Assembly (NCBI GenBank): GCA_041309605.1
Contig: JBFYZH010000036.1
Span: forward strand, 23,568-87,567
Direction of reading: 5' to 3'
Length of the DNA: 64,000 bases
From: Candidatus Krumholzibacteriota bacterium
GTDB lineage: Bacteria > Krumholzibacteriota > Krumholzibacteriia > Krumholzibacteriales > Krumholzibacteriaceae
In this document: positions 1-64,000 of the stretch, piece after piece
How the letters are laid out: each line of letters begins with the position of its first letter
Position numbering within the stretch: position 1 is the stretch's first letter
Made by a program: the position numbers and the translations under genes
The notes under the pieces: generated by a model
What the model saw: only the letters and a program-made list of their open reading frames with translations
The model's database searches: none
What the model was told of the DNA's origin: nothing

Positions 1-254
1 GAAGAAGCGATATTCTCCAGCAGTTCCTTGTCGAGGCCGCCACGCTCACCGGCACCGGAGGGCTTATCGGCATAGTTCTTGGCCTGATCGCCGCCAGGGG
101 AGTGGCGCACCTGATCAAGTTCCCCTATTCGGTTCCCGTCATATGGATAATCGTCGCTTTTGTCTTTTCCGCCTCGATAGGGCTGATATTCGGGATGTAC
201 CCGGCCAACAGGGCCGCGCGCATGGACCCGATAAAGGCTCTTCACTACGAGTGA
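1..254 (+). CDS. ABC transporter permease, MacB/FtsX family, C-terminal fragment (5' end outside window)
   Basis: Open frame with first full codon at nt 3 and TGA at 252-254. Translation ...GGLIGIVLGLIAARGVAHLIKFPYSVPVIWIIVAFVFSASIGLIFGMYPANRAARMDPIKALHYE matches the conserved FtsX/MacB C-terminus (YPAxRAARxDPIEALRYE). Absent from the ORF track because it has no start in the window. Confidence 0.6.
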   Translation, partial: RSDILQQFLVEAATLTGTGGLIGIVLGLIAARGVAHLIKFPYSVPVIWIIVAFVFSASIGLIFGMYPANRAARMDPIKALHYE

Positions 255-438
255 CCGGGATCCCTTCACGGCAGCGTCCCACGGCCGGCAATATGCGATC
301 TTCAGGCGATCCCGGAACCGTCCCCGGACAAACGCGCGCCCTTATTCTCCGTCTGCCGGCGGAGCGTTTGACCGGGGGATCGTAAATTGTTGCCTCCGTG
401 TCCGCGGGAGTCTATACTTCGGTCAAGGGAGGTCTGAA

Positions 439-1794
439 ATGCTCTGTAATGATTCCGCCAGGCCCCGCCTGCCGGGCCGCATCCTGTTCCTGTCGATGAC
501 GATTCCCGTCCTTGTTTTAGCGGCGATCCCCTCCTCTATTCGCGGACAGTTGAGAATGCACTCCGCGGACACTCCCTTCGAACTCTCGGTCAGCCAGAAG
601 ATCGACGGCGAAGAAGGCCGGACGATAGTCGTGCATGCCGCGATCGATCACAGAAGCCTCGTTTTCCTCAGGAAAGCCGGCAACTACCAGGCGCGTTACC
701 GTGTCTACATAGATCTCGGAAGGGAGATGCGCGGCCTGCCCCGGGGGGACGTGTGGGAGGAGACTGTCTCGGTCGGCTCGTATGAAGAGACCCGTTCTTC
801 GAACCTCAAATCGGTCATTAAACGATCCTTCCGGGCCGAACCGGGCGAATACAGGGTCAAGGTGATCATCGAGGTGCTCGACGCGTCACGAAGGTTTGAA
901 AGGGAAAGCAGGATAAGGATCGCCGAGGCCGGCAGCGGGAAGATCCAGCTTTCGACGCCGGTGTTCTACATACCGGAAAAAGACAGGTCGGCCGAGAAAC
1001 CGCCCGCGGGTGAACTGGTTTTTTCGATATGCCGGCCGCCTTCCGATAACGGGTTCCAGTCGCTCCCCGGGGGTGTATTCCTCGATTTCAGATCATGGAT
1101 GAGGATTTATTTCGAAACGATTTTCCCCCCGGGGGACGATATGGCGGCCGGATGCGTTATAAGCGCGAAAATAACCGATTCCAGGGGCCGGACCGTGACT
1201 TACAACAGGCAGAGGGTCGCCGCGCCCGCCCCTGGGCAACCGGGATACTGCATCGACCTGAACGTCGATCGCCTTCCGATCGGTTTCTACAATCTGTCAC
1301 TGGTCGCCGAGGTCCCGGGGTCGGATACAAGGACTTCGGCGCAGGAGCCTTTCGTCATCCTGCTTAACGGCGGGATGCTCAGCGAACATTTTACCGTCCT
1401 GATGGAGCTTCTGTCGATCGTGGCGGAAAAGGAGGACCTGGCCGATCTGGAAAACGCGGGACCGGAAATGCGCGAGGACCGGTGGTACGCATTCTGGAAG
1501 AAAAGAGATCCGACCCGGACCACCGGACTTAACGAAGGGTTGAGCGAGTTTCTCAGACGCCTCAAGTATGCGCTCGGAACCTTCTCCAGAACCCGTCCCG
1601 GCTGGGAAACCGATATGGGCAGGGTATTCATCCGGAATGGAAATCCGGACAGGATAACGGACCGTTCGGGGAATCAGTTCGCCATGGGCAGCGAGTATCA
1701 ATTATGGTATTACGACTCGCTGGGCCTGGTCTATATCTTCCAGAACACGATGGGGGGCGGAGAGTATCGTCTACTCGACACGCAGATGTATTGA
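439..1794 (+). CDS. GWxTD domain-containing secreted protein
   Basis: 451-aa ORF with an N-terminal hydrophobic signal-like segment. The C-terminal region carries GWETDMGRVFIRNGNPDRI, which matches the GWxTDRG motif of the GWxTD domain family, followed by an aromatic-rich tail. Start codon uncertain (internal Met at MTIPVLVLA is possible). Confidence 0.55.
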   Translation: MLCNDSARPRLPGRILFLSMTIPVLVLAAIPSSIRGQLRMHSADTPFELSVSQKIDGEEGRTIVVHAAIDHRSLVFLRKAGNYQARYRVYIDLGREMRGLPRGDVWEETVSVGSYEETRSSNLKSVIKRSFRAEPGEYRVKVIIEVLDASRRFERESRIRIAEAGSGKIQLSTPVFYIPEKDRSAEKPPAGELVFSICRPPSDNGFQSLPGGVFLDFRSWMRIYFETIFPPGDDMAAGCVISAKITDSRGRTVTYNRQRVAAPAPGQPGYCIDLNVDRLPIGFYNLSLVAEVPGSDTRTSAQEPFVILLNGGMLSEHFTVLMELLSIVAEKEDLADLENAGPEMREDRWYAFWKKRDPTRTTGLNEGLSEFLRRLKYALGTFSRTRPGWETDMGRVFIRNGNPDRITDRSGNQFAMGSEYQLWYYDSLGLVYIFQNTMGGGEYRLLDTQMY

Positions 1795-1816
1795 CGCGTT
1801 TCGCGGCCGGTGGATT

Positions 1817-3358
1817 GTGCCGTCGATCCTTCTGATCCTTTCGATCATCATGCAGTCCTGTACGGGCGAGGAGAAAAGGCCCGTCCTCAGAATCGCCTTC
1901 CAGACGGAACCGACGACGGCCGATCCGGCGTACGCGGTGGATTATTCGTCGGGCGCGCTGGCATCGCTTACCCACTCCAATCTTGTGCGGTTCGACGACA
2001 GCGGAAAGATATCCCCCGATCTCGCCGTTTCCTGGACAGTGACCGCCGACGCTCTCACATATGTATTTACTCTCGGATCGACGGGATTTTCCGACGGAAC
2101 GCCCCTGACGGCCGGAGACGTCGTCCTGTCCTTCAAACGGCTTCTGGACCCGGCGACCCTGTCGCCGCGCTGGTGGGTTCTTGAACCGCTGCGCGGAGCG
2201 GCCTGCTTTCATGAAGGCGGGCCATTCGACGGGAACTGCGTTCTCGCCCCCGACGATGTGACCGTGGTGATAAATCTCGAAAAACCGACCGCCCATTTCC
2301 TGAGTCTTCTGTCGATGCCCGCCGCCGCCGTGGTAAACAACCGCGAAACGGCAAGGCTGGGGAAGGACTATGGAAGGGATCCGGCCGGAAGCGGTCCGTG
2401 GACGATCTCGGAGTGGAACGAAGGAGAGGCGATAATCCTCGAACGTAACGTTTACAGCGGCGACAAAGGCGGGAATATCGAGGGGATAACGCTTAGGATC
2501 ATACCGGAAACGATGACCGCAATAGCGGAATTCGAGGTCGGCGGACTCGATATCCTCGAGATACCGAGAACCGAACTGGAGATGTGGAAAACGGCGGGTG
2601 TGAACCTGCTCAGGCAGGAGGAACTACGGACGTCCTACATCGGCCTGAACAACAGGAAGGAGCCCTTCACGGACGTCCGGGTGCGAAGGGCCCTCAACCA
2701 CGCGGTCGACGTAGAGACGATCATCGCGAAGATACTTTTCGGAGCGGGCACAAGGTCGCGCGGGAGTGTTCCTCCGGTACTCAGGGATAGCGCGGCCGGA
2801 CCGGATCTCTATCCCTACGACCCCGGGAAAGCCCGGGCCCTTCTTGCCGAAGCGGGATATCCCGGCGGATTCGACATGGAGATCTGGCAGCGGGAAAATC
2901 CCGAGGCCGGCCGGATACTCGAAGCCGTGCAGGCGTATCTCGCGAGAGTCGGCGTGAGGGCGAAGATAGTGACGAGGGAATGGAGCGCCTTCAAGCAGGC
3001 GGTCGACCAGGGTACTCCGGACGCCTTCTATCTCGACTGGATCGCGGATTATCCGGACGCCGAGAACTTTCTTCGGCCCCTTTTCCATTCGTCCAACGCC
3101 GGTGGTGGGGGAAACAGGGCCGCCTACGGCGACGCCGGCGTGGACTCGATGCTCGTGCTGGCCTCGATGACCCGCGATGTGGAGCAGCGGACGCGGTTGT
3201 ACGGGACGATCGAGGAAAAGGTCTATGCCGACGCCCCGTGGATATTTCTCTGGTTTCCGGTCAGGTACGAGGTGGTTTCTCCGGATCTGGAGGGGTACAG
3301 GATGCCCGTCATCCAGACCAGTGTCAAGTTTACTGAGGTCTCGTTTCGCGAGAGGTAG
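1817..3358 (+). CDS. ABC transporter substrate-binding lipoprotein, family 5 (peptide/nickel, OppA/DppA-like)
   Basis: 513 aa with GTG start and a short signal ending at Cys (IIMQSC). Carries SBP_bac_5 hallmarks including WIADYPDAENFL. Lies immediately upstream of two permease genes. Confidence 0.8.
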   Translation: MPSILLILSIIMQSCTGEEKRPVLRIAFQTEPTTADPAYAVDYSSGALASLTHSNLVRFDDSGKISPDLAVSWTVTADALTYVFTLGSTGFSDGTPLTAGDVVLSFKRLLDPATLSPRWWVLEPLRGAACFHEGGPFDGNCVLAPDDVTVVINLEKPTAHFLSLLSMPAAAVVNNRETARLGKDYGRDPAGSGPWTISEWNEGEAIILERNVYSGDKGGNIEGITLRIIPETMTAIAEFEVGGLDILEIPRTELEMWKTAGVNLLRQEELRTSYIGLNNRKEPFTDVRVRRALNHAVDVETIIAKILFGAGTRSRGSVPPVLRDSAAGPDLYPYDPGKARALLAEAGYPGGFDMEIWQRENPEAGRILEAVQAYLARVGVRAKIVTREWSAFKQAVDQGTPDAFYLDWIADYPDAENFLRPLFHSSNAGGGGNRAAYGDAGVDSMLVLASMTRDVEQRTRLYGTIEEKVYADAPWIFLWFPVRYEVVSPDLEGYRMPVIQTSVKFTEVSFRER

Positions 3359-3364
3359 GCCGGA

Positions 3365-4297
3365 TTGCTTCGTTTCATGGCGAGAAGATTATTACTGCTG
3401 GTGCCGGTCATTTTAGGCGTCGTGACGATCACCTTTTTTCTTATGTACGTCATTCCCGGAGATCCCGTGCTCTCCCTGGCGGGAGAGCGGTACGATGAAA
3501 AGACACTGGACGGCATGAGGGAGGAACTGGGCCTCGACAGGCCCGTTCATCTTCAGTATCTCGGTTACCTCGGGCGCCTCGCGCGGTTCGATCTTGGAAA
3601 GTCCTTCGTGACGGGCAGGCCGGTATCGGAGAGCATCGCGGAGAGATTTCCACGCACCCTGCTTCTCGCCTCGAGCGCGATGTTGCTGGCCGTCGCCGGA
3701 GGCGTCCTGGCGGGGATGTTGTCGGCCTGGAGAAAGTTCGACTGGCTCGGCAGGCCGTTGATGGCCCTCTCGCTGGCCGGAGTATCGATCCCTGTATTCT
3801 GGCTCGGGCTCATGCTTATTTTCGTCTTTTCAATAAAACTACAGCTTCTTCCCCCGTCGGGCTTCGGCGGAGGCTCCCTCAGATACCTCCTTCTTCCGGC
3901 CCTGACCCTTTCCTTCGCCTCGATGGCGACGATCGCCAGGGTGACGAGGGCCGGTTTCATGGAGGCCGGGAGCGACGATTTCGTGAGGACGGCAAGGGCC
4001 AAGGGACTCGCCGAATCGAGCGTGATGGCCAAGCACGTCTTCCGCAACGCCCTGATCCCGGTCGTGACGATAGTGGGGACCGACTTCGGCAGCTACCTGA
4101 GCGGTTCGGTCCTGACCGAGACGATCTTCGGATGGCCCGGTCTCGGCCGGTACATCGTCCAGGCGATTCTCAAACGGGATTTCCCGGTCATACAGGGCTC
4201 GATACTTTTCATGGCCGTACTTTTCGTCGTCGTCAACCTCCTTGTCGACATGAGTTACGGGTTGATAGATCCGAGAATAAGGCAGAAGGGAGCCTGA
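3365..4297 (+). CDS. ABC transporter permease (OppB/DppB-like)
   Basis: 310 aa with the typical N-terminus MLRFMARRLLLLVPVILGVVTITFFLMYVIPGDP, multiple TM segments and the BPD_transp_1 signature region. Confidence 0.85.
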   Translation: MLRFMARRLLLLVPVILGVVTITFFLMYVIPGDPVLSLAGERYDEKTLDGMREELGLDRPVHLQYLGYLGRLARFDLGKSFVTGRPVSESIAERFPRTLLLASSAMLLAVAGGVLAGMLSAWRKFDWLGRPLMALSLAGVSIPVFWLGLMLIFVFSIKLQLLPPSGFGGGSLRYLLLPALTLSFASMATIARVTRAGFMEAGSDDFVRTARAKGLAESSVMAKHVFRNALIPVVTIVGTDFGSYLSGSVLTETIFGWPGLGRYIVQAILKRDFPVIQGSILFMAVLFVVVNLLVDMSYGLIDPRIRQKGA

Positions 4298-5169
4298 TGC
4301 CGGCTGAATGGAGACGGTTTGTTTCGAGGTTCCGGGCAAGCCGCAGCGCGAGCGCGGGGCTGGCCGTCCTCGGCGTTATTGTCGTTCTGGTTGTCCTTTC
4401 GGGAATACTGCCCTTCGGGCGGGCGGGAGAGATCGATCTGGACCGGTCCCTCGAACCCCCATCCATGGGGCATCCTTTCGGCACGGACGCCTTCGGCAGG
4501 GATCTTCTCCTTATGGTCCTTCAGGGGGGGAGGATCTCCATGAGCGTCGGGTTTCTCGCGAGAACCATCTCGCTGCTGCTCGGCATCGTGCTGGGGACGG
4601 TGGCCGGTTACGGGGGCGGGCGGACGGATTCGCTGATCATGAGGCTCGCGGATATAACCTTCGCCTTTCCCACCCTGCTTCTTCTGATAGCGATCATGGC
4701 TGTGGCGACCCCGGGGCTTGTGACGCTTTTTACGGTTCTCGGAGTCGTCGGGTGGGCGGCGATGGCCCGTCTGGTCCGCGCCCAGGTGCTGGCGGTCAGG
4801 GAGCGAGAGTATGTCCAGGCCGCCATGGCCGCCGGGGCGGGACATTTCAAGATCGTGACAAGGTATATCCTGCCGCAGTGCCTGTCCACCCTCATAGTCG
4901 TGTACACGATGGGGCTCGGGATGACGATCATGGCCGAATCGAGCCTCAGCTTTCTCGGTCTTGGAGTACAGCCGCCGGATCCGAGCTGGGGAAGGATGAT
5001 ATCGGGTGGAATAGCCTTCATGAGAACCGCCCCGTGGCTCACGCTGTTCCCCGGGCTTGTATTGACATTGACGGTCTGCTCCCTTAACCTGCTTGGCGAC
5101 GGGTTGAGGGATATTCTCGATCCGAAACTGGTTTCGGGCGCGAAGGCGCGCCGGATGGACGTCCTGTAG
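4297..5169 (+). CDS. ABC transporter permease (OppC/DppC-like)
   Basis: The ATG at 4297 overlaps the upstream stop codon (ATGA). The N-terminus MPAEWRRFVSRFRASRSASAGLAVLGVIVVL is typical of DppC-type permeases. The tracked ORF start at 4132 is an upstream in-frame extension. Confidence 0.8.
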   Translation: MPAEWRRFVSRFRASRSASAGLAVLGVIVVLVVLSGILPFGRAGEIDLDRSLEPPSMGHPFGTDAFGRDLLLMVLQGGRISMSVGFLARTISLLLGIVLGTVAGYGGGRTDSLIMRLADITFAFPTLLLLIAIMAVATPGLVTLFTVLGVVGWAAMARLVRAQVLAVREREYVQAAMAAGAGHFKIVTRYILPQCLSTLIVVYTMGLGMTIMAESSLSFLGLGVQPPDPSWGRMISGGIAFMRTAPWLTLFPGLVLTLTVCSLNLLGDGLRDILDPKLVSGAKARRMDVL

Positions 5170-5254
5170 CGGCGGGGCGGGGATATCGGCGGGACGATCG
5201 CCGGAGGGCGGCTCGCCCATTCCGGAGCACCGGATCCGATGGAGTCGAATCGTA

Positions 5255-6322
5255 TTGAAAGATATTCTGCAGACGGTGATCGAATCTCTTGACGCGAAGG
5301 AAAAGGCGCTTGGTTTCGACTGGAGATCGAGCTGGTTCAGGGTCGTCCCCGGTAGCGGCGGGCGTGTCGGCGTGGAGTTGAGCAGGATAGAGCTGCTTCG
5401 CGCCGTCGAGAAGGACCTTCCGGGATTTTTCCTCGCCGAATCCTCGCGCGGTCTTGCGACAATGAGATCGGCTTCGGGAAACGAGATCGTCATCCGTCTG
5501 TCGGGAGAAGGGCGCGAAACGACCATGTGGACCGTCGCGAGCGTCGCCGACCTTAGAAGGGCGCCGGAACATTCCGGCGAACTGGTCACCCAGGCGATAA
5601 TGGGCGAGACGATGACGTTGCTGGAGCGCAGGGGGGACTGGTACTTCGTCAGGATGGAGGATGATTACCACGGGTGGGTAAGGTCGTGGCATGTCGTGGA
5701 GACCCCCTGGGCCGAAGTGAGGAAATTCGACGGCGAAGTCAACGCCCGCGTGGGGGTGAGCGTTGGATACGTTCGTTCCGGCCCCGGGGAGGACAGCATC
5801 CCCGTGTCGGACGTCACCGCAGGAACGCGTCTTGTTACGCGGCCTGCGGGTGAAGGCCTTTCGATCGTCCGCCTTCCCGGAGGGAAATCGGGTTATTTCA
5901 GGGCCGGGCTTCTTTGCGGCCTGAAGGCGGAAGGAGACCCTGGAAAGAGGATAATCGACAGGGCTATGGGTTTTTTCGGCATCCCCTATGTATGGGGGGG
6001 AACTTCGGCGAAGGGGTTCGATTGCTCCGGGCTCGTCAAGAGGGTGTTCCTGATGGAGGGCATCGACCTGCCGAGGGATGCCGGGCAGCAGGCGGAAATC
6101 GGGAAGTATATCGGAATCGGGAATATCGACCGGGCGGCTCCGGCCGACCTGCTTTTCTTCGGCGAAGGGGGAAAGATCACGCACGTGGCCATATCGATGG
6201 GCGGCGGCAGGTTCATTCACGCTTACGGCGATGTGAGGATCAACAGTTACAGGAACGACGATTCACTCTTCGAGGAGAAGCTGGCCGCGAAGCTTCTCTT
6301 CGCCCGTTCCGTAATCTCCTGA
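5255..6322 (+). CDS. NlpC/P60 (C40) family peptidoglycan peptidase with N-terminal SH3-like domains
   Basis: C-terminal catalytic region GFDCSGLVKRVF...HVAISMGGGRFIHAY with the Cys/His arrangement of C40 peptidases. N-terminal half resembles SH3b repeats. Confidence 0.75.
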   Translation: MKDILQTVIESLDAKEKALGFDWRSSWFRVVPGSGGRVGVELSRIELLRAVEKDLPGFFLAESSRGLATMRSASGNEIVIRLSGEGRETTMWTVASVADLRRAPEHSGELVTQAIMGETMTLLERRGDWYFVRMEDDYHGWVRSWHVVETPWAEVRKFDGEVNARVGVSVGYVRSGPGEDSIPVSDVTAGTRLVTRPAGEGLSIVRLPGGKSGYFRAGLLCGLKAEGDPGKRIIDRAMGFFGIPYVWGGTSAKGFDCSGLVKRVFLMEGIDLPRDAGQQAEIGKYIGIGNIDRAAPADLLFFGEGGKITHVAISMGGGRFIHAYGDVRINSYRNDDSLFEEKLAAKLLFARSVIS

Positions 6323-6738
6323 ACCCCTCCCCGGGGCCGCGGGAGACTCCGCCGATCATGTCGAAACCCTCTTTAACAGAAAATTAATAAAAGAGTAAAA
6401 AATGTATTGACAAGATTCCACCTCTGTTCTAACGTTGCGCCCGGAAATTGGATATTTGTATTCGAGTGTTTTGAAAGGAGGATTCCTCGGATCTTTTACC
6501 CGGTAATTCCCCAGGGAGCGACCGGTAGATGGTTTAAGGGGGCTGCAGGAAAGCTGCAGGTTCCAGGATTCCGGCTTCGGACGATGGAAGGGGGGACAGA
6601 GAGAGCGAAGAGGAAGCGCTTTTGAGGTGTCAACAGATCTGAAAACTGGAATCGATCCGCGCATGATGCGCGGTTATATAGAACTCGAAACCTGAAGACT
6701 TCTTCCAATTCAGGAAGACGTATAACAGGAGGTTGTAA
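6323..6738. promoter_or_regulatory. Long AT-rich 5' leader / promoter region of the putative OMP gene
   Basis: 416-bp non-coding stretch, markedly AT-richer than its surroundings. Contains a TTGACA hexamer near 6408 and several perfect short hairpins (e.g. cgcgca-tga-tgcgcg; ctgcagg-aaag-ctgcagg). Ends with RBS AGGAGG 7 nt before the ATG at 6739. Confidence 0.3.
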
Positions 6739-8067
6739 ATGCGAAAGGTTATTCTTTTAAGTCTGGCGGCGATCATGCTGCTGTCAGGCGCAGTGATGGC
6801 GACCGAGACACGCATCGCGTCGCTCGGCTATTACACGGCGCCGTACATCTGCGATGACGCCAATGTGTACACATGGTATGCAACACTTCCCTCGTACGCC
6901 AACCTCGTCATGATGACGATGTGGAACTATGGCGAATACGAAGCTACTCCCGAAGGAATCTACGCGATGACGTACGCCCTCGGCGAGGAAGGGAAGTACG
7001 GGACGCTCGGCATGGGATTCATGGAATGGGGCTTCCACCCCAATCCGAATTACGGATTTGCCTATCAAATCTGGGACGGCAGCTGGGACGACTACGATGC
7101 TCCGAATTTTGATGAATGGGACGATTACATCGACGGCGTCGAGCAAAAATATACCGTCACCTACGCGTACAAGATGGAGAAGATGTCGTTTGGTCTTTTC
7201 TTCGACCGCTCAAGCGTCAAGTACAAGTACACGGAAGAAGACGACACCCCGTACGAGGAGGAAGGCACCGGCGCCTCGACGAAATTCGGCATTGGTTTCC
7301 GCATGGATCTCACCGACGCGATGACGCTGGATCTCGCCGGCGATTACACGAAGGTGACCGATACGTACACGATAAAAGACGACGAAGCGGATGAGGAAAA
7401 AACGGAACTGGATCCCGGCAAGGTGATGTCCTTCAGGGGACGCATGTTCTGGGAATACAACGAAGAAATCACCTTCGTTCCCTACGTAAGCTATACGAGC
7501 AGGGATTTTGCCTACAAACCGGTGGACGAAATCTACAGCGACGAGGGATTCGGATACAAGGACATGGAGATGACCTTCGGCATCGGCGCCAACATGACGG
7601 TCAACGAGGACGCCATGATCGTGTTCGCCGTGGAGCCCTTCTCCTACTGGAAAGCCGAACCGTCCGGATACACCGATGGTTACGAAGAGAGCTGGGAAGT
7701 CAATTACAAGGTGATGCCGCGCTTCATCCTCGCCCTCGAAAGCGACCTGACCGACTGGCTCACCTTCAGGACCGGATGCTCGAAGGATCTCGGGAAAACC
7801 TCCTGGAAATGGCAGGATGAAGATGATACCCAAGAGGAATCAAGGACATACGATCTGGACAACTTCGCCTGGAACATCGGCGTCGGTTTCCACTTCGGCG
7901 ATTTCGACATCGACTGCCTGCTCAACAAGTCCGTGCCCTTCAAGATGGGTTACTGGCTGACCGGCATGCAGGAACGCGACTACTACGGCTATCCGTACGG
8001 GAATGGCGATAGCGACAGCGGTTCAGATACTCCGATCTGTATGATCAGCGCCCTGTACCACTTCTAG
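6739..8067 (+). CDS. Putative outer-membrane beta-barrel protein (porin-like), highly acidic and aromatic-rich
   Basis: Signal peptide MRKVILLSLAAIMLLSGAVMA. Alternating amphipathic strands rich in Y/W/F/D/E/G. C-terminal ...ALYHF with terminal Phe is typical of OMP beta-barrels. Monocistronic, with a strong terminator. Confidence 0.5.
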   Translation: MRKVILLSLAAIMLLSGAVMATETRIASLGYYTAPYICDDANVYTWYATLPSYANLVMMTMWNYGEYEATPEGIYAMTYALGEEGKYGTLGMGFMEWGFHPNPNYGFAYQIWDGSWDDYDAPNFDEWDDYIDGVEQKYTVTYAYKMEKMSFGLFFDRSSVKYKYTEEDDTPYEEEGTGASTKFGIGFRMDLTDAMTLDLAGDYTKVTDTYTIKDDEADEEKTELDPGKVMSFRGRMFWEYNEEITFVPYVSYTSRDFAYKPVDEIYSDEGFGYKDMEMTFGIGANMTVNEDAMIVFAVEPFSYWKAEPSGYTDGYEESWEVNYKVMPRFILALESDLTDWLTFRTGCSKDLGKTSWKWQDEDDTQEESRTYDLDNFAWNIGVGFHFGDFDIDCLLNKSVPFKMGYWLTGMQERDYYGYPYGNGDSDSGSDTPICMISALYHF

Positions 8068-8096
8068 GATCGTATCTGATCGTTGAAGAACGTGAA

Positions 8097-8123
8097 GGGG
8101 GACCATATGGTCCCCCTTTTTTT
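8097..8123 (+). terminator. Rho-independent terminator
   Basis: Perfect 8-bp stem gggggacc/ggtccccc with loop atat, followed by a T7 run. Confidence 0.75.
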
Positions 8124-8203
8124 ACACTGTCCGGCAGTCTGACGCGCTTTTCCCAGCCATTTCCCTTTCAGAAGAGTTCCCCCGGCCCCGGGTGGTCTGG
8201 TAA

Positions 8204-9490
8204 TTGCATGTCATCAGGACTGTCCTCTGCAAAGGCGGGATAGTGTACTTTTTCTATTATTTCCCTGTCGGGCTCGATATCAAGGTCCGCAAGACTCCGG
8301 TGATAACCGTATTTCTTGCCGCAGTCTGTGTAATCACTTTTCTGGTATACAGATATATGCCATACGGGAGCCTCTGGAACCTTTCGAACCTGGTCTTCCT
8401 GCCGGCACGTCCGGCCATCGAGACATCCCTGTCGCACGTTTTTCTTCACATTGGGTACCTGCATCTTATCGGAAACATGGTTTACCTTGTGTTGTTCGGC
8501 AAAGCCATCGAAGACAGATTGGGCCCCGGCCGTTTCTTCACCATTTTCGCGCTTTCGGGGATGACCGGGGCCTGGACCCACACATGGCTTACTTCGGTCT
8601 TTTCACCCGAGTATATGGGGTACGGAGTGATCGGAGCGTCCGGGGCCACTTCCGGCCTCCTGGGCGCATACCTCGTAAGGTTCTATTTCACGAGGATCAG
8701 GGTCGCCTACTGGATCTTCATGCCGCTGCAGGGGGTGAACAGGGCCGGCCGAAGCCACGTTCCGGGAGTGCTTGCCATAGCCTTCTGGTTCCTCTACCAG
8801 GGCGCCTATGCCCTGATGCAGTTCGGCGCGGGCGGGGTGTCGGTCGCCTACAGCGTTCATGTCGGCGGGTTCGCCTGCGGGATACTTCTTGCCGCTCTGT
8901 TCGGAGCGTCTTCCGAGGCGCGCGCGGAGAGGTGCGTCTCGAGGGCGAAGGGGCACGTGGAGAAGGCGGCCTGGTTCGCCGCTCAGAGTGAATACCTGAA
9001 TTATCTCTGCATGCGGCCTTTCGACGGGGATATCCACGCGGAAGCGGCAAGGGTTTTCCTTTGCGGATCCGAGAAGGGAAGGGCCAGATACCATTACGTC
9101 GAGGCAGTCACCAATCTTATGAAAAAGGCGAGAAGAGGCGACGCGGAGACCGTATTCATGGAGGCGATGAGGTCTATCGAGGGCTTTACCCTGCCTGAAC
9201 ATGAACACCTCGGTCTTGCGTGCGGCATGGAAAGGTCGCTCAAGTATAACGGCGCGATCAAGGCGTACGAGAATTTCGTGTCGAGATACGCCGGTTCGCA
9301 GGAGATTCCTTTCGTCCTGCTGAGAATGGCGGGGATACACGAAAGAAGGTTCGCAAAGCCGTCCAGCGCCATATCATGCTATTCGGCGATCGTTGAAGGA
9401 TACCCTGACGACGCCTGGGCCGATTTCGCCAGGGCGGAGCTCGAAAGACTGCGGCGCGGGCGGATCGTCCTCCAGTCCGCGGGAAAATGA
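8204..9490 (+). CDS. Rhomboid family intramembrane serine protease with C-terminal TPR-like domain
   Basis: Multi-TM N-terminal region with rhomboid catalytic motifs GASGATSGLLGAY (GxSG) and HVGGFACG (catalytic His). C-terminal ~170 aa soluble helical repeat region. Start uncertain. Confidence 0.65.
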   Translation: MHVIRTVLCKGGIVYFFYYFPVGLDIKVRKTPVITVFLAAVCVITFLVYRYMPYGSLWNLSNLVFLPARPAIETSLSHVFLHIGYLHLIGNMVYLVLFGKAIEDRLGPGRFFTIFALSGMTGAWTHTWLTSVFSPEYMGYGVIGASGATSGLLGAYLVRFYFTRIRVAYWIFMPLQGVNRAGRSHVPGVLAIAFWFLYQGAYALMQFGAGGVSVAYSVHVGGFACGILLAALFGASSEARAERCVSRAKGHVEKAAWFAAQSEYLNYLCMRPFDGDIHAEAARVFLCGSEKGRARYHYVEAVTNLMKKARRGDAETVFMEAMRSIEGFTLPEHEHLGLACGMERSLKYNGAIKAYENFVSRYAGSQEIPFVLLRMAGIHERRFAKPSSAISCYSAIVEGYPDDAWADFARAELERLRRGRIVLQSAGK

Positions 9491-9586
9491 GAAGAAAACG
9501 GAAATATCCCGCCTGGCGGGGTCGAAATGTCTTGAATAAGCTTTATTGTTCTGGTAGCTTTCAGCGAGGATGCGGGGTGGTGAGGT

Positions 9587-10267
9587 GTGAAAAGTAAGCC
9601 TGAATCGTCGATCGAGATCCTGAGGTCCAAGGGGTACCTGAGGGGTTTTGAGAATATCGGGGATAACGAACTTCTGGCTCTGGTCATGGGACGCCTGCCA
9701 TCCGTCTCGAGCGCCTCGCTGGCGCAGGAGATCGTCGACGTCTACGGCGGTCTCGACGGTGTGGGCGGCGCGGGGCTGGAGGAACTGATGGATTTCAGGG
9801 GAATCGGAAGAGCCGGAGCCCTGAGGATAATGGCTTCCTTCGAGCTCGGCAGGCGGACCATAGTCGTGCGAAGACAGCGCGAGATAAGGAAGGTCCGGTC
9901 GCCGGAGGATGTGGCCTGGCTGATGATTCCCGAGATGAAGGGGCTCGACAGGGAGCACTTCAAGGCGATACTGCTCAACACCAAGAACGGCATCCTGAAG
10001 ATAGTGACGGTGGCGATCGGTTCTCTCAACGCCGCTCTCGTTCATCCGCGGGAGATATTCAAGGCGGCGGTGGCGGCGAGCGCCGCAGGGCTGATAATAG
10101 TCCATAATCATCCGACCGGCAATCCCGAACCGAGCCGGGAGGATAAGGATCTTACCGAGCGTTTTGCCCGGTGCGGCGATCTGATGGGGATCGACCTCGT
10201 CGATCATATTATCGTCGGCGATGACAGTTATGTCAGCATGAGGGAGCGGGGACTTGTAAATGTCTGA
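9587..10267 (+). CDS. radC: RadC-like JAB domain protein (UPF0758)
   Basis: GTG start. N-terminal HhH-like region and JAMM motif HNHPTGNPEPSREDKDLT. Conserved position immediately upstream of mreB. Confidence 0.85.
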   Translation: MKSKPESSIEILRSKGYLRGFENIGDNELLALVMGRLPSVSSASLAQEIVDVYGGLDGVGGAGLEELMDFRGIGRAGALRIMASFELGRRTIVVRRQREIRKVRSPEDVAWLMIPEMKGLDREHFKAILLNTKNGILKIVTVAIGSLNAALVHPREIFKAAVAASAAGLIIVHNHPTGNPEPSREDKDLTERFARCGDLMGIDLVDHIIVGDDSYVSMRERGLVNV

Positions 10268-10282
10268 AAGGATGGGAAGGCC

Positions 10283-11317
10283 TTGCTAGGGCGGTTTTCA
10301 AACTATTTGTCGAATGATATCGCGATCGATCTCGGAACGGCGAATACACTCGTTTACATCAAGGGAAGCGGGATCGTTCTGAACGAACCTTCCGTGGTCG
10401 CCGTCGATCAGAAAACCAAAAAGGTATACGCCGTAGGCCATGAAGCGAAGGCGATGCTCGGCAAGACGCCGGACCATATCGTCGCCATAAGGCCGATGAA
10501 GGACGGCGTGATCGCCGATTTCGAAATAACGGAGGTCATGCTAAGAGAGTTCATAAGGAAATCGCAGAAGAAAAGATTTTTCATACGGCCGAGGATCGTC
10601 ATCAGCGTCCCCTCGGGGATAACCGAAGTGGAGCGAAGGGCGGTCATCGATTCCGCCCAGAACGCGGGTGCCAGAGAGGTCTACCTGGTGGCCGAGCCGA
10701 TCGCCGCGGCGATAGGAGTGGGCCTGCCCGTTGACAAGCCCTCGGGCAACATGGTCATCGATATCGGCGGAGGTACGACCGAGATCGCCGTAATAGCCCT
10801 GAACGGCATCGTGACCGACATCTCGATCAGGGTCGGCGGGGACAAGATGGACGAAGTGATTGTGCAGCATATAAAGAAGGCGTACAACCTTCTGATCGGC
10901 GACCAGACGGCCGAACAGGTGAAGATGGGCATAGGGTCGGCCACGAATCTGGGACAGGAACGGGAGATGGAGATCAAGGGACGCGACCTCGTCTCCGGTA
11001 TTCCCAAGACCCTCAGGATCTCCAGCGTGGAGATCCGCGAAGCGCTGGCCGAACCGATGAGCCAGATCGTCGCCGCCCTGAAAACGGCCCTTGAACAGAC
11101 GCCCCCTGAACTGGCCGCGGATATAGTGGACAGGGGTATCGTAATGACCGGGGGCGGCTCCCTGCTCGGGGGCATCGATGTCCTGCTGAAGGAAGAGACC
11201 AATCTTCCGATCAACGTTGTCGAGGATCCCCTGACCTGTGTCGTGCTGGGGACCGGAAAGATCCTGGGGAATCTTCACGTGTACGAACGGATCATAATGA
11301 AGAGCACCCGGTTGTAA
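10283..11317 (+). CDS. mreB: Rod shape-determining protein MreB
   Basis: TTG start. Actin-like ATPase motifs ([21 protein letters not shown]). Length 344 aa. Confidence 0.9.
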
Positions 11318-11319
11318 AG

Positions 11320-12165
11320 ATGCACATTATTTCCTTCCTGTTTGAAAAACATCTGGACAAGACGGTACTCGCTGTCGCGGTGGCGCTTTCGATACTTATG
11401 CTCACAGGCGACGAGGGAGGTAAGATCGGATCGGCCAGGGCGATCAGTTCATTTCTCCTTTACCCGGTCGACAGGGCCAGAAGTTATTTCGTCAGCGTGG
11501 ACCGGTTGAGGGAGGAAAACAGGACGCTGCGGGAGGTCGCCGTTTCGCTGGTTCACGAAAAGGAGAGACTCTCGCAGTTCATGGAGGAAAGGAACCGGCT
11601 GCGGCAGCTGCTCGGGTTCAGGCAGGATTCTTTTTTCCAGTTTCTTCCCTGCGAGGTGATCGCCAGATCGTCGAACAGGTTCCATCATTCCGTCACGGTG
11701 GACAGGGGGCGCGATTCGGGAGTCAGGGCAGGTATGGCCGTAGTGGGATACCGCGGGCTGGTCGGAAGGGTGGTCCAGGTCTTTCCCACCTCCGCCAGAA
11801 TCCTGCTTCTCAACAATAAATCGGTCTCGGTAAGCTGCCTCGACAAGAGAAGCCGGGTCGTCGGGATGCTCAACTGGGAGAGGGGAGATCTGTTCCGGCT
11901 GGATTACATCGGCAGCGAAGAGGACGTTCAGCAGGGAGACACCCTGATAACGAGCGGGCTCGGCCGCGTCCTCCCGAAGGGATTTCCGGTGGGCACCGTT
12001 TTCGAGGTCGCCGACGACAAGACCGAGCTATCGAGGAAAATCGGCGTTGTCAGCATGTCGGAGCTCAACACCCTCGAAGAGCTGTTCATAGTGGTCGGAG
12101 GCCGGGACTGGAACAGTCGCGAGATCCTCGACAGGATAGGAAATATCGAAGAACCGCAGGAGTGA
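11320..12165 (+). CDS. mreC: Rod shape-determining protein MreC
   Basis: Follows mreB. N-terminal TM plus coiled-coil, then beta-rich C-terminal domain. 281 aa. Confidence 0.8.
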   Translation: MHIISFLFEKHLDKTVLAVAVALSILMLTGDEGGKIGSARAISSFLLYPVDRARSYFVSVDRLREENRTLREVAVSLVHEKERLSQFMEERNRLRQLLGFRQDSFFQFLPCEVIARSSNRFHHSVTVDRGRDSGVRAGMAVVGYRGLVGRVVQVFPTSARILLLNNKSVSVSCLDKRSRVVGMLNWERGDLFRLDYIGSEEDVQQGDTLITSGLGRVLPKGFPVGTVFEVADDKTELSRKIGVVSMSELNTLEELFIVVGGRDWNSREILDRIGNIEEPQE

Positions 12166-12174
12166 AAACCGGCA

Positions 12175-12672
12175 ATGTATCTACTTCGCATCGTCGCGGC
12201 GTCGTTCATCGTCTTCGTTCTGCAGGCCACCTTCGTGCACCGGATATACGTGGGCGGCGCGGCCCCGGATCTCGTACTCGTCCTTCTGGCCGTGCTGGTT
12301 CTCGACAGGAAACCGCTGGTCGCCGTGATCACGGGCTTTCTGCTCGGGTTTTTGCAGGACCTGGGGAACGCCTCGTACCTGGGGATGAACGCGCTCGCGA
12401 AATCGCTTCTCGGGTACGGGATATCGCGATTCGCTTCCGGTTATTTTCCGGACAGCGCGCTTTTCAGGGGGCTCATGCTTTTTATCGCCGCGATCGCGAG
12501 CGACATCATCATTCTGAACATCACAGCCTCCTTCAATCCTGCCGGCGTGCTGTTGTCGTTTTTCAGGTACTCTCTGCTTTCGGCGTTATATACCGCGGTC
12601 ACGGGAGTGGCGGTGTTCGCGGTGCTCGGGCTTATGCCTGGAAGGGTGGTGCGGCCAGGTGGCGGGTATTGA
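12175..12672 (+). CDS. mreD: Rod shape-determining protein MreD
   Basis: 165-aa polytopic membrane protein directly downstream of mreC. Overlaps the mrdA start by 14 nt. Confidence 0.75.
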   Translation: MYLLRIVAASFIVFVLQATFVHRIYVGGAAPDLVLVLLAVLVLDRKPLVAVITGFLLGFLQDLGNASYLGMNALAKSLLGYGISRFASGYFPDSALFRGLMLFIAAIASDIIILNITASFNPAGVLLSFFRYSLLSALYTAVTGVAVFAVLGLMPGRVVRPGGGY

Positions 12673-14572
12673 TTTCCAGAATGAATTCATACTGGATCAC
12701 AAGAGAAGGATCCTGCTTCTGATCGTTGTCGGCGTTGCTGCGATAATAATGCTGAGGCTGTTCTACCTGCAGATAGTGCGGAGCGGTTATTACCACAAGC
12801 TCGCCATTTCCAACATGATCCAGAGAGAGCGCATAATCGCTCCCAGGGGGCTTATCAGGTCCTCGGACGGTTCGAAACTCGTCGTCAACGTTCCCGCCTA
12901 TCAGATCAATATTCTCCCCGGGAGGATACGCGGACGGGAGGACCGGCTTGCCCTGGCCTGTGAATGGCTCGACATCGGAAAGGAAAAACTTTTCAGCAGC
13001 CTGGAGGAATGGAACAGGAAATATCCCGACGGCAGGGAGATGACCGTCGTGCAGACCGCCGAAAAGGAGCAGATATCGATATTGATCGAGAACAAATCGC
13101 TGTTCCCCTTTTTCCGGCTGTTAATGAAACACAGGCGTTATTACCCGGAAGGCGATCTTGCCTCCCACGTTCTCGGATACGTGGGCGAAGTGACCGACGA
13201 GGACCTGCGAAAACGCGATGATCTCCATGCCGGCGCGCTGGTCGGGCGTACCGGGATCGAATCGATGTACGAAAAATATCTCAAGGGCGAGGATGGCGTG
13301 AAAATAGTGGAGGTGAGCGCCGAGGGCACCAGGATAGGCGAATTCGAGGGATTGGCCGACAACCTGGGCATGGAAGGATTCGTCGAGTCTCGCCCGCCGG
13401 CGCCGGGCAGCGATCTGTATCTCACGATAGACATCGCTTTTCAGAGAGCCATGGAAAAAGAATTCGACTGGGACAAGGGATCCGTGATAGCGCTGGATCC
13501 ATATACCGGCGGAGTCCTGGCGGCCGTCAGCAGGCCTTCGTACGACCCGAACATATTCATGGGAGGCATTACGACGGAGGAATGGGACAGCCTCCACCGG
13601 AACGCCGAAAGACCCATGTTCAACAGAACGGTCCAGGCCACGTATCCGCCCGCGTCTACATTCAAGCTGATGGTCACCTACGCGGCGCTGCACTTCCATG
13701 CCTTGTCGACCACAGAACGGCTCAGGTCGTGCAATGGGGGATACCAGTTCGGAAACAGGTATTTCAGGTGCTGGAAACCTGAAGGCCATGGTTCTCTGAA
13801 TCTGTTCGAAGCCATAGTCAATTCGTGCGACGTCTATTTCTACCAGGCCGGACTGAAGCTGGACGCCGACGAGTTCGCCTATGCGGGACGTCTTTTCGGA
13901 TTAGGCCGGCAGACGGGGATCGATCTTCCGAGCGAGGCGAAGGGGACATTGCCCGATCATTCATATCTGGACCGGCGATTCGGGAAGAAAAAGTGGACTA
14001 AGGGACATCTGCTGAACTATTCGATAGGCCAGGGTGAAGTTCTGACGACACCCGTGCAGTTGTGCCAGATGGTGGCGATGATCGCCAACGGCGGTATGCG
14101 CATCAAGCCACACGTGGTCGAGAGGATAGTCGACGCCGACGGGATCGCCGTTTACGAAGGCGGCGGCTCCGCGGTCGATATACCCCAGATCGACGACAAA
14201 ATAATCGCCTTCATACGCCAGGCCATGGAAGGCGTGGTTACAGGCGGCACGGGAAGGGCTAGCGCCGTCCCCGGAGTGAGATCCGCGGGAAAGACAGGGA
14301 CGGCGCAGAATTCGGGAAAGGACCACGCTCTTTTCGTGGCGTACGCCCCCGTCCAGGATCCTCAGATAGCCATCGCCATCGTGATGGAGGGCGCGGGGCA
14401 CGGTGGCGCGATGGCCGCCCCGATGGCCCGGAGGATACTGTCGGCCTGGTTTAATCCGGTCACCGAACCGGTCGAGGATTCCGTGCCGGCCGAGGATGCG
14501 GATGCCGAGCCCGTCACCGCGTGGAACGGCTCCTTCAGTTACCTGTACATGGAAGCGGGCGGGGTCGATTAG
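12659..14572 (+). CDS. mrdA: Penicillin-binding protein 2 (peptidoglycan D,D-transpeptidase MrdA)
   Basis: GTG start. N-terminal TM plus dimerisation domain. Transpeptidase motifs STFK, SCN and KTGT (AGKTGTAQ). Confidence 0.85.
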   Translation: MAGIDFQNEFILDHKRRILLLIVVGVAAIIMLRLFYLQIVRSGYYHKLAISNMIQRERIIAPRGLIRSSDGSKLVVNVPAYQINILPGRIRGREDRLALACEWLDIGKEKLFSSLEEWNRKYPDGREMTVVQTAEKEQISILIENKSLFPFFRLLMKHRRYYPEGDLASHVLGYVGEVTDEDLRKRDDLHAGALVGRTGIESMYEKYLKGEDGVKIVEVSAEGTRIGEFEGLADNLGMEGFVESRPPAPGSDLYLTIDIAFQRAMEKEFDWDKGSVIALDPYTGGVLAAVSRPSYDPNIFMGGITTEEWDSLHRNAERPMFNRTVQATYPPASTFKLMVTYAALHFHALSTTERLRSCNGGYQFGNRYFRCWKPEGHGSLNLFEAIVNSCDVYFYQAGLKLDADEFAYAGRLFGLGRQTGIDLPSEAKGTLPDHSYLDRRFGKKKWTKGHLLNYSIGQGEVLTTPVQLCQMVAMIANGGMRIKPHVVERIVDADGIAVYEGGGSAVDIPQIDDKIIAFIRQAMEGVVTGGTGRASAVPGVRSAGKTGTAQNSGKDHALFVAYAPVQDPQIAIAIVMEGAGHGGAMAAPMARRILSAWFNPVTEPVEDSVPAEDADAEPVTAWNGSFSYLYMEAGGVD

Positions 14573-14627
14573 GCACGGGATAATCGAAACCGATCGCAGG
14601 CTTTGTCCGGCGCGGGAAAGGAAAATA

Positions 14628-15896
14628 TTGGCCGAAAGAAACATAAGGAACCTCGAATGGGCCATACTTATACCGGCCGTTCTGCTTATGATCATCGGGC
14701 TGGTGAACCTCTATTCGGTGGGACATGTGCCCTCTGAACTCCAGGAGACATTCCGGCAGGGCAGCAGCGCTTTTTTCTACAAACAGCTGATGTGGTGCGT
14801 CGCGGGCCTCGTTCTGATGGGAGTCGCCTTCATGATCCCCTTCAGGTATTTCGAAGGTACGGCGGTCGTCTCCTACTGCCTGCTGCTGGTGTTGCTGGGC
14901 GTCGTGCTGTTGTTTGAACCCCTTAAAGGATCGAGCAGGTGGATCGGTTTCGGGCCGTTCAGATTCCAGCCAAGCGAGTTGATGAAAATTGCGATGATAT
15001 TTATTCTGGCGAGGTACCTGTCCGAGAAACGGAACGATCCGAACCGTCCGAAGGTCATCGCCACGGCGATAACCGTGATGGCGCTGCCGTTTCTTCTTAT
15101 CCTGAAACAGCCCGATCTCGGAACGGCGCTGGTGTTTCCGGCGATACTATTCTGCCTGTTGTTCTGGAGGGGCCTCAACGAAGGTCTGCTGATACTGTTT
15201 CTTTCGCCCATTGTGAGCGCGTTTCTGACGATCTACTGCGAAAGCGCCTTCACGAGGGGTTCGTATCCCTATCCGCTGCTCTTTTTCTTTGTCCTGATCC
15301 TGTACCTTGCCTACAGGCGAAGAGACCGTATTCTCGAGAGCGCGATGCTCGTCGTGACGAATCTCGGTATCATGCTCGTGGTGCCGGCCCTGATCAACAT
15401 GCTCAAACCTTACCAGCAGAAAAGGATATTGGCTTTTCTGCGCCCTGAATCCGATATCCTCGGCATGGGATGGCAGGTATTCCAGTCCAAGGTGGCGATA
15501 GGGTCGGGTGGATTTTTCGGAAAGGGATTTCTCCAGGGCACCCAGAAGATGTACGCTTTCATCCCGGAAAGACACAGTGATTTCGCCTTTTCCGTATTTT
15601 CCGAGGAGAGGGGCTTCGTCGGTTCCTTCATGGTGCTCTGCCTGTTCACCATTATAATAACCAGGGGATTTTACCTCGCCACGAAGGTGAAAAACCGTTT
15701 TGCGTCCCTTGCGACAATCGGCATTTGTTCCTATTTCGCGTTTCATGTTATCATCAATATCGGGATGACGATAGGGCTGGCCCCCGTCACCGGATTACCC
15801 CTGCCTTTTCTTAGCTACGGTGGGAGTTCCATGCTGGTAACATGTTTTTTCGTAGGAGTTCTGCTCAATTTCGGATCGAGTTTTTACGAGTACTGA
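14628..15896 (+). CDS. rodA: Peptidoglycan glycosyltransferase RodA (SEDS family)
   Basis: FtsW/RodA/SpoVE family with 10 TM segments. Proposed TTG start at 14628, just after the mrdA stop (ERNIRNLEWAILIPAVLLMIIGLVNLYSV). The tracked ORF start at 14403 overlaps mrdA and is probably an in-frame extension. Confidence 0.75.
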   Translation: MAERNIRNLEWAILIPAVLLMIIGLVNLYSVGHVPSELQETFRQGSSAFFYKQLMWCVAGLVLMGVAFMIPFRYFEGTAVVSYCLLLVLLGVVLLFEPLKGSSRWIGFGPFRFQPSELMKIAMIFILARYLSEKRNDPNRPKVIATAITVMALPFLLILKQPDLGTALVFPAILFCLLFWRGLNEGLLILFLSPIVSAFLTIYCESAFTRGSYPYPLLFFFVLILYLAYRRRDRILESAMLVVTNLGIMLVVPALINMLKPYQQKRILAFLRPESDILGMGWQVFQSKVAIGSGGFFGKGFLQGTQKMYAFIPERHSDFAFSVFSEERGFVGSFMVLCLFTIIITRGFYLATKVKNRFASLATIGICSYFAFHVIINIGMTIGLAPVTGLPLPFLSYGGSSMLVTCFFVGVLLNFGSSFYEY

Positions 15897-15909
15897 GGAG
15901 GTCTCTGGT

Positions 15910-17238
15910 TTGGATGACAGGATCGCGCGGGTCCTGGCCCTGGCCGCCGCCGCCGGATATGAATGCGAAGCATTCTGCGAGTCCGGCGAACGGTTTCAGG
16001 TGGAAGTGTACAAGGGCAAGGTCGAATCGATAGACAGATCGAAGGATGAAGGCGTCGGTATCCGTCTTTTGAGGGACGGCAGGATGGGGCACTCATTCTC
16101 CAACGAATCCGGTCCCGGGGGAATGGATTCGTTATTCGAGGAAGCAAGGCTGAACGCTGAAGTCAGCACTCCGCTCGACGTGGATATACTCGGTTCCGAT
16201 ACGGGGTTTCCCGCCGGGGAGGAGACTTTCGCGGAGGTGGAAACGGCGGGTGATCCGGACGCGAGGATAAAAAGCGTCATGGAAATGGAGAGGGCTGCGT
16301 TCGACTTCGACGGTTCCATCGAAAATACCGAGGGAGCGGGGTATTCGGAGGTTTCGGGCGAGGTTCGCATAGCTAGTACCAGGGGTTTCTATAGAAGGGA
16401 AAGAAGAAGGCGCTGTTCATGTACCCTCGCGGCGGTGGCAAGGCGTGGGGACGAGATAAGGAGCGGCTGGTATTATTCCCAGGCCCGCGATGTAGGCATG
16501 CTCGATTTCCGCGGGACCGGAATGGAAGCGGCGCGGCGCGCTTTGTCCGCGCTTGGCAGCAGCCCGATACCTACCGGCAGGTATCCGGTGGTTTTCGACG
16601 CGACGGCGTTCATCGACATCGTCTACCTCCTGGAGCAGGCCCTCTCCGGTGAAATGGTCGTGAAAGGCACCACGGTTTTTGCAGGCAGGGTCGGCGAAAA
16701 AATTGCGGCCGGCATGGTCACCCTGGTCGACGATCCTTTCCTCGGGAAGGGATGCTTCAACTCACGGTTCGACGACGAGGGGGTCCCCAGGGAAAGATAC
16801 GTGCTGATAGACCGTGGCACGCTCAACGGTTTTCTACATAACACCTGGTCGGCGGCGAAGACCCGATCGAGGGTCACGGCTAACGCCGTAAGGGAGTCTT
16901 ACAAGGAGCTTCCCGTTCCGGGGCCTTCCAATCTTTTCATACTTCCCGGTAACGGGAGCATCGAAAATCTGATGGCGGAAGCATCCGGCGGCATATACGT
17001 GCAGAACATCATGGGAATGCATACGGCCGATCCGATCTCCGGCGATTTCTCGGTGGGCATAAACGGGCTCTGCATCGAATCGGGCCTGACCGGGAAGGCG
17101 TTCTCGGAGATGACGATAAGCGGGAATATCCTGGATCTTCTGGCCCATATCAGAAATGTCGGCAGTGAAATCGTTTTCATCGGACCTTACGGGTCGCCGC
17201 CGGTACTGATCGACGGCATGAGCGTCAGCGGCATCTAG
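15910..17238 (+). CDS. TldD/PmbA family metallopeptidase
   Basis: 442 aa with TTG start and RBS GAGGAGG. PmbA_TldD family similarity throughout, including a C-terminal Gly-rich region. Confidence 0.75.
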   Translation: MDDRIARVLALAAAAGYECEAFCESGERFQVEVYKGKVESIDRSKDEGVGIRLLRDGRMGHSFSNESGPGGMDSLFEEARLNAEVSTPLDVDILGSDTGFPAGEETFAEVETAGDPDARIKSVMEMERAAFDFDGSIENTEGAGYSEVSGEVRIASTRGFYRRERRRRCSCTLAAVARRGDEIRSGWYYSQARDVGMLDFRGTGMEAARRALSALGSSPIPTGRYPVVFDATAFIDIVYLLEQALSGEMVVKGTTVFAGRVGEKIAAGMVTLVDDPFLGKGCFNSRFDDEGVPRERYVLIDRGTLNGFLHNTWSAAKTRSRVTANAVRESYKELPVPGPSNLFILPGNGSIENLMAEASGGIYVQNIMGMHTADPISGDFSVGINGLCIESGLTGKAFSEMTISGNILDLLAHIRNVGSEIVFIGPYGSPPVLIDGMSVSGI

Positions 17239-17246
17239 GAGGAGTT

Positions 17247-18056
17247 ATGCATCCGATATTGATCGAGATCGGAAATTTCAGGATATATTCCTACGGGTTC
17301 ATGCTTGCCCTGAGTTTCTTCCTGGGTATTCTTCTGGCGGCGAGAAGGGCAAAACAGCGCGGATTCGATCCCGACCTGATATACGACCTCAGCATCATTC
17401 TGATCATCTCCGCGGTGGTCGGTTCGAGGGGGTTGTATATATTGACTCACAGGGACCATTTCAGGAATTTCGTCGATATGATAGCCCTGTGGCAGGGCGG
17501 CGCCACACTGTACGGCGGGCTCATCCTGGCCGTGGCGGGCGCGTTCGTCTATCTAAGAAGAAAGAATCTTCCCTTTCTCAAGGTCGCCGATATCTGCGCG
17601 CTCTCCGTAGCGTCCGGCGAGTTTTTTACGAGGATAGGATGTTTTCTCAGCGGTTGCTGTTTCGGAAATCCCACGCAGTGCGCTCTCGGGCTTGTATACC
17701 CGGCTGGTTCCCCCGCCGGCAACACGCATCCGGGGCTGCATATTCATCCCACCCAGATTTATATGTCGTTTTACGGCCTGTTGATCTTTCTCATTCTCGT
17801 CCTTCTGGAAAAGAGGAAACGGTACGACGGGTTTTTGTTCGGGGCGCTGCTTGTGCTCTATGGAACGGCCCGGTTCATCGTGGACAGGTTCCGGTATTAC
17901 GAGGATTTCGCGCGGGTATTCGGAAACCTCATCGATAACCAGCTTATCAGCATTGCGCTGGTTGCGGGAGGCCTTGTCCTGATCGTCGCGGGATGGAGAA
18001 GGGATTCCCGGATGAAGGGGCGGGCGGCTGTCGACAAGTCCGGCGGCGGCGCCTGA
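17247..18056 (+). CDS. lgt: Prolipoprotein diacylglyceryl transferase
   Basis: N-terminus MHPILIEIGNFRIYSYGFMLALSFFLG is typical of Lgt. Polytopic membrane protein, 269 aa. Confidence 0.85.
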   Translation: MHPILIEIGNFRIYSYGFMLALSFFLGILLAARRAKQRGFDPDLIYDLSIILIISAVVGSRGLYILTHRDHFRNFVDMIALWQGGATLYGGLILAVAGAFVYLRRKNLPFLKVADICALSVASGEFFTRIGCFLSGCCFGNPTQCALGLVYPAGSPAGNTHPGLHIHPTQIYMSFYGLLIFLILVLLEKRKRYDGFLFGALLVLYGTARFIVDRFRYYEDFARVFGNLIDNQLISIALVAGGLVLIVAGWRRDSRMKGRAAVDKSGGGA

Positions 18057-18142
18057 ATCAGGGGCGGGTTGCCCCGGTTGTTTTCAACGGAGCCCGGGGC
18101 GGACCGAGGCCGCGGGAGGTGTGGTGGAGGAGGTGCGGCGGC

Positions 18143-18913
18143 ATGTTTTCGTTTGTCGCGGATCTGTTGTTTCCGGGTGTCTGCCTGACTTGTGATAACG
18201 GGCTTTCGGCTCCGGAGGGAAATTCCTTCAGGGTCCTGCCGGGAGGATGGCCGCCGGGGACGCCGGTCTTTTTTCAGACGGATTTTTTTCATCCCGTTCT
18301 GGGACCGCTGAAGGTTCCCGCGAGGTTGCTGTGCGCCGATTGCTGGCTATCCCTGGTTCCGGCGGAAAAGGAATACAGGCTGAGGGGCTGTCCATCGATA
18401 CCTGTCCTCTCCCCGTTCATCACGAACCCCGTTCTTCTCGAAGTCATCAGGTTTCTCAAGTTTCGAAATGGCAGATCGTCGGTTCATTCCCTGTCCTGGT
18501 GGCTCGCGCTGTCTCTGGAACGGCATCTTGAAACAAACCCGCATGCAGGGCCCGGGGATCTGACGCTTGTGCCCGTACCCCTTTCCCGGTCGAGGCTGGC
18601 GGCCCGGGGTTATAACCAGGCCGGGCTTCTTGCCGGTCAAACCGCCCGGATTCTGTGCCTTCGGTATTCTACGGATACCCTAAGGAGGACAAGAAATACC
18701 AGGCCGCAGTCGAAGCTGGATCGCCTTGAAAGGATGACGAACGTGCGGGGAGCCTTCGCCGCCGAACCGGATGCGGTCGAGGGGAAAAAGATCGTGGTCG
18801 TCGACGACCTTCTTACAACGGGTGAAACCATGCTTGCCTGTATAAATGCGTTACAGGTTTGCCGGCCCTTGTCGATAATGGCGTTGACGGTGGGAAGAGG
18901 TGCGGATCGTTGA
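18143..18913 (+). CDS. ComF-family protein (double zinc-ribbon + phosphoribosyltransferase domain)
   Basis: N-terminal Cys-rich region (CLTCDN...CADCW) and PRTase motif VVVDDLLTTGETM. ATG at 18143; the tracked 17993 start overlaps lgt. Confidence 0.65.
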   Translation: MFSFVADLLFPGVCLTCDNGLSAPEGNSFRVLPGGWPPGTPVFFQTDFFHPVLGPLKVPARLLCADCWLSLVPAEKEYRLRGCPSIPVLSPFITNPVLLEVIRFLKFRNGRSSVHSLSWWLALSLERHLETNPHAGPGDLTLVPVPLSRSRLAARGYNQAGLLAGQTARILCLRYSTDTLRRTRNTRPQSKLDRLERMTNVRGAFAAEPDAVEGKKIVVVDDLLTTGETMLACINALQVCRPLSIMALTVGRGADR

Positions 18914-18971
18914 AACCGGTGCTTACAGGCCGGGGGTGTCCGGAATTCCGCGTCAATTTTAAATTAATTTG

Positions 18972-19001
18972 TTGAAGCATGACGCCATGCTGTGTTTAAA
19001 T
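18972..19001 (+). promoter_or_regulatory. Candidate sigma70-type promoter of the glycolytic block
   Basis: TTGAAG, then an 18-nt spacer, then TGtTTAAAT (extended -10 like). Located ~40 nt upstream of the fba start, in a 126-bp AT-rich intergenic gap. Confidence 0.3.
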
Positions 19002-19039
19002 CAAGCCGGTATTGATGTTACCCCCGGGAGGGATGAAAA

Positions 19040-21005
<1,966 letters not shown>

Positions 21006-21042
21006 CCCGCCGCGGTCAGGCGGGTATTGCAGGGAGGATAGA

Positions 21043-22272
21043 TTGAGGAAAAAAACGCTCAGGGACATCGATCTCAAGGGACGCAGGGTTCTTATGAGGG
21101 TCGATTTCAACGTTCCTCTTTCGAAGGAAGGCGACGTAACCGACGATACGAGGATCAAGGCCGCCCTGCCGAGTATCGAGTATGCCATCGGCCAGGGTGC
21201 CTCGATCGTGCTCATGTCGCATCTCGGGCGCCCAAAAGGCGGGAAAGACGCTTCAAAAAGCCTCAAGGTCGTCGCCTTCCATCTCGGGGAATTGACGTCG
21301 CATCCGGTCAGGTTCGTCGACGACTGTGTCGGCCCCGCGGTTGAAAGCAAGGTTTCCACACTGAGGAGCGGAGAGATACTTCTTCTGGAAAACCTCAGGT
21401 TTTACAAGGAGGAGGAGGCGAACGATCCCGCCTTCGCCGGAAAACTCGCAAAGTACGGGGATGTATACGCCAACGACGCCTTCGGAACGGCCCACAGGGC
21501 TCATGCTTCGACCGAGGGTGTCTGCAGGTTCTTCAAGGACAACGTGGCCGGATTCCTGATGGAAAAGGAACTGACCACGCTGGAGAGACTTCTGGGGGAG
21601 GCGAAGAGGCCGTTTATCGCGGTCCTGGGAGGGGCGAAGGTCTCATCCAAGATAGGCCTGATACAGAATCTTCTCCAACGCGTCGACAGGATCATCATCG
21701 GAGGCGGCATGGCCTTCACATTCTTCAAGGCCGCGGGCCTTGAAATCGGGGAATCCCTTCTCGAAGAGGATTACCTGCCGATGTGCCGCGACATGATGGA
21801 AAAGTCCGGAAAGGGCAAGGAAAAGAGGATATACCTTCCCGTCGATTGCATCGTTACAAGGGATGTAGACAGCTCCACCGGATTCAAGACGGTTTCCACG
21901 GGGGATATCCCCGAGGGCTGGTCCGGAGTCGACATAGGAGAATCGACGATCGAGGTCTTTTCGCGCGAGATCGGCAAAGCTGGCACGATATTCTGGAACG
22001 GGCCGATGGGAATATTCGAAATTCCCGTCTTTTCGAACGGCACGAGGATGATCGCAAGATCTATCGCCGAGGCCACCGACGGGGGAGCTACAAGTGTGGT
22101 CGGAGGCGGCGACAGCGTTGCCGCTCTCAACCAGATGCACCTGGATTCGCGCGTGTCGCACGTCTCGACCGGCGGCGGCGCGTCGCTCGAGCTTCTTGAA
22201 GGCAAGAAGCTGCCGGGAGTCGAGGCGCTCAGCGACAAGGACCTTTCGCAGACGACCGTCGATTCGAGGTGA
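21043..22272 (+). CDS. pgk: Phosphoglycerate kinase
   Basis: TTG start. Motifs RVDFNVPL and the C-terminal GGGAS/GGGD region. 409 aa. Confidence 0.9.
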   Translation: MRKKTLRDIDLKGRRVLMRVDFNVPLSKEGDVTDDTRIKAALPSIEYAIGQGASIVLMSHLGRPKGGKDASKSLKVVAFHLGELTSHPVRFVDDCVGPAVESKVSTLRSGEILLLENLRFYKEEEANDPAFAGKLAKYGDVYANDAFGTAHRAHASTEGVCRFFKDNVAGFLMEKELTTLERLLGEAKRPFIAVLGGAKVSSKIGLIQNLLQRVDRIIIGGGMAFTFFKAAGLEIGESLLEEDYLPMCRDMMEKSGKGKEKRIYLPVDCIVTRDVDSSTGFKTVSTGDIPEGWSGVDIGESTIEVFSREIGKAGTIFWNGPMGIFEIPVFSNGTRMIARSIAEATDGGATSVVGGGDSVAALNQMHLDSRVSHVSTGGGASLELLEGKKLPGVEALSDKDLSQTTVDSR

Positions 22273-22276
22273 CTGG

Positions 22277-23032
22277 ATGAGAAAAAGGATCGTGGCGGGC
22301 AACTGGAAGATGAACCTGGACCACACGGAGGGAGCCTCCCTTGCCGGGGAGATCCTTGCCGGTTTGAAAAACAGGGTTCCTGAGTGCGAACTCGTTGTCA
22401 TGCCGCCGTTTACATCTTTGCATGCCGTTGGCGTGATTCTCAGGGGCTCCCCGGTCGTCACCGGGGCGCAGGATCTCTGGCATGAGGATCAGGGCGCATA
22501 TACAGGCGAGGTCTCAGCGGCGATGATATCGGCCACCGGATGCAGGTACGTGCTGGTCGGGCATTCGGAGCGAAGACACGTGATCGGCGAGGGGCATGAC
22601 CTGCTTTGCAGGAAACTTCGCGCAGCCCTTCGAGGCGGACTCTCTCCCGTTTATTGTGTCGGAGAGGTCATCGAAGACAGGGAGGCAGGCAGGGCGGAGG
22701 AGATCGTTGCGAGGCAGATCAGGGACGTGCTGGGCGGTCTCGAGGCGGGGGAAATGTCGAAGGTGGTCATAGCCTATGAGCCGGTCTGGGCCATCGGCAC
22801 GGGTAAAACCGCCACCTCCGGCGATGCTTCAGGCATGCATGGCTTTATCAGGGATGTATTGTCGGAGATCTTCACTCCCCCGGTGGCCGCCGATACGAGC
22901 ATACTCTATGGGGGCAGCGTGAAACCGGAAAACGCCCGTGCCCTGCTCTCCGCCGCTGATATAGACGGCGCACTTGTCGGAGGAGCTTCACTGAAGGCCG
23001 ATTCGTTTCTGGGGATAGCGTTCCCGGCCTGA
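22277..23032 (+). CDS. tpiA: Triosephosphate isomerase
   Basis: ATG at 22277 (MRKRIVAGNWKMN). Motifs AYEPVWAIGTGKTA and GGASLK. The tracked ORF start at 22094 is an upstream extension overlapping pgk. Confidence 0.9.
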   Translation: MRKRIVAGNWKMNLDHTEGASLAGEILAGLKNRVPECELVVMPPFTSLHAVGVILRGSPVVTGAQDLWHEDQGAYTGEVSAAMISATGCRYVLVGHSERRHVIGEGHDLLCRKLRAALRGGLSPVYCVGEVIEDREAGRAEEIVARQIRDVLGGLEAGEMSKVVIAYEPVWAIGTGKTATSGDASGMHGFIRDVLSEIFTPPVAADTSILYGGSVKPENARALLSAADIDGALVGGASLKADSFLGIAFPA

Positions 23033-23107
23033 TATGAATAATTTCATTTGACTGGCAGCGATTTTTTCATTAAACTACTTCTTTGCAGTTTATAAGGCTG
23101 GTGAAAA

Positions 23108-23521
23108 ATGCTGTTCAATCTGGTAGTGATAGTACATCTGATAGTTTGTTTTCTGCTCATACTGGTTGTGCTGATGCAGTCGAGCAAGGGCGGAGGCCTT
23201 TCAGGCGCTTTCGGGGGCGGAGGCGGACAGGCCATCATGGGAGGCCGCGAAACTGCCTCCTTCCTGAGCAAGGCCACAACTTACCTGGCCATCGTATTCA
23301 TGATAACCTCTCTTTCGCTGGCTTTTCTTTCGGCGAGCGGAAGCGAGGGTGCGGGTGAAAGCGCGTTGAAAAGAGCCGCAAAGAGGGAACATTGGGGCGG
23401 AATCGTTCCAGAAGAACAGAAGAATATCGACGATGTGCTGGGAGATATCCCGGAACCTGCAACGGATGCGCAGGAAAACGGGACTGCGGATCAGGAACCC
23501 GTGAAACAGGACAAAGAGTAA
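23108..23521 (+). CDS. secG: Preprotein translocase subunit SecG (with extended acidic C-terminal tail)
   Basis: Two TM helices separated by a Gly-rich loop (SSKGGGLSGAFGGGGGQAIMGG), which is diagnostic of SecG. At 137 aa it is longer than usual because of a charged C-terminal extension. Confidence 0.8.
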   Translation: MLFNLVVIVHLIVCFLLILVVLMQSSKGGGLSGAFGGGGGQAIMGGRETASFLSKATTYLAIVFMITSLSLAFLSASGSEGAGESALKRAAKREHWGGIVPEEQKNIDDVLGDIPEPATDAQENGTADQEPVKQDKE

Positions 23522-23528
23522 TAGATTT

Positions 23529-23612
23529 GCCGAGGTGGTGAAACTGGTAGACACGCTACTTTGAGGGGGTAGTGGGCGAAAGCCTGTGCGGGTTCAAGTC
23601 CCGCCCTCGGCA
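23529..23612 (+). tRNA. tRNA-Leu (anticodon GAG)
   Basis: Hand-folded cloverleaf: acceptor GCCGAGG/CCTCGGC, anticodon stem ctact/ggtag with loop tTGAGgg, long variable arm, T-arm gcggg-TTCAAGT-cccgc, discriminator A. CCA is not encoded. Confidence 0.85.
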
Positions 23613-23618
23613 TTTTAA

Positions 23619-23642
23619 TAAGCCTGAAAGGCTTATTTTTTT
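23619..23642 (+). terminator. Rho-independent terminator after tRNA-Leu
   Basis: Stem taagcc/ggctta with loop tgaaa, followed by a T7 run. Confidence 0.7.
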
Positions 23643-23749
23643 ATGGAACAGGATGTACGCCCCCTGTATTACTCCGGGATGGCGGAAATGTCCCGGGGAT
23701 CTTTGTAAATAAGTCTTTACATGATCGGAAGGTTTCATTACTCTCGGCT

Positions 23750-24283
23750 TTGCCCCGAACCGATGGAGGACCGAAAGTCTTGGGATTGGATCTTTACATA
23801 GAGAAACATCTTGTGGCGCTTGTGACGGCATCCGTCATACTCGCTGTCCTGGCGGCCGGCACCGTTCTCTTTCTTCTGATCGAGATACGCAGGATAAAAA
23901 AGCCTTTCAGTGACATGGCCGATCTTCACAAGGAAATAGGTACCGAAGAGTCTCTCAAAATGCTGCTTCAGGGAGTGGATGAGAACAGGGAATATATCCG
24001 GGGCCATTCCGCGCAACTGCAGTCGATCATTGAAAGACTGGCCCGGTGCTACAGCGGTACGGGGATAGTGAAGTTCAACGCTTTCGAGGATATCGGCGGG
24101 ATGCAGAGTTATTCTTTATGCCTTCTGACGAAGGAGAAAAACGGCATCATCATGACCAATCTGGTGGGCCGTAATTCGACAAGGGGATATGCGCTCGAGG
24201 TCAAGGATGGAACCCCCTCGCGAAACCTCAGCGACGAGGAGAAGAAAGCGCTCGCCGACGCCGTAACATCGATTATCAACTGA
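23750..24283 (+). CDS. DUF4446-like small membrane-anchored protein
   Basis: 177 aa with an N-terminal TM helix, then a region containing VKFNAFEDIGGMQSYSLCLL...GRNSTRGYA that resembles the DUF4446 family. Family assignment from memory only; start uncertain. Confidence 0.4.
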   Translation: MPRTDGGPKVLGLDLYIEKHLVALVTASVILAVLAAGTVLFLLIEIRRIKKPFSDMADLHKEIGTEESLKMLLQGVDENREYIRGHSAQLQSIIERLARCYSGTGIVKFNAFEDIGGMQSYSLCLLTKEKNGIIMTNLVGRNSTRGYALEVKDGTPSRNLSDEEKKALADAVTSIIN

Positions 24284-24372
24284 TCTTTACATGCTCTGAG
24301 CGAAACGGCGGCAGTTACTCATCCTGCGCCGGCAGCGTGGAGACGGGAAGCCCGCGGATCGGTTCTGCGCCG

Positions 24373-25164
24373 TCAGTCCTTGTTTCTGTCTTCGGAATAT
24401 TTTTCGAGGATCCGCTTCTCCGTCTCGGAGAGGTTTTCGTACCCCTTTTCAGAGATCTTGTCGAGGATGGAATCTACACGGCCCTTTTCCCCCCTGCCCC
24501 CGCCGCTTTTGAATCTGATCCTGGAGGGCAATCTTCTGAAGAATCCGGACAGAGCGTCGAAAAGCCTTCCGCTTCGTGGATCCGCCTTGAGAACGACAAG
24601 GCCGGCGGCCATTCCCCCAAGGTGGGCGAAGTGGGCGATGCCGTCCGTGCCGGTCAGGCCTGACAGGAATTCAACCCCTCCGAGCACTATGACCAGGGTC
24701 CTGGCGCGCACGGGTATGATCCCCCAGATATAGATCTGGTTGTAGGGAAATAGAACGCCATAGGCGAGAAGGATCCCGTACCCCGCGCCTGAAGCTCCGA
24801 TGACGGGGACATTATAGGAGAAGATGAAACTGAAAACAGCTCCGCCGAGTCCGCATATAAGGTAATACTGAAGAAAACGCCTGCCGCCCCAGATCTGTTC
24901 GAGAGTGGAGCCGAACATCCAGATTATGAGCATGTTGAAGAAGAGGTGGAAAATGCCTCCGTGCAGGAACATGTAAGTCCCGATCTGCCAGATGAACCCT
25001 CTCTCTACGACGAGTTTCGGATACAGCGCGAAAAAGGCCTGAAAAGGCGTACGTGTAAGAAGCATCTGGAGTAAAAAGACGAGCACGTTGATGATCACGA
25101 TCGTCGTCACGACGCTGCTGCTCAATAAATCGGAAAAATTACTTTTTCTATAGTAGTTCTGCAT
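24373..25164 (-). CDS. Rhomboid family intramembrane serine protease
   Basis: Motifs GASGAGYGILLAYG and HLGGMAAGLVVL across 6 TM segments. Start set at MQNYY, which is preceded by GGAGAT; the longer tracked ORF extends to 25230. Charged C-terminal tail. Confidence 0.7.
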   Translation of the reverse strand: MQNYYRKSNFSDLLSSSVVTTIVIINVLVFLLQMLLTRTPFQAFFALYPKLVVERGFIWQIGTYMFLHGGIFHLFFNMLIIWMFGSTLEQIWGGRRFLQYYLICGLGGAVFSFIFSYNVPVIGASGAGYGILLAYGVLFPYNQIYIWGIIPVRARTLVIVLGGVEFLSGLTGTDGIAHFAHLGGMAAGLVVLKADPRSGRLFDALSGFFRRLPSRIRFKSGGGRGEKGRVDSILDKISEKGYENLSETEKRILEKYSEDRNKD

Positions 25165-25431
25165 TTGGATCTCCGTTTCCGGCCCGTTCCGGCCTTTGAG
25201 CATGATAATGCAAAAGCGCTCCGCAGGCAAGCCCTTACAGATGCACGATCACCCCCGTCGGCAGCAGGCGAGAATCGGGGCGGACGACGCATTTTGCGGC
25301 GTCATGCCGGGGGCCTTCCGGCATGTGAGAGCGCTCGCCCCGTGTCGCGCAAACCGGGTGGTTTTCCGCTCGACTTTGTTCCGATCGTTATGCTACCCTT
25401 ATATACGACAGGTTTTAAGGAGAGGTGAAAA

Positions 25432-26322
25432 GTGACAAGAATCTGCCTTCTTTTGTTATGCGCCATGCTCATATCGGCGGGCGGGGTTAACGCTGTTATT
25501 ATCGAAGTGAATCCGGATGGTTCAGGGGATGCGACGACTATCCAGGGCGGAATAGATCTTGCCGTTTCCGGTGACAGGGTCTATATCGTAGCCGGCACAT
25601 ATTATGAATCGGGAATAACGGTGGATGGAAAAAATATTTATCTCACATTTGCGAGCGGTTCGGCGCCTCTTATCAAATCACCCGTGGAAGGTTCGGGAAC
25701 GGCGCTGATACTGAAAAATGTCACTTCGGCTTTTATGCTTTTTTTCGTGAATATCGAATCGTTCGGGACGGGCATTTCGATCGAGGGGGGTTCCCCATTG
25801 ATAACCGATTGTTATTTAAAGGATAACGCCACGGGAATAATCGTTTCCGGCGCATCGTCCAATCCCAGTCTCACAAATAACATCATAGAGAACTTTACGA
25901 CAGCCGTCGATGTCGCGGGGGGCACAGTCTCGCTGCGCAACCACACGATTGTGGAGGGTATCACCGGGATAAATGTATCGGGGGGGGCTGTGAACGCCTT
26001 TCACAACATTATTTACAGGTGCGTAACCGGTGCGCAGTGTTCGGGCGGTTCTCTTAATCTGTCGTGCGACGATTTCTGGGAGAATACGGTGAACTACAGC
26101 GGGTGCGGCCCCGGAACGGGCGATTTCTTCGAAATGCCCCGTTTCTGCTACGGAGCCTCCAGCCAGCCGGGGCTCTATTATCTTCATGTCGACTCTCCCT
26201 GCTGGGCCGAAAACAATCCATGTGGAGTGGATATCGGAGCCTTGACGCTCATAGCCGGCTGCAGCGGTACCGCGACCAGGGATGCATCCTGGGGGCGGAT
26301 AAAACGGATTTACGCCGAGTAG
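25432..26322 (+). CDS. Secreted right-handed parallel beta-helix repeat protein
   Basis: GTG start with RBS AAGGAGAGG. Signal peptide, then repeated ~22-aa units rich in G/N/T/I/V (pectate-lyase-like fold). Cys-rich C-terminus. Confidence 0.5.
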   Translation: MTRICLLLLCAMLISAGGVNAVIIEVNPDGSGDATTIQGGIDLAVSGDRVYIVAGTYYESGITVDGKNIYLTFASGSAPLIKSPVEGSGTALILKNVTSAFMLFFVNIESFGTGISIEGGSPLITDCYLKDNATGIIVSGASSNPSLTNNIIENFTTAVDVAGGTVSLRNHTIVEGITGINVSGGAVNAFHNIIYRCVTGAQCSGGSLNLSCDDFWENTVNYSGCGPGTGDFFEMPRFCYGASSQPGLYYLHVDSPCWAENNPCGVDIGALTLIAGCSGTATRDASWGRIKRIYAE

Positions 26323-26365
26323 GATTCCATTCAGGCGGTTTTCCTGATCTGACAGGGGGAGAATA

Positions 26366-28078
26366 GTGAACAGACGGACCGTTGTCTATGCTCTGCTGAT
26401 TCTGGCGTATGCCGGGCCGGTGACGCCGGCCGGGAAAGAAGGCCTCGCCGGTGCCCGGGAGGGGAAAGGAACCGGAGTGGAAGCGCTCTATTTTAACGGC
26501 AGGGTAATCACGATGGACCGGCTCAAACCGGTCGCGGAGGCTCTGGCCGTAAGCGGGGGGAGGATCGCGGGAGTCGGTTCCACCGAAGAGATGACGCTCC
26601 TTGTCTCGCCGCAGACGAAAAAATACGATCTCAAGGGCAGGACGGTCATCCCCGGGCTTGTAGACGCCCACGCTCATTTTTCCGGATATGCAATGAGCCT
26701 TATGACGCTCGACATTACCGGTACCGGCTCGTTCGACGAGATAGCCGAAATTGTCGGGGCGAAGGTGTCCGTCACCCCCGGAGGGGAATGGATCCAGGGC
26801 AGGGGATGGGACCAGAACGACTGGATATCGAAGGAATTTCCGGACAAAACCGATCTCGACGGTATAAGCCCGGACAATCCCGTACTGCTCGTCAGGGTCT
26901 GCGGACATGCCGCTCTGGCCAATTCCGCGGCCCTCGAACTTGCCGGGATCGATAAGGCCACGAGCGATCCCGAAGGAGGAAGGATAGAACGTGACGATTC
27001 GGGAACCCCTACGGGTCTGCTCCTGGACGAAGCGATTTCCATTGTGAAAAAGGTCATCCCGCCCGTCCCGAGGGAGGAAAAGAAACGTCTGATGGCGGAA
27101 GCGGCCCGAAGATGTCTGGCCGTGGGGCTTACCGGCATCCACGAAATGGGGATCGGCAGCGAGACGGCCTCGATTTACCGGGAGATGTACGAGGAAGGAT
27201 CCTTACCGCTGAGGCTGACGGTCTATTATAATTATGATGAAAAGGATATCGACAGCCTTCTCGACGCAGGCCTGTCCGGCGGTTTCGCGGACGATCGCTA
27301 CGCGGTCGCGGGGGTGAAGTTCTTCACCGACGGCTCGCTCGGCGCAAGAAGCGCCGCCCTGCTTGACGGCTATTCGGACGAGCCGGACAACAGGGGCCTT
27401 TTGATGATGGAACCTGAAGAACTATTCGGGCGGATTCTGGCCGTGCACGACAGGGGTTTTCAGATAGCCGCCCACGCCATCGGGGACAGGGCCAACAGGA
27501 CGATTCTCGATATCTTCGAAAGGGTGCTCGCAATCTCCCCCCGAGACGATGCCAGGCACAGGGTGGAGCACGCCCAGGTAATCTCCCGGAGTGATGTCGG
27601 CAGGTTCGCCCGGCTCGCGGTCATACCGTCGATGCAGTTCATCCATTGCACTTCTGATATGCTCTGGGCGCCGGACAGGCTTGGGAAGGAACGCCTCGAG
27701 GGGGCTTATGCATGGAGATCCCTTCTGGCGACAGGTTGCAGGATTCCGGGAGGTTCGGATTTTCCCGTCGAATCGATCGATCCATTCCGCGGTATACATG
27801 CCGCGGTCACGAGGATGGACGGCAGCGGCGAACCGGCGGGCGGATGGTTCCCGGAACAAAGGCTGACCGTCGAGGAGGCTCTGCGTTCTTTTACCATAGA
27901 CGCCGCGTGGGCGGTCCACCAGGAAGGATCGAGAGGATCCATTGAAGCGGGAAAACTGGCCGATTTTATCGTGATATCCGAAGATATCACGGCAATCGAT
28001 CCGGCTCGGATTCTGCAGATTGAAGTTCTTGCCACGGTTCTCGGGCAGGAAATCGTGTACCGGGCCGGGGAGTTTTAA
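26366..28078 (+). CDS. Amidohydrolase family protein (Amidohydro_3), secreted/periplasmic
   Basis: Signal peptide, metal-binding motif GLVDAHAHF, and conserved downstream H and D residues. 570 aa. Confidence 0.75.
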   Translation: MNRRTVVYALLILAYAGPVTPAGKEGLAGAREGKGTGVEALYFNGRVITMDRLKPVAEALAVSGGRIAGVGSTEEMTLLVSPQTKKYDLKGRTVIPGLVDAHAHFSGYAMSLMTLDITGTGSFDEIAEIVGAKVSVTPGGEWIQGRGWDQNDWISKEFPDKTDLDGISPDNPVLLVRVCGHAALANSAALELAGIDKATSDPEGGRIERDDSGTPTGLLLDEAISIVKKVIPPVPREEKKRLMAEAARRCLAVGLTGIHEMGIGSETASIYREMYEEGSLPLRLTVYYNYDEKDIDSLLDAGLSGGFADDRYAVAGVKFFTDGSLGARSAALLDGYSDEPDNRGLLMMEPEELFGRILAVHDRGFQIAAHAIGDRANRTILDIFERVLAISPRDDARHRVEHAQVISRSDVGRFARLAVIPSMQFIHCTSDMLWAPDRLGKERLEGAYAWRSLLATGCRIPGGSDFPVESIDPFRGIHAAVTRMDGSGEPAGGWFPEQRLTVEEALRSFTIDAAWAVHQEGSRGSIEAGKLADFIVISEDITAIDPARILQIEVLATVLGQEIVYRAGEF

Positions 28079-28088
28079 GACCTCGTGC

Positions 28089-29084
28089 TCATCTGATCTG
28101 CCTTACCGTAACATTCCCGTCCTCGGTGCGGATACGTATGTTCCCCTTGCCGTCGAGAAGTTTGCCCGATAACCAGTGCTTTCCCTTCTGGATGTTACCG
28201 GCGGACGGCAGATCGGTGCGGATCATGCCCTCGTCGGCATCTATCGTGAAAACCGCGCTTACGCCCTCTTCGAGCCTGACTTCGACGTCACCGTCCAATG
28301 TTCTTATATCCATATCGATCGCGGAAGTGTTGATCAGTTCTATATCGACGTCACCGTCTTCGGCCAGAATATCGATACTTCCCGCCTTCACCCTGTAAAG
28401 GTCTATATTTCCGTCGGATATCTCGATATCGAAATCGCCCTCCGAATCGCGGACGCTGACGATCCCGTCCTCGTTTCGTACGACGCATCCGGGCATCCTG
28501 CTTCCCAGGATATTCAGCGAGCCGTCTTCGACGGTAATGTCGAGGTTTCCTTCGTGGTTTTCGACGTCTACGTCCCCGTCCTCGCTTCTAATCTTTGTAA
28601 CGGCCACGCGGGAGTCGGTGAGCGTGATGTCGCCGTCGCTCATGTCCATCTCGATATTGCCTTTCCATTCGTCGATGTCCACGCTCCCGTCTTCACCGGT
28701 CAAATCGAGTGCGATATAATCCGGCGCGTGGACGGTGTACGTGTATTCCTTCACGTTGAATATCTGGAATCCTATCGCGGTCGAGCTTTTTTCGCGTCCG
28801 GTCACTTCAACGATGTTATTTTTCTGTTCGAATTCGACATTGAAATCGCGCTTTCCGGAGCCGATCGACTTGTACTCGGCCAGATAATGGATTTCGATGT
28901 CGATCATCTCCTTGTCCCATTTCCTGATCGTCACTTCCCCGTCTCCATGCTTCAGGCGCAGCGTGCAGCCGTTTTCGACCTTGAAACTCTCGTGGAAGTC
29001 CTTCTTGATCTCCATGCAACGGGCCGGCTCGGCGGACGCTGTTGCCGCCATTATCAATAACGGTAAAAAAATTTTCCCCTTCAT
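28089..29084 (-). CDS. DUF4097-like repeat protein (putative adhesin / beta-strand repeat)
   Basis: Signal peptide, then many tandem degenerate repeats of the form G(D/N)(I/V)D(I/V)... Highly acidic. Confidence 0.5.
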   Translation of the reverse strand: MKGKIFLPLLIMAATASAEPARCMEIKKDFHESFKVENGCTLRLKHGDGEVTIRKWDKEMIDIEIHYLAEYKSIGSGKRDFNVEFEQKNNIVEVTGREKSSTAIGFQIFNVKEYTYTVHAPDYIALDLTGEDGSVDIDEWKGNIEMDMSDGDITLTDSRVAVTKIRSEDGDVDVENHEGNLDITVEDGSLNILGSRMPGCVVRNEDGIVSVRDSEGDFDIEISDGNIDLYRVKAGSIDILAEDGDVDIELINTSAIDMDIRTLDGDVEVRLEEGVSAVFTIDADEGMIRTDLPSAGNIQKGKHWLSGKLLDGKGNIRIRTEDGNVTVRQIR

Positions 29085-29132
29085 ATATTACCTCCGTATA
29101 TACCGGAATACGTTATGCCGGAGAAGATTGTT

Positions 29133-30794
29133 TCACTTCTCCATCCTTCGGCCTACCATGGGAAGGGGGAGCGCGGCTTCCTCGAGCATCAGCCCCCGGA
29201 TCCTTGTCCGTGGCTGCCTTTCGCCCCTTACGTTGGACGCGTCCCTTAACATCTGTTCGATCAGGATGACGGCGATCCCGGGATATGCGGCTGAAGGCGA
29301 GGCGGCTGCGACCGATACTTTTGCCGCCGCGTCCCCCCTGTCGATGCCGAGAGTGGCGACCAGGTATTCGACGGCCGAATCGATGGTGAGTCTGCCGGAA
29401 TGAAGACCGAACACCGTCACCATCATCGCCATGTCGCGGGATGTATCCTCGAGCAGCTTTTTACGCAGCGACATGCCCGGGTCGGGAAAAAGCTGGCATA
29501 GATCCTTCATGACGAGATATTTCCAGCCAAGTGTGAAAAGCTCGGAGGCCAGCAGGGTCCTTAGCGTGTCGCCGCGGCCGCAAAGCGCCCGGTCAGGTTC
29601 GGATACGCAGGCCGAGACCCCGATCAGGCGGTAGACGAAACCCTCCGGATCGGTCCTCTCTTCCTGCGGAGGCACGACGATCACTGTGCCGCATGGATTG
29701 CCCGCGAACGATGTGGTCGATATCGAGAGGATCGTTGCAGGCTCGCCGGCCGGTACTGAAAGGTACGGATTCGGGGAGAGAATCCTTTGAAGGGGGAGGA
29801 TCGCTTTTATGACGACCGGAAGGAATGCTTCTTTTTCCGATACAAAGATCCGTTCCGAGGATGCGATCCGGCCGATACTGTCGACGAGAGCCTGCGCGCC
29901 GGGATTTTCCGCTTTCCCCGCGTTTTTCGCCACAAACGAACGGTTACGCCCGATGGAAGCGATCTGGGACATGTTTTTCCTTATCGATTGGTCGGCCTCG
30001 GCCGTGAACTTGTCCAGGTCGAGATCGAGGTGCTCGGAAAAAAGAAGGATGTCCGAAATCTTCTCCGTGCCGAGGATGAAACTTCCGGGTGTCGACGATA
30101 CGGATTGATCCCGTAAAAAATCCCTGAATCGCTCCACGCCGGCTATCGCCCCGTCGAATGAGGAGGGGGCGCTCCCGTATCGTTGCGTCAGGTTTCCCCG
30201 AAGGTATCGGGTGTTTTCAAGTATCGAGCCGATCCTTTCCGTGGACAGGCCCAGGTGAATCTGTGCCGGATTCTCAAGGTTGACCTCGGCGTTTTCAAGC
30301 AGTCGCGGCAGCAGGCTGAGGCGGCGCTCGTACGACCTGAACTCTCCGGTAACGGGTGCTTCGATCCTTGAAGGTATGCCGAAAAGGGCCTCCTCGATCA
30401 TCCAGCAGTAGAGCAGCGGGTTCGTTTTCCATGCGCGGAGTTCCCGCAGCGCGAAGAGTTCTCCCCTGAGCCAGTCGATCAGGATCGCCGAATCCTCGGT
30501 GTCCCTTGAGTCGAAATGCGCGGCGGGAAGGGTCGACATTCTCGCCAGAAGAGAATCGCATCCGGCGCAACAGGAGGCTATCTCTTTTTCGGAGAAGGTG
30601 AAAAGCAGGGAATCCGAGCCGGATATTCCCAGTCTCGAACTCCTGAGTGGATGAAGCCCCGTGTACAATTTCAGCGATTCCCCGACGATCGACCTGTAGG
30701 CGCGCCTGCTCTCAATGGAGGCATCGCGCCCCCCGCAGCCGCCCGTCACGATCGAAATAAAAAAAACCGCAAGCAGCGCCGCGCGTCGCGTCAT
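29133..30794 (-). CDS. Hypothetical lipoprotein (possibly DUF885-like)
   Basis: The long ORF runs to 30929. Start placed at MTRRAALLAVFFISIVTGGC (lipobox VTGGC). Family assignment uncertain. Confidence 0.45.
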   Translation of the reverse strand: MTRRAALLAVFFISIVTGGCGGRDASIESRRAYRSIVGESLKLYTGLHPLRSSRLGISGSDSLLFTFSEKEIASCCAGCDSLLARMSTLPAAHFDSRDTEDSAILIDWLRGELFALRELRAWKTNPLLYCWMIEEALFGIPSRIEAPVTGEFRSYERRLSLLPRLLENAEVNLENPAQIHLGLSTERIGSILENTRYLRGNLTQRYGSAPSSFDGAIAGVERFRDFLRDQSVSSTPGSFILGTEKISDILLFSEHLDLDLDKFTAEADQSIRKNMSQIASIGRNRSFVAKNAGKAENPGAQALVDSIGRIASSERIFVSEKEAFLPVVIKAILPLQRILSPNPYLSVPAGEPATILSISTTSFAGNPCGTVIVVPPQEERTDPEGFVYRLIGVSACVSEPDRALCGRGDTLRTLLASELFTLGWKYLVMKDLCQLFPDPGMSLRKKLLEDTSRDMAMMVTVFGLHSGRLTIDSAVEYLVATLGIDRGDAAAKVSVAAASPSAAYPGIAVILIEQMLRDASNVRGERQPRTRIRGLMLEEAALPLPMVGRRMEK

Positions 30795-30974
30795 AGCCGC
30801 GGTCGTCGTGCGCCCCGCCCGCCCCTTTACGCTCTCGCTCTTTGCCGATCCGGTCTTCATATACATTGTATATAAATGGTTCCGGGCCGATATGTAAATA
30901 TTTTTCCTTGATGCGGTTCTTCTTGTCATCGCCGCGCCGGACAGGTTAAGATTCCACCCATCGGGGAGGTCGAC

Positions 30975-32438
30975 ATGTCGTGGAAAAATTCAAGGAACCG
31001 CACCGATCTTGTCGGCGGCAGGTTCGCCATTTTCATGATAGCCGTTCTTTTCGCCGCCACCGCGGCAGGGTGGATACTTACGGAAATATTTCCGCCGGAT
31101 TTTTCTTCAAACATGGAAAAATTCGCGGCATCGTGGGGCGGGCCGGCGGTGAAAATATGTTCCTCGCTGAGATTGTACGATCCATTTCATTCCTTCTGGT
31201 ACACCGCGCTGCTCGTCCTCTTCTTCGTCACACTGCTTCTATGTATCGCCACCAGATGGAAATCATTCGTGATGAGGGCGTTCGTCGTACGCCCACCGGC
31301 CTGCATCGAGGATATTCCGCGCGCCGGGACGGGCGCCGAGATCCACCTGGGAGACCCGCTCGAAGCTCCCGGGTCCGAAAAAGATCCGGTGAATTATTTC
31401 GGCCGAAAATACGGAGCCCCGGGGGGCATGGACGAAAATACCAGGGAGCTGTTATACAATGCCGTCGCGGGCGCGTTCGGCAGACGGGGATACTCGATGG
31501 CGAAAGGTGGAAGCGGCGGGACCATCCTTTTCGCCGCGGTCGCGGGGCGGTGGAGATTCCTGGGCAACCTTTTGTTTCATTCCGGTCTTCTCGTTCTGAC
31601 TGCAGGCGGTATGGCCGGAAGCATTATGGGAAGGAATGAATTTCTTTATGGAAGGCGCGGCGACATTCTGCCGCTGCACGGGAGCGCAGATTCGGTCCGT
31701 GTCGATGATTTCAGGATCGTCGTGGCTCCTGACGGCCGGGTCCGGGATTACATCTCGACCCTGTCGGTGGTGGACAATGACGGAAATGTGCTGAAATCGG
31801 GGGAAATAGAAGTCAACAAACCGTTGAAATCCGGCGGATTCAACATATACCAGAGCGCGTATTACGTGGATGAAGAGATCGTTTGGGCTGAATTAAGATA
31901 CATGTCCGCGGAAGGAGCGCCGCTACGCTTCAGGATCGGGCCCGGGAACCCCGCCGTCATCGAAGGCACCGGGTATCGTGTGATCGCCGGAAGGTTCTTT
32001 CCGGATTTCAGGATGGGACGCGGTGGTCCCTATTCCGCCAGCCCGCAGATGGTAAATCCGGCTCTCCAGTTCGAACTCGTTTCCGCCGCGGACACCCTGT
32101 CCGGCTACCTGTTTCTTGTATATCCAAAATTCAATTCGGTGTTCGGTGACGCCGGCACGCTGATTCTCGAAGACCTCGAACCGGTCTACTACACGGGGCT
32201 CGAGATCACGTCGAATCCCGGGGCTCCTTTGATGGTTTCCGGGATGGGTATCTCTTCTGTCGGCCTGATCCTTCTGTACATGTTCAGTTATAAAAAGGTG
32301 AAGGGATACATAACGGGTGAGAAGATGGTCATGCGCGCTGCGCCCGGGCGTCACACAATGAGTTTTCGCGAAGAAATGGCTTCCATGGAGAAAGAAACCA
32401 GGGCGGCGTTCGCCGCCGTGCTCCGCGATATGAAGTGA
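30975..32438 (+). CDS. resB: Cytochrome c biogenesis protein ResB/CcsB (system II)
   Basis: N-terminal TM region with the ResB signature and a large periplasmic domain. Directly upstream of ccsA. Confidence 0.75.
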   Translation: MSWKNSRNRTDLVGGRFAIFMIAVLFAATAAGWILTEIFPPDFSSNMEKFAASWGGPAVKICSSLRLYDPFHSFWYTALLVLFFVTLLLCIATRWKSFVMRAFVVRPPACIEDIPRAGTGAEIHLGDPLEAPGSEKDPVNYFGRKYGAPGGMDENTRELLYNAVAGAFGRRGYSMAKGGSGGTILFAAVAGRWRFLGNLLFHSGLLVLTAGGMAGSIMGRNEFLYGRRGDILPLHGSADSVRVDDFRIVVAPDGRVRDYISTLSVVDNDGNVLKSGEIEVNKPLKSGGFNIYQSAYYVDEEIVWAELRYMSAEGAPLRFRIGPGNPAVIEGTGYRVIAGRFFPDFRMGRGGPYSASPQMVNPALQFELVSAADTLSGYLFLVYPKFNSVFGDAGTLILEDLEPVYYTGLEITSNPGAPLMVSGMGISSVGLILLYMFSYKKVKGYITGEKMVMRAAPGRHTMSFREEMASMEKETRAAFAAVLRDMK

Positions 32439-32481
32439 CGGCACGGACCATCCGGATGGACCGCCGCATAAAGGAGGATGA

Positions 32482-33291
32482 TTGACTGCACGGATCGACA
32501 TAACCCTTTTCTGGGCCGGATTCTGGATCTACCTGGGAGCATTCCTGCTTTTCAGCGTTTATTCGGCATCGAAAAAGAAACCGGCCGGTGCCGCCGCGAT
32601 GGCGCTTTTCGTTGCAGGTCTTCTCTTTCATACGGCGGGACTTGTCGCCAGGTGGACGATCAGTTCGCATCCACCGCTCGCGACGATGTACGAGTATTCA
32701 CTGACGATGGCATGGTTCATCGGCGTGACTTTTCTTTATCTTGCGGCGAGGCTGCGCAGGATCGGCCTCGGGATCGTCGTTTCACCCGTGTTGATAATGG
32801 TCCTTGTCATTGCCTCGATGCTTCCCAAGCACGCTTCCGCTCTCATGCCGGCCCTTCAGAGTTACTGGTTTTATATCCACGTCTCACTTGCCGCGGTTTC
32901 AGAAGGCGCTTTCCTCGTCGCATCCGGAGCGGGGATGATGTACCTGCTCAAGGGGCGCGGGGAAAAGGGTTCCGGGACGCTTCCTGCATCCGATCTTCTC
33001 GAGGAGATCATCTCCGGTTCGATCAGGGCCGGTTACCCGCTGTTCACCATCGGAGCGCTTTTCGCGGGGGCCATCTGGGCGCAGTACGCCTGGGGCCGTT
33101 TCTGGAGCTGGGATCCCAAGGAAACGGGCGCGCTCGTCATCTGGCTTTTCTATACGCTGGTTTTGCATCAGAATGCGGGAGGAAGGTGGAAAGGGACAAG
33201 ACTCGCGGTCATGTCCGTGATCGGGCTGATCATCATACTGCTCTCTTTCATCGGAAATCTTTTTCTCGGCGGGCTTCATTCCTATGTCTGA
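32482..33291 (+). CDS. ccsA: Cytochrome c-type biogenesis protein CcsA/ResC
   Basis: TTG start with RBS AGGAGG. WWD heme-handling motif GRFWSWDPKETGALV and conserved His residues. Confidence 0.8.
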   Translation: MTARIDITLFWAGFWIYLGAFLLFSVYSASKKKPAGAAAMALFVAGLLFHTAGLVARWTISSHPPLATMYEYSLTMAWFIGVTFLYLAARLRRIGLGIVVSPVLIMVLVIASMLPKHASALMPALQSYWFYIHVSLAAVSEGAFLVASGAGMMYLLKGRGEKGSGTLPASDLLEEIISGSIRAGYPLFTIGALFAGAIWAQYAWGRFWSWDPKETGALVIWLFYTLVLHQNAGGRWKGTRLAVMSVIGLIIILLSFIGNLFLGGLHSYV

Positions 33292-33390
33292 TGCGCCGTC
33301 ACCGGCGCGCCGACGGCCGGTCATGCCGCCTGTGCCGTACCGCGTCATCCGGTCCGGGTGCCGCAGTACGGATCATATCGTTCTAAACCA

Positions 33391-34920
33391 CTATTGCAGC
33401 AGAAGTATCTTGGAAGATACCGACATTTTTCCCGCTCTGGCCATGGCGATATAAACGCCCCCGGCCACCTTACTGCCGGAGTCGTCCCTGCCGTCCCAGG
33501 CGAACGGATGCGTTCCCTGCGGGCATGATCTGGCGGCGATCTGCCGGACGACCCGTCCCGTTATGTCGTAAATCCTGATGTCGACCTTTAATTCCTCGGG
33601 TATCCCCAGCATTATTGTGGTGATGCCACGGAACGGATTCGGACTCGCATGGATAGTCAGCGGCAGATCCTCCGGCAGGGGGCCGGGAAGGTCGTTTTTC
33701 TCGCCGACGGCGGTTCCCGGCGGCAGATAGGTGTTGTAATAAATCTCCTCGTTCGCGTCCCTGTCGTCTTTCCAGGCCACATGGAGGATCCCGTCCTTTT
33801 CGGCCGCGATCGAACACAGCGACGCCCGTGAGCTTTCCGACGAGATGCGGACGGGAGTATTCCACGAGGTGCCGTCGTTATCCATATAAAAAACGCCGGG
33901 ATTTGCTGCTGAAGGATAATTGGCCCAGTAGACCAGGTGCAGTCTGCCGCCGCAGGATAAACTGGGATGGTAATGTGTATATTCGCCGGTCGTCAGGCAT
34001 ACCTCGTCCTCCCATCCGCCGGGGCCGAAGCGGCGGTAGTAGATCTGTTCGAAGGGTACCCTTTTGTCGATCCACGCTACGTGGACATACCCGCTGTCGT
34101 CGACGACGATGTTCGGACGCATCGCGTCGGCCAGCGGGCCGGAGATTATCTCCTCTTCCGACCATCCCGGCGATTTTTCCCTGTAGTATATTTTCCCTTT
34201 CGCCGTCCCTCCCGGATCCTCCCTGGTATCCCACCACGCGACATGAACCGATCCGTCCGGGCCGGCCGCCACGGAGGGAACCATGGCCATCCCCGATTCG
34301 ACGAAGGAGAGCTGTTCGGGATCCGACCAGAGAAAAAGGTCGAAATGCCTGTATATTATCTGAAGGAACCCGCTGACTTCCTCCTGGTAGACCATGTGGA
34401 TGTCGAATCCGTTCGCGGCAAGGGAAGATGCATACGAATCGCCGCCGGTAAAGGAGACCCTGTTCTCCGGACCCCAGGAACCGTTCCACATTCTATGGTA
34501 GATCTCCATGTTGCCGTCCCTGTCATCATTCCAGACAAGATGGATCCTGCCGAGAACGTCGACGATGAGATTGGGCCTTTTTGAGTCCCCTGAATCGAAG
34601 GTGAGTCTCGTATCCGCGGACCATACGCCTTCGGACCTGAACTTGTGGTATATTTCGTAATTTCTGTCGCGGGAGTCGGGCCAGACGATGTGAAGCCGTC
34701 CGCCGCCGTCGACGGCGATATATTTACAGTTGTTTGGAGGAGGGAAGGAACTCTCCGGATCATTTGTCAGCCTTAGGTCGCCCTGCCATCCTTCGCTCGA
34801 ATAAAGTGAAACAGGGGAAAGACCCGCCATGATCAAGGCGGCGGCAAGAATGAAGGCCAGGCGGCGACAGGTTTCGGCACGAGGAGAGCCTGACGGGGTC
34901 CGCGATCCACGGTGGCGCAT
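33391..34920 (-). CDS. Secreted beta-propeller (BNR/sialidase-like repeat) protein with T9SS-type C-terminal sorting domain
   Basis: Signal peptide (RRLAFILAAALIMAGLS). Repeated W/D-rich blades. The C-terminal ~80 aa (NPFRGITTI...IYDITGRVV...WDGRDDSGSKVAGGVYIA...KILLLQ) matches the Por secretion-system C-terminal / FlgD-Ig-like sorting domain. Start uncertain. Confidence 0.55.
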   Translation of the reverse strand: MRHRGSRTPSGSPRAETCRRLAFILAAALIMAGLSPVSLYSSEGWQGDLRLTNDPESSFPPPNNCKYIAVDGGGRLHIVWPDSRDRNYEIYHKFRSEGVWSADTRLTFDSGDSKRPNLIVDVLGRIHLVWNDDRDGNMEIYHRMWNGSWGPENRVSFTGGDSYASSLAANGFDIHMVYQEEVSGFLQIIYRHFDLFLWSDPEQLSFVESGMAMVPSVAAGPDGSVHVAWWDTREDPGGTAKGKIYYREKSPGWSEEEIISGPLADAMRPNIVVDDSGYVHVAWIDKRVPFEQIYYRRFGPGGWEDEVCLTTGEYTHYHPSLSCGGRLHLVYWANYPSAANPGVFYMDNDGTSWNTPVRISSESSRASLCSIAAEKDGILHVAWKDDRDANEEIYYNTYLPPGTAVGEKNDLPGPLPEDLPLTIHASPNPFRGITTIMLGIPEELKVDIRIYDITGRVVRQIAARSCPQGTHPFAWDGRDDSGSKVAGGVYIAMARAGKMSVSSKILLLQ

Positions 34921-35160
34921 CGCGCTGTCTACGATACGAATAAAACCATCTGCCATATTCCGTTCCTCGCGGGAAGAATGAACGGGTCTTCCATATATTA
35001 ATGATACAGCCGCCGGAGTTTCGCCGCAATCCAAAATCCCGGCAGGAATCCCGGCAGGAAAGTCCGTCTTCTGCGCCGTTCGAAACAGCTTTCTGGCATG
35101 TAAATAGCATGATATCCTGTCGGGCCGGAATATTCACACGTCGACACAGCGGAGGCGGAG

Positions 35161-36834
35161 ATGTCGGTAATGCGGCGGACATGCGTATATATTGTTGTAA
35201 CATTATTGTTCATTGTGAGTTGTGACGGTGGCGGGCGGGAGGGTGGCGGAAAACCGGGCGGAGAAAAGCCGGCCGGGGTGGCAGAAAAACATGGCGGGCG
35301 GCTAGTCATCGGCATGCAGCAGGAGCCGGAGATACTTATCGAGGCCGTCAACACGATGGTCGCCGGCATCTATGTTTGCAACATGATCTTCAGCAAGTTC
35401 GTCAAGCACAACGACAGGATGGAACTGGTTCCGGACCTGATAACGGTAATCCCGACCGAAGACAACGGGGGCATCACCGAGGATCACCTGACGTATACGT
35501 ATCATCTCAGGGAGAACGCCACCTGGCACGACGGGGAACCGCTTACGTCGGCGGATGTCGAATTCACCTGGCGGATGATGATTCATCCCGATATAAACGT
35601 CGAGACAAGGCAGGGATGGGATATAATCGAAAGTGTCGAAACACCGGATCCATATACCGTGATATTCCATCTGAAGGAGGTTTACGCGAACTTTGCGGGA
35701 GACTGTTTTTACGATGAATCGGTGATGCCCGTTCACCTGCTTGGCGACAAGCTGGGACCGGAATTCCAGGGACTCGATTTCCACAGAAATCCGGTCGGGT
35801 CGGGTCCGTTCATATTCGGCGAATGGGTGCCCGGCTCGCACATCACGGTCAGGGCGAACAGGGACTGGTACGGCGGAGATCCGGGGCTCGACGAGATCGT
35901 CATCGTCTTCATCCCTGACGCGAATGCGCTGCTCATGCAGCTGGAAACGGGAGGGGTGATGGCCGTGGACAACGCGCCGAACGAACTCCTCGAGGTGGCG
36001 GAAAAGATCGGAAGCGTAAGAGTGTACCGGAACGCCGCCCTGTTCAACGAACACCTTGACGTCAACTTCGAAAACGAAATATTGTGCGACAGGAGGGTGA
36101 GGAAAGCCCTTGCGAGGGGAGTGGACCGGGAGGAGCTTTCCGCCAGGATATATGACGGTGTCTGGATCCCGGCGTGGGGGGACGAGCATCCCTCGTCACC
36201 GTACTACAGCGACGCGGGCAGGGACAGTTTTTCTTTCGATCCCGCCGCCTCCGGGGAACTGCTCGGTGAGGCCGGATGGGTGGACGGGGACGGAGACGGT
36301 ATCAGGGAAAAGGATGGAAGACCTCTGAGGATGGAGATTTCGACGACTACCGGCTCGTTGAACCGGGAGAGGACGGAGGTGGTTCTGCAGGAGCAGTTCC
36401 GCGAAATTGGTGTCGATCTGCGGATCAGAAACCACCATCCGACAGTCATGTTCGGCAGTTATGACGAAGGCGGGATCCTCAAGACCGGCAGGTTCGCTCT
36501 CGCGCTATACGCTTTTCTCGCTCCGCCGGACCCGTCGACGAAGGATGGCAGTTATTCGGAGCGGTTCATGCCGCCGGCGGGACAGAACTACTCGCGCATA
36601 CGAAACGAAAAACTCACCGGACTGCTTGCCAGGGGCGGCAGGATCTTCGATTTCGCCGAAAGAAAAAAGATCTACGACGAGGTCGCGCTTATAGTCGCCG
36701 ACGAAATTCCGATCATACCGCTGCTCTGGGTGACGCAGCTCGATGCCATGCCCTCGTCCCTCAGGGGATACAGGCCGAACCCCACGCAGTCGGGAGACAC
36801 GTGGAATGTCGCGCAGTGGCGGCTGGAGGAATGA
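35161..36834 (+). CDS. ABC transporter substrate-binding lipoprotein, family 5 (peptide/nickel)
   Basis: Lipoprotein signal ending in IVSC. SBP_bac_5 domain architecture. 557 aa. Confidence 0.8.
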   Translation: MSVMRRTCVYIVVTLLFIVSCDGGGREGGGKPGGEKPAGVAEKHGGRLVIGMQQEPEILIEAVNTMVAGIYVCNMIFSKFVKHNDRMELVPDLITVIPTEDNGGITEDHLTYTYHLRENATWHDGEPLTSADVEFTWRMMIHPDINVETRQGWDIIESVETPDPYTVIFHLKEVYANFAGDCFYDESVMPVHLLGDKLGPEFQGLDFHRNPVGSGPFIFGEWVPGSHITVRANRDWYGGDPGLDEIVIVFIPDANALLMQLETGGVMAVDNAPNELLEVAEKIGSVRVYRNAALFNEHLDVNFENEILCDRRVRKALARGVDREELSARIYDGVWIPAWGDEHPSSPYYSDAGRDSFSFDPAASGELLGEAGWVDGDGDGIREKDGRPLRMEISTTTGSLNRERTEVVLQEQFREIGVDLRIRNHHPTVMFGSYDEGGILKTGRFALALYAFLAPPDPSTKDGSYSERFMPPAGQNYSRIRNEKLTGLLARGGRIFDFAERKKIYDEVALIVADEIPIIPLLWVTQLDAMPSSLRGYRPNPTQSGDTWNVAQWRLEE

Positions 36835-36838
36835 ACCG

Positions 36839-38284
36839 ATGAGCGGAAGATCGCACCGGTTCAGGACGATGGCGCTGGCAGCGCTGGCACTGGCGCTCGT
36901 CTACTTTCTTTGCTCGCAGGGAGGGGCTTCGGAGGGGACTGTCATATCCTTCCTTGGCGCGGCGGGAGAGGTGGGCGGCTCCTGTCATATGGTCGATACC
37001 GGGACGCAGCGGTTTATCGTGGATTGCGGCGCGCTGGGCAATGCCGGTACCGGCGTGCTGCCGGAAGATCCGTCGACGCTGTCCTTCGTACTCCTTACGC
37101 ACGCGCACAGCGATCACTGCGGCCTTCTGCCCGAACTCTTCGAGGCCGGATTCAGTGGGACGGTATACTGCACGGAGCCGACGGCCGCGCTGGCGCCGGT
37201 AATGCTGAGGATGTCGCGGGATTTTGCGAAGGTCAGGGTCTCAAAGGAATCGTTCGAAGCAGCCACGAAAAGCTTCAGGACGGTGGCCTTCGGGGAATGG
37301 ACGCGGCTGGGAGATATCGCCTTCAGGTTCGGAAGGGCCGGCCATCTTCTGGGGGCCGCTTTCATCGAAATCACCATAAAAAAGGATGAGACCGTGGAAA
37401 CTATCGTCTTCTCCGGGGACTTGGGGACTGACGAGTCCCTTCTTTTGCCACGGCTTGAGAATTGCCGGCGCGCCGATTATGTGATAATCGAATCCACATA
37501 TGGAGGGATAGTCAGGCCCGTAGCCGTGCAGGACCATCCCGGGGGGCACGCCGATTTCGGATCGGCCGTCGCCGCCGCGCTCAAAAGAGGAGGGGATGTC
37601 CTTATCCCGGCGTTCACGCTGGGAAGAACCCAGGAGATAATTGCCGCGCTGGATTTGTATACCCGCAGCTCGCTGATTCCACCAGGAACGGAAATATTCA
37701 CCGACAGCCCGACGGCCGAAAAAATCAACGATATTTACAGGAAATTTCCCTCGCATCTGTCGGACTGGGCGAACGGCTTCTACGGAAAACAGATACTCCG
37801 GTCGCCGGGGTTGAGGGAGGTCGGCAGCAAGACATCCATGAAGGTGCATTCCAGAAAGCACGGGCCGGCCGTTTTCATTTCATCGAGCGGGGATCTCAGC
37901 CATGCAAATTCGCCGAGACACCTCGTGCGGATGTTCGCCGATTCGCTGAATCTTCTCTGCCTTGTCGGGTACCAGGCGCCGGGGTCAACGGGTCGCCGTC
38001 TCGAAGAAGGCCGGTCGCCGGTCCTTGTCCGCCACCAGGAGGGTAAATCGATCGAGAAGGACTGGATAGCGCCGGCTATCGAGATTCGAAGGTTCAATAC
38101 ATTTTCCAGCCACGCCGACCAGGAGGGCCTGATCGACTGGCTTTCGGATATCGACGGGGTGAGGAGGGTGTTCATTGTCCATGGAGAAGAGGGCCAGTCG
38201 GCGGCCCTCGGCGCGAGGATCAGGGACCAGCTTGGGCTCGAGGTCGAGATACCCGTGCGCGGACAGTCGTTCGTGCTGCGTTGA
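36839..38284 (+). CDS. MBL-fold beta-CASP hydrolase (RNA/DNA-metabolising family) with N-terminal signal/anchor
   Basis: ATG at 36839. N-terminal hydrophobic segment ALAALALALVYFL. Metallo-beta-lactamase motif LLTHAHSDHCG and beta-CASP conserved D/H motifs. Embedded between the SBP and the permeases. Confidence 0.7.
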   Translation: MSGRSHRFRTMALAALALALVYFLCSQGGASEGTVISFLGAAGEVGGSCHMVDTGTQRFIVDCGALGNAGTGVLPEDPSTLSFVLLTHAHSDHCGLLPELFEAGFSGTVYCTEPTAALAPVMLRMSRDFAKVRVSKESFEAATKSFRTVAFGEWTRLGDIAFRFGRAGHLLGAAFIEITIKKDETVETIVFSGDLGTDESLLLPRLENCRRADYVIIESTYGGIVRPVAVQDHPGGHADFGSAVAAALKRGGDVLIPAFTLGRTQEIIAALDLYTRSSLIPPGTEIFTDSPTAEKINDIYRKFPSHLSDWANGFYGKQILRSPGLREVGSKTSMKVHSRKHGPAVFISSSGDLSHANSPRHLVRMFADSLNLLCLVGYQAPGSTGRRLEEGRSPVLVRHQEGKSIEKDWIAPAIEIRRFNTFSSHADQEGLIDWLSDIDGVRRVFIVHGEEGQSAALGARIRDQLGLEVEIPVRGQSFVLR

Positions 38285-38329
38285 AGGGCTTAAGAAGCGT
38301 TTTGAACGCCGGCAATCCCCGCGTGGCGG

Positions 38330-39355
38330 ATGTCGGAAAGGGACTGTATGGGATACGTGCTGCTGAGAAGACTCGTCTATACCGTGCCGCTTGTCGTGCT
38401 TGTCTCGATGGTGACTTTCGGTTTTCTCCATCTCGCGCCGGGCGGACCGGTGGGAGTGATGACCGGCAATCCCAAGGTTACCGGCGAGGATCTCGACAGG
38501 ATCGCCTCGAATTATGGACTCGACAGGCCGGTACCGGTGCAGTATCTCTGCTGGTTCAGGCAGGTTTTTCTGCGCTTCGACTTCGGGAGAAGTTACGTTA
38601 CCGGCAGGAACGTATCCTCGATGATCCTGGAGCGGATCCCCGCCACGCTGGAGCTGATGTTGTCGGCCTTTGTCCTGGCGATAATAGCAGGAGGGATAAC
38701 GGGGATCGTTTCCGCCGTGAAAAAGGGAAGCCTCGTCGACCAGGTATTGTCGGTGGTGACCATGGCGGGGATGTCAGTGCCGGTGTTCTGGCTGGCGCTG
38801 GTGGCCATTTACGTCTTCTCGCTAAATCTCGGGATATTCCCGGCGGGTGGAAGATCGGCCGTCGGAGTGGACGGTTCCGTGGCCGACCGGATCAGACATC
38901 TTGTACTTCCCGCCTCGGTGCTTTCGCTTGTGTACCTGGCCTCGTGGAGCAGGTATATCAGGGACGGTCTGATCGAGGCTTTCAACGGCGAGTTCATAAG
39001 GACGGCGAGGGCCAAGGGGCTTGGAGAATGGACCGTTATCATGAAACATTCGTTGAAAAACGCGGTTCTGCCCGCCTTAACGGTAATGCTCATGCAGCTT
39101 CCCACCCTGTTTACCGGCGCGGTGATAACCGAGACGGTTTTTTCGTGGCCGGGCATGGGGAGGCTGTTTTTCGAGGGACTCCAGAGGCAGGATCATACGA
39201 GGGTGCTCGGTATAATGGTGATCTCCTCGTTGTTGATAATTCTGTTCAACCTGGCCGGCGATCTGCTCGGTATGGCGATCGATCCCAGGATCGACAAGGG
39301 CCGATCCTCTTTGCCGGGCGCAAAAATCGAAAAAAGGTCTGCAGCGATAACATAA
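38330..39355 (+). CDS. ABC transporter permease (OppB/DppB-like)
   Basis: Typical N-terminus (LLRRLVYTVPLVVLVSMVTF) and BPD_transp_1 region. Start may instead be the internal Met at 38348. Confidence 0.8.
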   Translation: MSERDCMGYVLLRRLVYTVPLVVLVSMVTFGFLHLAPGGPVGVMTGNPKVTGEDLDRIASNYGLDRPVPVQYLCWFRQVFLRFDFGRSYVTGRNVSSMILERIPATLELMLSAFVLAIIAGGITGIVSAVKKGSLVDQVLSVVTMAGMSVPVFWLALVAIYVFSLNLGIFPAGGRSAVGVDGSVADRIRHLVLPASVLSLVYLASWSRYIRDGLIEAFNGEFIRTARAKGLGEWTVIMKHSLKNAVLPALTVMLMQLPTLFTGAVITETVFSWPGMGRLFFEGLQRQDHTRVLGIMVISSLLIILFNLAGDLLGMAIDPRIDKGRSSLPGAKIEKRSAAIT

Positions 39356-39374
39356 AAGACCTGGAGAAAGTTAA

Positions 39375-40271
39375 ATGCGGGCGGCGTCAATTGATACGGG
39401 AAGACCTATGGATGGAACGCTCCTTCCTGCTGGCGGCAGAAAAATCAACGGCCCGTGGTCCCGGTTCTTCGACCACAGGCCCTCTTCGATCGCCCTTATG
39501 CTCATAGTTCTTGTCGCCGTTATCTCCGCCCTCGCCCCTCTTTTTACGCCGTTCGGACCGAACGACATCGATCTGCTGAACATTTCCTCCTCCCCGTCGC
39601 CCGAACATGTGCTGGGTACCGACGAGCTGGGGCGCGACCTTTTCACCAGGCTGCTTTATGGCGGCAGGTTCTCCCTTCTCGTATCATTCCTTTCCGTCGT
39701 GACAGGTGTGGCCCTGGGGATCGCGCTAGGCAGTCTGGCGGGATATTTCAGGGGCGCAACCGATAACATCATAACCTGCATGATCGATCTTTTCCTCTCC
39801 ATTCCCGTTTTTCTCGTGCTGCTCGTCGCGGCATCGGCCGGAAGGGGAAGTTTCTGGGTCATTCCGCTGGTCATCGGGGGTACTTCGTGGATGGAAACGG
39901 CGAGGCTCGTAAGGTCAAGGCTTATGCAGCTCGGAGGCGAGGAGTACGTAGACGCGGCAAGGTCGCTCGGCGTGGACCACGCGGGAATCGTCATCAGGCA
40001 TCTGCTTCCCCAGGCGCTGCTGCCGGTCACCGTCTCGGCGACGGTAGGGTTCGCCAACGCGATGCTCATGGAAAGTTCCCTGAGTTTCCTCGGCTTCGGG
40101 ATACAGCCGCCGATGCCCACCTGGGGCAATATGCTGAGCAACGCACAAGCCTTTCTCAGGTCGTCCCCCCTGGCGGCCTTCACGCCGGGGTTGATGATCT
40201 TCATGATCTGCCTGTCGTTCAATCTCGTCGGAACCGGCATCAAACGAGCCCTTGCGCCGCGGGATGAATAA
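39375..40271 (+). CDS. ABC transporter permease (OppC/DppC-like)
   Basis: 298 aa with the DppC-like TM pattern. Follows the permease above with a 19-nt gap. Confidence 0.8.
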   Translation: MRAASIDTGRPMDGTLLPAGGRKINGPWSRFFDHRPSSIALMLIVLVAVISALAPLFTPFGPNDIDLLNISSSPSPEHVLGTDELGRDLFTRLLYGGRFSLLVSFLSVVTGVALGIALGSLAGYFRGATDNIITCMIDLFLSIPVFLVLLVAASAGRGSFWVIPLVIGGTSWMETARLVRSRLMQLGGEEYVDAARSLGVDHAGIVIRHLLPQALLPVTVSATVGFANAMLMESSLSFLGFGIQPPMPTWGNMLSNAQAFLRSSPLAAFTPGLMIFMICLSFNLVGTGIKRALAPRDE

Positions 40272-40379
40272 TATTACCCTTTTTTCGGCGGGGTGCGGAG
40301 CGGGCGAGCGCTATCCTGCTTGAATTGCCCGGCGGACGAACCGCCGGCGGGTTTCATCCGGTTCTAAAGGGGCGAAGGT

Positions 40380-41417
40380 TTGACTCGAAAAACAAAAGGG
40401 ATCGCCATGATATCCGGCGGGCTCGATTCGCTTCTGGCCGTGGCCGTGCTCAAAATACAGGGGATAGAACTGGCAGGGATCCATTTCCTGAACGGGTTTT
40501 CCCCCGAAAACATGAAAAGAAGGGTGTACGACGGCGTCTCGCCTGAGGATATCGCCTCCGAAAAAGGCATCCGGCTTTCGGAACTGTTCGGCATACCGGT
40601 CGATGCGGTCGATGTCTCGCGGGAATTCCTCGAGGTCATGCACAGCCCGCGCCACGGGTTCGGCAGGAATATCAATCCCTGCATAGACTGCAAGATATTC
40701 ATGGCGGAAAAAGCCGGGGAGCGAATGGAAGCCGTCAGGGCCGATTTCGTTTTAACGGGCGAGGTTCTGGGGCAGCGGCCCATGTCGCAACACATGGCGG
40801 CATTGAGGACGGTGGAAAGGGAAAGCGGTTTGCAGGGCCTGCTCCTGAGGCCCCTTTCCGCGAGGCTTCTTCCTCCGACCGAGGTGGAGAAAAAGGGCCT
40901 TGTCGACCGAACCAGGCTGCTCGACATACAGGGCAGATCGAGGAGGAGGCAGTTCGAGCTCGCCGCGCTGTACGGCGTGACCGGGTACGGAACTCCCGCC
41001 GGCGGATGCGCGCTCACCGACGAGAATTATGCGCGAAGATATCTGGATCTGCTCGGACATTCGGGGGGGGAGCCGCTTTCGACGGAGGATATGATCCTGC
41101 TGTCGACCGGCAGGCACCTGAGGATTTCAGCGCGGACAAGGCTTGTCGTGGGAAGAAACCGGCAGGAAAACGAGTATCTCGAGAGAATTTGGGCGGGCGG
41201 CCGGCTCGCGACGACCCCCGACCATCCGGGACCGACGGTCCTCATACTCGGCGACCCGGACGACGGAGAGCTCGCCGCGGCGGCTTCCGTCACGGCGAGG
41301 TATTCGGACGGCAAGGGGATGAACGTTGTGAGGGTGGTGGTGACCGAAGGGGAGACGCGAAGAGAGTTCGACGTTGCTCCGGCGGCCGACGGTGAACTGG
41401 AAAGATGGCGTGTCTGA
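40380..41417 (+). CDS. PP-loop ATP pyrophosphatase, ThiI/MnmA-like tRNA sulfurtransferase superfamily (no THUMP domain)
   Basis: PP-loop motif MISGGLDS. Downstream NPCIDCK and TGEVLGQRPMSQ resemble the ThiI AANH domain. C-terminal domain unassigned. Confidence 0.5.
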   Translation: MTRKTKGIAMISGGLDSLLAVAVLKIQGIELAGIHFLNGFSPENMKRRVYDGVSPEDIASEKGIRLSELFGIPVDAVDVSREFLEVMHSPRHGFGRNINPCIDCKIFMAEKAGERMEAVRADFVLTGEVLGQRPMSQHMAALRTVERESGLQGLLLRPLSARLLPPTEVEKKGLVDRTRLLDIQGRSRRRQFELAALYGVTGYGTPAGGCALTDENYARRYLDLLGHSGGEPLSTEDMILLSTGRHLRISARTRLVVGRNRQENEYLERIWAGGRLATTPDHPGPTVLILGDPDDGELAAAASVTARYSDGKGMNVVRVVVTEGETRREFDVAPAADGELERWRV

Positions 41418-41463
41418 TAATTTCTAGACATTCCCCGAATATTTATTGACAGTGGAAGTCATA

Positions 41464-41961
41464 TCAACGCAGGGATTTTGTTATCAGCAGTTCATGACTT
41501 CTGAAAGCCAGGGGCGGAAGGCTGTCGAGCCCGAAAAATCGCGCCTCGGCGGCGTCGTCGGCTGCGACCGGTTCCCCCGCCCCGCATTTGAAACGGTAAC
41601 CCGTGATGACAAGGGAAGTGCCGTAGAATTCGCTGTCCTGATGCATGACATCGATCAGGACCGGGTCGCACCCCGTGATCCCGGTTTCTTCCATCAGTTC
41701 CCTCGCCGCCGCTTCCGCGGGGCTTTCTCCGATCTCGATGAACCCTCCGGGCAGGGCCCAGCGGCCGGCTCCGGGTTCGCGATTCCTCAGAACGAGGAGT
41801 ATCCGGCCGCCTTCATCGAATACGATGGCGGTAGCCGCCGGCACCGGGTTGTCGTAAATGAACCGTTCTTCCGAAACGCAATACATCCGTTCGCGTCCGT
41901 CGCTCATGGTTTTCGACAACGCTTTGCCGCAGAAAGGACAGTAATGCCATTTTTCCTTCAT
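41464..41961 (-). CDS. NUDIX hydrolase with N-terminal zinc ribbon
   Basis: Start at MKEKWHYCPFCGK (CxxC). Nudix box GGFIEIGESPAEAAARELMEETG. The longer tracked ORF extends to 42087. Confidence 0.7.
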   Translation of the reverse strand: MKEKWHYCPFCGKALSKTMSDGRERMYCVSEERFIYDNPVPAATAIVFDEGGRILLVLRNREPGAGRWALPGGFIEIGESPAEAAARELMEETGITGCDPVLIDVMHQDSEFYGTSLVITGYRFKCGAGEPVAADDAAEARFFGLDSLPPLAFRSHELLITKSLR

Positions 41962-42264
41962 GAGATCACCTGGCTTAACGCGGCCCAACCCCGGGTCATC
42001 CGGCGCGGCCACAGTGTAATAATATCGAAAAGACGGCCGCCTGCAAGGTTGAAGTTGCCCGGCTCGCCCCCTTGATATACAATCCACGCAAACAAAAGGC
42101 GTAACGAAGAAAGTGAAACAGCCGCGGCAATGGAACCGGCCGCCGGCTTCGAGGAAGGGAACCGGCCGATTTTCATCATGAGAGGCGTGGACCTGCTTCT
42201 CGCGATCCCGGCGGTCGTCGAATTCCCGCTCTCCTTCAGAAGATTAACATCCGGGTGACTGACG

Positions 42265-43236
42265 GTGAACAAAAAAATGGAAAGATCCTTTGACGCGATC
42301 GCGATAGGATATACGGCGGTAGATTTCCTGGCGACAGTGCCGGGCGTTCCGGCCATCGATACAAAGATGGAGATGGATCGTCTCGAGATACAGGGGGGCG
42401 GTCCTGCGGCGACGGCGGCGGTGACACTGAGCAGGCTCGGCCTGAGAACGGCATTTACCGGCAAGGTGGGTGACGATCTTTCCGGATCGATGATGCTGCG
42501 CGCCCTGGAGTCCGAAGGCGTAGACGTGTCGAGCGCGATCGTGGAGAAGGGCGGAAGGTCGCAGTTTGCTTTCATAATGGTCGACCGGAAAACGGCCGCA
42601 AGGACGATCCTGTGGACGCGCGGTTCCATCGCCCCTATCCGGCCGGATGAACTCGAATACGGCATCATCGGCACCTCGGGCGGATTACTGATCGATTCCC
42701 ACGAGCCGCTCGGGGCGCTCGCCGCGGCACGGACTGCGCGGGAAAACGGCGTGCCTGTCGTCATCGACGCCGGCACGCTGAGAGAGGGGATAAGGGAGAT
42801 ACTGCCTTTCTGCGATTACATAGTGGGCAGCGCCCTCTTCGCCGCGCAGATATCGGGCGGGGGAAGCGTGGAGGAAGCATTGAAAACCATGTCCGGGTTC
42901 GGACCCAGAGCTTCCGTAATCACTCTCGGAAGCAAAGGATGCGTGGCGATGACCGAGGCGGGGATTATAGAATCGCATGGGTTCGAAGTGGATGCCGTCG
43001 ATACTACCGGAGCCGGGGATGTATTTCACGGCGCTTTTCTCTTCGGAATCATACGGGGGTGGGACGTCGGGAAAGCGTGTCTTTTTTCAAATGCCGTCGC
43101 GGCGATGAAGTGCCGCGGGCGGGGCGGAAGGGCCGGTATCCCGAAGCTGGAAGAGGCGCTCCTGTTTCTGGAGGAGAGGATGCCGGGTCTCGATTTTGGC
43201 GCTGTTAAAAAGGGAACCAGCACTACTCGTCGATAA
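42265..43236 (+). CDS. PfkB-family carbohydrate/nucleoside kinase
   Basis: N-terminal GG motif (IQGGGPAATAA) and C-terminal TTGAGDVFHGAF signature of the ribokinase/PfkB family. Confidence 0.75.
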   Translation: MNKKMERSFDAIAIGYTAVDFLATVPGVPAIDTKMEMDRLEIQGGGPAATAAVTLSRLGLRTAFTGKVGDDLSGSMMLRALESEGVDVSSAIVEKGGRSQFAFIMVDRKTAARTILWTRGSIAPIRPDELEYGIIGTSGGLLIDSHEPLGALAAARTARENGVPVVIDAGTLREGIREILPFCDYIVGSALFAAQISGGGSVEEALKTMSGFGPRASVITLGSKGCVAMTEAGIIESHGFEVDAVDTTGAGDVFHGAFLFGIIRGWDVGKACLFSNAVAAMKCRGRGGRAGIPKLEEALLFLEERMPGLDFGAVKKGTSTTRR

Positions 43237-43717
43237 TGACGTGTTCCACGCCTCCGCTCCCGGTGTCGAAGATCGCGAATCCGGGATCCTCGACAAGTCC
43301 CATCACTTCACCCGGATTGATATGGATCGCCCCTTCCACATCCTCCGTCTTATTCCGGTGAGTGTGGCCGGAAAATACCGCCCTGTAACGGCCGGTTGCC
43401 GCGAGACCTTCGCCGAATTCCGGCCTGTGCGTGAAAGCTATCGTTCCATCATTCGTTTCGATTTCGCCGGTCTCTCCGTGTACGGTGACGTTTGGATACC
43501 GTCCGGCGATCCTTCCGATGGTGAAACGGTCGCCGTCATTGTTTCCGAACACGATGTGGACATGGCCCGGGAAAGCGGCAAGCCTCTCTATCATGAAAGG
43601 AGAACAAAGATCCCCGCAATGAACAAGGATCTCCGCTCCCGACGCTTTTATCAGATCGACCGCCTTCTCCAGATGTTCGATATGGTCGTGGGAATCGCTC
43701 ATTACCGCAATCTTCAT
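43223..43717 (-). CDS. Metallophosphoesterase, YfcE/MJ0936 family
   Basis: 164 aa starting MKIAVMSDSHDH, with GDLCSP and GHTH motifs. RBS GGAG upstream. The tracked ORF (to 44311) is an antisense extension across cutA. Confidence 0.75.
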   Translation of the reverse strand: MKIAVMSDSHDHIEHLEKAVDLIKASGAEILVHCGDLCSPFMIERLAAFPGHVHIVFGNNDGDRFTIGRIAGRYPNVTVHGETGEIETNDGTIAFTHRPEFGEGLAATGRYRAVFSGHTHRNKTEDVEGAIHINPGEVMGLVEDPGFAIFDTGSGGVEHVIIDE

Positions 43718-43936
43718 ATTTTTTGCTCCTGTCGGATTTTCCGCGGGCCGGGAGGCGTGACCGGCCGTTCCGGCCCAGGCCGCCGGGTTCAATAGGCCCG
43801 CACTCCGTCGATTGACACATGATGCCGCCGTTCCCGCCTCATGCGATTGTACACGCAGTTCGCGGTTGTTGGCACCAAAAAAGAACTGTATACTCCCTGC
43901 GAGTCCCGGACGGATGGTTTCTGAAAGGGGGAGAAA

Positions 43937-44254
43937 TTGAGCGATTTTACAGTCGTGCTGGTGACGGCGTCGAACAGGGAAGAAGCGGACAACATTGCAA
44001 TGCAGCTGATCAACGCCGGGTTGTCGCCCTGCGTGAATATCATTTCTTCCTGTCATTCCGTCTATCAGTGGAAGGGGGAGTTTCGCAGGGACGACGAGGT
44101 TCTCATGTTCATAAAGAGCCGCAAGGAGGAGTTCGAGGAACTTAAAACCGTCGTGGAAAAGCACCACTCGTACGACGTTCCTGAGATCCTGTCCCTTGAG
44201 ATCGAAAAGATGTCCGAAAAGTACGGAGCTTTCCTGAAGGGATTCTTCAGGTGA
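43937..44254 (+). CDS. cutA: Divalent-cation tolerance protein CutA
   Basis: 105 aa with TTG start. Conserved C..SVYQWKGE...E motif pattern of CutA1. Confidence 0.8.
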   Translation: MSDFTVVLVTASNREEADNIAMQLINAGLSPCVNIISSCHSVYQWKGEFRRDDEVLMFIKSRKEEFEELKTVVEKHHSYDVPEILSLEIEKMSEKYGAFLKGFFR

Positions 44255-44503
44255 GAAGCCGGGGGAAGTTTTTTCCCCGCGCCGCTGCAGATTTACACCG
44301 CTGACGATCACCCGCGCTCATGAAACGCCGTCAGGCCGTTTGAGCGATTCCCGAGTCCAAGGGCTATCCCGTTGAACCGTAAAAACATATGCCGCCATGG
44401 ACGAATGAATCGCCTCGTCTGCGGGCGATCGGTTCCATGGCACGCCTTTTGTTTGTGATGACGGGTGACGAAACCCGATATTCAGCGATTTAATGGAGAA
44501 AAC

Positions 44504-45616
44504 ATGTCGATATCGACAGCTCTGCCTTCGGTCGACGCTCATGTAAGTCTTCTTCAGAAGGCCGAGAATCTTCTGTCCCGCGGACAGGATGACCATGCGG
44601 AGAGCGTTTATAAAAGCCTGGCGAAGGTTCCGGGCATCGCCGCGATAACGCTGTTCAGGCTGGGGGAAATAGCGAACAGGCGGGGTGACGCGGTCGTTTC
44701 ATCCGATTTGCACAGGCGCGCGTATCTTGCCGAATCGCGCCTGGCGTCAAAGATAACCGCCCCGGGGCATCCCTTTCACGATTATGTGTACAGGAATGTG
44801 CCCCAGGCGCAGACCGGAGGGTGCCCGATATGCGCTGCGGCCGGAAAACCGTACTGGGCTTTCAACATGGTGACCAACGCCGATTTCAACGAGGGATTCG
44901 ACCCCGTCCGGACCTGGATGCTGTGCGAGTCGTGCAACCATATCTACGCGTCGGCCCGTCCGGAGAAGATCACGGACGTGCTTTCCGGATCGGAAAATGA
45001 GCAGTATGCCAAACCCAGGGTGGATCTTCTGTCGTACATGGGCGCGGTCGTCTCCGGCCTGAAGCGCGCCGCCCCGGGAAAGAGATTTCTGGACGTGGGT
45101 GTCGGGGCCGGAGAGATGATGGCCGTGGCGCGCGAATACGGGTTTGAAGCGAAGGGTCTTGAGATAAGGCCGGCGCACGCGGACAGGGTTTCGCGGATAC
45201 TGGGGCTTGAAGTCATATGCGGGGATTTCAACGATTACACCCCCGGGACGAAATACGACATTATCTGCATGGGAGACGTGCTCGAACACATGACCGACCC
45301 TGTCGGCGCCGTCGGAAAGGCGTCGTCCCTGCTCGGAGCCGGCGGGATCCTGTGGATATCCACCCCCAATTTCGAGAGCGCGTTTTCCGTAATCATGAAG
45401 GACTCCGATCCGATGAAAAGGGTATGCGAGCATCTGAACTATTTTTCGTTTGGTTCACTCGAAAAAATCCTGTTGAGCGGCGGATTCAGCGTCGTCGACT
45501 ACAGGATTTCCGGTCATTACAACGGGTCCATGGAAGTCACCGCCATGAGGGCGGAGCGCCCGGCGCCGTACGGCGGGTCCCCGGAAAGTACCCGGGTCGG
45601 CGAAATACACGCATAA
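44504..45616 (+). CDS. Class I SAM-dependent methyltransferase with N-terminal helical (TPR-like) and Cys-cluster region
   Basis: Motif I LDVGVGAGEMM and the downstream D-x-I/V motifs of Methyltransf_11/23. CPICAAAG...CESC cysteine cluster upstream. Confidence 0.6.
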   Translation: MSISTALPSVDAHVSLLQKAENLLSRGQDDHAESVYKSLAKVPGIAAITLFRLGEIANRRGDAVVSSDLHRRAYLAESRLASKITAPGHPFHDYVYRNVPQAQTGGCPICAAAGKPYWAFNMVTNADFNEGFDPVRTWMLCESCNHIYASARPEKITDVLSGSENEQYAKPRVDLLSYMGAVVSGLKRAAPGKRFLDVGVGAGEMMAVAREYGFEAKGLEIRPAHADRVSRILGLEVICGDFNDYTPGTKYDIICMGDVLEHMTDPVGAVGKASSLLGAGGILWISTPNFESAFSVIMKDSDPMKRVCEHLNYFSFGSLEKILLSGGFSVVDYRISGHYNGSMEVTAMRAERPAPYGGSPESTRVGEIHA

Positions 45617-45626
45617 AGGCGGAAAA

Positions 45627-47504
45627 ATGCCTCGAAAAAACGGGAACGACATTGTCGATATCGGAAAATCCAGGAAAAGCCGGTCCGGGTCGATAACCTG
45701 CTGCATGATCACGCTCGACGAGGAAGAATGCATCCGCGACGCAATCGGGAGCGTCAGGGGACTTGTCGACGAGTTGGTCGTCGTGGATACGGGATCGACG
45801 GACGGGACCGTGGCCCTGGCCGAAAGCCTGGGCGCAAGGGTTTACCGGAAGAAATGGAACAACGATTTCAGCGATGCCAGGAACCATGCCATCGACAGGG
45901 CGACGGGCGACTGGATATTGATACTTGACGCCGACGAGGTCATAGACGCGAGGGCGCACCGGCGGATAAAATCGCTGGTATCGGGAAACCCGGACGCCGC
46001 CTTCATGTTCGAACAATGGACCTACACGGACGATTCGGACACGTTCGGCTGGAGGAGCGCGGCTCCGGATGACGGAATGAACAGGGGCACGCTGGGGTAT
46101 TTCCCCAGCCAGCAGGTGAGACTCTTCAGGAACGCCGATGCCATAAGGTACAGGGGGGAGGTGCATGAGGATGTGGAGGAATCCCTTTCCAGCCTGGCAG
46201 TGCCGATCTACAAGGCGGAAGGCGTCATCGTGCATCATTACGGGCGGCTGAAGGATTCGGACAGGGTGGACCGCAAGTACCGGATGTACCGCGACCTTGG
46301 GGAAAAGAAACTCAGGGCCAATCCGGGCAACACCAAATATATTTTCGAGCTGGCTTCCCAGCTTCTCGGCCTGGGGCACACCGAAGAATCACTCGATCAG
46401 ACGGAGAATGGACTCGCGCTGAATCCGCGAAGCTGGGAATTCCTCAATCTGAAAGGCCTGGCGCTTTTGAAGCTCGGCCGCGTCGGCGAGTCCGTGGAAT
46501 GTTTCCGGAAGGGCCTGGACGCGCAGAAATCCAAACCGGACCTGTACAACAACCTGGGAGTGGCCCTGATAGAGAGCAGGGACGCCGATGGCGCGCTGGA
46601 AGCCCTGAGACAAGGAATGAAATTATCGCCGGATAACGCAAATCTTCTCAGGAACGCGGCTTCGGCGTGCATTCTCAAGGGAGACAACCAGGCGGGGCTC
46701 GATTATATAAACCGGTCCCTGGAAGTCGATCCATTCATGTCCCAGTCGCACATCATACTGGCCGAAATCATGTACAGGATGGAGGATTTCGATCTCGCGG
46801 CGGAAGCGCTGGAAAAGATAAGATTCATTCCCGGCACGGATCTGAAGGTGTATCTGAAATCCGTATTTCTTTATTCGCAGATGAAGATGACCTCTCGCGC
46901 TTCCGAGGTGGTAGGCAGGGCTCTTTCCGAATACCCGACACATGAAGGGCTGATATATCTCTCCGGCAAGATACATGAGATGAAGGACGAATTCGACAGC
47001 GCGATAGCCATATACAGCCAGTTGCTGCTTAGAAATCCCGACAACTCGGAGATACAGAACAGCCTCGGCTGCATCCATGAAAAACGCGGGGAGTTGAAGA
47101 AAGCGCTGGCATGTTTCGAAAAGGCGTACAGGCTTTCCCCGGGCAACCTCCAGATCGAGACCAATCTCGGGATCATCCTGGGCAAATTGAACAGGGACGA
47201 CGAGGCCGAACGCGAGTTAAGGACGGTTCTCGATAAGGATAAGGGCAACGGTTCGGCTCTTAACGCACTCGGATGCTTCCTTTCCAAGCGCGGCAGGTAT
47301 TCCGAGGCGATCTCCATTTTCTCGCGGGCCATCGAACGGACCCCGTCGGACGTCCGGTTGTATCTCAATCTCGGCCTGGTCTGCGAAAAATTGAACATGC
47401 CGGTGAAAGCCGCCGAAATTTACGAAAAAGCCGCCGCCATCGATCCCGCCTCGGTATCGCTTGTCGAGTCGCGCCTCGAACAGCTCAGGGAAACGGTGAC
47501 ATGA
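45627..47504 (+). CDS. Family 2 glycosyltransferase fused to C-terminal TPR repeats
   Basis: GT2 motifs (CCMITLDEE..., DTGSTDGT, DAD in ILDADEV), followed by about 10 TPR-like repeats. Confidence 0.7.
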   Translation: MPRKNGNDIVDIGKSRKSRSGSITCCMITLDEEECIRDAIGSVRGLVDELVVVDTGSTDGTVALAESLGARVYRKKWNNDFSDARNHAIDRATGDWILILDADEVIDARAHRRIKSLVSGNPDAAFMFEQWTYTDDSDTFGWRSAAPDDGMNRGTLGYFPSQQVRLFRNADAIRYRGEVHEDVEESLSSLAVPIYKAEGVIVHHYGRLKDSDRVDRKYRMYRDLGEKKLRANPGNTKYIFELASQLLGLGHTEESLDQTENGLALNPRSWEFLNLKGLALLKLGRVGESVECFRKGLDAQKSKPDLYNNLGVALIESRDADGALEALRQGMKLSPDNANLLRNAASACILKGDNQAGLDYINRSLEVDPFMSQSHIILAEIMYRMEDFDLAAEALEKIRFIPGTDLKVYLKSVFLYSQMKMTSRASEVVGRALSEYPTHEGLIYLSGKIHEMKDEFDSAIAIYSQLLLRNPDNSEIQNSLGCIHEKRGELKKALACFEKAYRLSPGNLQIETNLGIILGKLNRDDEAERELRTVLDKDKGNGSALNALGCFLSKRGRYSEAISIFSRAIERTPSDVRLYLNLGLVCEKLNMPVKAAEIYEKAAAIDPASVSLVESRLEQLRETVT

Positions 47505-47571
47505 CATTTCACGCGCTAAAGTTCCGACGGCGACGGGCGAAAATGGGGATGAGCCTGTAAATGCCGGAGTA

Positions 47572-49086
47572 TTGCCCATGAAACCTTTGGAACTGGTTCT
47601 TGTGGTGGATGATTCCAAGGTCATCCGTTCCAGGATGAAGAACATACTTGAGCGCAACGGCTACGACGTCATCCTCAGGGAGGACGGGGAAGCCGGAGTG
47701 CTGGCCGCGCTGGAGTACGGTCCGGATCTCATAATAATGGATCTTAACATGCCGCGCATGGATGGGTTTACGGCCAGTTCCATGTTGAAACGCTATCCAC
47801 AGACGCGTAACATGCCGATCGCCGTATTCACCGATGAGAACGAGACGCAGAGGAAGGTCGATTTCTTCGGGATAGGGGTCGAGGATTTCATCCTGAAAGA
47901 CGCCGATGAAGCCGAAGTCACGGCGAGGGTCGGCGGGCTGCTCAGGTGGAAAAAAAACCGCGACAACCTGGCGCAGGAAAATAACAAACTCGGCAACATC
48001 ATCGATATACTCAGCGATCTCGTGATCATCTTCGACACCGCAGGCAAGCTGGTCTTTTACAACAGGGCGGCGGGCCACAGATTCAGGCTGATTCCCGAAC
48101 TGATCCAGGAAAAGACGATACTTGAAATTCTTCCCGCCGCCGGGAAAGTGCGGGATCTGTGCCGGTACATAGACACAAGAGAGGAGATCCACGATCAGGA
48201 AGTGGAGATAGACCATGGAGAAACCGGAGTCAGGCACTATATGGCCGATATAAACAGGATTTACATAGGCCTGAGCGAGGATGTCGGCGGAGCGTTCATT
48301 CTCAGGGACATCACGGGGGAAAAGGAGGCCCAGCGTCTGAAAACCGAATTCTATTCGATGATGGCCCATGAAATGAGGACTCCGATCAGCGTTGTTCTCG
48401 GTTATACGCAGTTGATACTTGACGGCAGGGCCGGAGAGATATCCGCGCTTCAGCAGGAATTTCTTCGAGGCGTCGAGGAAAAGGGGAAGGTCCTGATAAA
48501 ACTGGTGAACGATTTCCTGGAAGTGTCAAGGCTCGAGAACAAGTTTATCCGGCTCGACCCGTCCGTATTCGATATCTCCATTCTGGTCACCGAGACGGTT
48601 TCGGGGATCAGGCTTCTCGCCGAGAACAAGAACATCAGCCTGACATGCGGATGCCGCGGGGTGCCGATCCTGCTGCGTGCCGACAGGGACAAACTCGAAC
48701 ATGTCATGATAAATCTCGTCGAGAACGCGATCAAGTACACCGAGGAAAACGGAACCGTCACGGTCAGGTGCGGCGTCGAAGACGGCGGGGCCGTGATCGA
48801 GATCGAGGATACCGGCATCGGCATGTCCGGCGAAGAGCTGAAATTCATTTTCGACAGGTTCACAAGGGCCGGCAACGCCGAAAAAAAGAAGATCAAGGGT
48901 ACCGGTCTCGGGCTCGCGATCGTCAAAGAGATCGTCGATGCGCACAAGGGCAGGATAGATGTCGAAAGTCAGGATGGCAAGGGCAGTGTTTTCCGCTTAT
49001 GGATCCCTGGCGTTGTTGAACGGCCGGATGCTCCCGCAGGAATCGTCCGCGAAGTCGAGATACCCGTTCCTGATATGCGGGAATGA
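47572..49086 (+). CDS. Hybrid response-regulator receiver / histidine kinase
   Basis: N-terminal REC domain (LVVDDS...D at DLNMPRMDG). HisKA H-box MAHEMRTPIS. HATPase_c N/G boxes (NLVENAIKYT, GTGLGLAIV). Confidence 0.75.
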   Translation: MPMKPLELVLVVDDSKVIRSRMKNILERNGYDVILREDGEAGVLAALEYGPDLIIMDLNMPRMDGFTASSMLKRYPQTRNMPIAVFTDENETQRKVDFFGIGVEDFILKDADEAEVTARVGGLLRWKKNRDNLAQENNKLGNIIDILSDLVIIFDTAGKLVFYNRAAGHRFRLIPELIQEKTILEILPAAGKVRDLCRYIDTREEIHDQEVEIDHGETGVRHYMADINRIYIGLSEDVGGAFILRDITGEKEAQRLKTEFYSMMAHEMRTPISVVLGYTQLILDGRAGEISALQQEFLRGVEEKGKVLIKLVNDFLEVSRLENKFIRLDPSVFDISILVTETVSGIRLLAENKNISLTCGCRGVPILLRADRDKLEHVMINLVENAIKYTEENGTVTVRCGVEDGGAVIEIEDTGIGMSGEELKFIFDRFTRAGNAEKKKIKGTGLGLAIVKEIVDAHKGRIDVESQDGKGSVFRLWIPGVVERPDAPAGIVREVEIPVPDMRE

Positions 49087-49249
49087 CCCGAAGGGGATTA
49101 ATTTCCCCGCCGGGGCTGAAAAATTTTCCTTGAAATTCAGGCTGTTACCCCGGAAGAGACCCGCCACGGGCCGCGATTCATCCTCTTAAAATGTTGTTTC
49201 ACAAGGCAATGGAGTTAAATCCCTGCTAGACGCGGGACTAAAGTCCCAC

Positions 49250-49265
49250 GGGCATGTCTCTTGCC
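49250..49265 (+). promoter_or_regulatory. Candidate sigma54 (-24/-12) promoter upstream of flgF
   Basis: gGGCATgtctcTTGCC has GG and GC separated exactly as in the TGGCAC-N5-TTGCA consensus. The GC is ~28 nt upstream of the flgF ATG. Confidence 0.3.
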
Positions 49266-49292
49266 GTTGGGGATGCAGTATGGAGGAATACG

Positions 49293-49991
49293 ATGCTTAA
49301 AGGTATTTCGATTGCGGCTAACGCCATGAAAAATCAGACCGCGAGAAACGACATGATCGCCAACAATCTGGCCAATGTCGATACGACGGGGTTCAAAAAG
49401 GATATCGCCTTGTTCCAGCTCGGGAAAACCGGCGGGGGACAACCCGACACAACCGTTCGCCTTGTCACGGCCCATGAACAGGGTCCGCTGACCCGTACCG
49501 AAAGAGCCCTCGACCTGGCCATACAGGGCGACGGTTTCTTCGTCGTTGAAACAGAAGATGGGGAAAGATACACAAGGGCCGGTTCGTTCGTCGTCACGCC
49601 GGAAGGCCACCTCGCGACAATCGATGGCAACAAGGTGTCCGGCGCGGCGGCAATTCCTCCGGGCGAGATCGAGGTGTCCAGAGAAGGTAACATCAGCGTG
49701 AACGGAGTCGATGCGGGGCAGATCGGGGTCGTAACGTTTGAGGACGCGACAAGGCTTGAAAAAACCGGATCGGGGCTCTTCGCTGCACCGGACGATATGT
49801 CCTCGTCGGAGATGCCCGAGGAGGAACGCTTCATATTGTCGGGATTTCTCGAGAACAGCAACGTCGAGGTGATAACGGAGATGACAGACATGATTACCGC
49901 GCTCAAAGCCTACGAGATATCCCAGAAAGCGCTTAAATCGGAGGATGAGATACTTCACCTGCTGATAAGTACGGTCGGCAAGACGGGATAA
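49293..49991 (+). CDS. flgF: Flagellar basal-body rod protein FlgF
   Basis: Flg_bb_rod N-terminal motif (NDMIANNLANVDTTGFK) and C-terminal rod domain. Immediately upstream of flgG. ATG at 49293 follows GGAGG. Confidence 0.7.
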   Translation: MLKGISIAANAMKNQTARNDMIANNLANVDTTGFKKDIALFQLGKTGGGQPDTTVRLVTAHEQGPLTRTERALDLAIQGDGFFVVETEDGERYTRAGSFVVTPEGHLATIDGNKVSGAAAIPPGEIEVSREGNISVNGVDAGQIGVVTFEDATRLEKTGSGLFAAPDDMSSSEMPEEERFILSGFLENSNVEVITEMTDMITALKAYEISQKALKSEDEILHLLISTVGKTG

Positions 49992-50066
49992 ATCAATGAC
50001 GTCGATCAATGCGGGATATTTATACATGAACCGGCCGTGCGCCGGAGACAGGAAAGCGAGGTCGAT

Positions 50067-50855
50067 ATGATCAGGGCTCTTTCGACCGCATCGTCTGGCA
50101 TGCAGTCACAGCAGGTATTCATCGATAATATCGCGAACAACCTGGCAAACGTGAACACGCCGGGTTTCAAGAAGTCGCGTGTTGAATTCCAGGATCTTCT
50201 ATACGAGCGCGTCGGGCCGGTGGGCGCCTCCAGGATGACCGGTTCGGCCGACCCGGTGTTCAGCCAGATCGGCCACGGTGTTCGCCTTGCCGCCACCACG
50301 AAAATATATAACCAGGGCGCTTCGCAGAGTACGGAAAACCCGATGGACATGATGATAGACGGAGACGGGTTCTTCCAGATCCTTCTTCCCGACGGGACTT
50401 TCGCCTATACGCGCGACGGAGCGTTAAAGCTCGATTCAGACGGGAACATTGTGACTTCGTCCGGGTTCCAGGTCGAACCGGCCATCAGCCTGCCGCGCGA
50501 AACCACCGACCTGATGATAGCGGGCGACGGGATCGTGTCGGTGCTTCTTCAGTCGGAACAGGAACCGGCCGAACTGGGCCGTTTCGAACTGGTCCGCTTT
50601 CAGAATCCGGCCGGACTCAGGAACATAGGCCATAACCTCTATGCCGAAACGGTGGCGAGCGGCCCCGCGATACTGGGAAACCCCGGTGAAGAAGGGATCG
50701 GCACCATCCAGATGGGGTTCCTGGAGATGAGCAACGTGAGCGTGATAGAGGAAATGATAGGCATGATAACCGCCCAGAGGGCGTACGAGATAAATTCCAA
50801 GGCTGTAAAGACATCGGAAGAGATGCTCGGCATCGCGGCCAATCTCAAGAGGTAA
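50067..50855 (+). CDS. flgG: Flagellar basal-body distal rod protein FlgG
   Basis: 262 aa. Motifs MIRALSTASSGMQSQQ...IANNLANVNTPGFK and the C-terminal ...QRAYEINSK motif. Confidence 0.85.
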   Translation: MIRALSTASSGMQSQQVFIDNIANNLANVNTPGFKKSRVEFQDLLYERVGPVGASRMTGSADPVFSQIGHGVRLAATTKIYNQGASQSTENPMDMMIDGDGFFQILLPDGTFAYTRDGALKLDSDGNIVTSSGFQVEPAISLPRETTDLMIAGDGIVSVLLQSEQEPAELGRFELVRFQNPAGLRNIGHNLYAETVASGPAILGNPGEEGIGTIQMGFLEMSNVSVIEEMIGMITAQRAYEINSKAVKTSEEMLGIAANLKR

Positions 50856-50864
50856 AGCGGGAAG

Positions 50865-51827
50865 ATGAGCAAGATGACTTACATGACGGCGTCCATTGTT
50901 TCAGCGGCGCTGCTGCTCGCGCCGGGCGAATGCGGGGCGGCGGTGCTGACGCTTCGCGAATCCATCGAAACGGAAAGCGACACGGTCAGACTTTCCGATA
51001 TAGTTCTGGAGGATCTCGCAGGCATCGAGGACGTTGTACTCATCGACAGCCCTCCGTGGGGCTCCAAGAAGAACCTGTCGCGCAACTTCGTCGCCAGCCG
51101 CCTCAGGAATCGGGACGTGGAAATTCACGGGCCGATCGGCGTGATCGTCACAAGGAAGATGCTGGAGAAAAGCGCCGAGATACAGTCCGCGCTCGGCGAA
51201 AAACTACGCGGGATGTTCGCTCAGTCCAGGTGGAATGAAACCGGCGGCAAGCTGGAGCTTGAATTCAGGAATTTTCCCGCGAGTCTGCCGGTGCCTCCCG
51301 GCGAAGTCACCATCGAATGCGAACTTCCGGCCAACATATCGAGCTATCAGGTCGTCTCCTTCACCGTCACGACCGGGTCCGGTTTCAACAGGCGCTTTTC
51401 GACCGGCTGCCTGTTTCACCTGATGGCCGACTGCGCAGTCGCCACCAGGGATATCGGAAGGCGGGAAACGGTGGCCGAGGCGGATATCGAGTGGGCGGAG
51501 ATGGACATGGCCTCGTGCTACGGGATGCCGGTCACCGAGAAGACGGATATCCTGGGCATGAGGGTCGACCGCTACGTTAAAAAGGGAAGTGTCATATCCC
51601 TGGACGCCGTCGAAAGGATACCCGAGGTGATGAAAGGGGAGGCCGTGATTCTCCAGGTATCGAAGGGTCTCATGGTGGTCAGCGCGTGGGGCGTGTCGCT
51701 GGAAGACGGATACAGGGGCGACATGATCCTGGTCAGGAACAGCGCTTCGGGGAAAATCGATAAATATGAAGTCGTCGACAAGGGAAAGGTTTCCCCCCTG
51801 TCCGCCGGCTCGAGGGAGGGCAGATGA
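50865..51827 (+). CDS. flgA: Flagellar P-ring assembly chaperone FlgA
   Basis: Signal peptide and C-terminal SAF domain (VKKGSVISLDAV...GDMILVRNSASGK). Position before flgH/flgI. Confidence 0.6.
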   Translation: MSKMTYMTASIVSAALLLAPGECGAAVLTLRESIETESDTVRLSDIVLEDLAGIEDVVLIDSPPWGSKKNLSRNFVASRLRNRDVEIHGPIGVIVTRKMLEKSAEIQSALGEKLRGMFAQSRWNETGGKLELEFRNFPASLPVPPGEVTIECELPANISSYQVVSFTVTTGSGFNRRFSTGCLFHLMADCAVATRDIGRRETVAEADIEWAEMDMASCYGMPVTEKTDILGMRVDRYVKKGSVISLDAVERIPEVMKGEAVILQVSKGLMVVSAWGVSLEDGYRGDMILVRNSASGKIDKYEVVDKGKVSPLSAGSREGR

Positions 51828-52399
51828 TGGCGGGGAGAATGTTTACGGCAGCCATGATACTGGTCCTGATGTCCGGAGCATCGAACGCGCAGCGTCCTCT
51901 CTGGGACGAGGAAGGATCGTTGTACTCCAATCTCAAGGCCTTCAGGGTGGGGGACGTCGTCACGGTCATCATTCAGGAGCAGTCCTCGGCGGAGAGCAGC
52001 GCGAAAACGGACACGAAGGTACAGGGCGAATCGAAGGCTGGGCCGGGTATCGGCACTCTCGATTTTATTTCCCTGTGGGGTCTGACGAACGAGTCCAAGT
52101 ACAAGGGAGACGCCAAAACATCCAGGTCGGGACAGCTCGCCGCCCGCATCACGGTCAAGATCTCGGGGATATTGGAAAACGGGGATTATCTGGTCGAGGG
52201 AAACAGGGAAGTGAATATAAACGGCGAAAGGGAAAGGATCACCCTGAGCGGAGTGATCAGACCCAGGGATATCAATTCCGACAACACGATACTCTCGACA
52301 TACGTGGCCGATGCCAGGATAATGTACGACGGCAAGGGGCACATCGATTCGGGGCACGAACCCGGGATAATAACCAAGATCATCAACTGGTTTTTTTAG
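51824..52399 (+). CDS. flgH: Flagellar L-ring protein FlgH
   Basis: Signal peptide, then FlgH family sequence (SLYSNLKAFRVGDVVTVII...GNREVNINGE...). Overlaps the flgA stop. No lipobox Cys. Confidence 0.8.
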   Translation: MMAGRMFTAAMILVLMSGASNAQRPLWDEEGSLYSNLKAFRVGDVVTVIIQEQSSAESSAKTDTKVQGESKAGPGIGTLDFISLWGLTNESKYKGDAKTSRSGQLAARITVKISGILENGDYLVEGNREVNINGERERITLSGVIRPRDINSDNTILSTYVADARIMYDGKGHIDSGHEPGIITKIINWFF

Positions 52400-52412
52400 G
52401 AGGAAGAGCGAA

Positions 52413-53546
52413 TTGCCGCGATTTCTTGAAAACAATAACGGGTGTTTCCGGATGATAACGGCCGCCATCATCGTTCTGGCCGTTCTTCCTCCCGCCGGAG
52501 CGTCGTGTACCGTCCGGGTCAAGGATGTCGCCAGCGTGGCGGGTACAAACGATATCCAGCTGATCGGCTACGGCCTGATAGTCGGTCTCGGCGGGACGGG
52601 TGACGGCAACAAGAGCGCATTCACGGTCAATTCGATAGTAAGCATGCTCGAAAAACTCGGCATTACCGTTTCGCCCGAGGAAATAAAGGTGAAAAATGTT
52701 GCGGCCGTGGTGGTTACGGCTGAACTTCCCCCGTTCACCGCGCTCGGGACGAGGATCGACGTCACCGTATCGTCCCTCGGCGACGCAAGCAGTCTCGAAG
52801 GCGGCCAGCTCCTGCTGGCGCCTCTCAGGGCTTACGACGGCGTGACCTACGCGGTGGCCCAGGGAGCGGTCTCGATAGGAGGCTTCAATATCGACGCAGG
52901 TGCGGGAAATGTTTTCAGGAGAAATCATTCCACAGTCGGAAGGGTTCCTGAAGGGGCCATAATCAAAAGGCAGCCGGAAGGCGAAGTCGTCACCGACAAC
53001 AAGTTCATACTGACTCTCGACGATCCCGATTATCAGTCGGTGACGAATATCGCCGAGCAGATAAACAATACCTTCAGGATGAAGCTGGCGTCGGCGCTTA
53101 ATTCGAAATCCGTGGAAGTCAGCGTGCCTCCGGAATACAGGCTGAATCCGGTGGCGTTCATAGCGAATGTGGGAAGGATGGAAGTCGCGCTCGATATCAC
53201 GGCGCGGGTGGTCATAAACGAAAGGACCGGCACGGTCGTCATAGGCGGGGAAGTTGAGATAGACGAAGTCGCGATCGCGCACGGGAATCTCCAGGTGGAG
53301 ATAAGGGCGAGTTACGCGGTGAGCCAGCCGATGGCGTTCGGCGACGGCGAATCCGTCGTCGTGCCTGAAATAGAGACCAAGGTCGAGGACAAGGAGGCAA
53401 GGCTGTTTGCGCTGAGGGAATCCAACACGGTGAGCGACATAGCCGCCGCCCTTAACGAACTCGGCATCACTCCAAGGGACATGGTGGCCATCTTCCAGGC
53501 TTTGAAAAGGGCCGGTGCGTTGAGGGCCGAACTCGTGATCATGTAA
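52413..53546 (+). CDS. flgI: Flagellar P-ring protein FlgI
   Basis: TTG start with strong RBS AGGAGGAAG (the alternative ATG at 52452 would shorten the product). Motif RVKDVASVAGTNDIQLIGYGLIVGLGGTGDG. Confidence 0.85.
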   Translation: MPRFLENNNGCFRMITAAIIVLAVLPPAGASCTVRVKDVASVAGTNDIQLIGYGLIVGLGGTGDGNKSAFTVNSIVSMLEKLGITVSPEEIKVKNVAAVVVTAELPPFTALGTRIDVTVSSLGDASSLEGGQLLLAPLRAYDGVTYAVAQGAVSIGGFNIDAGAGNVFRRNHSTVGRVPEGAIIKRQPEGEVVTDNKFILTLDDPDYQSVTNIAEQINNTFRMKLASALNSKSVEVSVPPEYRLNPVAFIANVGRMEVALDITARVVINERTGTVVIGGEVEIDEVAIAHGNLQVEIRASYAVSQPMAFGDGESVVVPEIETKVEDKEARLFALRESNTVSDIAAALNELGITPRDMVAIFQALKRAGALRAELVIM

Positions 53547-53562
53547 AGGACTGGAGCCTGAC

Positions 53563-54048
53563 TTGAAAATACAATCCGAGATTTCCGCCGGATCGGCCGG
53601 CACCACGAATGGGGACGGGCGCGATCTCAAGAAACTGGAGAAGGCGGCGAGGGATTTCGAATCGATCCTCATCGGCCAGTTCTTCAAGCTCATGCATTCG
53701 ACGGTGGGAGACGAGGGTGCGATCGAAAAATCATTTCCCCGCAAATTGTACGAGGAGATGATGCAGGACGAGTTCGCCAGGGAATTCTCCGGCCAGGGAG
53801 GGTTCAACCTGCAGAAGGTTCTCGTGGAAAGATACACTTCCGGCAAACCGGCGGAAGTCGACGCGAATCGCCATCTGCCCGTGGTCGAGGATGCGAAGTC
53901 GTTGAAGAGGCCGGAGGAAGGGTTCAGGGGACAAACGGCCGGATTCGGTCCCCTGCGGCACAGGATGAATCACGGAAAGATAAGTGGAAAAGAATACATG
54001 CAGTTGCAGGGCGACGGTGCGGTCGCCGGGGATGAGCGAAAAAAGTAA
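53563..54048 (+). CDS. Rod-binding protein (FlgJ N-terminal-domain-like, no muramidase domain)
   Basis: Rod_binding-like helix LKKLEKAARDFESILIGQFFKLMHST. 161 aa. Located between flgI and flgN/flgK. Confidence 0.55.
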   Translation: MKIQSEISAGSAGTTNGDGRDLKKLEKAARDFESILIGQFFKLMHSTVGDEGAIEKSFPRKLYEEMMQDEFAREFSGQGGFNLQKVLVERYTSGKPAEVDANRHLPVVEDAKSLKRPEEGFRGQTAGFGPLRHRMNHGKISGKEYMQLQGDGAVAGDERKK

Positions 54049-54058
54049 GGAGAGCGCA

Positions 54059-54592
54059 ATGGCTGTGAGAATTCTGCAGACGGAAGATATGGAAGACAGG
54101 GTGTTGTCCCTGTGCGAGATTATGAAAAACGAGACCGAGGTATGCAGGGAGTTGCTGGATCTTTCCAACGCCGAGCAGGAATACCTCATTAAGAGCGATA
54201 TCGACAGCCTTGCGCGCAATACCGACAGGATGAAGGCGGTGATCGAGAACCTGAAGCAAAGCCAGGCGTCGAGACACAGGTACATGGATGAAATCGCCTC
54301 CGAAATGGATATCGCCGTGGATGCGATGACGATAAAAACGATAAGGACCCTGGTGAAGTCCGACCTGTCCGAAAAGCTCCATAAAACCAGCCGGGAGCTG
54401 ATGAAGATAGGGGAAAGGCTTTATCGGGCCAACCATAACACGGTTTATCTGATCGACTTCTCACTCGAGCTTCTCGATCAGCAGAACAGACTATGGGCCG
54501 AGCTTGTATCCGATAAAAAGGAAGGGTACGCCGAGAAGGGGAACAAGCCCGGCGCGCACACGTACCCGCTTATCGTCGAAAAAAAGGTCTGA
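54059..54592 (+). CDS. flgN: FlgN-like flagellar export chaperone
   Basis: Helical 177-aa protein with strong RBS AAGGAGAG. Positioned directly upstream of flgK, as FlgN normally is. Weak family similarity. Confidence 0.45.
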   Translation: MAVRILQTEDMEDRVLSLCEIMKNETEVCRELLDLSNAEQEYLIKSDIDSLARNTDRMKAVIENLKQSQASRHRYMDEIASEMDIAVDAMTIKTIRTLVKSDLSEKLHKTSRELMKIGERLYRANHNTVYLIDFSLELLDQQNRLWAELVSDKKEGYAEKGNKPGAHTYPLIVEKKV

Positions 54593-54617
54593 GGAATCCT
54601 TTCCGAGGGAGTCGTTG

Positions 54618-55994
54618 ATGGTAACGCTTTTTGGAATGCTGGAGATGAATAAACGAAGTCTTTTTACCTCGCAGTTTTCGCTGCAGACGACGAACCACAA
54701 CATCTCCAATATAAACAATCCGGGTTACTCGAGGCAGGAAGTGCTTCTTGAGTCCAACATACCCACCGTGACCCCGGACGGAATCCTCGGAAACGGTGTT
54801 TCGATCTCCACCATAAGGAGAGCGACCGCCGATTTCTACACCAGGCAGCTTCGCGAGGAGACGTCGTCCATCGGAGGCTGGGACGTGAGAAGCTCCACGC
54901 TTTCGCACATGGAGACGGTGTTCAATGAGCCGAGCGATTCGGGGATGGCCAACATGATCGACGACTTTTTCAAGTCGTGGAACACCCTCGCCTCCCACTC
55001 GGAGAGCGGATCGGCGCGGATAGACATCGTGGAATCCGCGACGACCCTGTGCTCGATGTTTCATTCGATGAATCAGTCTCTCGGTGAGCTGGAGGGCAAT
55101 CTCAACGAACAAATCATCGACGATATAGCGGTCGTCAACGACATATCCGTGAAAATAGCCGGGCTGAACAGCATGATCGTGGAAAACGAATCGATCGGCC
55201 AGACGGCGGGGGATTACAGGGACGAGAGGGACAGGCTGCTCGAAGAGCTTTCAAGGATAGTGAAGGTCGATACGAAGGAGGACGCGTACGGTTCCGTCGA
55301 CGTGTTTATCGGCGGGGTGAACATCGTGCACAAGACGCAGACCGTGCCGCTGGACGTGCTGCTCGACGAGTCGGGAACGATCGTCGACATGCGGGTAACC
55401 CTGAAAGGACGGTCGGTCCCGATCGTGCTTGAAGACGGAGAACTGGGGGGGCTTCTGGCGTCCAGGGACGGATATCTGAAGGACGCCAGGGAATCGCTCG
55501 ATTACCTGGCGTCCTCGTTCATCCGGAACGTCAACGAATTGCACAGAAACGGGTGGACGCCATCGGGCGCCGGGTTCGATTTCTTCCAGGGAACGGACGC
55601 TGCGACGATCGGAGTCGCCTCTGCCATACTGAACAATCCCGACCTGGTGGCAAGTTCCTACGACGGTACGGTCGGGGACAACTCCCTGGCGAACGATATC
55701 GTCGCGTTATCGACAAGACAAATTTCGGCGGACGATCCGTTGACGCTTAACGAAAGATATGAAGCGCTTGTCGCATCGCTGGGCATTCACGGGGCGAACG
55801 CCGAAAACATGGTCAGAAACGAGGAAATGATCGTGTCGAATCTGAGGATGAGAAAGGAAAGCATCACCGGTGTCAGCCTGGACGAGGAACTCGTGAACCT
55901 GACGAAGTTCCAGCAGTCTTACGAGGCCGCCGCTCGGGTGATGACGACTGTAACCGAATTGATAGACACCGTTCTGAACATGAGCGTGATCTAG
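54618..55994 (+). CDS. flgK: Flagellar hook-associated protein 1 FlgK
   Basis: N-terminal rod/hook motif (NHNISNINNPGYSRQ) and C-terminal conserved helix. 458 aa. Confidence 0.8.
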   Translation: MVTLFGMLEMNKRSLFTSQFSLQTTNHNISNINNPGYSRQEVLLESNIPTVTPDGILGNGVSISTIRRATADFYTRQLREETSSIGGWDVRSSTLSHMETVFNEPSDSGMANMIDDFFKSWNTLASHSESGSARIDIVESATTLCSMFHSMNQSLGELEGNLNEQIIDDIAVVNDISVKIAGLNSMIVENESIGQTAGDYRDERDRLLEELSRIVKVDTKEDAYGSVDVFIGGVNIVHKTQTVPLDVLLDESGTIVDMRVTLKGRSVPIVLEDGELGGLLASRDGYLKDARESLDYLASSFIRNVNELHRNGWTPSGAGFDFFQGTDAATIGVASAILNNPDLVASSYDGTVGDNSLANDIVALSTRQISADDPLTLNERYEALVASLGIHGANAENMVRNEEMIVSNLRMRKESITGVSLDEELVNLTKFQQSYEAAARVMTTVTELIDTVLNMSVI

Positions 55995-56005
55995 AGGAGT
56001 GACGG

Positions 56006-57565
56006 ATGAGAATTTCGTTTCAGATGCTGAGCCAGGGGCCGCTGAGAAACATGTCCAGGAGCCTTGAACGGTATTCCAATCTCAACATCAAGGCCGGTTC
56101 GATGAAGAATTTCCAGAAACCATCCGACGATCCGAACGGTGTCAGGAAAGCGATGGCGTTCGACACCCTCATAAAGCAGAACGAAATATATTCGACGAAT
56201 ACGTCCTCGGCGGAGATGTACCTTGATATGGCCGATTCGACGCTGCTCGCAGTCAAGAACCTGGTGGATTCGGCAAGAACCATCGCCCTGGAGATGCGCA
56301 GTTCGACGGCGGATTCGGGCGATAACGTGAGAATGAGCGCATCCATCGAAGTCGGCGGCATCATCGACGACGTCATGGATCTGATGAATACCAGGTTTCA
56401 TAACAAGTACATCTTTTCGGGACACATGGTCGACACGCCGGCGTTCGAACGGGTGGGCGGAGAAATCCAGTACCAGGGAGACGAGAGTTCCATACAATTG
56501 AGGGTCGGTCCCACGAGGATGATCGACGTGACCGTACCCGGATCCGAGTTTCTCTCCATCGGCGAAACCCATAGAATGGTTTCCGCCCACATGACTACGA
56601 TGCTCGTATCGTCGGCGTTGCTCGAGGACCTGAACCTCGGCGGCGGCGTGTTCAGCGGTGCTTTCAGGATGACGAACGGGATCGGTGTTTCTTCGGATAT
56701 CGATATTACGTCCTGTGAGACGCTGGACGACGTGATCGCCCTGGTAAACGGTTCGGGCCTGGGAATCATCGCGGGGGTGAATACGGATAACGGAATTTCT
56801 CTTTATGACGCGGCGGGCAACGGCCTGATGACGGTGACGGAACTGGGCGGAGGAACCAGCGCGTTCGATCTCGGCATACTCGGCACGAGTATAGGGGACA
56901 CACTGATCGGAAGTCCACTGAATCCGCAGTTGTCCGAAGAAAGTCCCGTTACCGGAGTCGATGTGATGGGAAGCATCGCGTTGACAGGAATGAGGATTAC
57001 CGTAAACGGCGTCGCGCGGGACGTCGATTTTCTCAATCCGTCCTACCCTCTGACGGTGGGCGACGTGATCGAGAGGATCAACATGTCGGTTCCGGGAGTC
57101 ACGGCCCGTCTGAACGATACGCGGGACGGGATCGAGCTCATTTCGGACTTCGAATTTACGGTGGAGGAACTGGGTGCAGGGACCACCGCATCGGACCTGG
57201 GTCTTGGCGGAGCGTCTGAAACGTTCGAACCTTACAGTCTTTTCGGAGCCCTGGAGAACCTGAGGACGGCCCTGGAAAACAACGACCCCGGGGCTCTCGA
57301 TTCGATTATCGGTCAGTTGCAGTACGTGACGGATCATGTGCTGGAAGTGGAGGCGGAAGTCGGCGCGAGGGGAAAGCAGGTTGAATCCATTAAAAACCAG
57401 CTGGCGGACAACAGAGTCAACCTGCAGGAGAACCTCTCGCTGATCGAAGACGTGGACCTGAGCGAAGTTCTCACGGAACTTGCGGAATCGCAGGTCGCCT
57501 ACGAGGCCGCTCTGCAAACGGCGTCGACGATCTATAACCTGAGTCTGCTCAACTACTATCGTTGA
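56006..57565 (+). CDS. flgL: Flagellar hook-associated protein 3 FlgL (unusually long, 519 aa)
   Basis: Flagellin-like N-terminal and C-terminal helices. Position between flgK and fliW. Confidence 0.7.
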   Translation: MRISFQMLSQGPLRNMSRSLERYSNLNIKAGSMKNFQKPSDDPNGVRKAMAFDTLIKQNEIYSTNTSSAEMYLDMADSTLLAVKNLVDSARTIALEMRSSTADSGDNVRMSASIEVGGIIDDVMDLMNTRFHNKYIFSGHMVDTPAFERVGGEIQYQGDESSIQLRVGPTRMIDVTVPGSEFLSIGETHRMVSAHMTTMLVSSALLEDLNLGGGVFSGAFRMTNGIGVSSDIDITSCETLDDVIALVNGSGLGIIAGVNTDNGISLYDAAGNGLMTVTELGGGTSAFDLGILGTSIGDTLIGSPLNPQLSEESPVTGVDVMGSIALTGMRITVNGVARDVDFLNPSYPLTVGDVIERINMSVPGVTARLNDTRDGIELISDFEFTVEELGAGTTASDLGLGGASETFEPYSLFGALENLRTALENNDPGALDSIIGQLQYVTDHVLEVEAEVGARGKQVESIKNQLADNRVNLQENLSLIEDVDLSEVLTELAESQVAYEAALQTASTIYNLSLLNYYR

Positions 57566-57588
57566 GCGTGGAAAGGAAGGATGAAGCG

Positions 57589-58059
57589 ATGAAGATCAAG
57601 TCGTCAATCTTCGACGAGATTGAATTCGATGAGAAGGATATCATCGTCCTTGAGCATGGTTTGATAGGCCTGAGCAACCTGAGGCGGTTTGTCCTGATGG
57701 ATTTCGAGGACGAAACCGCGTTTCACTGGTTCCAGTCGGTGGACGAACCGGACATGGGGTTCGTCGTGTCCGAGCCGACCTTGTTCGACGGCGAATATAC
57801 CTTCGCAATCGATAGAAAAATCAAGGAGGAGCTCGAGATCGGGACCGGCGACGACATTGTCGTGATGTCCATCGTGACCATAAAGGACAAGGACAGCGCG
57901 ATAACGGGCAATCTGCTCGGACCCATCGTGGTGAACGCCACCAGGCACAGGGGAGCCCAGATAGCGCTCAATCCCGAAGATTACAGCACGGCCACGCCTC
58001 TTAGGCAGCCGGATCTCGAGGCGATCTCCAACAAGACAGAGGTCGGCTGTACGGCGTAG
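57589..58059 (+). CDS. fliW: Flagellar assembly factor FliW
   Basis: FliW family sequence (IEFDEKDIIVLEHGLIGLSNLRRFVLMD...FHWFQSVDEPDMGFVV). RBS AAGGAAGGA. Confidence 0.85.
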   Translation: MKIKSSIFDEIEFDEKDIIVLEHGLIGLSNLRRFVLMDFEDETAFHWFQSVDEPDMGFVVSEPTLFDGEYTFAIDRKIKEELEIGTGDDIVVMSIVTIKDKDSAITGNLLGPIVVNATRHRGAQIALNPEDYSTATPLRQPDLEAISNKTEVGCTA

Positions 58060-58067
58060 AGGTTGAA

Positions 58068-58325
58068 ATGCTCGTTCTTACAAGGAAGCTCAGGGAAAAA
58101 GTCGTCATATCGACGGACATCATAGTAACTGTTCTTCATATCGACGGCGACCAGGTGAAACTCGGAATACAGGCGCCGAAGGATGTCAGTATACACCGAC
58201 AGGAGATATTCGACGAGATCGTCAAATCCAACAGGGAAGCTCTCCTGCAGACCAGCGACAAGAACGGAGTCTTTCAATCGATCATGGACAAGAAACTGAA
58301 AGCAGGAGGAAGTGAAATAATATGA
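58068..58325 (+). CDS. csrA: Carbon storage regulator CsrA (flagellin translation regulator)
   Basis: MLVLTRKLREKVVISTDIIVTVLHIDGDQVKLGIQAPKDVSIHRQEI is the canonical CsrA sequence. Short C-terminal extension. Confidence 0.9.
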   Translation: MLVLTRKLREKVVISTDIIVTVLHIDGDQVKLGIQAPKDVSIHRQEIFDEIVKSNREALLQTSDKNGVFQSIMDKKLKAGGSEII

Positions 58326-58484
58326 CAGACATCCCGGCCCGCGCCGGGTGATCCGAACAACGCAATCAAACAGGGCGGACTTCCCTTGTGCCGGCGGGCC
58401 GATTTTCAGGGAAACGGCCGGACCGGCGCTCAGGGAGGCCAGGGGAGGAACCCCGAACGTTATCCATGGAAGGAGCGTGTCGTT

Positions 58485-59876
58485 ATGAGTTTCAGGATCA
58501 ACCACAATATCAGCAGCATCAATGCTCTGAGAAACCTCGGCAAGACGGAGTCGTCCGTCTCCAGATCGCTGGAAAGGCTGAGCTCGGGTCTTAGGGTGAA
58601 CAGGGGCGCCGACGATCCGGCCGGACTTGTGATCTCCGAGAGCATGCGCGCGCAGCTCTCCGGCGTCAGGCAGGCCATCGAGAACGCCGAGACGGCGACG
58701 GCGATGATTCAGACCGCCGAAGGAGCCATGAACGAGATCCACACCCTCCTGAACAGTATCCGCGAACTGGTTATCCACGCGGCTAACACGGGCGCCAACG
58801 ACGCGGTGATGCTCGCCGCGGACCAGGACGAGATCGAGAACGCGATCGCGACGATAGACCGAATCGCCGGTCAGACGCAGTTCGGCGTCAAGAAACTGCT
58901 CGACGGATCGAGCGGCGTGACCGGAACGACTACGGACTCGAGCGTGGCCTTCTATGACGCGACCGAAGCCTCGGTGACCGGTTCCTACGCGATCACGATC
59001 ACCACACAGGCCGAACAGGCCCAGGCGACAGCCGGGACGGACCAGACGGCGGTGCTCGGAGCAGCAGAGACGCTCACTATAAACGGTGTGGACATCTCGC
59101 TGGCGTCAGGCATGACCCAGGCCCAGGTTGTCGATATGATCAATACCTATACGAATTCGACCGGAGCGACCGCTTCAATAGTCGCCGGGGCGCTTACCGT
59201 GACGTCGAGAGGGTACGGTTCCGATGTCACCGCGTCGGTGGTGTCCAATGTCGCCGCCGCGACCACCAGTACAGGAATAGGGATAACGGTGGTGACCGAT
59301 ACCGGTGTCGATATAGCAGGCACCATCGGCGGGCTTGCCGCGACCGGCCGGGGAATGGTGCTTACCGGAAACGCGGGCACCGCTGTCGAAGGCATCGCGA
59401 TTTCCACCAGCATGGCGCCGGGAGCCGGCGGGAGCGTCAACATAACCAACAATTCGCTCGTATTCCAGGTCGGAGCCAACAAGAATCAAACGGTGACGAT
59501 AACGCTGAACCGGCTCGTGACCACGGGGATCGGCACGGGGGTGACGAGCAACATGTTCAACAGCCTCAACGACATCACCGTTCTTACCGCCGACCAGGCC
59601 CAGGACGCGATCGAGATCATCGACAGGGCCATCCAGCAGGTCTCTGCGAAGCGCGGCGAACTGGGCGTGTTCCAGAAGAACACACTGGAAAGCAGCACGG
59701 CCAACCTGGCTATTTCGGAGGAGAACCTGATCGCCGCGGAATCGGTCATAAGGGACACCGATTTTGCGCAGGAGATGGCCGAACTTACCAAAAACCAGAT
59801 CCTCCTGCAGTCCGGCACGGCGATGCTTGTTCAGGCGAACCAGATACCTCAGGTCGTGCTGCAGCTCCTGCAGTAG
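58485..59876 (+). CDS. fliC: Flagellin (copy 1)
   Basis: 463 aa with conserved flagellin N (MSFRINHNISSINALRNL...) and C (...LQSGTAMLVQANQIPQVVLQLLQ) domains. Thr/Ser/Ala/Gly-rich central region. Confidence 0.9.
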   Translation: MSFRINHNISSINALRNLGKTESSVSRSLERLSSGLRVNRGADDPAGLVISESMRAQLSGVRQAIENAETATAMIQTAEGAMNEIHTLLNSIRELVIHAANTGANDAVMLAADQDEIENAIATIDRIAGQTQFGVKKLLDGSSGVTGTTTDSSVAFYDATEASVTGSYAITITTQAEQAQATAGTDQTAVLGAAETLTINGVDISLASGMTQAQVVDMINTYTNSTGATASIVAGALTVTSRGYGSDVTASVVSNVAAATTSTGIGITVVTDTGVDIAGTIGGLAATGRGMVLTGNAGTAVEGIAISTSMAPGAGGSVNITNNSLVFQVGANKNQTVTITLNRLVTTGIGTGVTSNMFNSLNDITVLTADQAQDAIEIIDRAIQQVSAKRGELGVFQKNTLESSTANLAISEENLIAAESVIRDTDFAQEMAELTKNQILLQSGTAMLVQANQIPQVVLQLLQ

Positions 59877-59933
59877 AACATGGTCCGAGCCCGCTCAACC
59901 TGACGAGCGCGGCCACATCCACGCGAACTCACG

Positions 59934-59976
59934 GGGCTTTTACCGGTCATATACGGTGGAAGCCCCTTTCTTTGAT
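59934..59976 (+). terminator. Possible terminator hairpin after flagellin 1
   Basis: Stem ggggctt/aagcccc with a ~20-nt structured loop, followed by tttcttt. Confidence 0.35.
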
Positions 59977-60029
59977 ATCCGGCCCGGCATGATCAGGACA
60001 CCTGTCTACGTCGCTCCCGGAAAATAATT

Positions 60030-60058
60030 CTCAAGTCCGCCCGACACCTGCCGAAAGG
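60030..60058 (+). promoter_or_regulatory. Candidate sigma28 (FliA)-type promoter of flagellin 2
   Basis: cTCAAGT-N13-GCCGAAAG resembles the TAAAGTTT-N11-GCCGATAA class. Located ~125 nt upstream of the ATG. Confidence 0.3.
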
Positions 60059-60181
60059 TTATGACAGAAAACGAATGCCATTTAGCGCGGTGCGTGTACT
60101 GGAAAGGAGTGTGCGCTGCGCCGGTGACAGGGAAGTCAACAGGGATCGGCACGATCCCAAACCATGGAAGGAGGAGCTTTA

Positions 60182-61573
60182 ATGAGCTTCAGAATCAACC
60201 ATAACCTCAGCTCGATCAACGCTCTGAGAAACCTGGGACAGACCGAGTCTGTCGTAGCCAAGTCTCTCGAACGTCTGAGCTCAGGTCTACGTGTCAACAG
60301 GGGTTCCGACGACCCCGCGGGTCTTGTGATTTCGCAGAACATGAGAGCCCAGATCAGCGGTATTCAGCAGGCCATCGAGAACGCCGAGACGGCGACGGCG
60401 ATGGTGCAGACGGCGGAGGGGGCCATGACGGAAATTCACAACCTCCTCAACAACATCCGCGAACTGACGATCCATGCGGCCAACAGCGGCGCAAACGACA
60501 GCGTCATGCTTTCAGCAGACCAGGACGAAATCGACAACGCGATCGCGACGATCAACCGTATCGCGGCGCAGAGCCAGTTCGGCACAAGGAAGCTGTTCGA
60601 CGGGTCGAGCGGCATGTCGGGAACGACCACTCTTACGACGGTCACTTTCCTCGACGCCACCGAGAACACCGTTGCCGGCACCTACGCGATAACGATTACA
60701 ACGGCGGCCGACCAGGCGCAGGCGACAGCCGGCACTGACCAGACAGCGGTTCTCGGCGCCGCCGAAACGCTCACGGTCAACGGCGTATCGATCGCCCTTA
60801 CAGCCGGCATGACACAGGCCCAGGTGGTCACGGCGATCAACAACTACAGTTCCTCAACACAGGCTACCGCCTCGGTAGTCGCCGGCGCCCTCACCATCAC
60901 GACCGAGGGTTACGGATCGGCCGAAACGGCTTCAGTCGTGTCCACGGTCGCGGCCGCCACGACAAGCACCGGCGTCGGCACGACAGCCGTCACCGATACC
61001 GGCGCCGACATCGCCGGCACGATAGGCAGCCTCGCCGCGACCGGCAACGGTCTCGTGCTCACAGGCGACGTCGATACGGCCGTCGATGGACTTTCGGTCT
61101 CCACGGCTCTTGCCGCAGGCGCTGCCGGCAGCGTTACGGTAACCGACAATTCCCTTGTCTTCCAGGTCGGAGCGAACAAGGGACAGACGGTCGAGATAGC
61201 CCTGAACGCTCTGTCGGCCACCAATATCGGAACAGCGGTTTCCGGGAACTCGTTCAACAACCTGAGCGAGATAGTCGTGACAACCGCCGACGGCGCCCAG
61301 GATGCCATCGAGATCGTCGACAAGGCGATTCAGCAGTTGTCGGAGAAGCGCGGCGAGCTCGGCGTGTTCCAGAAGAACACCCTGGAGAGCACCGCTATAA
61401 ACCTCGCGATTGCCGAGGAGAACCTTGTCGCCGCGGAATCGATCATCCGCGACGTCGACTTCGCCAGCGAGATGGCGGAGCTGACCAAGAACCAGATACT
61501 TCTGCAGTCCGGCACGGCCATGCTTGTGCAGGCCAACCAGATACCGCAGGTGGTATTGCAGCTGCTCCAGTAA
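60182..61573 (+). CDS. fliC: Flagellin (copy 2)
   Basis: 463 aa, collinear with copy 1 at ~80% identity. RBS GGAGGAG. Confidence 0.9.
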   Translation: MSFRINHNLSSINALRNLGQTESVVAKSLERLSSGLRVNRGSDDPAGLVISQNMRAQISGIQQAIENAETATAMVQTAEGAMTEIHNLLNNIRELTIHAANSGANDSVMLSADQDEIDNAIATINRIAAQSQFGTRKLFDGSSGMSGTTTLTTVTFLDATENTVAGTYAITITTAADQAQATAGTDQTAVLGAAETLTVNGVSIALTAGMTQAQVVTAINNYSSSTQATASVVAGALTITTEGYGSAETASVVSTVAAATTSTGVGTTAVTDTGADIAGTIGSLAATGNGLVLTGDVDTAVDGLSVSTALAAGAAGSVTVTDNSLVFQVGANKGQTVEIALNALSATNIGTAVSGNSFNNLSEIVVTTADGAQDAIEIVDKAIQQLSEKRGELGVFQKNTLESTAINLAIAEENLVAAESIIRDVDFASEMAELTKNQILLQSGTAMLVQANQIPQVVLQLLQ

Positions 61574-61592
61574 GCTGGTTTCCGTTTCCAAA

Positions 61593-61628
61593 AGCCTCCC
61601 CGGCTGTCGCCGGGGAGGCTTTCTTCGA
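61593..61628 (+). terminator. Rho-independent terminator after flagellin 2
   Basis: 12-bp stem agcctccccggc/gccggggaggct with loop tgtc, followed by a T-rich tract. Confidence 0.7.
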
Positions 61629-61805
61629 TTGCCGCATCAGGATCGCGGCTCCATCGTAACCGGTCCGCCTCTCTGGTAAGTTTGAAACGGGAAATAATTT
61701 CCCGATATCGGCGGTCTCATCAATTATCAATAAAGAATTATCCGCCGCGGCCGACAATTCATACCATGGAAGAGTGATTCGAATTTTCGAAAGGGGAATA
61801 ATATC

Positions 61806-64000
61806 ATGGCTGGTGTAGGAGGAGTAAGCGGGCTCATAACGGGTCTCGATACCGTCGATCTGATCAGCAAGATGCTCGATCTGGAGCGCCGGCCCATAAC
61901 CAAACTGCAGACAAGGATGGCGACCAATCTCGATTTGAAAAGCGCCTATGAGACGCTGGAAGCCAACCTGATGGCTTTGAAGATCGATGCGAGAAACCTT
62001 CAAAGGCGGGATCTTTTCAAGACAATAACGGCCGGATCGTCCAACGAGGACGTCGTCACGGCGACGGCTTCGGGATCGGCCTCGATCGGGAGTTACTCGC
62101 TTTCCGTCTCGCAGCTCGCGCAGAACCACCAGATCGCGTCCGGAGTTTTCTCAAGCAAGGATGAGTTGTCCGTGGGGACCGGCACGATCACGATAAGCGT
62201 GGGCAGCGATTCGCCGGTCGAGATAACGGTGGATTCCAGCAACAATACGCTGGAAAAGGTGGCCGCGGCCATAAATTCCTCGGGAGCCGACGTCAGGGCG
62301 GTCATCGTGAATATCGGAGGGGAGGATGCGGAGTACAAGCTCCTGATATCCGGCGGGGAAACCGGGGAGTCGCGAAGAATCGTGATGGACGAGGATCTTG
62401 CCGGAGGAGCTGGGTTGCAGCTCGGAAATGTCGAAGAAGCGTCAAACGTCGTTTGGTCCGGAAGTTCCGTCGCCGCTTCGTCGGGAAATTACACCGGCAA
62501 CGCGGATGCGACCTTCACCTTTTCAGTGGCGGAGGGGGGCGGGGGAACTGTCGGAACCGACACGATACTTCTCGAATACACCGATGGAAACGGAATCTCG
62601 GGAACGGTTACGATCCCGTCCGATTATACGGCCGGGTCGAATGTGCATGTATATGGCGGCCTCGAGATATTCCTCGGCGCCGGCACGGTGATCGAGGGTG
62701 ACAGCTTCACCGTGAACGTGGAATCGTCGACCATACAGGCGCCCGTCAATGCGATGTTCACTCTGGGAAGCGGCGCCGGCGGGGGAACGCCGGTCGTTCT
62801 GGAAAGCGCCACAAACACGGTCTCGGACCTGATAGACAACGTCACGCTGGAACTTCTAAGCGTGTCCTCCGGTTCGCCGGTAAAGATAGATGTAGCCGTC
62901 GACATAGATGAAATGGTCGAAAACATCCAGACATTTGTCAACCGCTACAGCGATGTAGTCAAATTTTTCAACAATCACTTCAAATACGACGAGGATGCCG
63001 GGGCAGGAGGCAATCTTTTCGGGGAGTCATTCGCCATCAGGCTCAACCAGGCCGTCAGGCACCAGGTCACCGATCTTGTCGAGGGACTCGACCAGCAACT
63101 CACGAGTCTCTCGGTGTTGGGAGTGAAAACGCTGACCGACGGAACGTTGACGGTCGACGCAGCATCGTTGAGATCGACGATAGAAAACGATCCAGACGCG
63201 GTAGTAAACCTTTTTTCATCGATGGGGCGGACTACCGATGCTGATGTGCAGTTTCTTATCGCCGGCTCCTCGACCGTTCCTTCGCACATGGTAGATCCTG
63301 ACGGCTATGACATAGAGATAACGATCGCAGCGACCAGGTCCGCCTACTCCGGCGTGTCGATCGCGTCCCCGTCGGCGGTATCTCCGATTGTGATCAATTC
63401 GACCAACAACACGTTCAAAATTACTCTGGACGGGAATGAGACAGGGGAGTTGTCCATCGCCGACGGTTCCTACACGTCCGGGGCGGAACTGGCTTCGGCG
63501 ATCGAAAGCGCCGTCAACGGCGCATCCGAAGTGAACAATTCGAGGATCTCGGTCCAGTACGTCGACGATGGCGGCGGGAACGGTCACCTGCAGTTCGTTT
63601 CGGATCAGTACGGTTCGTCCTCGACGGTGGAGTTCGAGGAGGTCGCCGGAAACTCGATCTATTCGACGATCGGCGTATCGACCGGGCAATTGAGCAGGGG
63701 GACGGACGTGGCGGGAACGATAAACGGCGAGGAAGCAACTGGAGCGGGCAGGCACCTGATAAGCAATAGCGACAACGAGTACACGGCCGGACTTCAGCTC
63801 CTTGTGACGATCACCGCCGAACAACTTGCCGTACAGGGAAGCAGCCAGGGCAAGGTGGTTGTCACGAAAGGGATAGCCTCGAGACTGACCGAGTACCTCA
63901 ACGACCTGACCGACATTGAATCGGGAGCGCTGACGGGGAAAAAGACGGCGATCGAGGATGAAAACACGATTATGCAGGACCGGATAGATTTGCTGCAGGC
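61806..64000 (+). CDS. fliD: Flagellar filament cap protein FliD (3' end beyond window; at least 731 aa)
   Basis: Hand translation from the ATG at 61806 gives MAGVGGVSGLITGLDTVDLISKMLDLERRPITKLQ...SAYETLEANLMALK...YSLSVSQLAQNHQ, which is the FliD N-terminal signature. The frame is open to the window end (...ENTIMQDRIDLLQ). Confidence 0.75.
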   Translation, partial: MAGVGGVSGLITGLDTVDLISKMLDLERRPITKLQTRMATNLDLKSAYETLEANLMALKIDARNLQRRDLFKTITAGSSNEDVVTATASGSASIGSYSLSVSQLAQNHQIASGVFSSKDELSVGTGTITISVGSDSPVEITVDSSNNTLEKVAAAINSSGADVRAVIVNIGGEDAEYKLLISGGETGESRRIVMDEDLAGGAGLQLGNVEEASNVVWSGSSVAASSGNYTGNADATFTFSVAEGGGGTVGTDTILLEYTDGNGISGTVTIPSDYTAGSNVHVYGGLEIFLGAGTVIEGDSFTVNVESSTIQAPVNAMFTLGSGAGGGTPVVLESATNTVSDLIDNVTLELLSVSSGSPVKIDVAVDIDEMVENIQTFVNRYSDVVKFFNNHFKYDEDAGAGGNLFGESFAIRLNQAVRHQVTDLVEGLDQQLTSLSVLGVKTLTDGTLTVDAASLRSTIENDPDAVVNLFSSMGRTTDADVQFLIAGSSTVPSHMVDPDGYDIEITIAATRSAYSGVSIASPSAVSPIVINSTNNTFKITLDGNETGELSIADGSYTSGAELASAIESAVNGASEVNNSRISVQYVDDGGGNGHLQFVSDQYGSSSTVEFEEVAGNSIYSTIGVSTGQLSRGTDVAGTINGEEATGAGRHLISNSDNEYTAGLQLLVTITAEQLAVQGSSQGKVVVTKGIASRLTEYLNDLTDIESGALTGKKTAIEDENTIMQDRIDLLQ

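Follow-up and report, generated by a model that had tools for sequence, protein, structure and literature searches.

The late flagellar cluster at 49293-64000 of the window, i.e. the whole analysed stretch of 64,000 nucleotides, raises the question of whether a FliW-CsrA pair located between ring genes and flagellin genes documents a locus joined from two sources or a native one. The first-pass annotation had described a mosaic, in which a fliW-csrA-flagellin partner-switch module is combined with a diderm rod and ring cluster. A profile search with the window proteins identified every named flagellar gene, all on the + strand and each passing family models of the Pfam or NCBIfam type, whereby the proposed co-oriented order flgF-flgG-flgA-flgH-flgI with flgN-flgK-flgL-fliW-csrA-flagellin-flagellin-fliD was borne out, the genes of the partner-switch module included. 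FliW and FlgH score under the NCBIfam equivalog cutoffs, yet well over those of Pfam. The mechanically assigned ORF starts of several genes were found to be too far upstream and were corrected by orthologue alignment.

The rod genes are flgF (49293-49991, proximal rod protein; Pfam Flg_bb_rod, LlgE_F_G_D1 and Flg_bbr_C; TIGR03506 with 177.7 bits as compared to a cutoff of 70), whose start was set by comparison with the orthologue from the related locus L001, and flgG (50067-50855, distal rod protein), which matches the same Pfam families and TIGR02488 flgG_G_neg (332 bits, cutoff 252.75). These are followed by flgA for the P-ring assembly chaperone (50865-51827; PF13144 ChapFlgA 2.9e-23; TIGR03170 89 bits, cutoff 54.65), flgH for the L-ring protein (51824-52399; PF02107 1.1e-48, 165.5 bits, cutoff 27) and flgI for the P-ring protein (52452-53546; PF02119 1.1e-126; NF003676 399.6 bits, cutoff 300), so both ring protein assignments made earlier agree with their families. 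When compared with orthologue N-termini, that of FlgH was found to possess a signal peptide and no lipobox cysteine. The longest ORF at this position (51766-52455) was rejected as flgH, being in the wrong frame. Between flgI and flgN resides a gene that the earlier list lacked, encoding a FlgJ-like rod-binding (rod cap) protein without a muramidase domain (53563-54048; PF10135 Rod-binding 8.2e-07, 29.9 bits, cutoff 25.1), orthologues of which are likewise placed between these genes' counterparts in L001 and L002. Next come flgN, the FlgK/FlgL chaperone gene (54059-54592, start refined; PF05130 1.2e-12), flgK for hook-filament junction protein 1 (54618-55994; PF22638 FlgK_D1 1.5e-52; TIGR02492 333.8 bits, cutoff 170.75) and a long form of flgL for hook-filament junction protein 3 (56006-57565, 519 aa; TIGR02550 203.3 bits, cutoff 127.2; weak Flagellin_N and Flagellin_C). 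The filament cap gene fliD (FliD_N 4.7e-22; FliD_C 1.9e-32) starts at 61806 and extends beyond 64000, hence its product exceeds 731 aa, with orthologues of 779-783 aa and its 3' part lying past the window end. A hybrid response-regulator/PAS/histidine kinase gene (47572-49086, +; Pfam Response_reg, PAS_4, HisKA, HATPase_c) is a conserved neighbour 5' of flgF, as its orthologue is likewise placed in L001, L002, L005 and L006.

The fliW-csrA pair sits between flgL and the flagellin genes. FliW, the predicted flagellin binder and CsrA antagonist (57589-58059; PF02623 1.2e-33), starts at residue 10 of its ORF according to alignment with homologues, and its top match among solved structures is the FliW chain of the Geobacillus FliW-CsrA complex 5DMB (2.3e-19). 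CsrA, a predicted RNA-binding translational repressor of 85 aa (58068-58325; PF02599 9.3e-23; TIGR00202 86.2 bits, cutoff 70.1), has the CsrA chain of the same complex as its top match (4.9e-15), retains L2, L4, R6, R44, I47 and N55 and carries a C-terminal extension, which makes it about 25 residues longer than E. coli CsrA. The flagellins A (58485-59876; Flagellin_N 7.6e-37, Flagellin_C 1.9e-22) and B (60182-61573; Flagellin_N 6.8e-35, Flagellin_C 3.8e-23, and NCBIfam) each comprise 463 aa and are 77% identical.

As to the origin of the locus, the order HK-flgF-G-A-H-I-J-N-K-L-fliW-csrA-flagellin(s)-(flaG)-fliD-fliS-fliT-flgM was found in the independent assemblies L001-L006, which stem from different samples (L001 from Logan SRR13394437, L002 and L003 from ENA, L005 and L006 being GenBank MAGs). 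As this order, including the flgL-fliW junction, recurs there, the contig is not considered chimeric at 57.5 kb, where a chimeric assembly had been conceivable, and as identity to the relatives falls off in step in both halves of the cluster, rod/ring and fliW-csrA-flagellin, the mosaic interpretation does not hold. An origin from two sources, in which a diderm rod/ring cluster acquired a fliW-csrA-flagellin module of Firmicute or spirochaete type near 57.5 kb through chimeric assembly or recent horizontal transfer, is hence scarcely credible: GC content stays level across the flgL-fliW junction, the relatives rank identically by identity for flgF-flgI and for flgK-fliD, and FliW is about equidistant (33-40%) from its homologues of Firmicutes, Planctomycetota, Desulfobacterota and Spirochaetes. 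Such a joint would fit the finding that Bacillaceae provide the top named CsrA matches outside the clade in a word-indexed search, and also the tetranucleotide profile of 57561-64000, which correlates with that of the remaining window at 0.84, as compared to 0.95-0.97 for ordinary 6.4-kb chunks. However, the correlation of the rod/ring segment is lowered too (0.92; 0.89 with the downstream segment), and the low value of the 57.5-64 kb part was attributed to the unusual composition of the flagellin and FliD genes. Synteny largely refutes the chimera. The region is very probably a native, vertically inherited late flagellar cluster of a Krumholzibacteriota-type bacterium with an embedded FliW-CsrA pair, flagellin control being assigned by homology.

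The closest named homologues of FliW, CsrA and phosphoglycerate kinase (encoded at 21 kb) belong to Candidatus Krumholzibacteriota or Latescibacteria MAGs, which supports a host from a candidate phylum near Latescibacteria. An identical copy of each of these three proteins is also present in the database, its longest recorded contig measuring 106,970 bp. The FCB-type lineage suggested by the first-pass annotation was therefore roughly right; of the two markers it named, the GWxTD domain is present (439-1794), while the 'T9SS tail' protein at 33391-35034 (-) is weak, as Por_Secre_tail reaches 21.6 bits with a cutoff of 27 (FlgD_ig 42.9 bits).

The combination of L/P-ring genes with fliW-csrA had further been regarded as uncommon and under-described. 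Within a FliW-seeded genome scan, 50 loci provided sufficient upstream sequence, and flgI was found co-oriented 5' of flgK-flgL-fliW/csrA in 21 of these (20 also with flgH), namely in Planctomycetota, Thermodesulfobacteriota/Desulfobacterales and the Krumholzibacteriota clade. The extended order flgF-flgG-(flgA)-flgH-flgI...flgK-flgL-fliW/csrA-flagellin occurs co-oriented in Planctomycetota (Fontivita pretiosa, a cultured species, among them), Thermodesulfobacteriota, Desulfobacterales and 'Deltaproteobacteria'. In Campylobacter jejuni and Helicobacter pylori, the fliW, csrA and flagellin genes are dispersed and are not known to be grouped with flgHI. Both are diderms with L/P-rings, their FliW being an antagonist of CsrA and their flagellin being controlled at the level of translation (PMC7829508, PMC5466977, PMC11905337), and the epsilon-proteobacteria, invoked earlier as an example of the module, are themselves diderms. 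FliW was reported from many diderm phyla (PMC4682653), FliW-CsrA function is documented in Campylobacter and Helicobacter (PMC7829508, PMC11905337), Geobacter sulfurreducens possesses a flgJKLMN-csrA-fliW operon (PMC13407953), and the partner-switch mechanism and its wide distribution are covered in the literature (PMC7652899, PMC4682653, PMC13407953, PMC13443453), where a passage of PMC13443453 citing Mukherjee 2011 regards CsrA-FliW as an ancestral system of flagellated bacteria. L/P-ring genes together with FliW-CsrA flagellin control are thus the usual arrangement in several diderm phyla rather than a rare mosaic, and the locus is an ordinary, intact flagellar cluster with a combination already known from diderms.

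Structural comparison with individual systems specifies this. The Bacillus subtilis locus flgM-flgN(yvyG)-flgK-flgL-fliW-csrA-hag ... fliD-fliS-fliT shares the order flgN-flgK-flgL-fliW-csrA-flagellin-fliD with the window, and flgK-flgL-fliW-csrA-flagellin likewise recurs in Lysinibacillus and Paenibacillus. The C-terminal extension and N55 of CsrA are also shared with B. subtilis, whose flagellin leader holds two CsrA sites, one over the Shine-Dalgarno sequence (PMC7652899, PMC13443453), their counterparts in the window being putative. In contrast, Bacillus is monoderm and misses the upstream flgA/flgH/flgI, whereas the window possesses these and two flagellin paralogues in tandem, and in its relatives flgM locates 3' of fliT. 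Diderm counterparts with flgH/flgI co-oriented 5' of flgK-flgL and csrA/fliW are the Geobacter sulfurreducens operon (PMC13407953) as well as, among Thermodesulfobacteriota/Desulfobacterales, the loci L011, L017, L023, L035 and L059; there, however, the pair is ordered csrA-fliW instead of fliW-csrA, FlgH of the Thermodesulfobacteriota/Desulfobacterales loci possesses the lipobox cysteine lacking in the window, and in some of these the flagellin gene does not follow directly 3'. The planctomycetal locus (Phycisphaerae/Tepidisphaeraceae; Fontivita pretiosa, L028) matches the window with co-oriented flgF-flgG-flgH-flgI-flgK-flgL-fliW-csrA-flagellin, although most proteins are merely 25-40% identical, and tblastn with the window proteins did not find flgA, the flgJ-like gene and flgN there.

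Both flagellin leaders are enriched in GGA motifs. The putative CsrA-binding region of leader A (58395-58484, +) holds seven within its final 80 nt, a number reached by just 0.9% of 80-nt windows, and the 12-mer CCATGGAAGGAG covers its Shine-Dalgarno sequence (58464-58475). This 12-mer exists in two copies within the whole 64 kb, each 7-10 nt 5' of a flagellin ATG and nowhere else, and is also conserved in the relatives. In leader B, the motif CCATGGAAGGAGGA (60162-60175, +), a putative ribosome-blocking CsrA site, lies over the Shine-Dalgarno sequence and includes its canonical AGGAGG. Upstream, a hairpin UGAC-AGGGAA-GUCA with GGA in its loop (60125-60138, +), present in both MFE and centroid folds, is a putative second CsrA site, and GACAnGGAnGTC occupies the matching position in L001, L002 and L008. 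The predicted fold of leader B has z = -2.6, while that of leader A is not significant (z = +0.3). A strong AGGAGG Shine-Dalgarno sequence makes some surrounding GGA richness expected anyway.

The identical CCATGGAAGGAG over both ribosome-binding sites and the upstream GGA motifs are consistent with CsrA-mediated translational repression that would be relieved by FliW. It is improbable that the motifs are merely strong ribosome-binding sites, with FliW serving as flagellin assembly factor only and CsrA leaving flagellin translation unaffected. The AGGAGG within CCATGGAAGGAGGA, the lacking fold of leader A and the retention of AAGGAG alone in the more distant relatives L009 and L016 would suit this view, but CCATGGA 5' of the Shine-Dalgarno sequence is conserved too (in five loci), the second GGA, located upstream in the loop of a hairpin, is positionally conserved, fliW/csrA adjacency is maintained across phyla and CsrA shows FliW-type features. 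Building on the observed gene identities, synteny, conservation and leader motifs, the suggested mechanism is modelled on the Bacillus subtilis, Campylobacter and Geobacter homologues, by analogy to which RNA binding by CsrA as well as FliW-CsrA and FliW-flagellin binding are predicted; the FliW-CsrA interaction was demonstrated experimentally in Geobacter (PMC13407953). Here, the cluster encodes FlgF and FlgG for the distal rod, FlgI and FlgH for the P/L-rings together with the chaperone FlgA, a FlgJ domain protein resembling a rod cap, FlgK and FlgL as junction proteins together with the chaperone FlgN, two paralogous flagellins and the cap FliD. A CsrA dimer would bind the GGA motif of the upstream hairpin loop and that over the Shine-Dalgarno sequence, thereby blocking translation, and FliW would be sequestered by cytoplasmic flagellin, as a result of which flagellin production may be kept in step with secretion. 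As machine learning predicted that the hag leader of B. subtilis can be repressed by few Krumholzibacteriota CsrAs (PMC13443453), the RNA specificity may differ. Possible, though considerably less probable, is that FliW-CsrA mainly acts as a global regulator, e.g. of biofilm formation or metabolism as described from Geobacter, with flagellin as one of many targets or no direct target; CsrA and FliW influence biofilm formation in Geobacter sulfurreducens (PMC13407953), CsrA regulons turn over rapidly between species (PMC13443453), and the 64-kb window holds a single csrA. This gene is nevertheless located directly 5' of the flagellin genes, in both of whose leaders the conserved 12-mer with its GGA covers the Shine-Dalgarno sequence, and global regulation would be compatible with flagellin control as an addition to it.

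With regard to transcription, an intrinsic-terminator-like hairpin with a 13-bp stem followed by TTTCTTTGAT is located 3' of flagellin A (59933-59976, +), the leader of which revealed no recognisable sigma-28 motif. Flagellin B would be transcribed from its own sigma-28 (FliA)-like promoter (60031-60057, +), TCAAGTCC-N11-GCCGAAAG, resembling the sigma-28 consensus, TAAAGTTT-N11-GCCGATAA. This motif has one match in the entire window and is also found 5' of flagellin genes in L001, L002, L005, L008, L009 and L016.

The flagellar genes at 49.25-64 kb form a single co-oriented run on the plus strand, which is a standard late flagellar cluster with the ancestral FliW-CsrA-flagellin (partner-switch) module in a little-studied candidate phylum; no new kind of system is revealed by it. 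Using Pfam and NCBIfam models, with gene starts adjusted by orthologue comparison, the run was resolved into flgF (49293-49991, rod-protein domains), flgG (50067-50855; TIGR02488, 332 bits versus a cutoff of 253), flgA (50865-51827, ChapFlgA), flgH (51824-52399; PF02107, 1.1e-48), flgI (52452-53546; PF02119, 1.1e-126), a gene for a FlgJ-like rod-binding protein (53563-54048, PF10135), flgN (54059-54592, PF05130), flgK (54618-55994, FlgK_D1), flgL (56006-57565, TIGR02550), fliW (57589-58059; PF02623, 1.2e-33), csrA (58068-58325; PF02599, 9.3e-23), the tandem flagellin genes A (58485-59876) and B (60182-61573), both with Flagellin_N and Flagellin_C domains, and fliD (FliD_N and FliD_C), which starts at 61806 and runs past the window end. 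All genes named by the first-pass annotation were thus matched by family models and its list was right, save that the FlgJ-like gene had been missing from it. Flagellins A and B are 463 aa each and 77% identical in a gap-free alignment, with both domains scoring above cutoff (A, 126.9 bits to PF00669 and 79.8 bits to PF00700; B, 120.6 and 82.1 bits respectively), while FliD, whose C-terminus is lost at the window end, reaches 78.9 bits to PF02465 and 113 bits to PF07195. At 519 aa FlgL is far longer than its enterobacterial counterpart, and so is FliD with more than 731 aa (779-783 aa in relatives); additional central domains would presumably explain both lengths. Between flagellin B and fliD the window leaves a gap of 232 nt (61574-61805) and flaG is absent there, FlaG being encoded at the equivalent place in two related loci from other assemblies, L001 (14078-14458) and L002 (12441-12830). 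The longest mechanical ORF over flgH (51766-52455) was rejected as lying in the wrong frame. Long antisense ORFs of 316-508 aa overlie the flagellar genes on the minus strand (51572-52522, 52383-53846 and 55991-57517) and are probably artefacts of GC-rich, stop-poor sequence; for the first two no Pfam matches were obtained and they were taken as spurious.

While the observation of these genes and of their clustering stood, the rarity and mosaicism that had been attributed to the cluster were not supported. An alignment of the window FliW with 14 homologues was used for a scan covering one genome per GTDB species, which identified FliW relatives encoded in at least 493 stretches, and the best 80 of these loci were mapped by tblastn with the window proteins. 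Fifty of them extend 7 kb or more upstream of fliW, and in 21 of the 50 flgI precedes flgK-flgL in the same orientation and csrA lies beside fliW, a proportion which, being drawn from the best 80 of at least 493 loci, illustrates commonness and is no census; flgH was also detectable in 20 of these 21. Two further Tepidisphaerales loci (L036 and L068) likewise possess flgH and flgI, their contigs stopping before any csrA would come into view. The arrangement with flgH/flgI upstream and the order fliW-csrA was found in Krumholzibacteriota and three further MAGs as well as in Planctomycetota (Tepidisphaeraceae, Phycisphaerae and the cultured Fontivita pretiosa), and with the order csrA-fliW in Thermodesulfobacteriota, Desulfobacterales and 'Deltaproteobacteria'. 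The Firmicutes loci are without flgH/flgI, as expected for monoderms. Gastranaerophilales (Melainabacteria) loci, including L015, L018, L030, L033 and L043, also lack flgH/flgI and place the fliW-csrA pair in a different context, in which tblastn with the window proteins found neither flgK nor flgL nor a flagellin gene within 10 kb. FliW has been reported from beta-, delta- and epsilon-Proteobacteria, Spirochaetes, Thermotogae, Nitrospira, Deferribacteres, Planctomycetes, Acidobacteria and others (PMC4682653), Geobacter sulfurreducens possesses a flgJKLMN-csrA-fliW operon whose genes are co-transcribed (PMC13407953), and the FliW-CsrA circuit has already been studied in Campylobacter and Helicobacter. 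As scan and literature agree, the arrangement is a widespread layout rather than a fusion of two traditions, and the idea of an uncommon combination is not borne out. The arrangement is probably ancestral, and the window adds support to the view that the module is ancestral and accompanies flgK-flgL in monoderms and diderms alike. Beyond annotation this is of little significance; what is recorded, for an uncultured candidate phylum, is an intact cluster for the flagellar filament and the L/P rings that includes the entire FliW-CsrA-flagellin module.

An assembly join at around 57.5 kb had been named as a result that would refute the finding, and one measure taken by itself would fit it: the tetranucleotide correlation of 57561-64000 with the first 49 kb is 0.84, ordinary 6.4-kb chunks giving 0.95-0.97, and the AT skew within 57561-64000 rises to about 0.2. 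The rod/ring segment is lowered as well (0.92), with a correlation of 0.89 between the two flagellar segments. Flagellin and FliD genes make up about 5 of the 6.4 kb at 57.5-64 kb and are of unusual amino-acid composition, which is probably the source of both the low correlation and the skew; the value of 0.84 was therefore not taken as a sign of foreign origin and the tetranucleotide test was judged uninformative. The order hybrid kinase-flgF-G-A-H-I-J-N-K-L-fliW-csrA-flagellin(s)-(flaG)-fliD-fliS-fliT-flgM recurs in assemblies from unrelated samples, namely L001 (Logan SRR13394437), L002-L004 (ENA/Logan, Latescibacteria 4484_7 type) and the GenBank MAG loci L005 and L006. Furthermore, GC is flat across the flgL-fliW junction (0.56-0.58), the identity ranking of relatives does not change from one gene to the next between flgF and fliD, and FliW shows no Firmicute affinity, being 33-40% identical over some 140 residues to homologues from Firmicutes, Planctomycetota, Desulfobacterota, Spirochaetes and Gastranaerophilales alike. 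On the grounds of synteny in independent assemblies, flat GC and the uniform identity gradient, a chimeric or mosaic origin was rejected. The hybrid kinase heading this order, a response-regulator/PAS/HisKA/HATPase protein, is encoded in the window immediately upstream of flgF (47572-49086, +). It was found at the same place in all Krumholzibacteriota and Latescibacteria loci considered (51-67% identity; L001 33-1520, L002 1-1214, L005 and L006) and may be a dedicated flagellar regulator.

The assignment of the outer-membrane ring proteins, on which the diderm character of the cluster had been based, was upheld by the family models. FlgH scores 165.5 bits against a PF02107 cutoff of 27, with profile positions 4-170 of 172 aligned, whereas the NCBIfam FlgH equivalog models match it below cutoff (159.8 versus 280). 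FlgI aligns with the whole PF02119 profile (positions 1-343 of 343, 422.9 bits), obtains 399.6 bits to NF003676 (cutoff 300) and begins with MITAAIIVLAVLPPAGAS, a signal peptide as judged by eye. When the FlgH N-terminus (MMAGRMFTAAMILVLMSGASNAQRPLWD) was inspected for a lipobox cysteine, an enterobacterial FlgH trait which PF02107 does not require, no cysteine was present; the window FlgH possesses a plain signal peptide (…LMSGASNA/QRPLWD). The cysteine is also missing from FlgH of L001, L002, L005, L009, L010 and L016, whereas an L-x-x-C lipobox is present in the Thermodesulfobacteriota/Desulfobacterales orthologues (L017, L023, L035 and L059), as it is in enterobacteria. Going by these N-termini, the L ring of the window clade may be anchored differently.

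FliW obtains 115.9 bits to PF02623 (cutoff 25), keeps the family-invariant residues N108, P112 and Q124, lies slightly under the cutoff of the NCBIfam FliW equivalog models (120.2 versus 130), and has its closest PDB match in the FliW chain of 5DMB, the solved Geobacillus FliW-CsrA complex (2.3e-19). Five FliW homologues (P0050, P0051, P0052, P0059 and P0069) were found to be some 290-326 aa long and to carry two tandem FliW domains. CsrA, encoded directly downstream of fliW at a distance of 8 nt, scores 86.2 bits to TIGR00202 (cutoff 70.1), and its closest match among solved structures is the CsrA chain of the same complex (4.9e-15). Alignment of its MLVLTRK...VSIHRQEIF sequence with structures 5DMB, 1T3O and 2JPP shows that N-terminal LVLTRK is kept, as is the HRxEI segment, and the residues which we take to bind RNA (L2, L4, the R6/R7 region, and V40-I47 including R44) are conserved. 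The protein comprises 85 aa versus 61 aa in the E. coli chain 1Y00, hence its C-terminus is extended, and it aligns with B. subtilis CsrA through residue 65, retaining N55. In Bacillus the C-terminal extension constitutes the FliW contact (PMC7652899). Judged by this extension and by its adjacency to fliW, the window CsrA is assigned to the FliW-regulated subtype.

Within the leaders of the flagellin genes, the 12-mer CCATGGAAGGAG is identical ahead of both (58464-58475 and 60162-60173), and no further exact copy occurs in the 64 kb; it lies over the Shine-Dalgarno sequence, and conservation extends to L001, L002, L005, L006 and L008. The last 80 nt of leader A contain 7 GGA and those of leader B contain 6, counts reached by only 0.9% and 2.8% of 80-nt windows respectively. 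The motifs of the putative CsrA sites are present, conserved and enriched, the Shine-Dalgarno itself containing GGA. Compared with shuffled controls, leader B has a more stable predicted fold (z = -2.6), in which the hairpin UGAC-AGGGAA-GUCA, with GGA in its loop, lies some 35 nt 5' of the Shine-Dalgarno motif, the equivalent in relatives being GACAnGGAnGTC; folding of leader A gave no significant structure, and Rfam returned no known RNA family in either leader. The class III promoter motif of sigma-28 (FliA) is like TAAAGTTT-N11-GCCGATAA, and flagellin B is preceded by a sigma-28-like TCAAGTCC-N11-GCCGAAAG (60031-60057), which is the sole match in the window and is conserved in relatives. 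Upstream of flagellin A no convincing motif of this kind was found, a sigma-70 promoter scan gave sites no more numerous than chance, and fliA is not within the 64-kb window. A strong terminator-like hairpin follows flagellin A (59933-59966), whose transcription may depend on read-through from fliW-csrA or on another sigma factor. In the MAG locus L009 three tandem flagellins are encoded, of which copy 1 carries a sigma-28-like CTCAAGT...GCCGATGA and copies 2 and 3 an upstream sigma-54-like TGGCA(C/T)-N5-CTGC (~12640-12800 and ~14520-14680), suggesting differential control of these paralogues.

With these components the partner-switch would operate such that initially CsrA represses flagellin translation while cytoplasmic flagellin holds FliW; next, as export starts, FliW would be freed and would neutralize CsrA. 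FliW would bind either the C-terminus of flagellin or CsrA, presumably not both at once. The window leaders show a putative two-site CsrA layout matching that described for the B. subtilis hag leader, and a published model predicts most Krumholzibacteriota CsrAs to be unable to repress the Bacillus hag leader (both PMC13443453); CsrA RNA specificity may hence have drifted in the window lineage. A more far-reaching proposal combines a co-evolved CsrA-leader pair specific to the Krumholzibacteriota/Latescibacteria clade (CCAUGGAAGGAGGA box plus GAC-AnGGAn-GUC hairpin), the hybrid kinase as dedicated flagellar regulator and an unlipidated FlgH with a differently anchored L ring; as a whole it is considered improbable. 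If it were true, the RNA specificity of the co-evolved pair would have diverged from that of Bacillus, which would explain the predicted failure on B. subtilis hag. The conserved leader motifs could be used for tests of CsrA specificity in a lineage which the published model (PMC13443453) predicts to be unusual.

The closest FliW and CsrA homologues (62-76% identity) derive from Candidatus Krumholzibacteriota MAGs, followed by Candidatus Latescibacteria, and the phosphoglycerate kinase encoded at 21 kb is 77%, 73% and 69% identical to Krumholzibacteria/Krumholzibacteriota proteins. A Krumholzibacteriota MAG with flagellar and chemotaxis genes has already been reported (PMC10936416). The earlier guess of an FCB-like lineage was reasonable; NCBI taxonomy places Krumholzibacteriota directly under Bacteria. 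Of the two markers cited for that guess, the GWxTD-domain protein was found, whereas the 'T9SS-tail' assignment of the protein at 33391-35034 (-) is weak (Por_Secre_tail, 21.6 bits, below the cutoff of 27); its C-terminus carries a FlgD_ig domain (42.9 bits). The remaining window is ordinary chromosome, comprising mreB-mreC-PBP2-rodA, glycolysis genes, ABC transporters and the GWxTD-domain protein gene, and its only Rfam match is a single tRNA (23529-23612, +). The genes directly preceding the kinase and flgF encode a SAM-methyltransferase (44465-45616, +) and a GT2 glycosyltransferase fused to a long TPR array (45627-47504, +), the latter fusion presumably resembling the TPR-bearing flagellin glycosyltransferases.
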